A DNA stretch of 54,380 nt from a virus (lineage: Duplodnaviria; Caudoviricetes), in IMG/VR virus record IMGVR_UViG_3300038479_000056, positions 1-54,380 of that record; one strand, 5' to 3'. Below are positions 1 to 54,380 of the stretch, in pieces (within the stretch, counting starts at the first letter, position 1; each line of letters opens with the position of its first letter). The notes below the pieces were generated by a model. That model worked only from the letters and a program-made list of their open reading frames with translations, was not told the origin of the DNA and did not search any database. The position numbers and the translations under genes are program-made.

Positions 1-1
1 T

Positions 2-61
2 CGGATTCATCACCGGGACCAACAGTTCAAGGAATCCAAGAAAAAGATCGTCTGTGCCTGA
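2..61 (+). CDS. 3' fragment of gene upstream of terminase (alternative allele)
   Basis: Frame 2 reads RIHHRDQQFKESKKKIVCA-TGA(59-61), overlapping the terL GTG at 54; the sequence was not seen elsewhere in the window. Confidence 0.45.
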   Translation, partial: RIHHRDQQFKESKKKIVCA

Positions 62-1856
62 CCTCATCTTTAAATATAACGTGTGGTGGCCGGAGGGCGC
101 GTCTGCCCTTGAGATCGAGCGCGAGTGCATTCGGCAGGGAGGCCGCTGGACGGTCAAAGGCAAGGAGCGCGGGGCGGGGTTGTTCGAGCATTTCAAGGCT
201 TTTTTTGATTTGTGCTGGCCGGAAGATCATCACAACCGCTGGAGCGATTTAATCTTGAGCAATCTGGTCACAAACCGGTTGACGGTCGTGGCTGGGCCGA
301 AAAACAGTCAAAAAACGAGGACGGGGGCGAAGTGGGCGCTGACCAAGTATTGGGCTTCGCCGTCGGACACGCAGGTTTTGCTCACCAGCACCGACCGGCG
401 CGGATTGCAGCAACGCATTCTGGGCGACATCAAAAGTCTTTTCGAGCGGGCCAGGAGAATTCATTCGCAGTTAGAGGGAAATTTCGTAGAGGCGCACGAC
501 GCCATTTTTACCGACGCCCTTTCGACCGGGGAAGGAACAAGGGACTGGCGGCGCGGCATCATCGGCGTGCCCATCCTGAGCAGCACCGGGGATTTTCAAG
601 GGCTGGCCATCAAGAATTTTGCCGGGATTAAGCAGGAACATCGCGTTTTGCTGGCGGACGAGATTCAGTTCGTGCCCGTTGAATACTTGAAAGTTCTTGA
701 CAGTCTTGACGATGGCGATTTCGCCGCGTGTATGCTGCTCAACCCGATAGCGGGCAACGGCAAGGCCGGGGACATGGTCAGCGAACCCATCCACGGTTGG
801 GGTAGTATCGGTGAAGTGACTAAGACCACGACCTGGAAGAACAAGTATGGCGGCGTTACCGTGCAGTTGGTGGGGACGGACAGTCCCAATTTCGATATTC
901 CGCTGGTCCATTATTACAAGAATTTGATTGATCGCAAGATGGCCGACGCGGTGGCGAGCCGTCCCGGAGGGAAGGACAGCCGGGAATGGTGGAGTCTCAT
1001 CATGGGCGTGCGCAAGAGCGGCGTGTTGGATTATCGAGTGCTGACGGTGGAGTTGGTTGAGAGCAATCACGGGTTTGACGATTGCAAATGGGAGATGGAA
1101 CCGGAGATCAAGGTCATCGGGATAGACGCCGGGTTCGGGGGCGATCCGTGCATTCTGACCTGGGCCATGTGCGGCAAGGAAGTGGGCAAGGGTCAGGTGA
1201 TGCGGTTTGGGGATCAGGAAGAAATTCCGATTGTGATCAGCCCGGCTTTGACCCCGGAAAAACAAATTGCGCTTTACGTCAAGAAACGGTGCGATGAACT
1301 GGGCGTGGCGCCGGAAGGAGTGTTCGCCGAATGCGGTATGCGGGCCACACTGATGCAGGAAATGGCGCTGATAGTCGGTGTGGGTGTCAACGCGGTCAAC
1401 GCGGGCGGGCCGGCCACACAAAGGCCGGTTCACAACGAATTTTACATTGACGATGAAAAGACAGGTCAAAAACGGCTCAAGACCTGTTACGAGCATTACA
1501 GCAAATTCGTCACCGAATTAAGTTTCACCGTGCGGGAATTGGTCATTGGCGGGCAGGCGCGGAAATTCCCCATTGGAGCGGCGGAAGAATTCGAGCAGAG
1601 AGAATCCCGGGACGTGTACAACAACCGGATTGAGCTTGAGACCAAGCGGGAATACAAAGAGCGCATGGGCGCGGGCAGCCCGAATTTATCGGACTCGGCA
1701 GCTATAACGGTGGAGGGCGCGCGCCGGATGGGGTTTGTGTTGGAACGGGTCAGCGACGGGACGGGCCAGGGTAAGGCCCCGGAGCGGGACTGGCTGGGGG
1801 ACGCCGCGGACGAACAGGAAAAACTCGAATCAGAACGCGAATTGATCTACGATTAG
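54..1856 (+). CDS. terL: Terminase large subunit
   Basis: Walker A-like VAGPKNSQKT, Walker B VLLADE, motif III-like LLNP, RNaseH/RuvC-like IGIDAGFGG, C-terminal SPNLSDS. Confidence 0.85.
   Translation: MPDLIFKYNVWWPEGASALEIERECIRQGGRWTVKGKERGAGLFEHFKAFFDLCWPEDHHNRWSDLILSNLVTNRLTVVAGPKNSQKTRTGAKWALTKYWASPSDTQVLLTSTDRRGLQQRILGDIKSLFERARRIHSQLEGNFVEAHDAIFTDALSTGEGTRDWRRGIIGVPILSSTGDFQGLAIKNFAGIKQEHRVLLADEIQFVPVEYLKVLDSLDDGDFAACMLLNPIAGNGKAGDMVSEPIHGWGSIGEVTKTTTWKNKYGGVTVQLVGTDSPNFDIPLVHYYKNLIDRKMADAVASRPGGKDSREWWSLIMGVRKSGVLDYRVLTVELVESNHGFDDCKWEMEPEIKVIGIDAGFGGDPCILTWAMCGKEVGKGQVMRFGDQEEIPIVISPALTPEKQIALYVKKRCDELGVAPEGVFAECGMRATLMQEMALIVGVGVNAVNAGGPATQRPVHNEFYIDDEKTGQKRLKTCYEHYSKFVTELSFTVRELVIGGQARKFPIGAAEEFEQRESRDVYNNRIELETKREYKERMGAGSPNLSDSAAITVEGARRMGFVLERVSDGTGQGKAPERDWLGDAADEQEKLESERELIYD
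68..194 (+). repeat. 127-nt exact repeat, copy 1
   Basis: Identical to 54254-54380. Confidence 0.95.
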
Positions 1857-1862
1857 CTGACT

Positions 1863-2516
1863 ATGAATAGAAACGAAACTCCTCCGGGCGGATTTCAATT
1901 CCATCAAGCGCAATCGGGCTGGTCCGCGCCAACACCAGTGGCCAGCACCTTTAACCAGACCGTTGAACTGATCATCCAGCATCGCCGGGCTAATCCGGCC
2001 ATGACCGCGCAGCACAAGCTCAGTCTGGACCCTGGCGCGGTCGGCACCGAGCTTGAGTCTTACACGGCGCGGAGATTGGGCCTGCCGGACCCAAAACCGG
2101 CTCCGGCACCGCCAACACGGCAGTCGATGTCGGGCAAGGTTGTTCAAGCTGTGGCAGACGTTAAAAAGCTGGCGGCGGGCGCGGCAGTCCTTTTTGAGTG
2201 GCAACAATCCGGCGACCCGCCAGTGGATCAGGAAGTGGCTAATCAGCGAGCAGTGATTTGTGCGACTTGTCCCAAGAATGAGGCAGCGGGATTCTCGCGT
2301 TATTTCACTGCGCCGGTGCAAGCTATCATTATGAAGCAGTTCGAGCGGTTGCATAAAATGAATCTAAAAACGCCTAGTGACGATAAGTTAAATGTTTGCC
2401 AGGCGTGTATCTGCCCGCTCAGGGGCAAGGTATGGGTTCCGTTGTCGTTGATTTTAAAACGGCTAAAACCGGAAGAACGCGCGGAGCTTGATCCTCGTTG
2501 CTGGATCACGAAATAG
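1863..2516 (+). CDS. Hypothetical protein with Cys motifs (possible metal binding)
   Basis: CATCPKN and CQACICP motifs; tightly packed after terL. Confidence 0.65.
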   Translation: MNRNETPPGGFQFHQAQSGWSAPTPVASTFNQTVELIIQHRRANPAMTAQHKLSLDPGAVGTELESYTARRLGLPDPKPAPAPPTRQSMSGKVVQAVADVKKLAAGAAVLFEWQQSGDPPVDQEVANQRAVICATCPKNEAAGFSRYFTAPVQAIIMKQFERLHKMNLKTPSDDKLNVCQACICPLRGKVWVPLSLILKRLKPEERAELDPRCWITK

Positions 2517-2843
2517 ATGAGCGACAAGAAGAAATGGCCGCTGGAGCAGGCGAAAGCCGTGGCCGTTGAATTGCTTTCTTACTTGCACGGCTTTTGTGAG
2601 CGGGCGCAAATCGCGGGCAGCATCCGGCGCGGCAAGTCTCTGGTGGGAGATATTGAGATTCTTTACATCCCCAAGATGGAGATGCGGAAAACGGATATGT
2701 TTTCGGCCCATGAAGTTGACCTGGCTGAAATTAAGGAGGGAAACACACTGTTGGAAACATTTGCAAAGCGTGTCAGCGATGCAATTACAGTAAACAAAAT
2801 AAACCGATCATTGCCGTTGTTCCAAATGGTCAACGTCTCTTAA
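2517..2843 (+). pseudogene. Truncated PolX/DNA polymerase beta-like nucleotidyltransferase
   Basis: AGSIRRGKSLVGDIEIL nucleotidyltransferase motif; similarity appears to end near residue 70, followed by an AT-rich tail. Confidence 0.6.
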
Positions 2844-2847
2844 TCTG

Positions 2848-3552
2848 ATGACCATTCTCTTGGCGTATATTTGCGTGACTGGTGGGCCAAAGACCCACGA
2901 ACTGGCCGCGCGATTCGTCGGGTCCTACTTAACTCACCCACCAGGAATTGAACACCAAACTGTGGTTGTCTGTAATGGCGGTCCACTTTCAACTGAAACG
3001 GCCCTGTTGTTCCTGCCGCTGGACGTAAAATTTTTTCCAAGGGAAAATGACGGCGGTTGGGATGTGAGCGGATTCCAAGATGTAGCCAAGAATTTCCAGT
3101 CAGATATGCAGGTAAATTTTGGTGAGAGTTGCTACCTGCACCGCCCCGGCTGGCTTCGGCAGCTTGCTCAAGCGTGGTCTGTTTTTGGCCCTGGGTTCTA
3201 TGGCGTGTTCTCAAGTCATGCCGTTCGCGCTCACCTGAACACGAACGCTTTTATGTGCGCGCCGAAGCACTTGACTGAATATCCAGCGGTGCGGACGCAT
3301 CGTGAGCGCTATGAGTTCGAGCACGGGCCGGACGCGCTGTGGCGGCGGCTGGACAGGAAAGGGGTGCCGGTGCGGTTGGTGACCTGGGACGGGACCTGGG
3401 CCAAGGGCGACTGGCGCAAGCCGGCCAACATCCTGTCCCGTGGCACGCAGGAAAATTCCCTCGTATTTTGCATTCATAACGAGAGATACTGGGCTGCTGA
3501 TCCGGCGACGAAGCGGAAATGGGCCAGTTACAGCGATGCGCCTTTCCATTGA
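2848..3552 (+). CDS. Glycosyltransferase-like hypothetical protein
   Basis: GT-A-like pattern (VVVCNGG, RENDGGWD); stop TGA is supplied by the end of tnpB element 1. Confidence 0.5.
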   Translation: MTILLAYICVTGGPKTHELAARFVGSYLTHPPGIEHQTVVVCNGGPLSTETALLFLPLDVKFFPRENDGGWDVSGFQDVAKNFQSDMQVNFGESCYLHRPGWLRQLAQAWSVFGPGFYGVFSSHAVRAHLNTNAFMCAPKHLTEYPAVRTHRERYEFEHGPDALWRRLDRKGVPVRLVTWDGTWAKGDWRKPANILSRGTQENSLVFCIHNERYWAADPATKRKWASYSDAPFH

Positions 3553-3710
3553 CATCCTCCCCGGCCTGAAGGCGCGGGGATTCCTTGAATACAAATATGC
3601 TAGACATTTGCAGAGCTAGGTTGGTTGACACTTCGACGAGCATGGCGCGCCGAGGCCGAAGCCTTGGCGTGACTGATATGCTCTCCATGTCCTTTAACCG
3701 GCTGTCCACC
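3549..3710 (-). ncRNA. Putative omegaRNA scaffold, element 1
   Basis: Position at tnpB 3' end/right end; guide predicted from flank TGGAAAGGCGCATCGC; 5' limit approximate. Confidence 0.55.
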
Positions 3711-4892
3711 GGCAAATTGAAGAATGTTTTTCGCGGCATTCTGATCTCTGTCCAAATGCTCGCCGCAGTTTTCGCATTTGAACTCGCGCACTTCCAAACC
3801 AAGGCTGCTGTGTATGTATCCGCAGGAATTGCACCGCCTGCTGCTTGGGAAGAATCTGTCTGCTACGCGCAACTCGCGGCCATACCAGGCACACTTGTAA
3901 GTCAGCATCGAACGGAACTGCCCAAAGCTGGCGCAACTGATATGCTTTGCGAGTTTGTGGTTCTTGACCATGCCGCGCACGTTCAAGTCCTCGATGGCCA
4001 GAACATCGAACCGGCGCACCAAATCTGTGGTGAGCTTGTCCAGTGTGTCCTTCCGGCAGTTGGCGATCTTGGCGTGCAAACGAGCCACTTTCAACCGCTG
4101 CTGATTCCAACGGCCACTGCCCTTGATGCGACGGGCGAGAACCCGTTGCAATCTCGCCAGCCTTGCGGCGTGGCGGGCAGTGTGGCGTGGGTTTGCCATC
4201 CGCTCGCCGTTACTCAAGGTTGCGAGCCGACTGATTCCAAGGTCAATCCCGACCATGCTTCCTGTCTTTGGGAGCGCGGCCTTGGCTGGTTCGTCCAGAC
4301 AAAGACTCACGAAATAGCGTCCATCCCTGCCCTTGGTTATCGTGCAGGTAGTAGGCTCGCTCGCGAAACCGCGACTCCATTTGACATGAAGCCGACCGAC
4401 TTTGGAAATTGTGAGGTTGCGGTTTGCCGCATCCCATTTGAAACCGCCAGAATGGTATTCGGCGGATTGCTTGTCGTGCTTGGAAGCAAACCTTGGATAG
4501 GCTGTCCGCTTGGCAAAGAAATTGGAGAACGCAGTTTGCAAGTGCCGCAATGCCTGCTGCTGTGGGATGCTGGACGATTCACGCAGAAAAGCAAACTCGC
4601 CGGTATTACGATGTTTAGTCCAAGCCGCGCTGCTGGCGTTGTAATTGACCGGCTTGCCGTCTTTGAAGCTGTCCGTGCGGAGGCGCAAGGCAAAATTGTA
4701 GGCGTGCCTGACACAGCCGAACTCCCGCGCCAGTTGCCGCGCTTGGCGGTCTGTCGGGTAGCATCGGAATGTCATGCGAACTTTCACTTGCAAGAATCTA
4801 CTCCGTCTTGTAAGGTTTGTCCAATGCTAATTTCAACAACTGAAAAAGCCGGGCTAAAGCCACGGGGTTTTCAACCCATAAGGAATGGATAA
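3585..4892 (+). other. Full-length antisense ORF across element 1
   Basis: 435 codons, codon-aligned with tnpB; its TAA overlaps the ATG at 4892 (TAATG); translation unproven. Confidence 0.4.
3600..4793 (-). CDS. tnpB: RNA-guided endonuclease TnpB
   Basis: FRCYPT N-terminus; RuvC GIDLG / IEDL / DRDQNAA; zinc finger CNSC..CENC. Confidence 0.95.
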   Translation of the reverse strand: MQVKVRMTFRCYPTDRQARQLAREFGCVRHAYNFALRLRTDSFKDGKPVNYNASSAAWTKHRNTGEFAFLRESSSIPQQQALRHLQTAFSNFFAKRTAYPRFASKHDKQSAEYHSGGFKWDAANRNLTISKVGRLHVKWSRGFASEPTTCTITKGRDGRYFVSLCLDEPAKAALPKTGSMVGIDLGISRLATLSNGERMANPRHTARHAARLARLQRVLARRIKGSGRWNQQRLKVARLHAKIANCRKDTLDKLTTDLVRRFDVLAIEDLNVRGMVKNHKLAKHISCASFGQFRSMLTYKCAWYGRELRVADRFFPSSRRCNSCGYIHSSLGLEVREFKCENCGEHLDRDQNAAKNILQFAGGQPVKGHGEHISHAKASASARHARRSVNQPSSANV

Positions 4893-5920
4893 TGAACGAG
4901 CCTATCCACATCATCAGCCTTGGGGCTGGAGTTCAATCGTCAACCGATGCGCTCATGGTTTCAGAGGGTGAACGCGGCCCTATGGTGTTGTGTGCGATCT
5001 GTGCAGACACCAAAAGAGAGCCTGGCAGCGTGTATTTGTGGCTCGCTAAACTTTGCGGGTGCGTTGTTCAGTTTCACGCAGACGGCAGGCCGTTTGTTGA
5101 ACCTGGAATTTATTCATCCGGGATGCTCAAGTTTCCGGTTCACATCGTAACTGCCGGGGATATTGTAGAGGATGCCCTGCGCGTCCGGCAACGGCTCGAT
5201 GGCAAAGGTTCATGGGTGCCTAGTGGCGTGCCTCATTATTCGATTAACGCGGACGGAACGCACGGCCACGGGCCAAGGCAATGCACGCATGATTTCAAAA
5301 TAGTTCCCATCGAAAGAGAATTGCGCCGCTTGATCGGGCGAGAGAAAATGTCGGCATGGAGGAAAGTTCACAAAACCGCCCTCAAAGAGATTTCAAAATA
5401 TCAGAAAGCCTTGGCCATTTGGAAACGCAATAGGAAACTAGACCCACTGCTTTTGCCTCCGACGTTTCCAAGTCGTGAATTCGATGAGTGCCAAGCTGAC
5501 CCGTTAGCTATACAGCGCATTGGCATCAGCACCGATGAGGCGTCCAGAGCGAAACCTTCGCGTGTTCCTTACTTGGTTCATATCTGGCCCCACCTTGACC
5601 ACGGCACAAATAGGGATGGCTGCATTGAATGGCTGGCGAAGCGTGGATTGGAAGCTCCTAAATCCGCCTGCGAATTTTGCCCCTACCATGATGACGATGA
5701 ATGGATTTGGTTGCGGGACATGGAGCCGGAAAGTTTTGAGAGGGCGGTAAAATTTGATTACGCTTACCGAGCCGCCAAAATACAGACGGTTTCAATCAAA
5801 GGCTTTGAACCCTTCATCCACCCCAGCCGACTGCCCTTGGACAAAGTCAAATTCAAAAAGTCGCACGGCAAACAACTAACCATGTTTAACAACGAGTGCG
5901 AAGGGATGTGCGGGGTATGA
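4892..5920 (+). CDS. PAPS reductase-like / PP-loop protein
   Basis: ISLGAGVQSS PP-loop, ADT..EP, KSACEFCPY, terminal ECEGMCGV. Confidence 0.75.
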   Translation: MNEPIHIISLGAGVQSSTDALMVSEGERGPMVLCAICADTKREPGSVYLWLAKLCGCVVQFHADGRPFVEPGIYSSGMLKFPVHIVTAGDIVEDALRVRQRLDGKGSWVPSGVPHYSINADGTHGHGPRQCTHDFKIVPIERELRRLIGREKMSAWRKVHKTALKEISKYQKALAIWKRNRKLDPLLLPPTFPSREFDECQADPLAIQRIGISTDEASRAKPSRVPYLVHIWPHLDHGTNRDGCIEWLAKRGLEAPKSACEFCPYHDDDEWIWLRDMEPESFERAVKFDYAYRAAKIQTVSIKGFEPFIHPSRLPLDKVKFKKSHGKQLTMFNNECEGMCGV

Positions 5921-6600
5921 AAACTGCCGTTTTTTTTCATACTCGGTTGAGCGGCGGTTACAATGTCGATTCGGGTGCGGCGGTGGAGCCCGGTTGGGGC
6001 CGGTCCCTTTTCTTGGAGCAAATGGCGGTTCTGGTCAAGAGCGGGTTGGCCGAGGCCGCCCAAGAATTCTTCATTGGTTTCAATGGGAGCCGCGGGGACT
6101 GGGCCTTTGTCTGTGACAATACTCCCGCCAAGGCCAAGATATTGCAGCACGGGGAGAACGCCCGGAGCTTGTTGCCGACGATGCGGTTTTTGCAGGACTG
6201 GTTGCCGGGCCACGAGGATTGGGCGGTGTTCTTTTCGCATGCCAAAGGAGCGTGTCATCCGAATGATCCTCTTACGACCCGGTGGCGGAATTGCATGACG
6301 CGGCATTGCATCACGAACTGGCGGCGGTGCGTGGCCGATTTGGAGGCCGGTTACGACGCGGTAGGTTGCCACTGGCTTCACAACAGGCCGAATGACCCAA
6401 ACGCGGACAGGTGGGGGGCCAACAGCTACTTTGGCGGGGTGTTCTGGGGCAGCAAGGCCAGGTATCTATTGACTCTGCCGCCGTTGCCGGACCTGGCGAC
6501 GGATCGGCACTCGTTTTATCTGCCCGAATTGTGGCTGGGCAATGGCAAGCCCAAGGTAAAGGACTACGCCCAAGGGCACGCGATTGGAGCCTGTCCGTGA
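5917..6600 (+). CDS. Glycosyltransferase-like hypothetical protein
   Basis: ATGA-coupled start; FFSHAKG, YDAVGC, FGGVFW and ELWLG motifs resemble phage GT-associated proteins. Confidence 0.5.
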   Translation: MKTAVFFHTRLSGGYNVDSGAAVEPGWGRSLFLEQMAVLVKSGLAEAAQEFFIGFNGSRGDWAFVCDNTPAKAKILQHGENARSLLPTMRFLQDWLPGHEDWAVFFSHAKGACHPNDPLTTRWRNCMTRHCITNWRRCVADLEAGYDAVGCHWLHNRPNDPNADRWGANSYFGGVFWGSKARYLLTLPPLPDLATDRHSFYLPELWLGNGKPKVKDYAQGHAIGACP

Positions 6601-7187
6601 ATGTGACCATCATTATGCCATTCTCGCGCGCGCACAATGCCGAGGCGATCAAGGCGTCCTTTGTTTCCGCCTGTGACGGGTTCAACGGCAAAGCCAGGCT
6701 GATTGCCGTTTGTTCCGATGAGGCGCACGTCGGTTTATTTGACGAATCGGTGCTGACTTTTTTGCCGCCGGGTCTGGACTGGTGCTATTTCAAATGCAAT
6801 CAAGCCTTGGAAAATTTGCAGCCGTCCAGCCCCGAAGATTATTTCGGTTTTGTGTGCGACGACGATCTTTATGAGCCGGGCTTTTTCGCGTCCCTGGAAC
6901 AACTGATCGGGGCCAGCCGCCCGCGAGTTATTGTCGTCAACATGAAGCGATGGTTTCACGAGGTCGCTGTGCGGGATGAATTGTCGGCCTGGCCGGATTC
7001 GATGCGGGTTGGGTTGGTGGGTTTGGAGCAATTCTACATTCGGGGCGACATCATGGGGCGGTGGCGGTTCAACCAAAATGTCTCGCACGGCGACGGAGAT
7101 TTGATGGCGCGACTGCACGCGGAGATGCCCCACGATTTCGTTTTCTTCCGGCACTTGTTCGTCCACTGGAACAAACTTCCCGCATGA
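6597..7187 (+). CDS. GT-A (family 2-like) glycosyltransferase
   Basis: GTGA-coupled start; VTIIMP N-terminus; YFGFVCDDDLY DxD motif. Confidence 0.65.
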   Translation: MNVTIIMPFSRAHNAEAIKASFVSACDGFNGKARLIAVCSDEAHVGLFDESVLTFLPPGLDWCYFKCNQALENLQPSSPEDYFGFVCDDDLYEPGFFASLEQLIGASRPRVIVVNMKRWFHEVAVRDELSAWPDSMRVGLVGLEQFYIRGDIMGRWRFNQNVSHGDGDLMARLHAEMPHDFVFFRHLFVHWNKLPA

Positions 7188-9586
7188 CAACCGCACCCAA
7201 CAAGAGTAAGAGTCAATTTATGAAATGGGACAAAGTTGGTGATGTAGAAGAAATTGTCTGGTTCTTAAGAACGAATGATTTAACCCGCGGGGCAAACCGG
7301 GAGAAGATCAACCGACTCTTTAATGGGGGACTTCCGTACAGTAAAGCGCAAGAAGCTGAAAATTCAGTTAGTGTCAACCGCAATTTCCTGACTGGCCCAA
7401 ACATTCTCACATCGGGGCGAGGTCAATGGAACAATGCTTTCCTCAAGCAAAAGACCTATTTCGGGGTCAGTCTTGATTCCGGTCCGGTCAACAAGCGGCA
7501 AGAGGCCGGGGCCATCATCACGCGCAACATCAATCGGCAGTTGAAGAAATGCCGGGCGCAGATGGAGCAAATCCGGGCCGAAGGCGCACAAGTTATTTTA
7601 CACGGTATCGCGCCTAGCGGATTTAAAGACCGGCGCTGTCCCATTCTAACGTCTTTGCCGGTTGCGAGTCTTCTTATTCCTGATGAAACTGATTTGGATT
7701 TTGAGAACCTAGAGTATTTCGCCGTATTCCGGGAATGGACGCCCTACCAACTTTACGCGCTAACGCACGGGCCGAAGGTTGATCCTGGTTGGAACATGGA
7801 AGCCGTCCAAGCTGAGTGGGATTATGTTAAAGAACAGACCCGAAAAGAATTGCCCGGTAGCAACACCTTGCAATTTATGCCTGAAAGAATAATGGAGCTT
7901 GAAAAACAGGCTGCTCTTTGGGGCACAACCGCCGTGCCGACGGTGGACGTGTGGGATTTCTACTTTCGCGAGGCTGAGGACGGGCAAGGTTGGTATCGGC
8001 GCATCATGCTGGATTGGGGCGCGGCTGAGGGCGGTCTGAACGCGAACAGCGCCCAGCCTGAGAGCCGAAACGGAGCAGGCGAAAAAGATTACGGCGGGTT
8101 TCTTTACACCAGCGGCCAGCGTAAGTACGCCAACAGCCTGAGCGAGATTTTACAGTGCCAATTTGGGGATTGCAGCGCTGTGGCGCCGTTCAAGTATCAT
8201 TCCGTGCGGAGCCTGGGCTGGCTGCTGTGGGGCGTGTGCGAGATCGAGAACCGGTTGCGCTGCCGATTCACCGAAAACATGTTTATGAACATGATGTGGT
8301 GGTTTAAGTGCGCCAGCGGCGGGGACATGGCGCGGGTCAAGAAAGCCATGTTCGAGCAGATCGGGGTCATTCCCGCCGGCATAACGATGATGACGGAGAA
8401 CGAACGGTTTAAGCCCGACGAAAAGTTGTGGGCGGTTATGGTGGAGCAGATTGAAAAAACCATGAATCAAAGCGCGGGATCGTTCATGGGCAACCCGGCT
8501 GACATTGGCAAGGAAGAGACAGCCACGGGCACAATGGCGCGCGTTCACAGCGTTGGCCAGATGATGGGGGGGATGCTGACACTGGCCTACGAATACAGCA
8601 AATACAAGTATCAGGAACAGAGCCGCCGGTTCTGCATCAAAAACAGCCCGTATCAGATGGTGAAAGATTTTCGGCTGGCTTGCCTCAAAGACGGCCTGGA
8701 CGCGGAAATGCTGGATTCGAGCCGGTGGAACATCGAGCCAGACCGGGCTTTGGGCGACGGCAATAAGATTTTGGAAATGGCCATCGCGCAAGGTCTGGAA
8801 AACATCAGGAAAAACGCGACACCGGACGGGCAACGGCTCATTGACCATCAGTACGTCGTGACGCTGACGGACCGGCCCGACCTGGCCGAGGCGCTTTTTC
8901 CATTGCAAGGCCAGAAGAAGCTCAGTCCGAGCAGTCACGACGCGCAACTGGCCGCCGACAGGATTCTGCGCGGGCTGCAATTCGCCATTCCGTCCGAGGC
9001 CGTGCCGGAAGATTACGTCATGGTCTGGCTGGGCGACATGGCGGCCGTCATCAAGCAGATTCAAGGGACGGGCAACGTCGGCACGATGCCGGAACTTTTG
9101 GGCCTGGCCAACCTGGGCCAGCACATCGGGCAAGCCATTGGCCTGATGGCGAGCGGGCATGGCAAGGAGCCGGGGCACGGCCAGAAACGGGGCGAGGCCG
9201 AGGACATGCACAAGATCAAGCAGTATAAGGACGCCCTGGGCAAGATGATGAACCTGGTCAAAGGCTTCGCGCAACGGCTCCAAGAGCAGCAGCAAAAGGG
9301 CAACGGGCACGGACTCGACCCGGAGAAGATGGCCAATATTCAGACCGATCAAATGAAGGTCAAGGCCAAAATTCAACTTGGTCAGGAGAGCCACGCGGCC
9401 AAGACCGCGCAGCGGCAGGCTGCATTTGAGCTTGAGCAACGGCGGAAAGACCGTGAAAGCGAGGCGGAAACCCGGCGCCAGAATCAGCGGACGGGCCAGG
9501 AGATCGCGCATAAACACCTGGACAAACTGCTGGACGCCCACCACCGAATGCTGGGCGAAGGCGACGAAAGGACTCAACAGGATTAA
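7184..9586 (+). CDS. Putative portal protein
   Basis: About 800 aa; lies between terL and scaffold/capsid; ETAT motif; Gln-rich coiled-coil tail; ATGA-coupled start. Confidence 0.65.
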   Translation: MTTAPNKSKSQFMKWDKVGDVEEIVWFLRTNDLTRGANREKINRLFNGGLPYSKAQEAENSVSVNRNFLTGPNILTSGRGQWNNAFLKQKTYFGVSLDSGPVNKRQEAGAIITRNINRQLKKCRAQMEQIRAEGAQVILHGIAPSGFKDRRCPILTSLPVASLLIPDETDLDFENLEYFAVFREWTPYQLYALTHGPKVDPGWNMEAVQAEWDYVKEQTRKELPGSNTLQFMPERIMELEKQAALWGTTAVPTVDVWDFYFREAEDGQGWYRRIMLDWGAAEGGLNANSAQPESRNGAGEKDYGGFLYTSGQRKYANSLSEILQCQFGDCSAVAPFKYHSVRSLGWLLWGVCEIENRLRCRFTENMFMNMMWWFKCASGGDMARVKKAMFEQIGVIPAGITMMTENERFKPDEKLWAVMVEQIEKTMNQSAGSFMGNPADIGKEETATGTMARVHSVGQMMGGMLTLAYEYSKYKYQEQSRRFCIKNSPYQMVKDFRLACLKDGLDAEMLDSSRWNIEPDRALGDGNKILEMAIAQGLENIRKNATPDGQRLIDHQYVVTLTDRPDLAEALFPLQGQKKLSPSSHDAQLAADRILRGLQFAIPSEAVPEDYVMVWLGDMAAVIKQIQGTGNVGTMPELLGLANLGQHIGQAIGLMASGHGKEPGHGQKRGEAEDMHKIKQYKDALGKMMNLVKGFAQRLQEQQQKGNGHGLDPEKMANIQTDQMKVKAKIQLGQESHAAKTAQRQAAFELEQRRKDRESEAETRRQNQRTGQEIAHKHLDKLLDAHHRMLGEGDERTQQD

Positions 9587-9740
9587 AGTTCCCCGGCCTA
9601 AAGGCACGGGGATTTAGCCGAGTCCTTCACCAACACCAAATCGCCATGCGGAACGCACGATTCAGAGTCAATATCGACAGACCCGATGCTTTTAGCGGCT
9701 TTAATGCTCGCCGTCTCCGAAGCGTTGCACGCTATGGAGA
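9583..9740 (-). ncRNA. Putative omegaRNA scaffold, element 2
   Basis: Overlaps tnpB 3' end and right-end hairpin; guide predicted TCCTGTTGAGTCCTTT; 5' limit approximate. Confidence 0.5.
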
Positions 9741-10779
9741 CAGACCGCGCCCGGATGTTCTTCGAGGCTTGGCGGTCTGCGTCGTCCTTGTGGCCGCACT
9801 TCTGACAACAGAAGCGCAAGCCTTTCCGGTTCGATGCCGAGACATGGCCGCAGGCACTACACCCACGGCTTGTGTTGCGGGGGCTGACGGACTCCAATTC
9901 GATTCCGACAGCAGCAGCCTTATAGGCGATCTTGAATCGCATATCGGCATACGGCCAGCGGTGAACTTTGGAACGGAGGTCTTTCCCCTTGCTCAGAGAA
10001 CTGTCTCGAATGTTCTCCAAGTTCTCGACCACGATGCGCCTTGCTCCAACCTCAACCGCGTAGCTGACCAGTGCCTTACTTGCCGTGTGGAGCAAGTGCG
10101 CGGTTACGGCAGCCTCATGCCCGGACATCCTTCGCAGGAGCCTCCGGGCACTTCTGGTGCCAACCGACTGGACAGCGGCGCGGGTGCGCCGGATACAAGA
10201 ACGACGGTGATTCAACACCCCGCCGTGGAAGAAAAATGGTTTGGCGTTTGCCGAGTTGGTAGCGACCAGCATTCGCTTGATGCCGAAATCACAGCCGACA
10301 ATGCAGCCCTCGGACTTCGGTTCGGGAATCTCGACTTCGTGAGCCAAGCAGAGAAACCACTGGTTGCCTATACGCTTGATCTTGGAGTCTTTCCAGTCGC
10401 CCTCTGGCAGTGGGCGGGAATCCACGACGGTCAGAAGTTCCCCCCAAAGTGTGATGCCTTTTTTGGTGCGATTGAAATCCCGCTTCCATACCGTCGGGAT
10501 AACGGCACGGGAAAACTTCGCAAGCCTCCAACGCTTGTTCGCCTTGGCGGTCTTGTAGGTGGCGCAGACGGTTTTGCAGAGGGAGCAGGCAAGTTGGGAA
10601 GGCAGCCCCATCTCTCGGAGGTTGGCGTAGTGAGCTTTTGCCAGTCGATTCGAGTTCAACTCCTCGGTCTTGAAGGCAATATCGGAAAGCCAGTTTGCAG
10701 CTTTCAGCCAAACAGCAAGCAATCCGTCAGCTTTTGTGCTGCCGGAAATCTTGAGCTTGACTGTGCGGATTGCTTTCAC
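9598..10779 (-). CDS. tnpB: RNA-guided endonuclease TnpB
   Basis: RTVKLK N-terminus; GCDFG / VVENL / DADRQAS; CSAC..CQKC. Confidence 0.95.
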   Translation of the reverse strand: MKAIRTVKLKISGSTKADGLLAVWLKAANWLSDIAFKTEELNSNRLAKAHYANLREMGLPSQLACSLCKTVCATYKTAKANKRWRLAKFSRAVIPTVWKRDFNRTKKGITLWGELLTVVDSRPLPEGDWKDSKIKRIGNQWFLCLAHEVEIPEPKSEGCIVGCDFGIKRMLVATNSANAKPFFFHGGVLNHRRSCIRRTRAAVQSVGTRSARRLLRRMSGHEAAVTAHLLHTASKALVSYAVEVGARRIVVENLENIRDSSLSKGKDLRSKVHRWPYADMRFKIAYKAAAVGIELESVSPRNTSRGCSACGHVSASNRKGLRFCCQKCGHKDDADRQASKNIRARSVSIACNASETASIKAAKSIGSVDIDSESCVPHGDLVLVKDSAKSPCL

Positions 10780-10787
10780 TACATTGA

Positions 10788-10816
10788 AGGCTACTACAAA
10801 GAAAAAACAATGTCAA
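10788..10816 (-). promoter_or_regulatory. Sigma70-like promoter of tnpB2
   Basis: TTGACA-17-TAGCCT ending about 9 nt before the GTG. Confidence 0.55.
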
Positions 10817-10845
10817 CCGAATTGCGAAGCGTGAAAAACAAATAA
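10810..10845 (+). pseudogene. tnpA: Putative tnpA N-terminal stub
   Basis: MSTELRSVKNK, divergent from tnpB; matches MSNELR of element 4. Confidence 0.45.
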
Positions 10846-10849
10846 GTCA

Positions 10850-12142
10850 ATGCAGGATATTTCTCAAATTACAGCGTGCTTGATTTCGTCGGGATTATTC
10901 CAGCCTATGGCGCATATTTTAGCCACGAAATGCAAAAGGGTTTTAATCTGGTCGCCGGATGAAAGAGATTTTCCGTCCGTGAAACAGGCCAGCATGGGCA
11001 GCGGCTTTCCCGACATCGAACGGGTGCGGGAGTTTTGGCCGTTGAAGAACGAAATAAGTTGCTTCGTTTTTCCCGATGTCTCCATGCCCGGCCTGCAACT
11101 CGAATTGGAGTCCCAAGGATACCCCGTTTGGGGAAGCCGCAACGGGGTTGATCTGGAATTGAAGCGGGAACGGTTCATGGAGGTCTTGGGCGAGATCGGT
11201 CTGGACGTGCCGCCGTTCCATGTCTGTGCTGGCATGGACGAACTCCGGGCCTATCTCCGGGACAATGAAGATCAATTCGTCAAGATCAGCCGTTTCCGGT
11301 TCGACATGGAAACGCACCATTGGCGGAACTGGGCGATGGACGAGAGCTGGTTGGATTGGCTTGCTTACAGCTTAGGGCCGGTCAAGGACGTGCTTCGGTT
11401 CCTGGTCTTTGCCAAGATCGAGACCGATCTTGAAATCGGTGGCGACACGTTCAATGTGCGCGGGCAATGGCCGGGGCTGATGCTGAACGCTTATGAGTAC
11501 AAGGATTCCACCTTGTTTTCGGCTGTGACCAAGCGCGAGGAAATGCCGGAACAGATTCAGGAAATAATGACGGCACTGACACCGTACTTGACCGAGTGCA
11601 ATTACCGGAACCAGATCAGTTTCGAGGACAGGGTCAAGGGCGACAAACATTACTTCATAGATGCCACGATGCGCGGAGGTATGCCGAGTTCTGGCAGTCA
11701 GCAGCTTCTTTGGGGCAACTTTCCTGAGATCGTTTGGGCCGGAGCAAATGGGGAACTGGTCGAGCCGGTGCCGTGGGCAAAGTTCAGCTTGGAGTGCATG
11801 GTGACGGCGGAAGCCGGGGACGCGCCGTGGATAAAATGCGAGTTTGACCAGGCACTTTTCCCGTGGCTTCGGCTTTCGGATTGCGCCCTTATCAATGGCA
11901 TTCACTGTTTCCCCCAAGAAGAATCGCATGGAGGGGAACTGGGTTGGTTGGTGGCTCTTGGGGATAGCCCGCAGGAAGTCTTAGACGAGGCAAAACGGCT
12001 GGCTGATTTGCTCCCGGACGGGTGCGATGCCAAGTTGGAAAATCTGGTCGGCCTCATCAAAGAAGTCGAAACCGGAGAGAAAGCGGGCGTGCCTTTTACC
12101 AGTTATCCAATTCCAACTCCCGGAGAAGTAGTTGCCGAATGA
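10850..12142 (+). CDS. ATP-grasp fold protein (PurD-like)
   Basis: GYPVWGS..LELKRERFMEVLGEIGLDVPPF, FVKIS and YFIDATMRGG resemble GAR synthetase-like ATP-grasp proteins. Confidence 0.65.
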   Translation: MQDISQITACLISSGLFQPMAHILATKCKRVLIWSPDERDFPSVKQASMGSGFPDIERVREFWPLKNEISCFVFPDVSMPGLQLELESQGYPVWGSRNGVDLELKRERFMEVLGEIGLDVPPFHVCAGMDELRAYLRDNEDQFVKISRFRFDMETHHWRNWAMDESWLDWLAYSLGPVKDVLRFLVFAKIETDLEIGGDTFNVRGQWPGLMLNAYEYKDSTLFSAVTKREEMPEQIQEIMTALTPYLTECNYRNQISFEDRVKGDKHYFIDATMRGGMPSSGSQQLLWGNFPEIVWAGANGELVEPVPWAKFSLECMVTAEAGDAPWIKCEFDQALFPWLRLSDCALINGIHCFPQEESHGGELGWLVALGDSPQEVLDEAKRLADLLPDGCDAKLENLVGLIKEVETGEKAGVPFTSYPIPTPGEVVAE

Positions 12143-12143
12143 T

Positions 12144-12374
12144 ATGAACCCGCTCCCAAACCTGCCGCCAGTTCAGTCCGCGCCCGCGCCAGCCCCGGCC
12201 CATGACCATACCGTGCGCGAGGGCCAGACCTGTCCGACCTGCAACCGGGTCAAGGAATACGCTACGACCAAGCCGGGCGTGATGCCGGGGAAAGGCACCA
12301 AAATCCGTGTCATGGCGACCAAGAGCCGGGGCCGGAAACAGGCTAAGGACGCACGAAAGGTGCGTTTCTATTAA
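12144..12374 (+). CDS. Small basic hypothetical protein (CxxC)
   Basis: CPTC motif; fills the gap between genes. Confidence 0.5.
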   Translation: MNPLPNLPPVQSAPAPAPAHDHTVREGQTCPTCNRVKEYATTKPGVMPGKGTKIRVMATKSRGRKQAKDARKVRFY

Positions 12375-12405
12375 CATGAAAAGACGCAATTTTTTAACAG
12401 CAAGT

Positions 12406-13302
12406 ATGGTTGCCGCTCCGTTCCCTTGGTTCGGGGGAAAGTCTCGCGCTGCGGAGCTTATCTGGAGCCGTCTTGGACCGGTCTCGAATTACGTCGAGCC
12501 TTTCGCGGGATCGTTGGCCGTGCTGCTAAATCGACCGCACCCTCCCAAGGCAGAAACCGTAAACGATCTGGACTGCTACCTTGCAAACTTTTGGCGTGCC
12601 GTCGCCGCCGTGCCCGAGGAAGTGGCGCGCTGGGCGGATTGGCCGGTAAATGAAGCCGACCTGCACGCCCGGCATACCGAGCTAATAGCCGCGAAAACCG
12701 CGCATCGAGAGCGGATGCTGACGGAGCCGGATTATTTTGACGCACGGCTTGCTGGGTGGTGGGTATGGGGGCAGTGCGCGTGGATCGGAACTGGGTGGAC
12801 TGTAGAGAAATCTAGGCAATTGCCGCACCTCGGGGACGCGGGGCGCGGTGTGAACCGGCAGTTGCCGCACCTTGGGGACGCGTGTCAGGAGTATTTCCTG
12901 ACTCTCTCACGCCGCCTGCGCCGCACGCGTGTGGCGTGTGGTCATTGGGACCGCGTGCTCGGTGATAGCGTGACTTGGAGGCATGGCATGACAGGGATTG
13001 TGCTAGACCCTCCTTACGACCAGGGTGAGATGGAATACGCCTCGCACACGGGCCTTTCGAGCGAAGTGCGTCACTGGTGTCTTGAGAACGGAAATCACGA
13101 ACTTTTGCGCATCGCGCTGTGCGGTTTGGAAGGGGAACACGATTTGCCAGGCTGGGATTGCGTCCCGTGGAAAGGTCGAGGCGGCTACGGCTCACAGCGA
13201 TCCGAAGGAAAGAACGAAAACCGAAAACTTGAACGCATCTGGTTCTCTCCAAATTGCGTGCCGGCCTATGACCTTTTTTTCAAAGTAGCCCACTACCAAT
13301 AA
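12406..13302 (+). CDS. DNA adenine methyltransferase (D12/Dam-like)
   Basis: PFPWFGGKS, YVEPFAGS, VNDLD, DPPY; alternative start at 12376. Confidence 0.9.
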   Translation: MVAAPFPWFGGKSRAAELIWSRLGPVSNYVEPFAGSLAVLLNRPHPPKAETVNDLDCYLANFWRAVAAVPEEVARWADWPVNEADLHARHTELIAAKTAHRERMLTEPDYFDARLAGWWVWGQCAWIGTGWTVEKSRQLPHLGDAGRGVNRQLPHLGDACQEYFLTLSRRLRRTRVACGHWDRVLGDSVTWRHGMTGIVLDPPYDQGEMEYASHTGLSSEVRHWCLENGNHELLRIALCGLEGEHDLPGWDCVPWKGRGGYGSQRSEGKNENRKLERIWFSPNCVPAYDLFFKVAHYQ

Positions 13303-13303
13303 T

Positions 13304-13582
13304 ATGCTTCGTTCACCCCGCGTTAAATTTGTTACAGGCCCGCACAAGGCTGCGTTTGAAACCATCGTTGCCAGCCAAGCCTTTGAAGAAGCGACTCTGG
13401 CCGCCCTACTCGAGTACCAAGCCAGTCTGCCGCTGGATTGCGACTTGAATCAAGCTGTTGCAGCTCATAACCAGATGGTGGGCGCGCGCCGGTTCCTGGA
13501 CACGCTTTGTTCCATCCACAAACCCGAAACCGTCCATAAACAGGCCGAACAAACCGGCTTGGACGAAACAGCAGGAGTATAA
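13304..13582 (+). CDS. Hypothetical protein preceding scaffold
   Basis: Tight packing; helical composition. Confidence 0.6.
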   Translation: MLRSPRVKFVTGPHKAAFETIVASQAFEEATLAALLEYQASLPLDCDLNQAVAAHNQMVGARRFLDTLCSIHKPETVHKQAEQTGLDETAGV

Positions 13583-13585
13583 CCT

Positions 13586-14854
13586 ATGTCAGCCGCATTA
13601 GCCCCGCCCCCAGCCGCCCCAGCGCCAGCAGCCGCCCCGCCCGCTTCGACGCCACCAACACCCTCTTCCGCGCCGCCAGCGCCTTCTCCTGAACGAAGAG
13701 GCGGTTCGCTCCGGGAAGAAATCGGCGCGGACTTTGACGAGGCGGATAAGCCGCGTGAACGCGGCCCGGATGGCAAGTTCAAGCCCGCCGACTCGAAACC
13801 GCCTGACCCAAAACCAGTCGAGCCGCCACCCGAACCGAAGCCCGGTGAAGTCACGCCGCCGGCTCCGGAAAAGCCCAAAGGCCAGGAACGGACGGCGGAT
13901 CTGCGCGCCAGCCGTGATAATTGGCAGCGCAAAGCGACTGAGCTTGAGCCGAAAGTGGCTGATCTTGAGCGGCAACTGGCCGAGTTTCGCGCCAAACCGC
14001 CCGTGGACCCCGGCCCGATCCAAGCGCAACTAAAGTCGTTGCAGGACGAAAACGCCCGGTTGCAGGAGACGGTCAGGTTCACGGCCTATAAAGAGTCCAG
14101 GGAATATCTGGAAACGGTTAGGAAACCGCTGGATGACGAATGGGCGGCGACGGCTGAGGACATCAATGGGTTCACGGTCGAATTGGCCGATGGCACCAGC
14201 CGCCCGGTGACGACCACCGACATCATGCGTCTGGGCGATGCCAACCTGAACGGCAAACAGCGCCAAGACCTCGCCCGGGAATGGTTTGGGGATTCTGCCG
14301 CGGCGATCCTTGCGCACGTCAATAATCTGCGCCATTTGTCCACCAAAGAAGCTCAAGCCGTGGCCAATGCCAAAACCAAGGCGGGCGAGCGCCAGACACA
14401 AATGACCACGGCCAGGACGCAGCAGGACGCGGCTTTGGGCAATGAATATGTCCAGTCGCAGACCGCGCTCGCTACGAAATATCCGAAATGGTTTGGGCCG
14501 GACCCGGCTGATGCGCCCGGAAACGAATTGCTCACCAAAGGCTTTCATTACGCCGATGCGGTGTTCAACAATGCGCCGGTCAAACAGGAGAACGGGACAA
14601 TGGCCCCGCTGACGCCGCAACAGCGCGTGCGCCGGCTGGCCGTCATCCGGGCCAAAGCCGCCAATCACGACCGGCTCGCGGCCAGGGTCAAGACCATGCA
14701 GCAAACCATAGCTGATCTAGAATCGGATTTGGCTGAATTCGGCAAGTCTGTCCCTGGTGGCGGCACCGCTTCCGCTCCGGGCGCGGCACCCAAGTACAAG
14801 AGCCTGACTGACGAAATCAACGCGGACTTCGAGGCCGCAGACAGGAAACGGTAA
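13586..14854 (+). CDS. Putative capsid scaffolding protein
   Basis: Pro-rich N-terminus with RGPDGKF, coiled coils, located upstream of capsid. Confidence 0.6.
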   Translation: MSAALAPPPAAPAPAAAPPASTPPTPSSAPPAPSPERRGGSLREEIGADFDEADKPRERGPDGKFKPADSKPPDPKPVEPPPEPKPGEVTPPAPEKPKGQERTADLRASRDNWQRKATELEPKVADLERQLAEFRAKPPVDPGPIQAQLKSLQDENARLQETVRFTAYKESREYLETVRKPLDDEWAATAEDINGFTVELADGTSRPVTTTDIMRLGDANLNGKQRQDLAREWFGDSAAAILAHVNNLRHLSTKEAQAVANAKTKAGERQTQMTTARTQQDAALGNEYVQSQTALATKYPKWFGPDPADAPGNELLTKGFHYADAVFNNAPVKQENGTMAPLTPQQRVRRLAVIRAKAANHDRLAARVKTMQQTIADLESDLAEFGKSVPGGGTASAPGAAPKYKSLTDEINADFEAADRKR

Positions 14855-15204
14855 TGACCGATCAGCCCTACATGGATTGCACCCGGCCCATCACCCAGGT
14901 GCGTCCTTTGCGCGGCCAGGTCTTGGTCGAACTGTTACCGGCCCCGTTCCAGATCGGGAGCATCTCGCTCCCGCCACAGACCAAACACCGGGCCGGGGCT
15001 GGGGGCGCGCTGGTCCGGGAAATGGAGAAATACCCACTTTTGGAAGGGTTGGTCAGAGCTGTAAATCCAACGCCGGGGGAAAAACCGGAAATTGTTCTTG
15101 GAGATCGAATCTTATGTCGCTTTTATGCCGGAAAGAATTTACGACACGCCGGAAAGGAGTGGAAGTTGCTTAAGCTGACTGACCTTGAAGGGGTTTTTGT
15201 TTGA
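14854..15204 (+). CDS. GroES/Cpn10-like co-chaperonin
   Basis: VRPLRGQVLVE...GLVRAV...LGDRILCRFYAG...LLKLTDLEGV. Confidence 0.75.
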   Translation: MTDQPYMDCTRPITQVRPLRGQVLVELLPAPFQIGSISLPPQTKHRAGAGGALVREMEKYPLLEGLVRAVNPTPGEKPEIVLGDRILCRFYAGKNLRHAGKEWKLLKLTDLEGVFV

Positions 15205-15263
15205 CCCCGACCCGATCCTGGGCCAGATTTGAACCGTCAGAATTGTTTGTTCTGGTGTGTTTG

Positions 15264-15294
15264 CCCCGGCTGCTGAGTGGTAGCCGGGGTTTTT
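15264..15294 (+). terminator. Intrinsic terminator
   Basis: CCCCGGCT..AGCCGGGG followed by TTTTT. Confidence 0.7.
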
Positions 15295-15361
15295 ATTGTT
15301 TTGCTCATGGCGTCTTTGCCTGTGACTGGCGGCATAGGCGCGATTGTAGGCTGTGAATTTT

Positions 15362-15532
15362 TCAGGATTGCGCAGTCGTGCTCGACGTTTGTGTTCTCTC
15401 CAATACGTTCTTTTTTGGTCTGCCGCCGAGCTTTCCGTTGCGCCGGGCCGCTCTGATTTTGGCCATTGATTTTGATTTTCCACCGACACGCCCACCGCGT
15501 CGGCCAAGAATAACTGCGTGTTTGTTTGGCAT
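15362..15532 (-). CDS. Small basic GG..RxNGKxGGRP protein
   Basis: Paralogous to the N-terminus of 48966-49415. Confidence 0.6.
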   Translation of the reverse strand: MPNKHAVILGRRGGRVGGKSKSMAKIRAARRNGKLGGRPKKNVLERTQTSSTTAQS

Positions 15533-15595
15533 ATCATTAACCCAAACAATACAGATTGCGCTTTGGGTTTGCCAGAAAAATCGTAAAAAAAGAAT

Positions 15596-15624
15596 TTGAC
15601 GAATCAAATCACCAGTTCTAAGTT
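15596..15624 (+). promoter_or_regulatory. Sigma70-like promoter for capsid operon
   Basis: TTGACG-17-TAAGTT with an A-rich upstream tract. Confidence 0.65.
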
Positions 15625-15630
15625 CGCATC

Positions 15631-15885
15631 ACAAAGTCCGCTGGTAGCAATACCTGGGCGGACAATGCCGAGTCCAATCTCGGAAGTCTGCGACGACTTC
15701 ATCTCGAAGCGCGGTTTCAGACAAATCCCAAAATGGCCGAGCAAGGATGCCGGCCAAAGCGGGCCGCAAACGCCGTAGCGGTTCGCCTTAAAATGCGGCC
15801 TGGGTTCCCAACTCAGGATGAGGGTTCGCTCCTCACGAACGGCATGTCCCAACGCAGAACGTGTGTCGTTGCGGTATGTGCCGAT
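15631..15885 (+). ncRNA. Multi-hairpin structured leader/ncRNA
   Basis: About nine consecutive stem-loops read by eye. Confidence 0.55.
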
Positions 15886-16083
15886 TTCCGACCTGTCTGC
15901 AAAATTTAATTCCTGTTAAGAGAGAGAAGAAGCATATCGATTGCCGAGCGTTTAGTGATATTTTGAGCCGCCGCGCGGAACATTTGGATTCCGAAATTAT
16001 CGTTGACCTTCATCCCCAAGACGGTTGGATTGGGCATGTGGCGACCGGCAAATTTCCCGCTGAACAAGGCGTTCAGCACACCT
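15876..16083 (+). CDS. Major capsid protein, exon 1
   Basis: Joins exon 2 in frame (GVQHT-F-DRFNQVW); start codon uncertain (15861 or 15876). Confidence 0.7.
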
Positions 16084-16355
16084 TAACGTAAGTCAGGGGT
16101 GCTTTTTGCGAGTAACGAACAAAATCGCAAGATGAAAAATCCAGGAAAATCGGTGAACGCTAAAGCCAATGGCCAAGCCAATACCGAGGCGAGCCGGGAC
16201 AACCCGGAAGCCGTAACGAGTCAGTGTGGCAGAGCGAGAGCCTGCCGCCGCGCTGGAAGCCGAATTACAGGCTAAGATGGACTCTGACCCTGCTGGAAAC
16301 AGCAGGAGCTTGGCAGAAATGACCAAGCCGCTCCGGGTGGAGTAGTAACAAATTG
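16084..16355 (+). ncRNA. Group I self-splicing intron, no ORF, 272 nt
   Basis: P1 CACCT/GGGTG with U.G pair; P10 GTCAG/TTGAC; P3 TCCAG/CTGGA; P4 TCGGTG/TACCGA; R CGTAACGAGTC; S AAGATGGACTC; terminal G16355. Confidence 0.9.
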
Positions 16356-17809
16356 TTGACCGTTTCAACCAGGTCTGGCCTGATTTGAGTTCGCCGTGGA
16401 CGCCGATTACGACGCAGGGTTGTGTCGGGAACCCGTGCGATCCGCCGTTGACCAAGATCGGGATGGGGTTCACGCGGTACAGCTACCAATTGTTCCAGAG
16501 GACGTATGGGACGGACCTGTTTTGTTTCCCGCAGATATTGAGTGCGGACCGGGCCAAGGAACAATTCGCGCACGTCGTCGAGACATTGCGCCGTAGCACG
16601 AGCATCATCCACAGTCATCGCGCGCGGTTGCAGGCGTTGCAATGGGCCGGGCAACAGTGGAGTTGTGCCGCTAACGGTTTGCAACCGATTGGCCAACTGG
16701 GCGTGGCGGCGGGTTATTGGGACCCGACGCAGACCGTATACAATTTGCCGACGTTGCCCACGAGCAAGATCACGGCGAAACATTTGATGCGCCGGGTGCA
16801 TCCGCAGATATTGTTGGGGGCATTGCGGAGGAAGATCGTTGGGAACAAGTATCAGAGCGATTCCAAAGACTACGGGAGCCAGCCGATGTTGGAATTCGCG
16901 TATGACATGGAAGGGATTTGGGAAATTACGGAGGGCAACCCGGAACTGACCGATCATTGGCGGTACAGTGAGTTTAACAGCACCGACGCCAAGGCGTATT
17001 ACAAGTACGGCTGGCAGGGGAGCGTGGGCAATTACGGGATTCGGCCCGATGTCATGCCGTTGCGGTTCACGAACCTGCAAACGCAGAACGCGGACGGGAC
17101 GCATCAGTTGCAACTCATTTTCCCCTATACCAACGTCAACGCGACCGAGGGCATCAAGGAACAGCCGCAGCAGATTTATCAGGATGCGCCCATTCAGGTG
17201 AACTTCATCTGGCACCGGATGGTGATGATCAAGCTGACGCGGGAGAGCACCAGCATCAATCCCGAAATGCCGTTTGCCATGTTGGATTTTGGCGGCAAAT
17301 GGATGTTCGCGATGAATAACCTGGGTGATTGCCTGCAAAGCGACGGCCTCTATCACGCCATCGACAATTCCTGGGGCAACAAGGGCCGGTTCCAAAGCTG
17401 GTTCAGCGACGCTTACAAGGTGGAATATCCCGAATTGGCGGAAGTGTTCTGGTGCCTGCGCGAACCGGCCTGCATCGTGGACTCGCCCCGGTGCGCTCCT
17501 GACCCTGGCTACCCTGCCGTCAGCTATGCCAGCGCCAACGCGCCTTGCGCGCCGTCGCCTATCGTCATTACCGAGTTGCCAGTGCTCAATCCGGGGACTT
17601 CAACCTACGAAATTGCGATGAACACAATCACTTGCAATGGCTTGCAGGTGGTTCATGCGCCAATTACTGGGACGGCTACGCTGGCGGCTCTTGTCGCTCA
17701 GATGAACACCGTGCTCTCGGCCCTCGGGACATGGGCGGTGTCGGGTGCGAACATCACGTTGACCACTTCGGCTTGCGCCAATATCGGCTTGCCGTTCACG
17801 GTAACATAA
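16356..17809 (+). CDS. Major capsid protein, exon 2
   Basis: Spliced CDS of 553 aa; follows scaffold and GroES; followed by a terminator. Confidence 0.75.
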
Positions 17810-17823
17810 TTGCGGTGTGGGTT

Positions 17824-17860
17824 GACGGGGCCGGGTTGTTGTTGGCCCGGCTCCGTTTCC
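17824..17860 (+). terminator. Terminator-like hairpin after capsid gene
   Basis: GACGGGGCCGGG..CCCGGCTCCGTT. Confidence 0.55.
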
Positions 17861-17874
17861 CGTAAAGGCTACTT

Positions 17875-18186
17875 ATGAACGAAAATGCGGACATGGACGC
17901 GCTTTACAGCGAGACCAAGCCAGTGGCACGGCCCGGTGAGCGGCCCAAACCCAAGTCGATTGATGAGCAGGAAGCTCAAGACATGGCGAAAACGGCTCTG
18001 GTCCCGCTGAAAGCTTTCAAAAATGGATGCGAAGTTGGCCAGAAATACACAATCGAAGTCGTGGCTGACCACGGCGAGGAGGTTGAGGTTAAGGTAGTGG
18101 AAGGCGAAACCGAGCCCAAACCCGAAATGGCGATGGCCAAAGCCGATGACGGCGGGGATGGTTATGCCGAAATGCTAAAAGAATGA
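17875..18186 (+). CDS. Acidic hypothetical protein
   Basis: ORF packing. Confidence 0.6.
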   Translation: MNENADMDALYSETKPVARPGERPKPKSIDEQEAQDMAKTALVPLKAFKNGCEVGQKYTIEVVADHGEEVEVKVVEGETEPKPEMAMAKADDGGDGYAEMLKE

Positions 18187-18190
18187 TTTT

Positions 18191-18562
18191 ATGGCACTAA
18201 ATTTAAATGCTCTGCTGAATAATTTGGTTCAAAACGCGACCTGTTGGGATTGTCTGAGCAAGACCGAGAAGAAGGAAGTGGAGGTTTATTTCCTGGCCTT
18301 GGCCTTGAAAGCCTTGGGTGGAGAAGACTACACCAACATCAACACGTTACGGCAGGGTGTAGCGTGTTACTGCGTGCCGGACGCGCGGCTGGACAGCTTC
18401 GACGTGGTGGTGGCCCAAACCCTGTGCGCGGCGGTGGGCGGGCCGACCCTGACCGTGACCGCGGCCAAGGCGGCCGTAACGTGCTGGTGCAATTTGGAAG
18501 AGCGGGAACTGCACGCGATGGAAATGAAGCTGAGAGCGCATTTGACCGCCTACAGCGCGTAA
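18191..18562 (+). CDS. Cys-rich putative virion protein
   Basis: Three repeats of an A-x-C-W/Y-x-C-like unit. Confidence 0.6.
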   Translation: MALNLNALLNNLVQNATCWDCLSKTEKKEVEVYFLALALKALGGEDYTNINTLRQGVACYCVPDARLDSFDVVVAQTLCAAVGGPTLTVTAAKAAVTCWCNLEERELHAMEMKLRAHLTAYSA

Positions 18563-18616
18563 CGCCAGAAAATTTGACCATGAAAAACCTGCATCCTGTT
18601 TATCGGGAGGTTCCAA

Positions 18617-18976
18617 GTGGCCTGTGATCCAGCAAGCCTAGTGGCGGAAAGCGACTGCATCAATTGTAGTCTCAGCCACAAACAAATCCTGGCCGCGTTG
18701 CTGTACGTGGCCGCAACCGCAGCAAGTATGAGCACAAACCCGTCAACTTTGGTGGCTGAATCGGCCTGTATCCGATGCGCCATGACCGAGAAACAAATCC
18801 TGGCCGCGCTGCTCTATGTCACGTGCGCCGGGGGCGGGAGCGGAGGCGGGGGCAGTGCCGCCCCAGATTCCATTAGTTACGCCGGGCCTCCCATCGTGAA
18901 TCCGCCCGCTCTAGCTTATGTGGTCGTCGATTCTAATTACGTGCAGTGGCAATATGGGCCTAACGGTTGGCAATAA
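18617..18976 (+). CDS. Cys-rich putative virion protein with internal duplication
   Basis: LVAESxCIxC..KQILAALLYV occurs twice. Confidence 0.65.
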   Translation: MACDPASLVAESDCINCSLSHKQILAALLYVAATAASMSTNPSTLVAESACIRCAMTEKQILAALLYVTCAGGGSGGGGSAAPDSISYAGPPIVNPPALAYVVVDSNYVQWQYGPNGWQ

Positions 18977-18994
18977 TTCTAGGACTAGTACAGT

Positions 18995-20095
18995 ATGAAA
19001 AAATCAAGCCCAATAATTTTCGTCTCTGCGTTGTTCGTGATGGCGATTGTTGTTTCCGTGCTCGCGGCGAGCTACAATTATTACGCGGGAGACTTTCAGG
19101 GTGGAGCGCGGCCATCGACCGTTTCGGAATTGGGTTCAGATGGTGGCTTATCTCTTGGAACGACTGGGCTTGTAGGCGCGGGAAACGCCCACATCAATGG
19201 CGCGGTTAATATTGGCGGGGTTACTTCACTGACTAACGGTTTGAATTTCATCACTGACGGCTTTTCTGATGGCATAAATTTTCCGCAAACGAGTCACGTT
19301 TACGAGGCCACTCTCGGTGGTGGGGTGCTGAACATTTTCGGCAATAACGGGATCATCCAATCTGGCGACGGAGGCGGCACAACCTTCCAAGACTTCATGC
19401 AAATGTCCACCAGCCCGTTCAGAGTTTCGGTTGGGGGACTGGTTTTTGCCAACGGCATCAGTAATGCGCCGACGCAAGGAACAACCAACAACGGCGTCGG
19501 GTTCTACGGCAACGGGGCTGGTATCACCAACACGCCGCTCCCGCCACAGGCCCTGACGAATGGACAACTGAATCAAGTCAACCTTCAAGGGCCGGTCTGG
19601 AACACCAACTCCGAGAATTTTTGGACGGCCAACCAAGGTTTAAATTTTTACAACTACGGCAATAACTCATGCACTATATCCGAAAACAACAACAGCCAAC
19701 TCAAGATAAGCTCCTACGCCCAGATGCAATTGTCAGCAGGCGGGGCTGGCGTCAATGTTAATACTGAGGACACTTTTACGGCGACAACTATACAGTGCAA
19801 CCCCACCAGCGGCAATGGAGGCATTGGCTCCTTTTGCACCATAGCCAACATTAGCTCTGTCAACGCCGCCGGCGTGACCAACACCAGCGGCATTAACTGG
19901 ATCGGAAACATCACCGGAACCAGCGGAACGTATGTGCTGTACAACCGCGGAGGGGCGTCGGGTGGGACGGCGGCGGCGACCGCCGTTTGGACGAACACCA
20001 TCCTGCCCACCGGCGCGTCTTTCATTTTGCCAGCTAATTGTGGCCTCCAAGTTGTGACGGGCGTGGGTGTGACAATTCAATACATCGCTTTTTAA
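18995..20095 (+). CDS. G/N/T-rich fibre-like protein with signal peptide
   Basis: MKK + hydrophobic core + VLA; FYGNGAGITN motif. Confidence 0.6.
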   Translation: MKKSSPIIFVSALFVMAIVVSVLAASYNYYAGDFQGGARPSTVSELGSDGGLSLGTTGLVGAGNAHINGAVNIGGVTSLTNGLNFITDGFSDGINFPQTSHVYEATLGGGVLNIFGNNGIIQSGDGGGTTFQDFMQMSTSPFRVSVGGLVFANGISNAPTQGTTNNGVGFYGNGAGITNTPLPPQALTNGQLNQVNLQGPVWNTNSENFWTANQGLNFYNYGNNSCTISENNNSQLKISSYAQMQLSAGGAGVNVNTEDTFTATTIQCNPTSGNGGIGSFCTIANISSVNAAGVTNTSGINWIGNITGTSGTYVLYNRGGASGGTAAATAVWTNTILPTGASFILPANCGLQVVTGVGVTIQYIAF

Positions 20096-20098
20096 TTT

Positions 20099-20506
20099 AT
20101 GAAAAAAAAACTCATTCTGTTGCTGTTGCTGGCTTGTTCTGCGCGCGCGCAAACGAACACGCCAGCCCCGCTCTCGCGCACCAACACCCTCAAACTGACC
20201 TGGCAATATCCCTACTCCGGGCTGACGACCAATCTCGGCTTTATCATTTACGGGACCACGAACCTGACGCTGCCGCAGACCAATTGGCCGGTCTATATGA
20301 CGGTGGGTGTGATCAACAATTATCAGCAGGCCGGGCCATTCGCCAATTTCGCGGTGCCCATTGCCCCCACCAACACGGCCCTGTTTCTGACGATAGCGGC
20401 CTCCAACCAGACCGGGGTGACGGTGTTTATGACGGGCACCAATTACCCGGCGCTGGATCCGCAACTGCTGGACTTTGCCGGTTTAAACATTACCGTTACT
20501 CCGTGA
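20099..20506 (+). CDS. Exported beta-rich protein
   Basis: MKKKLILLLLLACSARA-Q Sec signal; LTW..FIIYGTTNL. Confidence 0.65.
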   Translation: MKKKLILLLLLACSARAQTNTPAPLSRTNTLKLTWQYPYSGLTTNLGFIIYGTTNLTLPQTNWPVYMTVGVINNYQQAGPFANFAVPIAPTNTALFLTIAASNQTGVTVFMTGTNYPALDPQLLDFAGLNITVTP

Positions 20507-20889
20507 GCGATGCGGACCCGACAACGAGGGAACTGGCGATTGAGATTGAGCACGGGAAAGAAGTGGTGAATCTGCGGGTGAACGCTCTGACGGCCAGGCT
20601 GGACGCTTCCGACAAGGCCATTCGGGTGTACGAAACGTCGATGCAGGAGTGGAAAGCCAGCCATAACGAATGGAGGAAGTCACTGGAAGATTCCCGGAAG
20701 GACACTTTGAGCCGGTCCGAGGTCAATGCGAGATTTGAAATAATCATGGCCCGTGTGGACTCGCAAGAGAAATCCATCAATGAAAACCGGGGCCGGGCCA
20801 CCGGCTACAACGCCAGTTGGGGAATTTTAATAGCCATTCTAAGCTTGCTCTTTGCAGCTTGGCTTGTAGTGGTTGAAATGAAGAAGTAA
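20503..20889 (+). CDS. Coiled-coil protein with C-terminal TM helix (holin/antiholin-like)
   Basis: GTGA-coupled start; WGILIAILSLLFAAWLVV. Confidence 0.55.
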   Translation: MSDADPTTRELAIEIEHGKEVVNLRVNALTARLDASDKAIRVYETSMQEWKASHNEWRKSLEDSRKDTLSRSEVNARFEIIMARVDSQEKSINENRGRATGYNASWGILIAILSLLFAAWLVVVEMKK

Positions 20890-20904
20890 ACGAAAGGAAA
20901 AATT

Positions 20905-21147
20905 ATGAATTACCTGATGCTGGCGGAAGTAGGCGGCGGTGGAGTAGTCAAGCAACTGCTCTATTTGCTCTTGGTGATTGTGTGCTGCTTGATCGTATGG
21001 TTTCTCGGCAAATACGCCTTTCAGGTCTTTGAAGCGCCCCCGGTGTTTCTCAAGATTTGGACGTTTTTGTTCGTGCTCATCGCCGCGATTGTGCTGATCA
21101 ATTTTCTGCTGGGGCTGGGTGGGCATCCATTCCTGCCGACATGGTGA
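20905..21147 (+). CDS. Small two-TM membrane protein (holin candidate)
   Basis: Two hydrophobic helices; AAAGGA RBS. Confidence 0.6.
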   Translation: MNYLMLAEVGGGGVVKQLLYLLLVIVCCLIVWFLGKYAFQVFEAPPVFLKIWTFLFVLIAAIVLINFLLGLGGHPFLPTW

Positions 21148-21295
21148 TGCGCGCGCGCCCCACAGTCAAAGACGTGATGCGCGACCTGGCCTTGTTGCGG
21201 CGGCTGCCCCCGGTCCGGCCCAGCCCGCGCGCCAAACCGCGCCCCGTAGAACACCGGGGGTTGACAAAGACCGGGCCAAGAGGAAAAGTAACGGG

Positions 21296-21691
21296 ATGAA
21301 GAAATTTCTCCATGATCTGGCCGTGTGCGGGGCGGTCTGTGCGGCCACGGTGGGTTTGATGGCCGGGTTTGAAGGTTGTTCCACCAATACCGTTACCACC
21401 GCTTCGACCGTCAACGGCGTCCTTGTCTTGGGCGTGGACGGATCCATGCAAGGTTGGGCACTCTACGTTAATGGCAATACCAACGTGCCTGACTCTGAAA
21501 TTCTGGCCGTCTCCAATCTTTACAGTGCCTATTACTCCGGGGAAGTGGCCCTGTCCAATGCCTTTACCGCGTATGCGGCCAGTCCCGGCACCAACACTCA
21601 GGCGGTGGTCACAGCCGCCAGTTCGACTGTCGGAACGGTCGGAACCAACTTGATCAGCGCCATCAAGGCCTACAGCGTCACGACTAAATAA
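21296..21691 (+). CDS. Putative lipoprotein
   Basis: MKK..hydrophobic..AGFEG-C lipobox-like motif. Confidence 0.55.
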   Translation: MKKFLHDLAVCGAVCAATVGLMAGFEGCSTNTVTTASTVNGVLVLGVDGSMQGWALYVNGNTNVPDSEILAVSNLYSAYYSGEVALSNAFTAYAASPGTNTQAVVTAASSTVGTVGTNLISAIKAYSVTTK

Positions 21692-21695
21692 TCTT

Positions 21696-21920
21696 ATGGG
21701 AGCACTCGCACTTACAGTTTTGCAGTTGATCGAACAATACGGCCCGGAAGCGGTCACGGGGATTCAATCGCTGGTGGCCACGCTCGAAAGCGGTAGCACG
21801 TTGACAATCGCTGACGTGGAATCGGCCTTCGCGCCGCTCAAGCCTTACGCGGGTTACAACATTCGACTGGTCAAGGCCACGCCGCCCGCCACTCCCGCGC
21901 CCGCCGCCAAAGCAGCGTAA
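21696..21920 (+). CDS. Small hypothetical protein
   Basis: ORF packing. Confidence 0.55.
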   Translation: MGALALTVLQLIEQYGPEAVTGIQSLVATLESGSTLTIADVESAFAPLKPYAGYNIRLVKATPPATPAPAAKAA

Positions 21921-21961
21921 GTTATAAATTCAGGTGAATTTGAACAAGTGGAAGAATATTG

Positions 21962-22282
21962 ATGACAAATTCCTCGTTCATTTTCGATCCGCAAGCGTTG
22001 CAAACGCAAGTCAACGCCCTTCCTCCAGCCTGGCAGCATTACGTCGTCATGGGCATCATGGCCCTGATGGTGCTGGGGCGCATCCTGTCCTCCCCCACCA
22101 GCCCCGTAACGGCCCTTAAGAGCGTGTTCCTAGGAAGCGTTCACTCGATTTTGCCCAAGGGCACTACGACCACCACGCCGTTGCAACTGCCGACTCAGAC
22201 CGTCGTGGCCGCTACCACCACAAAGGCGGCAGTACTCCCGGTGACTGTCACTCCCAGCGGGCCAGCGCAGATTTCTAAGTAG
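21962..22282 (+). CDS. Single-TM hypothetical protein
   Basis: YVVMGIMALMVLGRIL. Confidence 0.55.
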   Translation: MTNSSFIFDPQALQTQVNALPPAWQHYVVMGIMALMVLGRILSSPTSPVTALKSVFLGSVHSILPKGTTTTTPLQLPTQTVVAATTTKAAVLPVTVTPSGPAQISK

Positions 22283-22286
22283 GCCC

Positions 22287-22826
22287 ATGACCCATTTTAA
22301 TATCACCGTTAACGTAACCCCGAAAGAAATTGAAAAACTTATGACTTCGCTCCAAAGCCTTACAGTGGCTATCAATGGCCTTCAAACCGCCGTAGCCCTC
22401 ATTCCCGCTGGCGCACCTGTCGCTGGCGATCCCGGCGCCACCGCCGCGCAAGTCACGGCAGCGGCCACGGCCATTGCCGCGCAGACTGCGATTTTGACGG
22501 CGGATGTCGCTGGCTCGACTACGCCGCCTGGAGTGCCGCTTGCGCCGACCGGAGTCGCTGCGGTTTCCAACGGTGGAGGTTCCGTTACGTTAAGTTGGAC
22601 ACCAGTGAGCGGGGCCACGAGCTATATCATCGAACAGAGTTTAACCTCCGGGGCAGGGTTTGTCCCCGGCACCAGCATCCCCGCGCCAGCTGCGACCACG
22701 CCGCCATCACTAGTGTCGGCTACCGTTTCCGGCTTAACCGTTGGCACGCCCATTTTCTTCGACGTTTTTGCGGTTTCGGCTGCCGGAACCAGCGTGTCGT
22801 CTGCGGAAGTTACCATTGTGCCTTAA
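22287..22826 (+). CDS. Fibronectin type III domain protein
   Basis: PLAPTGV..VTLSWTPVSGATSY..VSGLTVGT..FDVFAVSAAG. Confidence 0.75.
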   Translation: MTHFNITVNVTPKEIEKLMTSLQSLTVAINGLQTAVALIPAGAPVAGDPGATAAQVTAAATAIAAQTAILTADVAGSTTPPGVPLAPTGVAAVSNGGGSVTLSWTPVSGATSYIIEQSLTSGAGFVPGTSIPAPAATTPPSLVSATVSGLTVGTPIFFDVFAVSAAGTSVSSAEVTIVP

Positions 22827-22839
22827 GCAATTTGCGTTG

Positions 22840-23646
22840 ATGACCCCGCTTTTAACGGCGGCGGATTTGGAATTGGCCCGTGAGATGGCCTACTATTCCG
22901 CCGCCGCTTATCCCACCGCGCCGTATGCGGATGGGGCGCATCTGACCCTCCTGGGCGGTGTGGATGCGGTCTGGATGGTCAACGGCCAGTTTTCCGCGTT
23001 AGTTATCACCGATCACAGCATCGTGCTCGGCGGGCGCACGACCTTGGCGGTAACGGGTACGCGCAACCTCGCCAATTTCATCACGGACGATAAGTGCGTC
23101 CAGACGCCCATTGACTACGCCCGCAAGCTCAAGGTACAGGTGGGGTTCAACGAAGGCTTGGAGGCACTCTGGCCGCGCGTGGAGACCCTTTTAAAACGTC
23201 TCAACACCGCGCAATTTTGCCTGACCGGGCACAGTTTGGGCGGCGCTATCGTCCGGATGATCTCAGCCAAGATGGCCCTCAACGATTATCCGCGGCCTGA
23301 CGCGATTGTGACCATAGGCGAGCCGCGCAGCCTGAACCAATACGGGGCGGATTTGATGGATGACTTGGGACTGTACTCCCGCCGCTGGGTCAACAAGCTG
23401 GACATTGTGCCGCGCCTGCCGTTAATCACGCTGCTGCCGCCCCGCCACCTGTTCTGGCACTGCGCTCATAGCATCTGGATGGAGCCTACGGGCGGGTTGG
23501 AAGTGGACCGGCCTTGGTGGAAGAAGATCAAGTCGGACTTGGCCGGGTTACGGATGGAATGGGCATTGCGGAATTTGTCGCCTTTGACGGGGGACCATTC
23601 ATCGGCCCGATACGTGGCGGCACTGGCGTCGGCGGTGCTGGTTTAA
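22840..23646 (+). CDS. Class 3 lipase (alpha/beta hydrolase)
   Basis: TGHSLGG, TIGEPR, VNKLDIVPRLP, DHS..Y. Confidence 0.85.
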   Translation: MTPLLTAADLELAREMAYYSAAAYPTAPYADGAHLTLLGGVDAVWMVNGQFSALVITDHSIVLGGRTTLAVTGTRNLANFITDDKCVQTPIDYARKLKVQVGFNEGLEALWPRVETLLKRLNTAQFCLTGHSLGGAIVRMISAKMALNDYPRPDAIVTIGEPRSLNQYGADLMDDLGLYSRRWVNKLDIVPRLPLITLLPPRHLFWHCAHSIWMEPTGGLEVDRPWWKKIKSDLAGLRMEWALRNLSPLTGDHSSARYVAALASAVLV

Positions 23647-23688
23647 GACCGCGTTGACAAAGGGTCTCTGCAAGAGCAGGTTCACGTT

Positions 23689-24387
23689 ATGAGTGCTCGA
23701 TTATGCCGCGATGCCGTGCCGCTGAACACGCAATGTCCTTCACAAAATCCTTTTTCCAATTTAAGTTCCGAAGCAGAGGACGACCTGGATTATTTGAGCA
23801 CGTATTGGGCTTATGGCCCTGATGGCGGTGTGCCGCCATTTGGCCAGCCCTGGACGGCCCTCTCTTGCGGCGTCACCTACATTTCTCAGATTTCCCAACT
23901 TGACGCGAATTTGCAGGCGGCGGCGGCGGCGATGAATTGCGCGGGTAATAAGACAACTCCGATTCCGCCCGCGACGCCGAGCAATCCAAGCGGTCAGTTG
24001 TTCTTCAACGAACCTCAAACCTATTGTGTGTCGTGCCCGTTTCCGCCTGGCGGATTAAGTTGTTTTACCGTGCTGGCTGGGCTGTTTCAGGGCATCAATC
24101 AAGCTCAGGCGAACGCCTTTGCTTATGTGCAGGCTCAAATATGGGCGGTGCAATACATGTTCTGTTTTGGGGCGTGCCCGCCACCGGGAGAGGTCGGAGT
24201 GCCGTATTTGTTCCAACTGACAGCCAGCGGCGGAACCCCTCCGTACACGTTTTCCATCGCGGACGAAGGCGGAACGCTGCCAGACGGCCTGAGCTTGAGT
24301 TCGAGTGGGCTTATTTCGGGCACGCCGACAACGGCAATGGCGTTGAACGAAATCACTTTTAGCGTTAGCGATTCAGGATTGTTCTGA
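23689..24387 (+). CDS. Cys-rich protein with putative Ig domain
   Basis: GEVGVPY..LTASGGTPPYTFS..LPDGLSL..GLISGTPT. Confidence 0.75.
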   Translation: MSARLCRDAVPLNTQCPSQNPFSNLSSEAEDDLDYLSTYWAYGPDGGVPPFGQPWTALSCGVTYISQISQLDANLQAAAAAMNCAGNKTTPIPPATPSNPSGQLFFNEPQTYCVSCPFPPGGLSCFTVLAGLFQGINQAQANAFAYVQAQIWAVQYMFCFGACPPPGEVGVPYLFQLTASGGTPPYTFSIADEGGTLPDGLSLSSSGLISGTPTTAMALNEITFSVSDSGLF

Positions 24388-24400
24388 CCCAAAATTCATC

Positions 24401-25549
24401 ATGTTGACGGCCACTCTGCAATGTAATTTGCCTGTTTTGGCGGCGCCGCTGTCACAAAACGACACCGGGATCGACCAGGCTGTTTATGTTCCGGCGGCGG
24501 GGGCGCACCCGGCTTTCATCGCGGGCGTGCGCGGCGGTTACGTGTTAAAATTCGATCCGGGCACTGGCGCATATCAAAGTGCGGCCCGGTTCTGTTCGCC
24601 CAATTTCGGGGACGGCGCCATCTGCTACGACTCGGACCACGACAAGTTGATTGCGAGCTTTTGGAATGAGCAAAGTGCAAAATCTGAGTCGCATGACGCG
24701 CGGGGGCTATACAAGATCAATCCCGCGACTCTCGCGGTGGAATTGTTTACTTCCAGCGCCTCTTTGGGAACGAACATTCCAGAGGCCATTCACAATCTGC
24801 TTTATTTCAACGCCACGGCAGCCGCCGCTTCGAGTAATCCCACCAGTGCCGGGCTTTGGGCGGCTGCGCCTAATTTGCGGCAGTTCGATCCGGTGACATT
24901 CCTTCCCGGCACAGTTGATCCTGGGCCGGTTGCGGCTGGGGCTTATTATCCGATTTGGACTGATTTGGCGATGGACCTGAACCATGGCAACGCTTTCCAA
25001 ACCGAGCCGATCACGCAAAGGGTTTTGCAGCAGCCTGGCGCCCAGCAATGGTACACGAACACGGCCGGTTCTCCTCACGCCAACACTAGTGGCAATTTCG
25101 ACGCTTACGGCGTATGTGTATTTCTGCCTCCGGCATCTTCTCAATCATTACTCAACTTCTTCTATTACTACTCCATCCTTTACATCACGACCAGAGACGG
25201 GAAAGTGTATTATTACGCTACCAACACGCCTTATTTGACGCCCACATTCGATGCATGGAACCCAATAACTTTGCCGACTTCGACTGTGACGCCGGTGGCG
25301 TACCACATACGTTACAACCCGTTCAACGGTAAGATTTATGTGCCCGATGTCGCGGGCAACCAGGTGTACGTCATCGCGCCGAATTGGGACATTGCATCAA
25401 TCGTGCCGTCTCCTTACTACACGCTCACAGTCACTAACCCGATTACGGCCACCTATACAGGGTTTGATTCGCCGATAGACGTGGTTTTCACTCCATCGGG
25501 TTCTTTTGCCGTGCAACAGGGTTTGGTGGGCTTGAAACAATTTGAATAG
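24401..25549 (+). CDS. Beta-propeller (YncE-like) protein, paralog 1
   Basis: IRYNPFNGKIYV..NQVYVI. Confidence 0.65.
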   Translation: MLTATLQCNLPVLAAPLSQNDTGIDQAVYVPAAGAHPAFIAGVRGGYVLKFDPGTGAYQSAARFCSPNFGDGAICYDSDHDKLIASFWNEQSAKSESHDARGLYKINPATLAVELFTSSASLGTNIPEAIHNLLYFNATAAAASSNPTSAGLWAAAPNLRQFDPVTFLPGTVDPGPVAAGAYYPIWTDLAMDLNHGNAFQTEPITQRVLQQPGAQQWYTNTAGSPHANTSGNFDAYGVCVFLPPASSQSLLNFFYYYSILYITTRDGKVYYYATNTPYLTPTFDAWNPITLPTSTVTPVAYHIRYNPFNGKIYVPDVAGNQVYVIAPNWDIASIVPSPYYTLTVTNPITATYTGFDSPIDVVFTPSGSFAVQQGLVGLKQFE

Positions 25550-25557
25550 GAAATCAA

Positions 25558-26544
25558 ATGCTAGACAGTGCTGTTTATATCCCGCCAGACGACTTCGGCA
25601 ATCCCGCTTTCATTGTGGGTGTGCGCGGCGGCTACATATTCAGATTTGACCCGGCTACTTTCGCGTTACTGAGTTCGGCTCGGTTTTGTTCTCCCAGTTT
25701 CGGAGATTCCGCCATCTGCTGGGATTCGCTCAACAACAAGGTCATTGTCAGCTTTTGGAATGAGCAAAGTTCGGCGACTGGCCGTGGTCAAACGCCTTCC
25801 ACTGATACTCAGGATGCGCGGGGTCTGTATAGGATTAATCCCACCAGCCTTGTGACGGAACTATTTGCTTCGAGCGCCTCTTTGGGAGCGACCCCGCCCC
25901 AGGGCATTCACAATCTGGTTTACTCTCATCCTCTTGGCGACAACGTTTATTCAGGTTCGCCTCAAATATCGGTGTTTGATTCACACCTGCTTACCGGCAC
26001 CTGTTCGGCTCCTTTGGCTTATTATCCGATTTGGACTGATGTGGCAGTGGACGAGGTTAATGGCTTTGCTTATGCAACTGATCCTATTGGTCAGGCGATT
26101 AACGTCATTGCGACCACTCCTCCTGGCGCCCTTTCTCCCATCAGCACCGCGGGTTTCAACCCTTACGGAATATGCGTGGTTCCAAACCCAGTCCCGGCTT
26201 TTTCCGCGCAACCTTGGCTCTACGTCACGTCCAGGAGCGGAACGGTTTATTGGTGGCAGATAGGGGTCAGCAGCGCGTGGACCGGAATATCTTTGGGAGT
26301 AACGTACCCCATGCCGACACCGTTGCCGTATCATATTCGTTACAACCCGGTGGACGGGCTTGTTTATGTGCCCGATGTCCAAGGCAACGAGGTGTTCGTC
26401 ATCAACCCGGCCACTAAAACGGTTGTAGCCACCTATCCGACGCCGTACACCGCGCCGCTGGACTCGCCCATAGACGTGCTTTTCACCCCGACCAACGTCA
26501 TGGCCGTGCAACAGGGAATAAATGGTTTGGTGCTAATAAAATGA
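25558..26544 (+). CDS. Beta-propeller (YncE-like) protein, paralog 2
   Basis: Shares blocks GVRGGY, ARFCSP, SFWNEQS, YYPIWTD and DSPIDV with paralog 1. Confidence 0.65.
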   Translation: MLDSAVYIPPDDFGNPAFIVGVRGGYIFRFDPATFALLSSARFCSPSFGDSAICWDSLNNKVIVSFWNEQSSATGRGQTPSTDTQDARGLYRINPTSLVTELFASSASLGATPPQGIHNLVYSHPLGDNVYSGSPQISVFDSHLLTGTCSAPLAYYPIWTDVAVDEVNGFAYATDPIGQAINVIATTPPGALSPISTAGFNPYGICVVPNPVPAFSAQPWLYVTSRSGTVYWWQIGVSSAWTGISLGVTYPMPTPLPYHIRYNPVDGLVYVPDVQGNEVFVINPATKTVVATYPTPYTAPLDSPIDVLFTPTNVMAVQQGINGLVLIK

Positions 26545-26996
26545 TTATCAATGGCAATGATTTAATCTTCCAGGCTTTGGATCAAGTGCAGCGCAAGTTG
26601 AAATTGACTGGCGGCACCAACGGCACGAATGGAACCAACGGCACCAACGGCACCAACGGCATCGGGGCGGTGACAACCGTGGTGGCCATGTCCAACATCG
26701 CGGCTTTCTCCGTTGTGACTTCGGACGGCGTGCCAGCCAACAGCGGCACGGTGGGGCAAATCGGAACGGTGATTGGGATTGCGTTGGCGGCCATTGCGAC
26801 GGGTTTTTCAGGCCCCGTCCAGACGGCGGGCGCGGTCACAAATTTAAGTTGGACATGGGTGGCGGGAGACGTATTGTTTCTCAATGGGACAAGCCTTTCA
26901 ACGATTGCGCCTAGTGCCGGATTCGTGCAGGCCATCGGCACGGCGCAGAATTCATCGACCGTGGTGCTTGATCTTGGCATCCCAATTTTACTCTGA
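26541..26996 (+). CDS. Putative virion fibre/cement protein with collagen-like (GTN)n
   Basis: GTNGTNGTNGTNGTNG; C-terminal domain related to the next gene. Confidence 0.6.
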   Translation: MIINGNDLIFQALDQVQRKLKLTGGTNGTNGTNGTNGTNGIGAVTTVVAMSNIAAFSVVTSDGVPANSGTVGQIGTVIGIALAAIATGFSGPVQTAGAVTNLSWTWVAGDVLFLNGTSLSTIAPSAGFVQAIGTAQNSSTVVLDLGIPILL

Positions 26997-27003
26997 ATAA
27001 TTT

Positions 27004-27489
27004 ATGGCGATTCGCGCTCCACTCGTTCTAAATGCCGGCCAAATTCAACAGCTGCAAAGTTCGGATACGCTCAACGTGCCGATCTATTCCGGCGGCGATG
27101 TCATTGTTCAGACCAACAGCAGCGGTTCGCCGATTGTCTGCGGCACGCCGGTCTATACCAGCAGCGCCGACAATGTGGCCCCCGCTGAAGCCAATGCCGT
27201 GGGCACCACTTTCGTCATGGGTTTGGTTCAGGCTACGAGTATTGCAGGTTCGGCTTCGGGCAACATCCAGGTCAACGGCATCTTGACGCTGACCACGACC
27301 CAGTGGAACACGGCTTTTGGCACGGCGTCCGGTTTGACGCCGGGCACAACTTACTTTCTGTCGGCTACGACTGCGGGGCTGGGAACGGCCACGGCACCTT
27401 CGACGACGGGCCAGTACGTCACTCGGCTCGGCATCGCGCTCTCCACCACGGAGTTGCTCATCAACATCTCGCCACCTATTCTGCTATGA
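27004..27489 (+). CDS. Putative capsid fibre/cement protein
   Basis: GLTPGTTYFLS..G..TATAPS..GQYVTRLGIA. Confidence 0.6.
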   Translation: MAIRAPLVLNAGQIQQLQSSDTLNVPIYSGGDVIVQTNSSGSPIVCGTPVYTSSADNVAPAEANAVGTTFVMGLVQATSIAGSASGNIQVNGILTLTTTQWNTAFGTASGLTPGTTYFLSATTAGLGTATAPSTTGQYVTRLGIALSTTELLINISPPILL

Positions 27490-27680
27490 CGCGCACCGTA
27501 TTAGTGCTGGACAGCTTGGGCAACACGCAACAGTTGCAGAGCAATGATTGGACCCGGCAAGACGTGAGAATGGACGAGCTTGAGGCTAACTTGTCCGCGC
27601 TGGGGATGTTTCTCATGCTGCAAGGGTTTGAAATCCCGGAAGAACTGGCTAATAACTTGGAATTAACAGATACCGTTTAA
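27486..27680 (+). CDS. Small hypothetical protein
   Basis: ATGA-coupled start. Confidence 0.5.
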   Translation: MTRTVLVLDSLGNTQQLQSNDWTRQDVRMDELEANLSALGMFLMLQGFEIPEELANNLELTDTV

Positions 27681-27684
27681 TTTT

Positions 27685-28332
27685 ATGAATGTCGCCATTC
27701 TTGGACAAGTCGGCCCGCAGATTTTGTCGGACGGAACCATGCCGGTTCTACGCGCGTCGAAAACGGGCGAACTGGTCGTCGCGGAACTGCACGGCAAATA
27801 CGCGGAGCAGACTTATCGCGGCAACGTGTTTTGGGCGACCATGAGCGTGGGCGTTATTTTCCCCGCGCCCGGTGCGTTCTTCGCCCTTCCCATGACCCTT
27901 ACCAACCCCGCCGGGAGCGGCAAGAACCTGAATTTGATTTCATTTGACATGGTTTTCACCGCCATTCCCGGCACGCCGTTGACCGGCCTCTACGGCCTCT
28001 ATGTCAACAGTCTGCCCACGGCGGCCGCCGTCACCGGCACGGCCATACCCGTCCAGCCGGGCTTGATCGGCTCTGGTTACCAACCCGTTGGACGCGCCTG
28101 GTCAACGTCCACCTTGCCATCCGCCGCGACTTTATTGCTTCCATTCGCCACCAAAGTAACGGGCGAAGTTGCGGCGGTGGTTCCGATTTTAGGCGAATCT
28201 TCTTATCACATTGATTTTGACGGGCGAGTTGCGCTGGCCCCTGGCACCTCCATCACGCCGCAAATGACCGCAGCCGATACCACCAACGCCTCGGTGCTCT
28301 GCGCGTTTTGCTGGGAGGAAGTCTTAATTTAA
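27685..28332 (+). CDS. Putative virion protein
   Basis: Beta-rich composition; structural-module context. Confidence 0.55.
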   Translation: MNVAILGQVGPQILSDGTMPVLRASKTGELVVAELHGKYAEQTYRGNVFWATMSVGVIFPAPGAFFALPMTLTNPAGSGKNLNLISFDMVFTAIPGTPLTGLYGLYVNSLPTAAAVTGTAIPVQPGLIGSGYQPVGRAWSTSTLPSAATLLLPFATKVTGEVAAVVPILGESSYHIDFDGRVALAPGTSITPQMTAADTTNASVLCAFCWEEVLI

Positions 28333-28336
28333 TTGT

Positions 28337-30157
28337 GTGGCCAGTGATTCCAGAATAACCACGGGCCAGCTTGAATTTTCGCAAGGGATCGACAGCAGCA
28401 AGGTGCCGCTGATCCAATCCCAGGCCAATCCCAACGGTCTGCCCCGGAATATGCTCAGTTGGCTGACCAACGGCTCCTGCAGGGGAGGGGGCGTGACTCC
28501 GCGCGGCGGTTTCGAGCCTTTGGTCAAGGTCGCCCCGGCCAGCGCGGGGTTGTATCAGGGCGGTTTCCTTTACGACCAAAGCTCGCTCGGCGCGGGCGGG
28601 CATCCCTACCTGATGCTGTCCATCGGCGGGCGCATGATTCAGGTGCGGGTGGACACGGACAATTCGGTCAACGACGTGACCGGCGCTTTCGCTGACCCGG
28701 CGACCGTGGCCAAGGCTTATTTCGTTCAGGGCGTGCAATTTCTCGTGAAGCAGGCCGGGGACGGCCAGACGTTGCCGCTGTTTTGGGATGGGGCAACATT
28801 GCGCCGGTCCGTTGGTATTGGCGGGTCGCCCACCTCTGAACTGCCCGCGGCCACGGCGATGGCCTATTACCAGGGCCAATTCTGGTACGCGCAGAACAAC
28901 TCCTACTGCGCCGGGGACGTGATATTCGACAGCAGTTCAGGCACGGCACCCTACGAGTTTGCCGATTCGATCTTGAAAGTAACGGAGAACCCGGTGGCCT
29001 TTGGTGGGGATGGTTTTGCCATTCCGGCCGGGGCCGGGAACATTACGGGCTTTGGCATCCCGATCAGTCTGGACATGACTTTGGGTCAGGGACCGATTTT
29101 CATTTTCACCAGCAAACAGATTTACGCTTTGACCGTGCCCACGACGCGCGCGGACTGGATTGCGGCCACGTCCACCAACCAGCCGTTGCAGGTCATGGTG
29201 ATGAACGGGCAGGGCGCGACTTCCGACCGCAGCATTGTGGCGGTCAACGGCGACCTCTTTTTTCAGACCTTGGTGCCGGGAATAATGAGCTTTTTCATGG
29301 CCTTGCGCTATTTCGAGACTTGGGGCAACAGCCCGATCAGCAACAACATCAACCGGGTCATGCAGTTCAACAACCGGGCTTTGATGAACGTCGCTACCGG
29401 CATTTCCTTCAATAACCGGCTCTTGCAAGGCATTTTGCCCGTGCAAACGCCGGTGGGCATCGGCTACCAAGCTCTGGCCGTGCTGGACACCGACCCTGTC
29501 TCGACGCTCCAAAACCAGAATGACCCGGCCTGGGACGGCATGTACGAGGGCTTAGATTTCCTGCAATTGTTCGAGGGCGATTACGGCGGGTTGCAGCGGG
29601 CCTTTGCCGTCGTTCACAGCCGCCTCGATGACAGCATCGAAGTTTGGGAACTGAGCCTGGCCGACATTGCGGACCGGGCCAACACCACCGACCCGGAACG
29701 AATCACGATGTGGCTGGAAACACCCGCTTTTGACTGGTCCGAGTTCCCGCGCGCCGCCGGGGGCGGGCCGTTTGCCTGTAAACGCCTCGACGGAATTGAT
29801 GCGTGGTTTGACCAGGTACTAGGCACGGTACTCATCACAATTCAATTTCGGCCCGATCAAAATTCGTGTTGGTATGATTGGGGCACCACTGAAATCTGTT
29901 CGGCAGAAAATACCTGTGCGGACGTAGTTAATCCGCAGTGTTACCCTACACAGCCGAATAATCCCGGCTACCGGATGCCGATTTGCTTTGGGCCACCCAC
30001 GAATCCAGATTGTCAGCCCGGAAATAAGAGGCCAGTGACCGTCGGTTATTCTTTTCAGGTAAAGATCACCGTGAAAGGATACTGTCGATTGCGAGGTTTT
30101 CATTTGCACGCAGTTCCATTTCAGACTGCACCATTTTACCACATGATAAAGTGCTGA
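28337..30157 (+). CDS. Putative tail tubular B / DNA stabilisation protein
   Basis: About 600 aa, propeller-like composition (RSIVAVNGDLFF); last gene of the structural operon. Confidence 0.55.
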   Translation: MASDSRITTGQLEFSQGIDSSKVPLIQSQANPNGLPRNMLSWLTNGSCRGGGVTPRGGFEPLVKVAPASAGLYQGGFLYDQSSLGAGGHPYLMLSIGGRMIQVRVDTDNSVNDVTGAFADPATVAKAYFVQGVQFLVKQAGDGQTLPLFWDGATLRRSVGIGGSPTSELPAATAMAYYQGQFWYAQNNSYCAGDVIFDSSSGTAPYEFADSILKVTENPVAFGGDGFAIPAGAGNITGFGIPISLDMTLGQGPIFIFTSKQIYALTVPTTRADWIAATSTNQPLQVMVMNGQGATSDRSIVAVNGDLFFQTLVPGIMSFFMALRYFETWGNSPISNNINRVMQFNNRALMNVATGISFNNRLLQGILPVQTPVGIGYQALAVLDTDPVSTLQNQNDPAWDGMYEGLDFLQLFEGDYGGLQRAFAVVHSRLDDSIEVWELSLADIADRANTTDPERITMWLETPAFDWSEFPRAAGGGPFACKRLDGIDAWFDQVLGTVLITIQFRPDQNSCWYDWGTTEICSAENTCADVVNPQCYPTQPNNPGYRMPICFGPPTNPDCQPGNKRPVTVGYSFQVKITVKGYCRLRGFHLHAVPFQTAPFYHMIKC

Positions 30158-30251
30158 GGTGTTTCCAAGATTTTCGTCTCACGATGGAATGAATACAAGC
30201 GATGCTGACGTGGAATTCATTAGCTAATTGGGTTTGTTCTACATGTCCCAC
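30066..30251 (-). pseudogene. Remnant C-terminal HTH of an HNH homing endonuclease
   Basis: QTQLANEFHVSIACIHSIVRRKSWKHL; no HNH core upstream. Confidence 0.5.
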
Positions 30252-30501
30252 TGTTGGCCTCAGAACGGGGTTTTGAGCGTACCGGCACTATGTCAGGCCC
30301 GGTGGCAGAACGCGCGGTGGCGGGGCCGTGGTGTGGCTCAGGAACGGGTATTAGAGCAACGGGCGCGGCACCAATCCCATATTTCCTTTTGTTTAGATTT
30401 GCTCAGTTTGCGAAAATCGCCCGTCCACATTCCGGCTCGTTTGGCTTCACGATATGGGGTCAGGAATGGGCGGCGGAGACCGGTGCTTTTAAGTCGGATG
30501 C

Positions 30502-30870
30502 TCATAGAATTTCAATCTTGACCAGGACGCCGGGGCTGCCGCTGGATTTAATCTGCAAGTATTCCCATTCCAGACGCGGATCGGCGTCATCCACGCCCAG
30601 GCTGGCCGCTATGGCGTCCCGGAGCGGTTTTGCTGCGTAAGTTGCATTATCCGAGTCAAGGAGGCGCGGGCCGATTCGGATGATTGCAATGCGGACTTCC
30701 AGGCGGCGTGGACTTCGGCTGAGTACTTTCGGCTCACGCTCCAATGCTGATACCGGGTCTGGTTTGCGCTCTTGAGCTTGACCGGCACCCACACTACTAA
30801 GATCGAGGTTGCGGCGGATGGTGGATTGGCTGGCATGGGGAAAAAGTTTTTTGATTGTGGCAACATCCAT
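30502..30870 (-). CDS. RusA-like Holliday junction resolvase
   Basis: LLDSDNA..KPLRDAI..GVDDAD. Confidence 0.65.
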   Translation of the reverse strand: MDVATIKKLFPHASQSTIRRNLDLSSVGAGQAQERKPDPVSALEREPKVLSRSPRRLEVRIAIIRIGPRLLDSDNATYAAKPLRDAIAASLGVDDADPRLEWEYLQIKSSGSPGVLVKIEIL

Positions 30871-30872
30871 AA

Positions 30873-31250
30873 TCAGAACGGAGGATTTTCCCAATTACTT
30901 CGGGTCATTTTCGGGTTCTCTTGCTGGCTCCGTTGCTGGATAAGCCGCTGTGCGACCGCTATGGCCAGGAACCGGCGCGCGGCGGCGATATGTTTGCACT
31001 CGCGCCAGTCGGTGACAGGCTTGGTCTTGATCCGCTTCTGATGCTTGAATTGAAACGCCTCACATTGGCAGGCGCCGAAGCCGCTGAACGCGGCCAGATC
31101 GACGCGATGATGAATACCGGGCCGGGAATCGGACTCGACGGAGAACACCAGGTTCTCTCCGGTCGGCCTGACTCCCGGCACCAGTAGAGCGAGTGCGATC
31201 AAGCGGCCTTCGGTTCCGGGGCGGTGTTCATTCGGCCACCTCCGGGGCAT
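30873..31250 (-). CDS. SWIM-like zinc finger protein
   Basis: CQCEAF...ECKHI. Confidence 0.6.
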   Translation of the reverse strand: MPRRWPNEHRPGTEGRLIALALLVPGVRPTGENLVFSVESDSRPGIHHRVDLAAFSGFGACQCEAFQFKHQKRIKTKPVTDWRECKHIAAARRFLAIAVAQRLIQQRSQQENPKMTRSNWENPPF

Positions 31251-31539
31251 CCACGTCTTTGACTGTGATTTTATCTTTGCCCGGTTCCAATCTTAGCAAG
31301 TGTCCGTCCCACTGGTAAACCAGCGTGTTGCTGTTTCGCATCTGGCTCGCCAGAGATTCGGCGGCGGTTTTGACCGCTTCTTTGGCGTTGTCGGCGGCTT
31401 CCTTGGCGTCAATCCAATCGACGGCAAGTCGTTCCAGAGTTGGATTGCGAACTGGTGCCACTCCCTGCCCTTTCATCTCGGGCAAGTCCGGTTGCTTGAC
31501 CGTGCCCCGTCCTTTTCTGTTCATCGTTGCTTTTGGCAT
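31228..31539 (-). CDS. Hypothetical protein
   Basis: ORF packing. Confidence 0.6.
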   Translation of the reverse strand: MPKATMNRKGRGTVKQPDLPEMKGQGVAPVRNPTLERLAVDWIDAKEAADNAKEAVKTAAESLASQMRNSNTLVYQWDGHLLRLEPGKDKITVKDVDAPEVAE

Positions 31540-31648
31540 TTGTTTTGTCCTTTATTTTGGGGTTTCTATGGGTTGACTAAAGACCGGACTTTTCAGCAAA
31601 CCAATCAGTCACGGTCAAGTGATGTTCTCCGGTCGGGAATTTAGATTT

Positions 31649-31966
31649 TCATAGATCCCAATCCCCTTCCTTTTCTGCTACTCCAAACTCACCAAATCGA
31701 CAACGGCAACCATTCGGGTTCCAGAGACAATGAACACAGCATCCAACTAAGCCACCGGAATCGGTGTAAGTACGTTTTACGATTGCTTCACAACGCGGGC
31801 AGCGCGTCCTCCGGAACATGATATGCAGTGGTAAACATGGAACGAAACAAATCCAGACATCGGAATTCAACTCGCCTTTGCGCCAAAAAATCCCAATCCA
31901 GAAATCTTCCAGTTTCCACTCAAATCGGGCTGTGACAATCCAGTTCAAATCAGGAGTGGTAATCAT
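31649..31966 (-). CDS. Hypothetical Cys/Trp-rich protein
   Basis: DFWIGIFW and CxxC motifs. Confidence 0.55.
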   Translation of the reverse strand: MITTPDLNWIVTARFEWKLEDFWIGIFWRKGELNSDVWICFVPCLPLHIMFRRTRCPRCEAIVKRTYTDSGGLVGCCVHCLWNPNGCRCRFGEFGVAEKEGDWDL

Positions 31967-31969
31967 ACT

Positions 31970-32698
31970 TTAAAATTCGATCAAATCGACTCTTTCTAGA
32001 ATGCGCCGGAGAATTCCTCTGCTGTATTCATCAGAAAACCCGGCCTCGATCCGTTCCACGGCGAGGTCGGTCGTGAACAGCGTCGGCAGGCACTTGACCA
32101 GGCGGACGTTGAGCAATTCAAAAAATGCTTCCTCGCTGGCCGGCGTGGACCGGCCTTTGCCGAGATCGTCCAGGAATAGAATCTGGACCTTGCCCAACGC
32201 CGAAACGTACTCAAGCATCTGCCGTTGTTCCGAAGCGGCTAGGGCCGTGACGGTCGCCCGGAAGTCAACATGGGTCAGAGCGTTCATGGTCCGGCCCAGG
32301 TTCCACTCCCGTTGCAGCAGTTTCCACATAAACCGCGTCTTGCAATGGCCATTGTCGCCCGACACGAGCAAACCGCGCTCGCCATACTTCCAGTTGATGA
32401 GTTTGGCCAGGTTCTCGCTCTTAGACCATTTCCGACCCCATTCAATGTCCTTCTGGTACTCTGGCGGGCATAAGGTCTGCCAGCTTGTCAGCCGGGCATT
32501 TTCCGAAGCCATGATCTGCGCGGCCTTAATCTTGCCAGCCACGGCATCGGCACAGGTGTTGCACCTAACCTTGCCGGAACGGGCCATACGCTCCATTGCG
32601 CCGTGGTATGGCGCGTCCTCGGATGGTATCTCGACGGCGAACATGGCGCCGCACTCACAGCAGCGGACGGGAATTAGATCGTTGGCGGGCGCGGTCAT
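31970..32698 (-). CDS. DnaC/IstB-like ATPase (helicase loader)
   Basis: N-terminal CxxC pairs; GDNGHCKT; LFLDDLGK; PTLFTTD. Confidence 0.8.
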   Translation of the reverse strand: MTAPANDLIPVRCCECGAMFAVEIPSEDAPYHGAMERMARSGKVRCNTCADAVAGKIKAAQIMASENARLTSWQTLCPPEYQKDIEWGRKWSKSENLAKLINWKYGERGLLVSGDNGHCKTRFMWKLLQREWNLGRTMNALTHVDFRATVTALAASEQRQMLEYVSALGKVQILFLDDLGKGRSTPASEEAFFELLNVRLVKCLPTLFTTDLAVERIEAGFSDEYSRGILRRILERVDLIEF

Positions 32699-33495
32699 GG
32701 TTTGATAGCGAATTTAGCCCGCACATAATCCAGCGCGGCCAGATATTCTTTTTCATGTCGGGTTCCGGCATGGACTTCTTTGACTTGTGACTCAAATTTT
32801 TCGATTGAATCCAAAAAACAGCCCGCACCGATTTGGATTATTTCATTGAGAACATAGGCGGTCATCATGGCCGATCTCGAACCAAGCGGCCCAAGCACAA
32901 TACACTCGTATGTCATTGTGATGCTGGCCCCCTTACCGATGTTGGCCAGCGCACCGATGCTGGCCTCCTCACCGATGCTGGCCCGCTCACCGATGCTGGC
33001 CCGCTCACCGATGCTGGCCCGCTCACCGATGCTGGCCCCCTCACCGATGTTGACCCCCTCACCGATTCTGACCCCCTTACCGATTCTGGCCTCCTCACCG
33101 ATGCTGACCCCCTCACCGATGATGGCCCACTCACCGATTCTGGCCCCCTTACCGATGTTGGCCAGCGCACCGATTCTGGCCTCCTCCCCGATGTTGGCCA
33201 GCGCACCGATTCTGGCCCACTCACCGATGATGACCCCCTCACCGATTCTGACCCCCTCACCGATTCTGGCCAGCGCACCGATGTTGGCCCCCTCACCGAT
33301 GCTGGCCCGCTCACCGATTCTGGCCTCCTCACCGATGCTGACCCCCTCACCGATGTTGGCCAGCGCACCGATGTTGGCCTCCTCCCCGATGCTGGCCCCC
33401 TCACCGATGATGATTTGGCGTTGTTTTAGTTCGGCAGTTAAATCTCCTTCAAACAATTTTAACAGACCATTTTTTTCCTTGAGATATATTTTCAT
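32695..33495 (-). CDS. Left-handed beta-helix hexapeptide-repeat protein
   Basis: About 27 IGExAx repeats; C-terminal GPLGSR..GCF domain. Confidence 0.8.
   Translation of the reverse strand: MKIYLKEKNGLLKLFEGDLTAELKQRQIIIGEGASIGEEANIGALANIGEGVSIGEEARIGERASIGEGANIGALARIGEGVRIGEGVIIGEWARIGALANIGEEARIGALANIGKGARIGEWAIIGEGVSIGEEARIGKGVRIGEGVNIGEGASIGERASIGERASIGERASIGEEASIGALANIGKGASITMTYECIVLGPLGSRSAMMTAYVLNEIIQIGAGCFLDSIEKFESQVKEVHAGTRHEKEYLAALDYVRAKFAIKP
32920..33412. repeat. 18-bp coding tandem repeat
   Basis: Variants of the unit ACCGATGCTGGCCCGCTC. Confidence 0.9.
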
Positions 33496-33869
33496 TTCTT
33501 ATTTTCCTCAAGCCACCGTGTCGTGTAGGACTGGCGTTTAGGCTTTGTCGTTTCCGCGCCAAAAAAAGCCCGGATTTTAGGCAGATTTTCGGCTATATCT
33601 TTGAATGTGGCCACCCATTGGTGCCGGTACTTGTCCCGGCCCAGTCCAAGAATCATTCCTTTCAAAAATCCTTCCACTTCACATTTCAACAACGCCTCCA
33701 ATTCCGCCAAATCCTTGGCTTGGCGCGCGGCCCCAACCGGTTTCATCCTCGGGAACTGTTCCCAAAGCCGAACGGCGGCGGCGCGGGTCGCGTCAGAGAT
33801 CGGGTTAGGAACGGATTTCTTCATGAGCATCATTCGCATCCAGATCTCCGACCGCGCCCTTCCGGGCAT
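33492..33869 (-). CDS. Hypothetical protein (possible replication initiator C-terminal-like); start uncertain
   Basis: LWEQFPR motif; located upstream of the loader. Confidence 0.45.
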   Translation of the reverse strand: MPGRARSEIWMRMMLMKKSVPNPISDATRAAAVRLWEQFPRMKPVGAARQAKDLAELEALLKCEVEGFLKGMILGLGRDKYRHQWVATFKDIAENLPKIRAFFGAETTKPKRQSYTTRWLEENKK

Positions 33870-33954
33870 GAAACAGGTTCCGGCGCGGCGGGTTCAGTTT
33901 CTGTTCCAAGTCCGCAATCTGATCATGTCTTTGAAGCGGTTTCCTGCCATAACA

Positions 33955-35874
33955 TTAGAGTTGGATAAATTTTACTTCTTTGACGTTTTTAAAACCGGCA
34001 TACGCGGTTGCGTCTGGCTCAAGACAAATCGCTTGGTCAATAATGTTTTTTCGGACAAGCTGAATCAAGCGATCAACAACGATGACTTTTTTATCAGGCT
34101 GGAAAGTTGCAAGTTCATCAAGAATTATTAGCCGAATAGGTGCTAACGATGCGAGAGCGCAAGCAAAGGCCACATACGATAATTTTTGTTCGCTGTCGGA
34201 AAAGCATTCGTGCGTTATCCAGCTACCGAGCGGGGCCGTGAATCCCGGCCTGGCCATGTCCAGCTTGGACACGCGCCGGCCCAGGTCGCCCTCGACGAAT
34301 TCCAGCGGGCTATTGAGCATCCCGTCCGTGAAATGGCGGGCGGTGGCCAGGACGGTGCTAAAGGCAGTCTCTGTCGCTCTTTGCTGCTCATCCACAACAA
34401 GTTTTACGACCGACTTTAACACATCCGCCCTGGCTTGATTGGTGACAAGCTCGGCCTCAAGTTCCTCGCGCTTGGCCATGTCCCGCTCGTAAGTTTGTCG
34501 CAGACCTTGTTGCGACTGCAAGGTCGCGATTTTGGCTTTGAGATCGCGCCGATCCAAGTCCGTATTCGGCTCCGGAGCGGCAGCCGCGCTCAATTCCGCT
34601 GCTAGACTGTCCCGCGCCGCAATAGCATCGGCAATGGCTTCCTTGTCCGCTTCGAGCGCGGTCTTGGTATCGGCCCATTCCTGACTTTGTAGCCGATTCT
34701 CTGATTCGGTTTTGCGCATCTGGATGACAAAGCCTTTGAGGCTGGTCGCGTTCGCGCCGGCGTCGGTGTGAATGGTGGTGAGCGTGGCCAGCTTCGCTTG
34801 CAAATTCGCTATTTGCGCGCCGGCGGTCTTGACCGCCCGGTCTTGCCAGCCTTTCGCGGCCGATAGACATTTCGGGCAATGCGCGGCCACCCGCAAATCG
34901 CCGATCTCCGTTTGCAGCGCGTTAATGGTCGCGGTCAGATGCTCAATCCGGTTTGCGGCGTTTCCCTTCATTTCTAGCACCGTTTGCAATTCTTCTTCGA
35001 TATCATCAAGGGGCTGCGTCGGTTTGAGCTTGGCCATATCGGTAGCCACCGTCGCTAATTCGTTCCCGATGAAATCCAGCAGAGACAACACCGGCGTTTG
35101 CTGGTATTTGCGCGAGTAAGCCGCGAGCACGTTATTAACATTGTCCAGGCTCCGTTGCTTCGTGGCCCGGTCGGTCTGGTTTCCGACCTGGATTTGGGCC
35201 AGGGCTTGCCGGGCCTGCTCAAGTTCGCCGGCAACATCAGCGGGCTTGGAAGCGGGCAGCGTGAAACCATTGACCTTGCCCGCGGCGATCTTGGCTGTGT
35301 CGGCGGCGATCTTGGCCTCGACCTTGCAGCGATCAACCAACTGGGCAGAGCCGGTCATGGTATCAACCCATTCCGTCACTTCCTCGAGTACGGCCGCGCG
35401 CACTTTGGCCGGCATAACCTGTATCTCGTTCAGTCGGGTCTTGATCTTGGCGGGCAAATCCTTGCCCGCGCCGGGACATGACGCAAATATCGTCGCAATC
35501 CGTTCCGCGCCCGTCAACGCGAAGAAGCTCCTTGGCTCAAGTAGCAACGGCGGCATGGCCAAGTCCGGCGGCACCCCGCCCTCGACGCTGATCTTGCCCT
35601 TGGCGTCCCGGCTCCATTTCCAGTCCACCTTCCGGCCTTGCTCAAGCCCAAGATGAAGGCTCATTTCCCCGGCGCTATCCGGGTTCCCGGCCAAACACCA
35701 GATGCCTTTGGTGCCAATCGGCGGCGGGAGCGAACCGGCCAGAGCGAGGCGGATAGCTTTGGCGACACGAGTTTTTCCCATGTAATTCCCGCCTAAAATT
35801 AAGGTCACGGCTCCAAGTTCGTAATCGAAATCCGAGCCTTGGAAGTTCCGACCTTGGACAGATAGGATTTTCAT
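33955..35874 (-). CDS. SbcC/Rad50-like ATPase
   Basis: GGNYMGKT, coiled coil with CPKC hook, FSDSE signature, IILDE. Confidence 0.8.
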   Translation of the reverse strand: MKILSVQGRNFQGSDFDYELGAVTLILGGNYMGKTRVAKAIRLALAGSLPPPIGTKGIWCLAGNPDSAGEMSLHLGLEQGRKVDWKWSRDAKGKISVEGGVPPDLAMPPLLLEPRSFFALTGAERIATIFASCPGAGKDLPAKIKTRLNEIQVMPAKVRAAVLEEVTEWVDTMTGSAQLVDRCKVEAKIAADTAKIAAGKVNGFTLPASKPADVAGELEQARQALAQIQVGNQTDRATKQRSLDNVNNVLAAYSRKYQQTPVLSLLDFIGNELATVATDMAKLKPTQPLDDIEEELQTVLEMKGNAANRIEHLTATINALQTEIGDLRVAAHCPKCLSAAKGWQDRAVKTAGAQIANLQAKLATLTTIHTDAGANATSLKGFVIQMRKTESENRLQSQEWADTKTALEADKEAIADAIAARDSLAAELSAAAAPEPNTDLDRRDLKAKIATLQSQQGLRQTYERDMAKREELEAELVTNQARADVLKSVVKLVVDEQQRATETAFSTVLATARHFTDGMLNSPLEFVEGDLGRRVSKLDMARPGFTAPLGSWITHECFSDSEQKLSYVAFACALASLAPIRLIILDELATFQPDKKVIVVDRLIQLVRKNIIDQAICLEPDATAYAGFKNVKEVKFIQL

Positions 35875-35877
35875 GGC

Positions 35878-36315
35878 TTAATATGGGATTGAATCATCTT
35901 CTTCCACCGGCGGCGGCGCGGGCTTGCCACCGGGCCGGGGCGGGGCTGCGGCAGAGGCAGGGGCAGGGGCAGGGGCAGGGGCGGCAGCGGCTTGGGGGCG
36001 GGGCGCGCGTACACGAATGCCGCCAGTGATCCTGCCGCCGTACACGATGTTCGGGTCATCGTACAGCACGATTTTGCGCCCCGGCCAATGCTCGGTTTCG
36101 CGCGAGCCAACAATGTTGGCGATCATTTCACGGTTAACCTTGTTGCAGGCCAGCCCCTTATCCACCTCGGCGAAGAAAATCACCGGCTTATTTTCCGGTG
36201 AATCATCTTGGCGGGCCACGTTTTGGACTTCGATTTTTGTGATGGTGACAAGGATGCCACGGCCACAGTCTTGTTTCGTTAAGTATCTGCTTTCGCTGAA
36301 TTGGTCTATGTTCAT
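35878..36315 (-). CDS. Putative ssDNA-binding protein
   Basis: OB-like core (SRYL..NKVN..GGIRVR); Pro/Ala linker; acidic tail DDSIPY. Confidence 0.65.
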   Translation of the reverse strand: MNIDQFSESRYLTKQDCGRGILVTITKIEVQNVARQDDSPENKPVIFFAEVDKGLACNKVNREMIANIVGSRETEHWPGRKIVLYDDPNIVYGGRITGGIRVRAPRPQAAAAPAPAPAPASAAAPPRPGGKPAPPPVEEDDSIPY

Positions 36316-36378
36316 ATTAAGTTCAGGTTCATGTTTTGTTTATCCCCGCACCCGCCACAACGGCGGATCAGGAAAGGG

Positions 36379-37107
36379 TTAAATCTTCTCTCTCAGCACG
36401 GCCTCGAACACGGCCCGCGTCGCGGCGTGAACGCCTTCCGGGGCCATCAAGAAGCCGCTGTTGTCCGCTGTATTTGGCGCTACGCCGGTCAGCACTGCGG
36501 CCAGGCAACGGTCGTAAAGCAGCACCAAAGCCATTATTCGCGCGGCATCGGAATTGGGAATGGAACCGGGAGCGACGAGCGGCGCAACTGCCGCTTTTGG
36601 TCCGCGGTCAGTTGTCGGGCCGGGTTCACCGCTCCCGGAAATGGGACCTGGAGCGATGAGCGGCGCAGCTTGCGCTTTTGCCCCGCCCTCAGTTGCCGAA
36701 GGGCTGGTTCGAAGTTCATCGCTCCCGGAAATTGGTTTCGGCTCTGGCTGTTTCACTTCCGCCTCGACCCAGTGCAGTTCGCCTTTAGCCGTGAGCCGGA
36801 GCAGCTCCTTGGCATCTACCTTGACCCCGAACAGCCGTTTGTGCTCGTTCTCGGTCGAGAGCAGGCACAGGCCCTTGCCAACGGCGCTGGCGGGCACGGC
36901 GGGCTTGTTGACAATCTCCACCGCGACTTCGGCCCCGGCCTTGTCAGTCAGAATAAGCGTCTGGACGCTCCAAGGCCGCTTCGTGCCGTCCGGGTTGACG
37001 GCGATGTCGGCATAATGTTCGCCCACGGCTTTGACCACGCCCCGGACACCGGCCAGAACCGTGCCGGGCGCGAGCGTGGGAATGACGGAGATGGGAGTTA
37101 GGGTCAT
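36379..37107 (-). CDS. Hypothetical OB-fold-like protein with repeated linker
   Basis: QTLILTDKAGAEV; internal repeats. Confidence 0.55.
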   Translation of the reverse strand: MTLTPISVIPTLAPGTVLAGVRGVVKAVGEHYADIAVNPDGTKRPWSVQTLILTDKAGAEVAVEIVNKPAVPASAVGKGLCLLSTENEHKRLFGVKVDAKELLRLTAKGELHWVEAEVKQPEPKPISGSDELRTSPSATEGGAKAQAAPLIAPGPISGSGEPGPTTDRGPKAAVAPLVAPGSIPNSDAARIMALVLLYDRCLAAVLTGVAPNTADNSGFLMAPEGVHAATRAVFEAVLREKI

Positions 37108-37111
37108 AGGG

Positions 37112-37468
37112 TTATTTTTCTATTGTCAGCAAAGCTAGCACTTCCCGACGCCAATATCTCTGAGCACCAACTTTGGCGGCGGCGAGTGTTTTGAATCGGT
37201 GCCTTTTTTTTGTCAAAGAATTGAAAATTTCTCCGCAGTGACCGCATCTGTCAGGGTTTGCTCCCCAGTACTGATACACTCCCCATTTGAACGGACGCCT
37301 CGGAAAGCATCTACCGGGTTCATACACACAAACAACTCTGGCTTCTGAGCATGTCTCACCAAACCAGCAGCCGGATGAAGCAAGCACCCATCGCAGAGGT
37401 TTGACTGTAATTTTGCTCACTTGGAACCTTCTTGTTGCAGGGCCAAAGCAATGAGGCGGCGAATCCAA
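37112..37468 (-). CDS. Hypothetical protein
   Basis: ORF; start uncertain. Confidence 0.45.
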   Translation of the reverse strand: MDSPPHCFGPATRRFQVSKITVKPLRWVLASSGCWFGETCSEARVVCVYEPGRCFPRRPFKWGVYQYWGANPDRCGHCGEIFNSLTKKRHRFKTLAAAKVGAQRYWRREVLALLTIEK

Positions 37469-37560
37469 TTTTGTACGTTCAACCCTTCTTTTTTTGCCTC
37501 GATGCGGACCAGCGCCAGCGTTTGCGATTCAAGTTTCAAATGAACTTGTTTTATCTTCAT
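37417..37560 (-). CDS. Ribbon-helix-helix-like regulator
   Basis: KQVHLKL..VRIEAKKEGLNVQNWIRRLI; promoter-like TTGCGT..TATCTT just upstream. Confidence 0.6.
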   Translation of the reverse strand: MKIKQVHLKLESQTLALVRIEAKKEGLNVQNWIRRLIALALQQEGSK

Positions 37561-37667
37561 GCACCCGAAGATACCGAACGTCACAAATAACGCAAGAACT
37601 ATTTTTCGCTTTTTTAGCATCCCCTCTCAAATCCCGTTCCCGTAACGGCTTGCGACTGGAAATAATT

Positions 37668-37808
37668 TCAATAAAAGCCTGCCTTGTTTGGCCCTGGTAC
37701 AATTCGTTTCTTTTTCTTGTGTTTGTGCTTCCCCTTGTCGATGTGCTCGGTTTTGCGACTCATGTAGTCCGCGTATGATTTCTTCGGGCCGTCTGATTTG
37801 GCTGGCAT
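37668..37808 (-). CDS. 46-aa Lys-rich protein (not in ORF track)
   Basis: MPAKSDGPKKSYADYMSRKTEHIDKGKHKHKKKKRIVPGPNKAGFY; starts 3 nt after the previous stop. Confidence 0.5.
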   Translation of the reverse strand: MPAKSDGPKKSYADYMSRKTEHIDKGKHKHKKKKRIVPGPNKAGFY

Positions 37809-37811
37809 GAT

Positions 37812-40800
37812 TTATTTCCTTTTGAGGGACAGGTAATTGTCCCGGATTTTGTGTCGTTCCGCCACCGCCGCCTCATAGACCTTCAACTGTGCGTGGTCGA
37901 GGCTGTCCATGAACTTGCGTTCATTGGCTTTGCTGCCCGTGAACCTGGGCGGGGACGGGTGACCTTCGCGGTCAAGTGGGTTCAACACCTTGTCAACTTC
38001 CTTTTTGGTCCGGGTCAGGCGCAACTTATCGTAGGCGGCCTGGGCCTTCTTGAGGTCTGCGCCTCCAAGGGCGTCCCGGAGCGGGTTATACACGGACGGG
38101 GCAAACGTGGATTGCAATTCCCGTTCGTATTCTTCCTTGATTTTCGGATCATCACTCTTGCTGGCCCAAGTCTTGGCCATGTCCCGCGCCTGCATGGCCG
38201 CCGTCTTGGCCGGTTCGGTCTTGAATCCGAGCGAGCTTGTGATCTGACGTTGCACCGCGCCCGGTTTAGGCGGGTCAATTAAGCCGGGCGCAATTTTGCT
38301 GCCGATAGCCCTGGACCCCTGGCTGACTGAGATTGGGACCGGCACAAGTTGAGTGGCGGCTTTGACGGCGCGCGCCGCCGTGCCCACCAGCTTTTGGTTC
38401 GTCACCGGGTCTTTGCCGGTGCCCATCACCATCATGGCCCGGCCAAGGTTGCCCAGTTTGTTCTCCGCAATCTGAGTGGCGGCATCGGCCACGGACGGTT
38501 TTTCGCGGCTATACCGCAATACGTCATGCGTGATCTCCGCAAAAACCGACAGCGGCGAAATAAAGAAGCCCGGCGGTTTACCGGTAATATCCGGTATCCA
38601 GGCGTCCAGTTTGTGACCTTCCTCCTTGTTTTGGAAAGTCAACTGGTGGCGGGTGGCCAGGTTCAAAAGTTGTGTGCCAATGAAGTAAGCGGCCAGCCCC
38701 GTGCCCACACTTTTGCCCGCCGTGCCGATGTTGAATCCCTTTCCCGTCGCGGCGCCATAAGCGGCCTGCCCGATTTGTTTGGCCCCGCGCATTTCGCCCC
38801 GCGCCAATCCTTCCACCCATTGCGGAGCCAGAAAGAGAATCTGATTAACCGAACGCACAGACGGATTCTTGAAGATGGACTCCTTTTGCAGATTGCCAAA
38901 CAGCACGTTCAAGTCACTGGCCACTTTCCGGGCCACGGCGGTTCGGTCCAGGTCCGGGTTTGCTTTGGCCACGCGCTCAAATTCGACCAGATACGATTGT
39001 GTTATCGCGCTGCGCGTCATTTTGTCGAACACCCACTTTTGCACCGCGCCCGTCACCGGGAAATCCTGCAACCATTGGCGATAGATCACGTCCGCCACCC
39101 GGCCGGCGTTCAAGCCGTTCTTGACCCCGAATTTGACCGTGACAATCCGGCTCTCGGTCAATGGCCGGCCCTGGACCTCAATCGTGCGCGGTCGCGCCGC
39201 CCAATCGGCCATGTCCTGCGTAATGACGCCGTTCTGGACGGCCTGCGGCAGATCGCGCGTTTGATACTCCACCAAAGCCAGACCACGCTTGAGCGTGTCG
39301 CCCAGGATGGCTTGGTGCGTGATGGTAGCCGCCCGTTGGAGCGTGCGGCTGACATGGAAGGTGTCCAGGGCCAGCCCGATATGTTTCTCCACGGCGGCAA
39401 GGTCTTGCAGGGTGCCGACCACCGCCGATTCCGCTATCTGACTGGAAGCGGTCAGGGCATTGACCAGCCGATGGTAGCCGGAGTGCATGGCCACAGCCAT
39501 GCCCGGCATGATCTCCATGCGGTTGTAGCCAATCGGGACGCGCTCTTGCATGTCAGTTGTGCCATCGGGCCGTTGCACCTTGATTTTGGGTATATCCGTC
39601 ACCAACGGCTTGCCGTCCGCCGCGTCTTTCATGGCCCGCATCTGATCGAAAAACGCTTTGCGCTGGACGATCTTCTCACCCTGATACACTCGGTTCTCCA
39701 CCAAATCGGCAATGTTCAGCGTGCGCGGCACAAACTTGGCTTGGATGGCACTGGAATAATCATCAAATGACTTGCCTTTCTGGAATTGCGTCGAGACGCC
39801 GCCGCCCTTGGAATGGCCCAACACAACCGGCCCGGTCGAGGACGTGAGCAAATCAATGTCATGCCGCTGCGGGACGTACCAATCCTCGTAAGCCACATTG
39901 ACCCCGGCCCGAACATCGCGCTTGTATTGCGAATCCAACTGGTTCTTGGCCCGTTCCGCCAGCGGTTGCAACTCGGCAAAATGGGCAATGGCATACTTCA
40001 CCGACTGCGCGGCTTTAATGGCGGCATTGGCCTCGATTTGTTGCTTCTGGTTTCTGAACTGTTGCGCGGCGGTCTGCAAATCGGTCAGTTGCGCTTCGAG
40101 GTAAGCGCGTGGATCGCCCGGATAATACCGCGCGCCGCCGGGTTTGGGGACAAGCGGGGCGGGACCGCTCATCTTCATGGCCTGCATGACAAAGGTGGTC
40201 GCGTTCAACTGCTGTTCAGTGCCCCGCAGCCGGAGCGAGTTACCCGCCGCCTGACCAGTCATGCGCGGGATGTTATCGGCGGCATTGGCCAGTTTGGGCA
40301 AGTCAACCTTGATGGCGTGCCGGGAAAAGATTTGAGCGATGCCCCGGCCAAAATTGGTTGTGGCCCGCTGAATCCGGGCCAGCGTTTCGTTGCCGGGCTT
40401 CAAGCCAAGAGCTTCCTGGTCAACGCCAATGTCATGCGGACGGGCCGCACCGGGGCCGGTGGGCAACGGAGGTTCACCCGCGCTCATGGTGGAGCCGGGC
40501 GCAAGACCGGATTGCGGCTGGACAGGTTTTGGCTGACTGGGATTGGCCTCCGGTGCGGGAGCGGGTGCAGCCAATTCCTTTGATGGAGTGACAGGCGAAG
40601 TCTTAGCTTCTTTTGCCGTCAACTTTCCAACCGAATCTTCCAATGCCGACGCATATTTTTCATCTGTCCAGTTGAGTTTGTGCGCATTCAGTCGCAATCC
40701 ATTCAGAAATGACGAGTCTAGTCCACTCAGCGAAAACAATGCTGACTCAGCCTCTTGGATTCTATTATCAAGCGGCGTCATCTTTTTGGCGCGACGTGGG

Positions 40801-42284
40801 GCTTCCACCGAAATTGTTCCAATCGACGGACGTTCCTCCTTCCCCGTCCCAGCCTTCACAGCGGGCGGGGCTTCGGCGAGCTTGGCCTCCGGCGCGGGCG
40901 CGGCGGCAGGAGCGGCAATCTTTGGTTGCGTTCCGCCGTGCCGATTCTCCAAGACATAGATTTCCCTGCTGAGTCTCTCAAACTCTTGACCGGCGGCCTT
41001 GTCGCCGCTCAACCATCCCTGCTGGTATTTCAATTTTTCTTTGGTCAAGGCATTGCGTTTGTCGATTTCTTCTTGTGTCCAGCCTGATTGATCTCTGTCG
41101 TGCTTCGCTTTCCTCTCTAAAAGCAGCTGTTCTTCTTCTTCACGAGTCTGCCCAAGCGAATTGCGCGGTTCAGCAGAGGCGGGCGGTACAGACGCTGGAG
41201 GTTTGGCTGCGGGCGCAGGCGCGGCCTCGACCGGCTTTGAGGGTGTGACAGGCGCGTCCGAGGTTGTCACATTTTCGGGCTTGACCTCGACCGGCCCCGG
41301 AACGGCCCGTGGTGGAGCTATGGCGGCCACCGGCAAGGCTTCTGACCGGGGCGGGGCCAAGGCTGGCACTTGCGCCGTGGTCTCTGCTGGCACGGTGCCG
41401 GGCGCGGGTGGCGGGGCAATAGGCCGTGGCTGTGGCGGGGCTGGCGGCGACTCCGGGGCCGCGACGGGCGTAATGTCCTTCACCGGTGGTTTGGGCACTG
41501 TCTCCGCGGTGAACGGCACGGGTTGTGCCCGTTTCATCGTTTCCAGATTCGGTTCCGTCTTGGGCTTCAACACCTGCTCCATCTTGGCTTTGGCCGCCTG
41601 AATCTTTTCCGACGCGGCTCCCGTGGGCGCACTCAGGATGGCCAATGTGTCCACAATCGCGCTACCAACGTCCCCTGTCACCGCCGCGGCCATTTCGCCG
41701 GGTTGCCTTTGGGCTTTGGGTGTTCCAGCCACCGTGCCGGTCGCCGTGCCCAAATGCCGGATGTTCGCCGCTCCCGCAATTGGTATGGCCAGCCTGCTAA
41801 TGGCTCGGCCCGCCAATCCAGACTCGCCCAAAATCGGCCCAAGGACGCCTGCGCCGGTCAGAACAGGAGCGGCAACCTTCCCCACCGCTTCCGACACGCG
41901 CTCTGCCCCTTGCAGCCACGGCGAGATGCCTTTCATGTCTTTGGCATCAAGCTGAGGACGGATGGCTTCAAGGGACATTACATCACCCGCACTGCCAACC
42001 ATTCTACCACCAACGTCTTTGAGCGTTTCGCCAAAACCTGAAAGAGTTGGAAGTCTTTTGGGCGGGACAGCGCCAGCCGATTCTTGTTGGATTCTGGACT
42101 GGCCGAAAGGATCGTAGGGAGTTTTGACGCCGCCAAGCCTCGATATTTGCGCCGGAGTCAGCCCTTCCGGCGGCGGTGGAACAGGCGCGGCTTTGGGCGC
42201 CGGTGTGGCCACCACAGCGTCACCCCAATCATTTGTCGCTAGTTCGGCCACCGCAACATCGCCCCAATCGTTCGTGCTCGGCAT
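37812..42284 (-). CDS. Large putative internal virion/ejection protein
   Basis: 1490 aa; repeated NDWGD at the N-terminus; Pro/Ala-rich then helical; last of three ejection-like genes. Confidence 0.6.
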   Translation of the reverse strand: MPSTNDWGDVAVAELATNDWGDAVVATPAPKAAPVPPPPEGLTPAQISRLGGVKTPYDPFGQSRIQQESAGAVPPKRLPTLSGFGETLKDVGGRMVGSAGDVMSLEAIRPQLDAKDMKGISPWLQGAERVSEAVGKVAAPVLTGAGVLGPILGESGLAGRAISRLAIPIAGAANIRHLGTATGTVAGTPKAQRQPGEMAAAVTGDVGSAIVDTLAILSAPTGAASEKIQAAKAKMEQVLKPKTEPNLETMKRAQPVPFTAETVPKPPVKDITPVAAPESPPAPPQPRPIAPPPAPGTVPAETTAQVPALAPPRSEALPVAAIAPPRAVPGPVEVKPENVTTSDAPVTPSKPVEAAPAPAAKPPASVPPASAEPRNSLGQTREEEEQLLLERKAKHDRDQSGWTQEEIDKRNALTKEKLKYQQGWLSGDKAAGQEFERLSREIYVLENRHGGTQPKIAAPAAAPAPEAKLAEAPPAVKAGTGKEERPSIGTISVEAPRRAKKMTPLDNRIQEAESALFSLSGLDSSFLNGLRLNAHKLNWTDEKYASALEDSVGKLTAKEAKTSPVTPSKELAAPAPAPEANPSQPKPVQPQSGLAPGSTMSAGEPPLPTGPGAARPHDIGVDQEALGLKPGNETLARIQRATTNFGRGIAQIFSRHAIKVDLPKLANAADNIPRMTGQAAGNSLRLRGTEQQLNATTFVMQAMKMSGPAPLVPKPGGARYYPGDPRAYLEAQLTDLQTAAQQFRNQKQQIEANAAIKAAQSVKYAIAHFAELQPLAERAKNQLDSQYKRDVRAGVNVAYEDWYVPQRHDIDLLTSSTGPVVLGHSKGGGVSTQFQKGKSFDDYSSAIQAKFVPRTLNIADLVENRVYQGEKIVQRKAFFDQMRAMKDAADGKPLVTDIPKIKVQRPDGTTDMQERVPIGYNRMEIMPGMAVAMHSGYHRLVNALTASSQIAESAVVGTLQDLAAVEKHIGLALDTFHVSRTLQRAATITHQAILGDTLKRGLALVEYQTRDLPQAVQNGVITQDMADWAARPRTIEVQGRPLTESRIVTVKFGVKNGLNAGRVADVIYRQWLQDFPVTGAVQKWVFDKMTRSAITQSYLVEFERVAKANPDLDRTAVARKVASDLNVLFGNLQKESIFKNPSVRSVNQILFLAPQWVEGLARGEMRGAKQIGQAAYGAATGKGFNIGTAGKSVGTGLAAYFIGTQLLNLATRHQLTFQNKEEGHKLDAWIPDITGKPPGFFISPLSVFAEITHDVLRYSREKPSVADAATQIAENKLGNLGRAMMVMGTGKDPVTNQKLVGTAARAVKAATQLVPVPISVSQGSRAIGSKIAPGLIDPPKPGAVQRQITSSLGFKTEPAKTAAMQARDMAKTWASKSDDPKIKEEYERELQSTFAPSVYNPLRDALGGADLKKAQAAYDKLRLTRTKKEVDKVLNPLDREGHPSPPRFTGSKANERKFMDSLDHAQLKVYEAAVAERHKIRDNYLSLKRK

Positions 42285-43147
42285 TATTCGCCTTTGGTGT
42301 AAGTCTGGCCGTCCGGCCCGATATACTGCGTGCCCGGTTCGAGCGCGTCCCGTTCTTCCTTGCTCTTAACTTGAGGATGGTTCGGGTTAGCCCCCGGCGC
42401 GACGGCGGGCGCAGCCGGATTGGACAACGCCTCGATTTCATCATCAACACCCTTTAACTGGGCCAAACCTTCTTTGACAACTTCTTGCTGGTCAGCACTT
42501 TGCGGAGTTCGCTCTTCAAATTCCCCCGCCAATTCTTTGCGCTTGTCCAGTAAGGTTTTCAGCCTTCGTTTCGTGCCCGCCTCAGTTTCCCGAAACGATT
42601 CCTTCTTCGCGTTAGCCTGGTCTATTCGGCCCTGCCGTTCTTCTTCTCGCGTTGTGTGCGCTTCCTCGAATGTTTGATGCGGTGTCAGAGACGGCGGGGC
42701 CAGCAACTTTGTCGTCTCGGCCCGCGTGTGGGCCAGTTGCGCCTTCTGCAAGTCTGTCGGTTGCGCGGGCGGCTGTTGCAACTGCATCGCCTCGCTCATG
42801 CCCGTGCTGCTCTTGAACAGCAACGGCGCCCACTTCGTAAAGGCCGTGGCCGCCGACATCCCGCCCTGCAAATCGGTTTGGTAGCCGCGTTGTGCCATCC
42901 ATTGTTCGCTGGCCGCAATCGCTTTGAGGGCCTTCTCGACACCCACCTGTTGCATGGTCTGCTGATAAGCGTCGCCCATGTCGGGCAGAGTCGCCCCGCC
43001 GTAATTTATGGGCACGGGTGGCGGCGCAGGTGGTGCCGGCGGCGGCGCGATGACGGTTGTGCCCGAGGGCGGCGCGATGCCGGCCCCGGCCCCGGTCGCA
43101 AGCTGGCCCATGTCGGGAGACGGCGCCAATGAAGGGAAATCGGCCAT
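42284..43147 (-). CDS. Putative ejection protein
   Basis: Gln-rich; C-terminal LEPGTQYIGPDGQTYTK. Confidence 0.55.
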   Translation of the reverse strand: MADFPSLAPSPDMGQLATGAGAGIAPPSGTTVIAPPPAPPAPPPVPINYGGATLPDMGDAYQQTMQQVGVEKALKAIAASEQWMAQRGYQTDLQGGMSAATAFTKWAPLLFKSSTGMSEAMQLQQPPAQPTDLQKAQLAHTRAETTKLLAPPSLTPHQTFEEAHTTREEERQGRIDQANAKKESFRETEAGTKRRLKTLLDKRKELAGEFEERTPQSADQQEVVKEGLAQLKGVDDEIEALSNPAAPAVAPGANPNHPQVKSKEERDALEPGTQYIGPDGQTYTKGE

Positions 43148-43150
43148 AAC

Positions 43151-44125
43151 TCACAGTCCGCCGTACTGATTATACTGATCCTGCAAATCTTGCTGATCCT
43201 GCTCTTGTTGCATTTGATCCGTTACTGACGTTGGCCCCGTGCCAAGGGGATTATACAAATTTGACGGGTCCTGCGCTTGTGCTTGTGTGCCGACGTATTG
43301 TCCACTCTGGTCAACCGGAGAGTTTATTCCATAACCCTGTGGCACGCCTGGATTCGGGCCTGAAATCCAGTTTCCTTGCACGTCATAATAACCCGAAGCA
43401 TTCGGATCAGCCGGTGTCGGTGCCACCGGAGTTGGCGCCGCCGGAGTCGGTGCCGCCGGAGTCGGATTATAGAGCGTGGACGGCTGTGTGGCCGTTCCCG
43501 TCACCCCGCCCGGATTGGTGGGATTGATGAACAGGTTCGGGATGTTGCCTTGATTCCCAGTGGGCTGAACTTGAGGCTGGGCCGGGTTGGGCAGGTAATT
43601 GATCGGATTGATGGGAGTTGGATTGCCGACCGGAGCTATCCCCACTGGCGCCACCGGATTCGCCACCCGATTTGAGCTAATGGCCGCATTCAAGGCACTT
43701 TCGCCTTGACTGACTTGACTCAAACTGGTCAAACCTAGGGCTTGCATCAAGCTGGCCGTAGAATTCTGACCGCCCGGACTGCCCGTGGCCACGCCCCGCT
43801 GCGCCGCTTCCTGATCGAGCAAAGTCACCACGTCAGGCGGTAATTGGCCTTGAAGCGCACTGCTAATATCGGTGCTGGCTTGCGTTTGCAAACCGGCCTG
43901 GCCCGGAAGCGGTTGCGCCAGATTGGCTGCGGTCTGTCCCCCCAACGCCGCGGCATTGGCCGCTCCCTGCGCCGCCAAAGCCGTTTGGTCGGCTCCCGCC
44001 ATGCTGGTGTTCTGCTGCGTATTCAACAGCGTCCCAAAAGTGGTCAGTGGATTCGGCTCGTACGGAGAAGAGAGTACATTACCTTGAATGTCCGTGTAAG
44101 TTCCGGCGTTGAGTGCGGCTGACAT
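43151..44125 (-). CDS. Putative ejection/pilot protein
   Basis: Q/N/P/A-rich low complexity; AAQRG..G motif. Confidence 0.5.
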   Translation of the reverse strand: MSAALNAGTYTDIQGNVLSSPYEPNPLTTFGTLLNTQQNTSMAGADQTALAAQGAANAAALGGQTAANLAQPLPGQAGLQTQASTDISSALQGQLPPDVVTLLDQEAAQRGVATGSPGGQNSTASLMQALGLTSLSQVSQGESALNAAISSNRVANPVAPVGIAPVGNPTPINPINYLPNPAQPQVQPTGNQGNIPNLFINPTNPGGVTGTATQPSTLYNPTPAAPTPAAPTPVAPTPADPNASGYYDVQGNWISGPNPGVPQGYGINSPVDQSGQYVGTQAQAQDPSNLYNPLGTGPTSVTDQMQQEQDQQDLQDQYNQYGGL

Positions 44126-44130
44126 AAAAT

Positions 44131-45177
44131 TTATTGAAACTGTCTTTCTAATGGGGCTGACCCGAACACACTCACGCTGATGGCCGGCCTTTCTCGTCCC
44201 ATAGCATGGTCGAGTTGACCGAATAAAAGCGCGATAGCTTTAGCGTGCTTTTGCGCCGCAAGCGCGGCTGATTTTGTGTTTTCCTGCGATTCCAAACGAA
44301 TCGCTTGCACTTCCTCAATGAGCGCGGGGATGTTTCCGATCAATAAATAATCTGAATCTGAACTTACTGGTGTGAACTCCAATTTGCACTGCGCCGTCAC
44401 CCGAATCGTGCCGTGCCCGGCTTGGCAATGCCGATCCAAGCCACCAACCAGGTATTGCCGGTAGGCCGCGCTGGTCTCGCTCGGTTCCATGAAGCTCAAC
44501 GGCGCGCTGGTCAGCGCCAGCGGATCCATTTGCATGATCGTTACCGGCCCGTAGGTGCCATCCTTTTCTATCCCGGTGATCTCGCTGAACTGGTTCAGGC
44601 TCAGAATGAAGGGCTGGGCCAAAATCAGGCTCTCCCCGGAAATGGTCCGGTTCGTCACCGGGTCGGTGCCGAGAATCACATTCCCGTTCTGATCTCGGCC
44701 TTGAACGATGATGGTCCTGCCCACGTCACGGGCATCGGTCGGGAACACCTGGATTTGCTGCGGAGTCCGGGCCAGCCGGCCAAGGGTCGGGACATAATCG
44801 CGGTCGTAGGCTTGCAACACGCCGCCATGCCTGTGCTCGTGGTGGTCTTGCAAACCACGCCCAAAATCAAGAAACTCGAAAAATCCATTTTGAATTGGCG
44901 TTGGATGATTGCTGACATCCATCACGATTGCGCGCGCCACACCGCGCGGGCAAGTCAAATAGGGCTTTTCTCGTGAGACGTTAAATCGAAATTTCGCCCA
45001 TGCTCCCCACCAACCTTCTTCCGGCGCCATTGGATCGTAAAGCAGTCTTTCCGTGGCCGCGTTCAAGATAGCCGCTTGGGCAGGGATGTCCGCGTTGCAG
45101 AGGCCGATCAGATTGCCGACACTTTCGGCGTAACCCGCCAGCCGGGTTCTGAAATCTCTGAAACAAACTCTATTCAT
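44131..45177 (-). CDS. Putative tail tubular A / head-tail adaptor
   Basis: ILNAATERLL..WWG N-terminus, helical C-terminus; precedes ejection genes. Confidence 0.5.
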   Translation of the reverse strand: MNRVCFRDFRTRLAGYAESVGNLIGLCNADIPAQAAILNAATERLLYDPMAPEEGWWGAWAKFRFNVSREKPYLTCPRGVARAIVMDVSNHPTPIQNGFFEFLDFGRGLQDHHEHRHGGVLQAYDRDYVPTLGRLARTPQQIQVFPTDARDVGRTIIVQGRDQNGNVILGTDPVTNRTISGESLILAQPFILSLNQFSEITGIEKDGTYGPVTIMQMDPLALTSAPLSFMEPSETSAAYRQYLVGGLDRHCQAGHGTIRVTAQCKLEFTPVSSDSDYLLIGNIPALIEEVQAIRLESQENTKSAALAAQKHAKAIALLFGQLDHAMGRERPAISVSVFGSAPLERQFQ

Positions 45178-45226
45178 TTCTTGACTATTCCCTACGCCTT
45201 TTGGCAGGATTAGCAACAAGAAAGAT

Positions 45227-45255
45227 GCGCCGCCGGGCCTGTAACCCAGCGGCGC
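45227..45255 (-). terminator. Terminator-like hairpin
   Basis: GCGCCGCTGGG..CCCGGCGGCGC followed by ATCTTTCTT on the minus strand. Confidence 0.55.
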
Positions 45256-45278
45256 GAAACTAACTATGAGCTTCGAGC

Positions 45279-46526
45279 TTACGCCCGAGTACTTGGCCAG
45301 TCAACAAATAACGGCAGGGAATCCCGCCATTGATGGTGGGAGGAATTGCCGCCCTTGACAAACTGTGTTTTATTTTCTGTATTTGAATAATGACAGTGAC
45401 GGTCCAATTGAAACTGATGCCCGATGCGGCGACCGCCGCATCGATGGAGGCCACTTTGCGGGCGTGCAACGGGGCGGCTGACTGGCTTTCGGAGCGCGCC
45501 TGGGGCAACCGGAAATTCGGGCAGTTCGCTTTGCAATCCGCTTTCTACAAGGACATTCGGGCAATGTTTAACATCGGGGCGCAGGCATCCTGCTTGATCT
45601 GCGCTAAAGTGGCCGATGCCTACAAACTCGACACCGAAACGCAGCGGACCTTCCGACCTTTGGGCAGCATCGCCTACGATGTCCGTAATTTGAAAATTCA
45701 CATTGAGAAGCGCGTGGCCTCGATCTGGACCATTGACGCTCGGTGCAAGGTTCCATTTCAGTGCGGCGATTACCAGGTTGATCTGCTCCGCAAAGGTCTG
45801 ATAAAGCAATCCGACCTCGTGCGCCGCCGGGATGGCCGATGGTTCCTGATGGTTTCTGTGACGCTTCCAGACACCGAGGAGTTGAAAGTGACCGACATTT
45901 TGGGCGTGGACCTGGGCATCGCTGTCATAGCCGCCGATTCGGACGGCAACAAATACTCCGGCTCCAAGTTGAATAAAATCCGGCACAGGAACAAATCGTT
46001 GCGCCGGAAGTTGCAGCGCAAAGGGACCAAGTCGGCCAAGCGGCTGTTGAAAAAGAGGAGCGCAAAAGAGGCTCGCTTCGCCCGTGACTGCAATCATGTT
46101 ATTTCCAAGAAGCTCGTATCGCTGGCTAAACGCACCAACCGCGCCATTGCACTCGAAGAACTCGACGGCATTGGCCGGAGGATAAGGGTTAGAAAAAGTC
46201 AGCGATACGGGTTGCATAGCTGGGCTTTCGCGCAACTGGGCCAGTTCACCCGTTACAAGGCCGCGATAGCAGGAGTGCCGGTGATCTTCATTGACCCGCA
46301 CTATACATCCCAGCGATGCAGCCAATGCGGCCACACCTCCAGAGCCAACCGCAAAACGCGGTCGGAATTTCTCTGCCAGAAGTGCGGCCATGCGTCCCAT
46401 GCGGACACAAACGGTTCGCTGAACATTAGGGCCTTGGGCCTGGACGTTCTGCGAACGGGCGCTTTCATACGCCCATACGCGGAGGCCACTACCTATGCCA
46501 ACTGACATGGGCTTATCCATCTGCAA
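45279..46526 (-). other. Full-length antisense ORF across element 3
   Basis: 415 codons, codon-aligned; stops shortly before the terminator; translation unproven. Confidence 0.35.
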
Positions 46527-46551
46527 TCCCGCCGTTCACGGTGGGTCTATG
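45305..46551 (+). mobile_element. IS200/IS605-family non-autonomous tnpB element 3 (ends approximate)
   Basis: Matching subterminal hairpins ATCCCGCCATTGATGGTGGG (left) and ATCCCGCCGTTCACGGTGGG (right); TTGACA at 45355. Confidence 0.75.
45390..46505 (+). CDS. tnpB: RNA-guided endonuclease TnpB
   Basis: TVQLKL; GVDLG / ALEEL / HADTNG; CSQC..CQKC. Confidence 0.95.
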   Translation: MTVTVQLKLMPDAATAASMEATLRACNGAADWLSERAWGNRKFGQFALQSAFYKDIRAMFNIGAQASCLICAKVADAYKLDTETQRTFRPLGSIAYDVRNLKIHIEKRVASIWTIDARCKVPFQCGDYQVDLLRKGLIKQSDLVRRRDGRWFLMVSVTLPDTEELKVTDILGVDLGIAVIAADSDGNKYSGSKLNKIRHRNKSLRRKLQRKGTKSAKRLLKKRSAKEARFARDCNHVISKKLVSLAKRTNRAIALEELDGIGRRIRVRKSQRYGLHSWAFAQLGQFTRYKAAIAGVPVIFIDPHYTSQRCSQCGHTSRANRKTRSEFLCQKCGHASHADTNGSLNIRALGLDVLRTGAFIRPYAEATTYAN

Positions 46552-46581
46552 AAAACGAGGCTATCCCACCAAAACGAGGCT

Positions 46582-46848
46582 CTAGGATGGCTCAGGCCGT
46601 ATCTGGAGTGCCTGGGTAAGTGTCTCGTAAGCCATTCCTACCCTGCCCTGTTCCAGTTCCGACACCGCCTCGATGATGGCCCCGCGCAGCCTGTCCTCGG
46701 TTGTAATCCTGACCAGCGGCAGGCCCGCCGCAGCCAGATTTTCGTTCAGGCCGATGGTGGCCGCGAACCGTGGCCGGTCCTCTCGCGCGTCTTCCTGGTC
46801 CTGGGCCAGCACCGCCGCATCTAATTCCTCCCATTCTTTGGTGTTCAT
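46582..46848 (-). CDS. Hypothetical protein
   Basis: ATGA-coupled to the helicase. Confidence 0.6.
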   Translation of the reverse strand: MNTKEWEELDAAVLAQDQEDAREDRPRFAATIGLNENLAAAGLPLVRITTEDRLRGAIIEAVSELEQGRVGMAYETLTQALQIRPEPS

Positions 46849-48797
46849 AGTTTGATTTCTCCTATCTGCCGTAAGCAGAGCCTTTTTGCGAGCACCGCTT
46901 GTTTTGCCGTCAGAACCGGCAATCCGGCCAAGGCCCGGCCAATGGCCGCGTCCACCTTCGAGAACCCGGATCCGGCCTCGTCCAACCGCTTTAATTCAGC
47001 GTGAATGGCCAGATTTTGCTCTGTCGTCATCAGCAGGGCTTCTTCGGCTATCTCTTTCCGTTTCCCAATCGGTTCATGGCGGGCCACCAAGACCGGCTCG
47101 GTCGCCCATTCGCCCGGATCCGTGTCCAGGGCTTTCTCGATGATTTCCTGTTTGGCCAAGATGGTTTGAATTATCCAGGCGTCGATGCTGCCTCTGACAA
47201 CCAGGTGTTTGATGAGCACGTTATCCCGTTGCCCGATGCGATGGATGCGATCGGAGGCTTGTTCCATCTTGGCCGGTGACCAGTCAATTTCGATGAACGA
47301 ACAAAGCCGCGCCGCCGTCAGCGTAATCCCCTCCCCACAAGCCCGAATGCTGCCGAAAAACGGCCCGCATCCAGGCTCGCTCTGGAATCGGTCAACAATG
47401 GCTTGCCTGTCCTCTGCCGGAGTTTCCCCAGTGATGGCCACGCTGCCTGGAAAAGCCGATCTTAAACCAGCAATTACGTCCGAATGGTGCGCAAAAATTA
47501 CCTGTTTTACCGAAAACTCATCCAAATCCTCTTTGATGGCTTCAATGGCCGCCGGCAGTTTGGCCAGCGCGGTTTGATGACGCACCTTGGCCATTTCCGT
47601 GAAGGGGATGTTGTGCGCCGCCGCCAGCGCCTTGACGGCCGCCTTGAATGCATCGTCGCTCTCCAATGCGCGCGCCAGTTCAATGCCGGCCTGGGCCTGC
47701 TCAAGCTCGGCTGCGTAGCGGCTGCTGACGGCGTTCTCTTGGGCCAGAGCCGCCCCCATTTCGTCCCCTTCCAATTCCACCACCACCCGCGTTTTGGCCG
47801 GGAGTTCTCGCAAAACTTCGGCTTTGAGCCGCCTGATGAGCACCCCGGTTTCTCTTAAAATTATTTGGAGTTCATTCAGGTTGCTCGCCCCGGAAACATC
47901 CATCCCCCACCCATTACTCACCATCCCGCAATACCGTTTTGCGTAACCCCAGTACGATCGCCACCGCGCCGGGTCCAGAAAGTTGAGCGTGGTAAAGAGT
48001 TCAATGGGCCGGTTCTCTATCGGAGTTCCAGAACAGCACAACCGATACCGGGCCCTCAACGGCGCCAGGCCAGCCTTTTTGTCGCCCATGATGGCCTTTG
48101 TCCGCTGGGCCTTGGGATTTTTACACGCCTGGCTTTCGTCCAGTATCACCAAATCCCAGTCCAGCATCCGCATCCGCTTCGCCCATTTAGCTGCTATATC
48201 GTAGTTGGCTATCACGATTTCCGTAGCCGGCCACCTCTGCCCGCTGGCCATGCCGATCTCCAATTTGCGCACGCTCCATCGCTTCATCTCTCGCGCCCAA
48301 AAATTCTTTAAACTCGCCTTGGTGAACACCAGCACCCGCTTGATTTCAGGGTTGCAATTCATCACCCCAACCGCCTGACATGATTTACCTAATCCAGGTT
48401 GATCACCGATCAAGACCCCGCCTTCGCCCCGGCTGAATTTCCTCACACAAAATTGAATGCCCGCCTTCTGAAATGGGTAGTATTTCAACCCCTCCGGACA
48501 GGGCGGCTCAAAGTCACCCACCGGCGCCGCCGCCCGGCTTAACTCCGCGCTGGCTTCTCGCTCCGCCTCAACCCCGGCCCCAAGCGGCGTCCACCACGAG
48601 GCCATGAAATTTTTTGATTCTTTGGGCCATGTGCCGATACTAATTCCAGCGGCTTTTAATTCTGTTTTGCGATCTCTCCACAGACACCAAAAAGCCTCTG
48701 TAACAGGGGCGCTGCGAACCTGGCGCCGCAAGTTTGGAATCTCCCGCGGCTCTGACCAGGGGAGAAGCGAAGAAATGTCAATGGCGGTTTGTGTCAT
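46845..48797 (-). CDS. SNF2-family helicase
   Basis: DQPGLGKS, LDESQ, SGTPIENR, GEGITLT, QASDRIHRIGQ. Confidence 0.92.
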   Translation of the reverse strand: MTQTAIDISSLLPWSEPREIPNLRRQVRSAPVTEAFWCLWRDRKTELKAAGISIGTWPKESKNFMASWWTPLGAGVEAEREASAELSRAAAPVGDFEPPCPEGLKYYPFQKAGIQFCVRKFSRGEGGVLIGDQPGLGKSCQAVGVMNCNPEIKRVLVFTKASLKNFWAREMKRWSVRKLEIGMASGQRWPATEIVIANYDIAAKWAKRMRMLDWDLVILDESQACKNPKAQRTKAIMGDKKAGLAPLRARYRLCCSGTPIENRPIELFTTLNFLDPARWRSYWGYAKRYCGMVSNGWGMDVSGASNLNELQIILRETGVLIRRLKAEVLRELPAKTRVVVELEGDEMGAALAQENAVSSRYAAELEQAQAGIELARALESDDAFKAAVKALAAAHNIPFTEMAKVRHQTALAKLPAAIEAIKEDLDEFSVKQVIFAHHSDVIAGLRSAFPGSVAITGETPAEDRQAIVDRFQSEPGCGPFFGSIRACGEGITLTAARLCSFIEIDWSPAKMEQASDRIHRIGQRDNVLIKHLVVRGSIDAWIIQTILAKQEIIEKALDTDPGEWATEPVLVARHEPIGKRKEIAEEALLMTTEQNLAIHAELKRLDEAGSGFSKVDAAIGRALAGLPVLTAKQAVLAKRLCLRQIGEIKL

Positions 48798-48969
48798 ACG
48801 CGCGGAAGGCAATCCTAAATCCATCGCCGTTGAGCCGCCTTCTAATCAGTTCGCGAATTTGCTTCACGTTGCATCCAGCGCGTAAGTAATCTGGCAGAGC
48901 TGCAAGAATGTCATCGCATTTCTGTAGTGCTTCCGCTTCGCCTTTTGACAATGGGGTGTAAACGCTCAT
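48778..48969 (-). CDS. Small hypothetical protein
   Basis: ATGA-coupled start. Confidence 0.5.
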   Translation of the reverse strand: MSVYTPLSKGEAEALQKCDDILAALPDYLRAGCNVKQIRELIRRRLNGDGFRIAFRAYDTNRH

Positions 48970-49415
48970 ACGCCGGGATGATCTTTGGCCCAGTCGCGCA
49001 AGTAACGGCCAGCGATGATTTTTTGCATGTATCCGCCGTTGACCGCCAGCCATTCAAGTTGCGGCTTGCTGGCCGCTTCCCAATTAGCCGTAAACCAACC
49101 CGGCGTTGGATCCGGTGTTACGATTTGCGGCCCAAGAACCATGGACATTCTACCTTTGCCTTGACCCCACCTCGGGGGCCATTCCCCACGCCACCCACAG
49201 CCTTGCGTGTGGCAGCGCACGGTTCTTAGGATTTTCACTCCACCCAGGCCATCATCGGTGGTGTCGCGCCCAAAGTGCTCGCCTGAGCACAGAGGGCAAA
49301 CAAACGGCAGGCTTGGCCTTCCGCCGCGTTTTCCGTTCTCACGAACGGCCCGCGCCTTGGCGGCCGATTTCGCCACGCCGCCAAGGCGACCCAATGCTTG
49401 CGCGTGCTTGTTCAT
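48966..49415 (-). CDS. Basic GG..RENGKRGGRP domain plus Zn-ribbon protein
   Basis: Paralog of 15362-15532; CPLC..CHTQGC. Confidence 0.6.
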   Translation of the reverse strand: MNKHAQALGRLGGVAKSAAKARAVRENGKRGGRPSLPFVCPLCSGEHFGRDTTDDGLGGVKILRTVRCHTQGCGWRGEWPPRWGQGKGRMSMVLGPQIVTPDPTPGWFTANWEAASKPQLEWLAVNGGYMQKIIAGRYLRDWAKDHPGV

Positions 49416-49678
49416 GGCGTCTCAGTGGCGCTTTCTTCGCCACGGATAATTTCTATGGTCAGTTCATTTTCGCGAGCCGCCGCCAACCCCCCTTCGTAGC
49501 CTCTCAGCCATTTTCGGAGAACTATGCGAGCAAGTTGCTCGACCGGGAGGGTAAATCTGGTGTGCTCCAACACATCCGCCATGCCGCACCCACCATCCGA
49601 GGTGACGGTGAGAGAGTTACCTGTCGCCGTCGCGTGCGCCCCTGTGCCAATGTCAGTTATAGAGATTTGTGTTTTCAT
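49412..49678 (-). CDS. Hypothetical early protein
   Basis: ORF packing. Confidence 0.55.
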   Translation of the reverse strand: MKTQISITDIGTGAHATATGNSLTVTSDGGCGMADVLEHTRFTLPVEQLARIVLRKWLRGYEGGLAAARENELTIEIIRGEESATETP

Positions 49679-49681
49679 AAT

Positions 49682-50017
49682 TTACCAATTTCCAGGCCCA
49701 TCTGGGCGGGTCGTATCCACGGTCGGGCGGGCGTCGGCAAATGTAGGCTCAAGCCCATATACATCCGGGCCAAGGTATTTATGGCCACGGAAGTAATCCG
49801 ATATATTCACGCCGTCATTACGATCTGGCCACCATCCTTGGTGGACGACCTCGACATACACCAGCGATGGGTCAATCCTTGCCACTTCCCGCGCCTTGGT
49901 GGCGGATATTTCATCTTGCGCCGCTTCAACCGGGTCAGCGTATTTTCGCAAGGTCAATCCGTCTCGCGCCGCCAGACGCATTGCGTTCTCGCCGTTTATT
50001 TTATAGATTTCGTTCAT
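49682..50017 (-). CDS. Hypothetical early protein
   Basis: ATGA coupling. Confidence 0.55.
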   Translation of the reverse strand: MNEIYKINGENAMRLAARDGLTLRKYADPVEAAQDEISATKAREVARIDPSLVYVEVVHQGWWPDRNDGVNISDYFRGHKYLGPDVYGLEPTFADARPTVDTTRPDGPGNW

Positions 50018-50484
50018 TCCGCGGCCTTTCGGCGCCAGGCCAGCCAAGCCTCACTGATTTCGTCGGAATCTCTATACTCGAGCGACTCCAACCCTTGCTT
50101 TCCTGTGGCAGGGTCTTGCGCCCACGTGTCGGTAATCCGGTACCGTCCGCAGTAGCAGCATACCTCAGTGATTTTGAACCCGCCTCCATGCCCCTGCACG
50201 CCGGGACTCTCTGCACAACCTCCTACCACACTCAGCGGCGAGACCCAATCATGCTCGCCAGCCCAGCAGTCCGCTACCGTGGGCGGCACCTCAATCGTAT
50301 GTCTCTCGGGTCCTCCCTCTGCACTCCCTTCCTCATCCTTATCCTGCCGCACCACGCAAGTTACCCATGTTGTCTTGTCCCCACTGCCCCAATCCCCTGT
50401 ATCTACCCATTTTTGGCACGCCGCTCGCGCCGATTCAGCCTCAATTTCTTTTTCTCCATTCCCGTCCGTCACTCTGTATGTCAT
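50014..50484 (-). CDS. Hypothetical early protein
   Basis: HDW..GC..CCYCG pattern. Confidence 0.6.
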   Translation of the reverse strand: MTYRVTDGNGEKEIEAESARAACQKWVDTGDWGSGDKTTWVTCVVRQDKDEEGSAEGGPERHTIEVPPTVADCWAGEHDWVSPLSVVGGCAESPGVQGHGGGFKITEVCCYCGRYRITDTWAQDPATGKQGLESLEYRDSDEISEAWLAWRRKAAE

Positions 50485-50600
50485 ATATTTTCTTTCATTT
50501 CCGCTCAAAATTACCATCTCCTAACCCACGCCACAAGCACCGGCCCCAGTACCAACGGTAACCAAAACCATTCCTCAGCCAGCGACCAAATAACTCCCCA

Positions 50601-50643
50601 TCTCGCTTCATGCTCATTGTCCACTTCTCGCTTCATGCTCATT
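50601..50643. repeat. 18-bp direct repeat
   Basis: TCTCGCTTCATGCTCATT at 50601 and 50626. Confidence 0.8.
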
Positions 50644-50851
50644 CTCCCCCCCCCATTATTTGTTGCCGTATAATGTCAAATCCCTCTTCATGGTCCCACA
50701 CGGGATCCCCATTGGTTTCAATCACTTCACGTCCGTCCACTTCGTACAACGTCATCCGGTTGTCTCCTACACCACCGCTCCCAAGCTTTTTTATCCCGCG
50801 TCCTCCGCAGTACTTCCGAATCCCTATACTTGTTATTTTGTTAGTCTTCAT
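50639..50851 (-). CDS. Hypothetical early protein
   Basis: First gene after the promoter; ETNGDPVW. Confidence 0.6.
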   Translation of the reverse strand: MKTNKITSIGIRKYCGGRGIKKLGSGGVGDNRMTLYEVDGREVIETNGDPVWDHEEGFDIIRQQIMGGGE

Positions 50852-50873
50852 TATGTTTTTATTCTTGGTCCAA

Positions 50874-50900
50874 ATATATCATTGTAACCGACAACGTCAA
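50874..50900 (-). promoter_or_regulatory. Sigma70-like early promoter
   Basis: TTGACG..TATATT with an A-rich upstream tract. Confidence 0.6.
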
Positions 50901-51015
50901 CCTTTTATATCGCTTTATTTTTAACCATTCCCTCCCGGTTTGGCCCTCTTCTTGCTCTGTACTATATATATACCTTGTCTCTTGACCTTCTCTCTTCCCC
51001 TTGCTACCTTCCGTC

Positions 51016-51501
51016 ATGACTTGGTCATCTCAAGAGACTATCGCACGTAACCAGTCCACTCTCCATCGCGCTCTTGTCTCCGCAGGACAACTCCGCAGAC
51101 ATGCACGTAACCGTGCCCTGCGACAAGCCGAAAAAGATCGTCTTATAACCGAGCGTAACCGCCATTTAACCCTCCCAGAATCCGACGCCGGCCAAATCCT
51201 GGCCATGACCGGCCCAAACCCTACCCCAGCCATGCTCCAAGCTAGTGCCACCGCCCTGGCCAAACTGCGCTCAGGAAGGTCCGGTTCCAGGCCCGGTAGG
51301 CCCAAACCCGGGCCCGCTCCAAAGCTGGTCCTGACCTACGATGAGCCTGTACACGCTCCTGTTCCTGCCACTGCTCCTGTCCCTGCTCTTGCTCCTGTCC
51401 CTGTTCTTGCTCCTGTCCCTGTCCCTGTTCCTGTCCCTGTCCCTGTCCCTGCTCCTCTCATGCCCAGTCTCAAGCCTAGACCAGATCAGTGGGATGATTA
51501 G
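51016..51501 (+). CDS. Hypothetical protein with (PV)n tail
   Basis: Basic N-terminus; hexamer repeat encoding PVPVPV. Confidence 0.5.
   Translation: MTWSSQETIARNQSTLHRALVSAGQLRRHARNRALRQAEKDRLITERNRHLTLPESDAGQILAMTGPNPTPAMLQASATALAKLRSGRSGSRPGRPKPGPAPKLVLTYDEPVHAPVPATAPVPALAPVPVLAPVPVPVPVPVPVPAPLMPSLKPRPDQWDD
51355..51455. repeat. CCTGTY/CCTGCT hexamer tandem repeat
   Basis: Seen directly; reverse-complement-like tract at 51890-51929. Confidence 0.85.
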
Positions 51502-52070
51502 AGCCTGACTCTTGCTCTGGTCTGTTCTGTTTTCCGCAGACCAGCTTCGCTGGACTGCGATGTTGATCGCTCCCGAGCTTCGCTCTCTCGCTCTCAACTG
51601 TTGTGTTGGTCTCTCTTACATTGTTCCATCATGAACATTCTAAGGAATCTCTTGTTTTCCAGCCCTGTCCCGGCCCCCGGCAGGGGGGGGACCGCGCGGG
51701 ACGCCGGCGGGACGGGGTATGAGCAGCCCTTTTACAGATAGGAAAGGAAACCGGATGAATTTGTTATCCTAAAAGCCAGGGGGTGCGGGGGGGCGTAGCC
51801 CCCCGCGTACCGGGGACAGGGCCGGGAGCAGGTTTTGTTTTGGGGGATTTGGGGGGAGAACGACTGTACTAAAAAAACCGGAAAAAAAAGCAGGAACAGG
51901 ACTGGGACAGGGACAGGGACTGGGACTGGTTTAGAACCTGGATTTGAATCTGAAGCTGGTTCTGTGTCAGGGTTAGAAGCGGGGCAAGAATCGGATCTGG
52001 GCATGGCACTATCCCCCGTGTGGAGGACAGCCAACTCATTACCGGCAGTTTATCTGCGCGGGCCGCGGGG

Positions 52071-52655
52071 TTACGTGATCGCGGGAATTTGAGAAGAATC
52101 CTGGCTTACGCCACGCTCCGCAACAGGGTGACGTGTCCAATCCTGTGGTGGGACCAAGCTTTGGGCTTGGCAACGGTCGCTCGGCTCAACGTGTCTTTCT
52201 GTTGAGTCTTGATGAGCGCATCCTGGGTATTCGTTAACGAGTGGCCCCCCAACCTGCTCGGAATGGGGTACGTGGGCCGCGTTGGCCGATGGGCCTACTG
52301 TGCGCGGCGCCGGGTTTAACTCGCCGACCTTTGCTGACTTGATCGGATTATAGGCGGCGCCGACTTGGGCGCGGGCCTGTTGAGGGGAGATGCCCTCGTA
52401 CATGCCGGGGCGAAATTTTCGGATTCGATGAATTTCTTTGGGACTGAGCCTGAAATTGCCTGGGTTACGATCAGGGAGAGGGGTCAGGCCGGCATTGGAA
52501 CGGAGAGCGGGCGGGGCTTTCCAATGTTTGGCCATGTGAGGGTGTTGAGCGCGCCACGCTGCCAGGCGGGCTTTGCGCAATGAGAGGAACTCTCTTTGGG
52601 ATAAAGGTTTGCGGGTGCGGTTTTCGCGTCTTACTTTATCCCAATCGCGGGGCAT
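52071..52655 (-). CDS. Basic hypothetical protein
   Basis: MPRDWDKVRRENR; own upstream promoter. Confidence 0.45.
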   Translation of the reverse strand: MPRDWDKVRRENRTRKPLSQREFLSLRKARLAAWRAQHPHMAKHWKAPPALRSNAGLTPLPDRNPGNFRLSPKEIHRIRKFRPGMYEGISPQQARAQVGAAYNPIKSAKVGELNPAPRTVGPSANAAHVPHSEQVGGPLVNEYPGCAHQDSTERHVEPSDRCQAQSLVPPQDWTRHPVAERGVSQDSSQIPAIT

Positions 52656-52673
52656 CAGAAGGCCCTCCGAACA

Positions 52674-52743
52674 ATCAGAGTGCCAACCAGTGGTAGTTGC
52701 TTAGGCTTCCCCCCGTCACATGGGGTCTGGTTGGCACTCTGAT
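52674..52743 (-). ncRNA. Leader stem-loop with 17-bp perfect stem
   Basis: ATCAGAGTGCCAACCAG / CTGGTTGGCACTCTGAT. Confidence 0.55.
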
Positions 52744-52808
52744 AGTTGAACTGTGACATTCCTAGCATGGTGCAAATTAGATTATGTCCTGAATTTTGTC
52801 CACAGGCG

Positions 52809-52837
52809 TTTATAGAACAGGTTGGGGCTGTGTGCAA
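52809..52837 (-). promoter_or_regulatory. Sigma70-like promoter
   Basis: TTGCAC-17-TATAAA. Confidence 0.6.
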
Positions 52838-52850
52838 CAAAAATCTTCAA

Positions 52851-53045
52851 TTATTTTTCCTTGAACCAGACCTCGAAGTCTTTGAGGACGCGGCGGATTT
52901 GGCCGGCTTTGGCCAGCAATTCGCAATGGCTCTGGCAGATATTCTCCGGGATGCCGGAGATGCAGGCGATGTATTTGGGCTGGAAAGAGAGGCCGGCGGC
53001 GGCGGAATTGAGTATGGTCTGGATGGCGATGGAGTGTTGGTTCAT
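52851..53045 (-). CDS. Small winged-helix-like protein
   Basis: GLSFQPKYIACISGIPENICQSHCELLAKAGQI. Confidence 0.55.
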   Translation of the reverse strand: MNQHSIAIQTILNSAAAGLSFQPKYIACISGIPENICQSHCELLAKAGQIRRVLKDFEVWFKEK

Positions 53046-53080
53046 ACACTGTGATTATTTCTACGAAGCTCGTTTGACAT
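53042..53080 (-). pseudogene. tnpA: Putative tnpA N-terminal stub
   Basis: MSNELRRNNHSV resembles Y1 transposase N-termini (..RxxHSVY..); divergent from tnpB. Confidence 0.55.
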
Positions 53081-54253
53081 ATTCAATCCTTTGAATATAT
53101 TAAGCGAGTGAAGTTGACTGTTCAAGTGAAACTTTTGCCGACGCCAGAACAATCGAAGGCGTTGCGCGAAACTCTGGAGTTGGCGAATCAAGCGGCATGT
53201 CGTCTGTCGGAACTGTGCTGGGAAAAGAAGGAGTTTCGCCAGTTCCCAATGCACCGTTTGTTCTACAAACAGATTCGCAGTGAGTTCGATTTGTCCTCTC
53301 AGGTTGTTGTCCGCCTTAACTCCAAGGTTGCTGACGCCTACAAGCTGGACGAGAAGACGCAACGCACTTTTCGCAAGCACGGCAGCATTTCCTACGACGC
53401 TCGCATTCTTGATTTCCAACTTCCTGCCTCGACCGTGAGCATCTGGACTGTGAGAGGAAGGTTGAAACATATTCAGTTTGTCTGTGGCGAGCGCCAGCGT
53501 AAGCTGCTGGAACTTCCGAAAGGCGAGAGCGATTTGGTTCTGCGTGACCGCAAGTGGTATCTCAACGTGACCGTGGACGTGCCAGAGGAACGCGAACAGG
53601 AAGTTGTTGGCTGGCTTGGCATCGACCTTGGACTGGTGAACCTCGCGCAGAGTTCCGACGGGCAGACATTCGGTGACGCTCGCAAGACAGCCGGTATTCG
53701 CGCTCGGCGATGGCGGCAGAGAAAGCGACTTCAAAAGAAAGGCACGCGCAAGGCCAAGCGCATCCTGCACCGGCTCAGTGGACGGGAACAAAGATTTATG
53801 CGGGACGTGAATCACGTCGTCGCCAAACAGATTTGCGGTGTTGCTAAACGCACGAATCGAGGGATTGCCTTGGAAGATTTGAAAGGTATTCGTTCGAGGA
53901 TCAGGGCTAACCGAAAGCAACGCCGCATCCTGCACTCGTGGGCCTTCGCGGATCTCCAAGCGAAGATTGCCTACAAGGGCAGGCTTATCGGAGTGCCGGT
54001 CAAACTCGTTGACCCTCGCAACACCAGCCGGACTTGTCCGGCCTGCGGCAGTGTCAGTAAGAAGAACCGGCCCACACGCGATAAGTTCGCGTGCCAGTCG
54101 TGCGGGTTTACCGCCGATGCCGATACCAACGCAGCGGGAAACATTTCTCGCCGGGGTGCCTTCAATCACCCGCACGTAACGGAAATTAGTTGTGGCAAAA
54201 TCCATGACCGTATCCAGTTACAATCCCCATCCCTTCAGGGAGGGGTAATTGAA
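53046..54253 (+). mobile_element. IS200/IS605-family non-autonomous tnpB element 4
   Basis: Right-end hairpin CCCCATCCCTTCAGGGAGGGG then TAATTGAA; right junction fixed (+/-1 nt) by the empty allele at 64-68; preceded by TCAT. Confidence 0.8.
53074..53101 (+). promoter_or_regulatory. Sigma70-like promoter, leaderless tnpB4
   Basis: TTGACA-16-TATATT; GTG begins 7 nt after the -10 box. Confidence 0.65.
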
Positions 54254-54259
54254 CTTTAA
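53108..54259 (+). CDS. tnpB: RNA-guided endonuclease TnpB
   Basis: TVQVKLLPT; GIDLG / ALEDL / DADTNAA; CPAC..CQSC; stop codon lies in the flank. Confidence 0.95.
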   Translation: MKLTVQVKLLPTPEQSKALRETLELANQAACRLSELCWEKKEFRQFPMHRLFYKQIRSEFDLSSQVVVRLNSKVADAYKLDEKTQRTFRKHGSISYDARILDFQLPASTVSIWTVRGRLKHIQFVCGERQRKLLELPKGESDLVLRDRKWYLNVTVDVPEEREQEVVGWLGIDLGLVNLAQSSDGQTFGDARKTAGIRARRWRQRKRLQKKGTRKAKRILHRLSGREQRFMRDVNHVVAKQICGVAKRTNRGIALEDLKGIRSRIRANRKQRRILHSWAFADLQAKIAYKGRLIGVPVKLVDPRNTSRTCPACGSVSKKNRPTRDKFACQSCGFTADADTNAAGNISRRGAFNHPHVTEISCGKIHDRIQLQSPSLQGGVIEL

Positions 54260-54380
54260 ATATAACGTGTGGTGGCCGGAGGGCGCGTCTGCCCTTGAGA
54301 TCGAGCGCGAGTGCATTCGGCAGGGAGGCCGCTGGACGGTCAAAGGCAAGGAGCGCGGGGCGGGGTTGTTCGAGCATTTC
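54249..54380 (+). CDS. terL: terL 5' end, element-containing allele (TTG start)
   Basis: GGAGG then TTG AAC TTT AAA TAT, in frame with terL. Confidence 0.6.
   Translation, partial: MNFKYNVWWPEGASALEIERECIRQGGRWTVKGKERGAGLFEHF
54254..54380 (+). repeat. 127-nt exact repeat, copy 2 (circular closure)
   Basis: Identical to 68-194. Confidence 0.95.

Follow-up and report, generated by a model that had tools for sequence, protein, structure and literature searches.

We found that the right end (RE) of element 4, a TnpB-only unit of the IS200/IS605 type, replaces the first four codons of a phage large terminase gene (terL) together with two bases of codon 5. Our overall explanation, which we consider somewhat probable from the sequence, is that the RE supplies the start of terL in this filled allele and that this start is coupled to tnpB, with homing and a trade-off between two uses of one RNA as further steps that we infer.

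The window, i.e., the whole stretch of DNA that was analysed (54,380 nt), consists of a closed phage genome at 68..54253 (54,186 bp) and a 67-nt tail from a second allele. The 127 nt at 54254..54380 (+ strand) are letter-for-letter identical to window 68-194 and close the circle. The contig has the shape of a lariat, and a comparison of the two terL starts pits one end of the window against the other. The tail (1..67, + strand) is the empty-site, or uninterrupted, allele; it takes in the last part of a small upstream ORF as well as the native start of terL. Because of this tail, the record is labelled "linear" despite its circular closure.

The junction at the start of terL

In its native form, terL is a 600-aa ORF at 54..1856 (+ strand), with a GTG start that overlaps the stop of the small upstream ORF (GTGCCTGA). 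Its product gave no Pfam match even at E <= 10 and no PHROG match at E <= 0.01, and a sequence search of the PDB returned only the Sf6 "Gene 2 protein" (E = 0.57). With an AlphaFold2 model (mean pLDDT 87.4), Foldseek returned 52 PDB matches at E <= 0.001. The top matches were all large terminases over their full length, namely, Sf6 gp2 (5.7e-13), HK97, D6E, and T4 gp17; further matches were to isolated ATPase domains (P74-26) and nuclease domains (E217 and G20c). By its modeled fold, the 600-aa ORF is a large terminase with an N-terminal ASCE ATPase and a C-terminal RNase H-like nuclease. The consensus of the TerL alignment contains ...GSRDSSKTR..., in which K87 is invariant and the resemblance to a Walker A motif was judged by eye only. 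There are 450 TerL homologues of about 600 aa, and intein or Hint domains occur in 5 of 120 homologues among the matches listed.

The native start reads GTG CCT GAC CTC AT|C TTT at window 54-71. At the other end of the window, direct reading of the junction gives CAGGGAGGGG TAA TTG AAC TTT AAA TAT AAC GTG. Here, GGAGGGG (54239-54245) is followed by TAA (54246-54248), a stop in the terL frame, and then by TTG (54249-54251), which lies 5 nt after GGAGG and directly after the in-frame stop. The ORF list gives this TTG (+ strand) as a candidate new terL start with a 597-aa product, MNFKY..., and the ORF that is open from 54249 reads MNFKYNVWWPEG. Compared with the empty allele, the breakpoint falls within codon 5 of terL, at 54253|54254. 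The tnpB ORF crosses the RE and ends 8 nt past the TTG, with its stop (TAA, 54257-54259) in terL sequence, and the tnpB stop and the terL TTG overlap by 11 nt. A preliminary description of this DNA had placed the breakpoint in codon 5, a GGAGG with an in-frame TTG in the element end, and the tnpB stop across the new terL start, and we confirmed all three.

The same description had taken the event for an insertion in terL. The breakpoint bears this out, but a simple insertion does not fit: the filled allele lacks more than 245 nt that the empty allele has upstream of terL, including a small RHH-like ORF, and the left flank of the filled allele is not the native sequence upstream of terL. The event is a replacement and not a plain insertion, with a left flank that is non-native to terL. 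Because of that flank, its history is more complex than one insertion. We also rejected the idea that the empty allele is the excision product of element 4, since the left flanks differ from 53045 leftwards. Exact-pattern scans of IMG/VR with both junctions returned no match among records from which the window's own and its close kin were possibly left out.

Element 4 and its right end

Element 4 spans 1208 bp at 53046..54253 (+ strand). Its right border is secure, since divergence from the empty allele begins at 54253|54254 and relatives end 8 nt after the stem described below. The left border is the probable one and was set at 53045, where homology to a diverged alternative allele in the independent run X5 stops. 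In run X4, a second copy of 54211-54253 runs on into a different flank; we rejected another site in the phage as the source of this flank, which had 0 window matches at up to 3 mismatches. Self-comparison gave one copy of element 4 in the window.

The tnpB gene (53108..54259, + strand) encodes 383 aa with RuvC D-E-D motifs and a CxxC..CxxC zinc finger. The protein matched PF07282 (4.7e-20) and PF01385 (2.4e-08), both above the cut-offs, as well as phrog_506 (2e-46), and it aligned to Cas12f/TnpB structures (9.4e-23) with GIDLG, ALEDL, ADADTNAA, and CxxC..CxxC retained. Judging from these motifs, the TnpB of element 4 is intact and has both the RuvC-like D-E-D triad and the zinc-ribbon (TNB) domain. 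A pattern search for it in viral contigs gave no match, and its exact sequence is absent from the protein collection. The closest relative in genome contigs is 52% identical, too distant for DNA-based borders and usable for RE and left-end motifs.

In relatives and in element 3, a stem and then GGAGGAATTG lie upstream of tnpB. Neither self-BLAST nor inspection by eye found a left-end hairpin of the GGAGGAATTG type in 52600-53107, where the sole such feature is an AT-rich 8-bp palindrome at 53080-53099. A search of the record for TnpA (Y1/HUH, PF01797) gave 0 matches at E <= 0.1, with the control search positive in 7 of 14 genomes. Many IS200/IS605 members are non-autonomous, so a missing TnpA does not exclude membership. 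Because neither a left-end hairpin nor TnpA was found, the unit may be immobile.

To the left of the element, a 64-aa ORF (52851..53045, - strand) adjoins the border with its ATG (CAT at 53043-53045) and has no Pfam or PHROG match. In X5, a diverged allele of the first codons of this ORF continues into unrelated sequence and not into the element. As a trait of the family, TnpB beside terL was found at 0 of 49 related terL loci in IMG/VR (with flanks of up to 4 kb on both sides, E <= 1e-4; best TnpB E value, 0.22). The small upstream ORF, a 194-aa ORF, and the 64-aa ORF were likewise found at 0 of these 49 loci (E <= 1e-4).

The RE ends in a predicted stem-loop, the terminal RE or omegaRNA stem, at 54216..54255 (+ strand). 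It holds the Shine-Dalgarno (SD)-like run, the TTG, and the first codon after the TTG, in keeping with the earlier proposal that the ribosome binding site (RBS) sits in the end hairpin. The minimum free energy of the hairpin is -17.3 kcal/mol (54214-54273), the same stem was recovered in a 216-nt fold (z = -3.42), and in the consensus stem of 12 elements, compensatory changes occur at 7 of the 8 pairs. The SD-like run GGAGGGG (54239..54245, + strand) forms the 3' arm of this stem and is kept as GGGAGGGG in relatives L016-L020. A GGGAGGGG-TAATTGA terminus is common to archaeal and Chloroflexi relatives, TTGA lies within the 8-nt linker in 8 of the 12 compared elements, and the flanks diverge right after this linker, both in the relatives and at terL. 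Rfam gave 0 families at gathering score over the whole window, with no omegaRNA or IS605-orfB match.

On this comparison, GGGAGGGG-TAATTGA is an old, structurally constrained feature of the RE that did not evolve for terL and was co-opted there, and its G-rich arm is preserved by structure in the RNA or DNA. Since both the SD-like run and the TTG are part of the conserved terminus, only the frame (1 in 3) and the tolerated position are fortuitous or selected. Thus, the earlier view that the element end rebuilds the start of terL holds insofar as an RBS and a TTG are present, but they are an ancestral RE motif, seen in L016-L020, and were not made for terL.

Expression of terL in the filled allele

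A sigma-70-like promoter, TTGACA-16-TATATT (53074..53101, + strand; 11/12 matches), is the sole strong site of its kind within 52000-54380. Because it ends 6 nt before the GTG of tnpB, a near-leaderless tnpB mRNA is expected. In elements 2 and 3, too, TTGACA lies shortly before tnpB. No terminator-like site was found on the + strand between 53108 and 54380. Dependence of terL on the promoter of the element is plausible in the filled allele, which lacks the native upstream region and has both ORFs upstream of the element on the - strand. This terL would be transcribed from the element's promoter as a tnpB-terL bicistron. The contigs of RNA run X15 cover 52002-52651, 52661-52811, 53202-53625, and 53674-53817 only; 53840-54380 is uncovered, and the run is uninformative on junction expression or omegaRNA ends.

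An SD sequence is present at only 3 of 43 crude ORF starts in the phage, and the SD-like run and TTG are buried in a stem of -17.3 kcal/mol, compared with -5.6 kcal/mol for the native initiation region. Because the phage seldom uses SD sequences and the site is buried, termination-reinitiation from tnpB seems a likelier route to TerL than SD-led initiation. The arrangement of tnpB and terL fits translational coupling, with an 11-nt overlap of stop and start on the same strand and no terminator-like site inside tnpB. As to the RBS-led start with tnpB coupling that had been suggested before, the overlap is there, but initiation led by the SD-like run is the less likely part. We propose that TerL would be translated from TTG 54249 mainly by ribosomes fresh from tnpB, which would melt the hairpin and terminate at 54257-54259. 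This coupling would substitute for the native coupling of the small upstream ORF to terL.

The N terminus of TerL bears on which start is used. Y8 is invariant in all 48 aligned full-length homologues. The next start after the TTG, GTG 54267, is located past Y8, so the TTG is the only start that retains this residue. At most four residues lie ahead of that Tyr in 10 of the 48, and the MNFKY N terminus would keep it within the natural range of the TerL family. A 597-aa protein, P0126, is encoded on another contig (3638 nt) and starts LNFKYNVWW; there, the gene caller chose the TTG start.

The main alternative is that GTG 54267 serves as the start of the filled-allele TerL, then a 591-aa protein, through reinitiation 8 nt after the tnpB stop, so that the TTG and the SD-like run would be irrelevant and the N-terminal strand with Tyr8 dispensable. 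This GTG is unpaired, whereas the stem hides the TTG and the SD-like run. Two proteins, P0128 and P0133, were called from GTG 54267 as 591-aa forms starting VWWPEG, and some homologues (e.g., P0048, P0075, and P0089) are annotated from downstream of the KYG motif. However, the 591-aa calls may stem from contigs that begin at the graph branch, and the short annotated homologues may be truncated gene calls. The invariance of Tyr8 argues against a start beyond it, as does a predicted beta-hairpin formed by TerL residues 5-7 and 10-12 (mean pLDDT of 78 over the first ten residues). We regard a start at GTG 54267 as unlikely and prefer the TTG.

Filled and empty alleles, the predicted guide, and related systems

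In run X1, possibly the source sample, one 5919-nt Logan contig spans 52000-54380 with 0 differences and extends 3390 letters further. The X1 contigs hold the filled form only, and Logan contigs drop rare variants. In the independent runs X4 and X5, unitigs leave the element and extend 30 letters into terL, to 54283, where they stop because the graph branches with the empty allele. Our rule for bridging the junction was 31 letters; these unitigs are one short, so only the possible source run X1 bridges. These contigs and unitigs support the junction beyond the window's own assembly. In X5, an unbranched 1288-nt unitig begins at 52996, to the left of the element, crosses all of it, and reaches 54283. 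The depth of this unitig is 29.3 and that of the terL contig is 40.2; in the same run, one contig of the empty allele extends at least 255 letters upstream. Depths in X4 are 11 for the filled unitig and 4.7 and 4.5 for two empty ones. In 14 DNA runs, 80% or more of the words sampled from 52600-54380 are present. Filled and empty alleles co-occur in natural peat and permafrost samples (two independent samples).

The tail of the record belongs to the same picture. Window 1-67 has no second occurrence in the window (next-best match, 14 nt), and bases 15-67 run on into L003, an independent 9072-nt contig with 99.85% identity over 8880 nt and the only one that the metagenome scan returned at about 100% identity. 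The same 30 letters as in the tail are found as loose ends at 54254 in X4 and X5. The downstream assembly is common to both alleles, and defects specific to the filled-allele terL are possible. The habitat of the phage is peat soil.

A second alternative makes the filled allele a defective or parasitic genome in which terL is poorly or not expressed and which persists only by co-infection with empty phages or as a resident prophage, with TnpB drive offsetting the cost. Such a genome would fit the finding of both alleles together in X4 and X5, the loss of the native promoter region, the conserved small ORF, and the native start, and the strongly structured new initiation region. However, the filled junction accounts for 29.3 of about 40.2 depth units in X5, only the filled form is seen in the X1 contigs (from which rare variants are dropped), and the words of the stretch recur across the 14 DNA runs. 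In addition, an in-frame TTG right after a stop, with the invariant Tyr kept, has the look of a selected functional fusion. We consider a defective genome decidedly improbable.

Finally, it is very improbable that the RE-terL junction is an assembly chimera in which a repeated IS was collapsed and the left flank of one copy joined to the right flank of another, a structure that no single genome would then have; the lariat contig with its 127-nt overlap and 67-nt tail, the left flank unlike the native terL upstream region, the second RE copy with a different flank in X4, and the CheckV completeness of 96% would agree with it, but the unbranched X5 unitig (52996-54283) and the X1 contig (52000-54380 and beyond) speak against it, as do the single element copy in the window, the absence of the second flank from the window at up to 3 mismatches, and the synteny of the closure with relative L010, where a homologue of the 194-aa ORF likewise directly precedes terL.

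We return to the reading in which the RE supplies the terL start and consider what TnpB might do there. The predicted omegaRNA guide comprises the 16 nt at 54254..54269 (+ strand), the first after the RE, which are native terL codons 5-10. As a passage of 10.1101/2023.03.14.532601 describes for the family, the guide is the flank directly after the RE, and by this rule the earlier assignment of the guide to the 5' coding sequence of terL holds. The guide 16-mer is unique in the genome, with only 68-83 and 54254-54269 matching when up to 3 mismatches are allowed. In the empty allele, a TAM-like motif, CTCAT (63..67, + strand), lies directly 5' of the breakpoint, and the filled allele has TGAA where the empty allele has TCAT. 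TCAT occurs at 53042-53045, before the left border, and at 64-67 in the empty allele, with no target duplication seen; this left flank differs from the empty-allele flank, and 53043-53045 doubles as the start codon of the 64-aa ORF. In relatives from Methanosarcinales, three different left borders are preceded by TCAAC. For element 4, the TAM, guide, and cleavage activity are predicted from family rules only.

In an omegaRNA derived from the RE, the guide would be terL nt 54254-54269. With this guide, the TnpB of a filled phage could cut co-infecting empty phages in terL, where the protospacer lies beside TCAT, and spare the filled form with its TGAA. Cutting would convert empty phages by recombination (homing) or exclude them. 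This homing logic of TnpB is set out in 10.1101/2023.03.14.532601, and self-processing of mRNA by TnpB is the subject of PMC10278001. Once loaded onto scaffold and guide, TnpB would mask the SD-like run, the TTG, and the first codons, and ribosomes translating the region would unfold the scaffold. Because a single transcript could not do both jobs, a trade-off between TerL output and omegaRNA formation would be expected. The steps that we infer are that the TTG is used, that terL depends on the promoter of the element, that the empty allele is cut, and that omegaRNA competes with translation. Together, they would make one RNA segment the tail of an ORF, the scaffold of a guide RNA, and a ribosome-loading site. 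A bolder and rather doubtful extension is that the element is an RNA-guided gene drive or competitor killer in the phage population, that it persists at the 5' end of the essential terL thanks to a conserved omegaRNA terminus usable as a portable translation-initiation site, and that TnpB loading throttles TerL and so ties formation of the nuclease RNP to packaging timing.

Element 4 resembles the TnpB-omegaRNA systems of IS200/IS605 elements (ISDra2 and G. stearothermophilus ISGst), which home and cut the empty donor joint under RNA guidance, in its RuvC triad and zinc finger, a structured RE over the 3' end of tnpB, and the use of the flank as guide. The empty allele, with a short TAM-like motif adjoining the flank, is like a donor joint as described in part of 10.1101/2023.03.14.532601. 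Unlike in ISDra2 and ISGst, there is no TnpA, recognisable left-end hairpin, or Rfam match, the element is phage-borne and abuts the start of an essential gene, and excision from the filled allele would not yield the empty one.

IStrons, on which Zedaveinyte et al. are said to have reported in 2024, are reportedly IS605-type elements fused to group I introns, in which splicing restores the gene and conflicts with omegaRNA. They are alike in that a TnpB element is tolerated in or against a gene by restoring its expression and that one RNA region has two exclusive uses. In contrast, restoration here would be translational, through an RE start codon and a stop/start overlap, and no intron or ribozyme family was found. 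IS10 and ISAba1 drive neighbouring genes by outward or hybrid promoters, and with them element 4 shares a mobile element end that gives expression signals to an adjacent gene; its end differs in that it would also give the start codon and first residues and in that the signal is part of a guide-RNA scaffold. Like the homing endonucleases and inteins of phage terminase genes, element 4 is located at terL and has filled and empty alleles side by side. Phages cannot do without terL, which makes it a site that selfish elements favour. Unlike with these, targeting by element 4 would be RNA guided, and the gene would be kept by a replaced start and not by splicing.

TldR proteins, as part of PMC10705468 describes them, are nuclease-dead TnpB derivatives that act as RNA-guided repressors, some of them on prophages. 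Like element 4, they pair a TnpB-family protein on a phage with a guide matching the 5' part of a gene; in contrast, the TnpB of element 4 keeps the catalytic D-E-D, and its guide is its own flank, as in mobile TnpB elements. Phage-borne tnpB is already known, e.g., from a preprint on cyanophage A-1(L). Among the literature listings and passages covered, there was no report of an IS605 right end supplying the start codon of a gene.

Persistence of TnpB by cutting of empty sites and recombinational repair has been shown in engineered bacteria and not in natural virus populations. Here, both alleles of an essential phage gene are in the same public samples, and the predicted guide matches the empty allele beside a candidate TAM, so RNA-guided homing or exclusion between co-infecting phages is testable. 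The junction also suggests a route for an IS605-type element onto an essential gene without an intron or intein, in which a constrained end would give the start codon. If this is general, the RE clade with GGGAGGGG-TAATTGA could colonise gene starts in one frame of three.

The junction between element 4 and terL

The preliminary description held that the right end of element 4, a TnpB-only unit, rebuilds the start of the downstream gene, terL. The sequence reads as claimed: an SD-like GGAGGGG (54239-45, plus strand), then a TAA stop in the terL frame (54246-48) directly before a TTG (54249-51) from which the ORF reads MNFKYNVWWPEG, and an overlapping tnpB stop. Thus, the observation was confirmed, while the interpretation was partly supported.

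Outside support for the junction came from Logan contigs and unitigs of three public sequencing runs. A 5919-nt contig of X1, possibly the source sample, matches 52000-54380 without a difference and extends 3390 letters further. In the independent run X4, a unitig (54211-54283, depth 11) holds the junction, and two unitigs (depths 4.7 and 4.5) carry the empty allele, the uninterrupted terL start, with GTGCCTGACCTCAT before 54254/54255. Another X4 contig (depth 6.2) follows the right end over 54211-54253 with 1 mismatch and then enters a different flank. This flank had no match in this phage genome; therefore, that sample contains a close copy of the element elsewhere, in a different replicon or a variant. 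X5, also independent, has a 1288-nt unitig (depth 29.3) that spans 52996 to 54283, including the whole element, a terL contig (depth 40.2) that starts at 54254, and a contig with at least 255 letters of empty-allele sequence ahead of 54254. Under a 31-letter bridging rule, strictly only the X1 contig bridges, as a branch in the graph stops the X4 and X5 unitigs 30 letters into terL. Among DNA runs from peat and permafrost, 14 contain 80% or more of the words sampled from 52600-54380. We therefore regard the junction as genuine and naturally polymorphic. That filled and empty alleles coexist naturally is new.

The record itself carries both alleles. Window 68-194 is identical to window 54254-54380 (127 nt, a length typical of assembler k-mer overlap, which we infer it to be), and window 1-67 has no second copy within the window (next best match, 14 nt). 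The contig is therefore a lariat, in which a closed circle (68..54253, 54,186 bp) is joined at 68 by a 67-nt tail. The tail contains the native terL start, GTG at 54 (plus strand), followed by CCT GAC CTC AT|C TTT, and MPDLIFKY and MNFKY are two entries, by tail and by circle, into one and the same gene. In L010, a 61%-identical relative, a homologue of the window's 194-aa ORF is found just upstream of terL, so the circle closure is syntenic. The 54,380-bp record has a CheckV completeness estimate of 96% and is labeled "linear" in IMG/VR despite the circle closure, probably because the alternative-allele tail hid the terminal repeat from the classifier.

GT/AC-rich, microsatellite-like stretches lie at 51336-51501 and 51869-52034, with PVPVPV or TGTGTG runs in several frames; the left end of the X1 contig, about 148 nt left of 52000, is near one of them. 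A strong inverted repeat (52670-52747; 21-nt arms, 95% complementary, 36-nt spacer) sits between the 194-aa and 64-aa minus-strand ORFs, and an X5 variant beside it skips 103 nt, from 52750 to 52854.

Borders and history of the locus

The right border, 54253|54254, is set by the empty allele, the second X4 flank, and flank divergence in relatives: in Methanosarcinales, where copies lie in several different surroundings, similarity ends precisely 8 nt past the stem (GGGAGGGG-TAATTGAC). The left border is less firm. We placed it at 53045|53046, which would give an element of 1208 bp, because an alternative X5 contig follows 52996-53028, continues with diverged first codons of the 64-aa minus-strand ORF, keeps GGTTCAT, and then departs into unrelated sequence. 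TCAT precedes both this border and the empty-site breakpoint and is therefore a candidate TAM; 53043-45 doubles as the start codon of the 64-aa ORF. Nothing in element 4 resembles the left-end hairpin with GGAGGAATTG that is present in element 3 and relatives.

A plain insertion in terL codon 5 had been proposed. The breakpoint is where this predicts, but more than 245 nt upstream of terL is lost and the left flank differs. L003, an empty-site contig of independent origin, matches window 15-8894 with 99.85% identity and begins with 192 nt that match nothing in the window. This stretch encodes a small ORF (L003:1-236), the stop of which overlaps the terL GTG (GTGCCTGA). The ORF that immediately precedes terL in L010 (548-823) is its homologue (41% over 29 aa, E = 2e-08). 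The ribbon-helix-helix (RHH)-type matches of the small ORF were all below cutoffs (Omega_Repress, 0.03; HicB, 6e-4). A 2026 preprint reports that RHH "Arc" proteins repress IS605 promoters. Relative to the empty allele, the filled allele lacks terL codons 1 to 5 together with the small ORF and the intergenic region, and on this alignment it is not a simple insertion. Two insertions at TCAT sites with later recombination could have produced it, as could a single insertion with an adjacent deletion, or acquisition of the entire segment from a diverged phage. The divergence between the alleles that starts at about 53026-53029 fits the last of these or co-conversion during homing.

Identity and start of terL

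The TerL protein had no match in Pfam, even at E <= 10, or in PHROG, and its sole match among PDB sequences was the Sf6 "Gene 2 protein" (E = 0.57). Its AlphaFold2 model (mean pLDDT, 87.4; alignment of 48 sequences) had 52 Foldseek matches in the PDB at E <= 0.001. The top ranks were all large terminases (Sf6 gp2 [5.7e-13], HK97, D6E, and T4 gp17), with separate matches to isolated ATPase and isolated nuclease domains. From this predicted fold we accepted the downstream gene as terL. Among 7998 scored candidates, 450 were homologues at E <= 0.001, mostly about 590 to 620 aa, many of them encoded on contigs of about 52 to 58 kb. Intein or Hint Pfam domains occur in 5/120 listed homologues (P0030, P0035, P0067, P0086, and P0095; 890 to 941 aa), and terL in this phage family is a repeated target of selfish elements. 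Two further homologues, P0040 and P0074, are 887 to 890 aa with no domain recorded. TnpB was found near terL at 0/49 related IMG/VR loci. The 90% TerL cluster has 25 members, 15 of them listed: 8 are 600 aa and start VPDLIFKY or VPDLIYKY (M in the representative), 1 (597 aa, on a 3638-nt contig) starts LNFKYNVWW, 2 (591 aa) start VWWPEG, and 4 are fragments.

The claim that the right end rebuilds the start of terL holds insofar as an in-frame TTG is there, but the motif was not made by this insertion. MAGs of Methanosarcinales, Thermoplasmata, Micrarchaeota, and Chloroflexi contain elements with this stem arm (GGGAGGGG) and with the linker TAATTGA(C/A/T); TTGA occurs in the linker in 8/12 compared elements, and 7/8 stem pairs show compensatory changes. 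Therefore, the motif is older than this insertion and is maintained by structural constraint. Nothing beyond the frame (1 in 3) and the tolerated position is particular to this case. In a Methanosarcinales relative (L019:1249-1300), the same right-end terminus (GGGAGGGGTAATTGAC) also abuts a gene start: a long downstream ORF has its ATG 7 nt farther on, out of frame.

The preceding TAA, the retention of Tyr8, and an N-terminal length within the family range favor the TTG as a functional start. The next start, GTG 54267, lies beyond Tyr8, which is invariant in 48/48 homologues; 1 to 18 residues precede it in the family (4 or fewer in 10/48), and 4 in the TTG form. The placement of the SD-like run in the end hairpin was borne out: a predicted stem of -17.3 kcal/mol pairs the run together with the TTG and the codon after it, compared with -5.6 kcal/mol for the native initiation region. 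SD sequences precede 3/43 ORF starts of this phage, in a rough set that includes antisense ORFs and takes the first possible start in each. The predicted burial and scarce SD use count against simple SD-led initiation at the TTG. The stop/start overlap that was proposed to couple the two genes measures 11 nt and suggests termination-reinitiation, in which ribosomes fresh from tnpB would open the stem and reinitiate at 54249 for TerL. This arrangement would mirror the native overlap of the small ORF with terL. A right end of an IS605-type unit supplying the start of an essential phage gene would be new; the literature searched described no case in which a start codon came from the right end of an IS605 element.

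Element class, transcription, and guide

The tnpB gene of element 4 (53108..54259, plus strand; stop TAA 54257-59) encodes 383 aa with matches to PF07282 (4.7e-20), PF01385 (2.4e-08), and phrog_506 (2e-46). Aligned to Cas12f/TnpB structures (9.4e-23), it keeps GIDLG, ALEDL, ADADTNAA, and the CxxC..CxxC finger and is, by sequence, an active-type TnpB. The 54-kb genome holds four mutually divergent tnpB genes [3600-4793(-), 9598-10779(-), 45390-46505(+), and 53108-54259(+)]; identity to element 4 is 45% for element 3 and 27 to 28% for elements 2 and 1. The record contains no Y1 TnpA. Element 4 is a TnpB-only IS605-type unit of a known kind, and phage-borne tnpB genes have already been described in a 2026 cyanophage preprint.

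Both ORFs upstream of element 4 are on the minus strand, and the filled allele does not retain the native region upstream of terL. Within 52000-54380, a single strong sigma-70-like site is present (TTGACA-16-TATATT, 53074-53101), ending 6 nt ahead of the tnpB GTG. No plus-strand terminator-like site was found inside tnpB. It is reasonable to infer that terL would depend on the promoter of element 4. The RNA run had zero cover at the junction.

In this family, the guide is the DNA just past the right end, and an empty "donor joint" consists of the TAM next to that flanking DNA (10.1101/2023.03.14.532601). The predicted guide (54254-54269) is unique in the genome; its target follows CTCAT in the empty allele and TTGAA in the filled allele, so TnpB of filled phages could cut empty phages inside terL. 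Finding the two alleles together in X4 and in X5 is consistent with ongoing drive or competition but does not prove it. TnpB reportedly processes its own mRNA into omegaRNA (PMC10278001). The ribosome-loading site would lie within the last stem of the scaffold, and the predicted guide covers the codons just past the new start, so the omegaRNA and translation uses of one transcript should exclude each other.

All four elements share a right-end stem of the type AATCCC..TTCA/TTTA..GGG, and in three of them TTGACA occurs without mismatch shortly before tnpB. A long antisense ORF (387 to 435 aa) spans each tnpB gene end to end (3585-4892, 9598-10845, 45279-46526, and 53042-54259). On a phage tnpB, the cyanophage preprint describes a reverse-strand ORF that is translated; the antisense ORFs seen here may be a codon-composition effect or real overlapping genes. 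The ORF at 4892-5920, which adjoins element 1, has a PAPS-reductase-like PHROG match (phrog_424, 1.1e-24).
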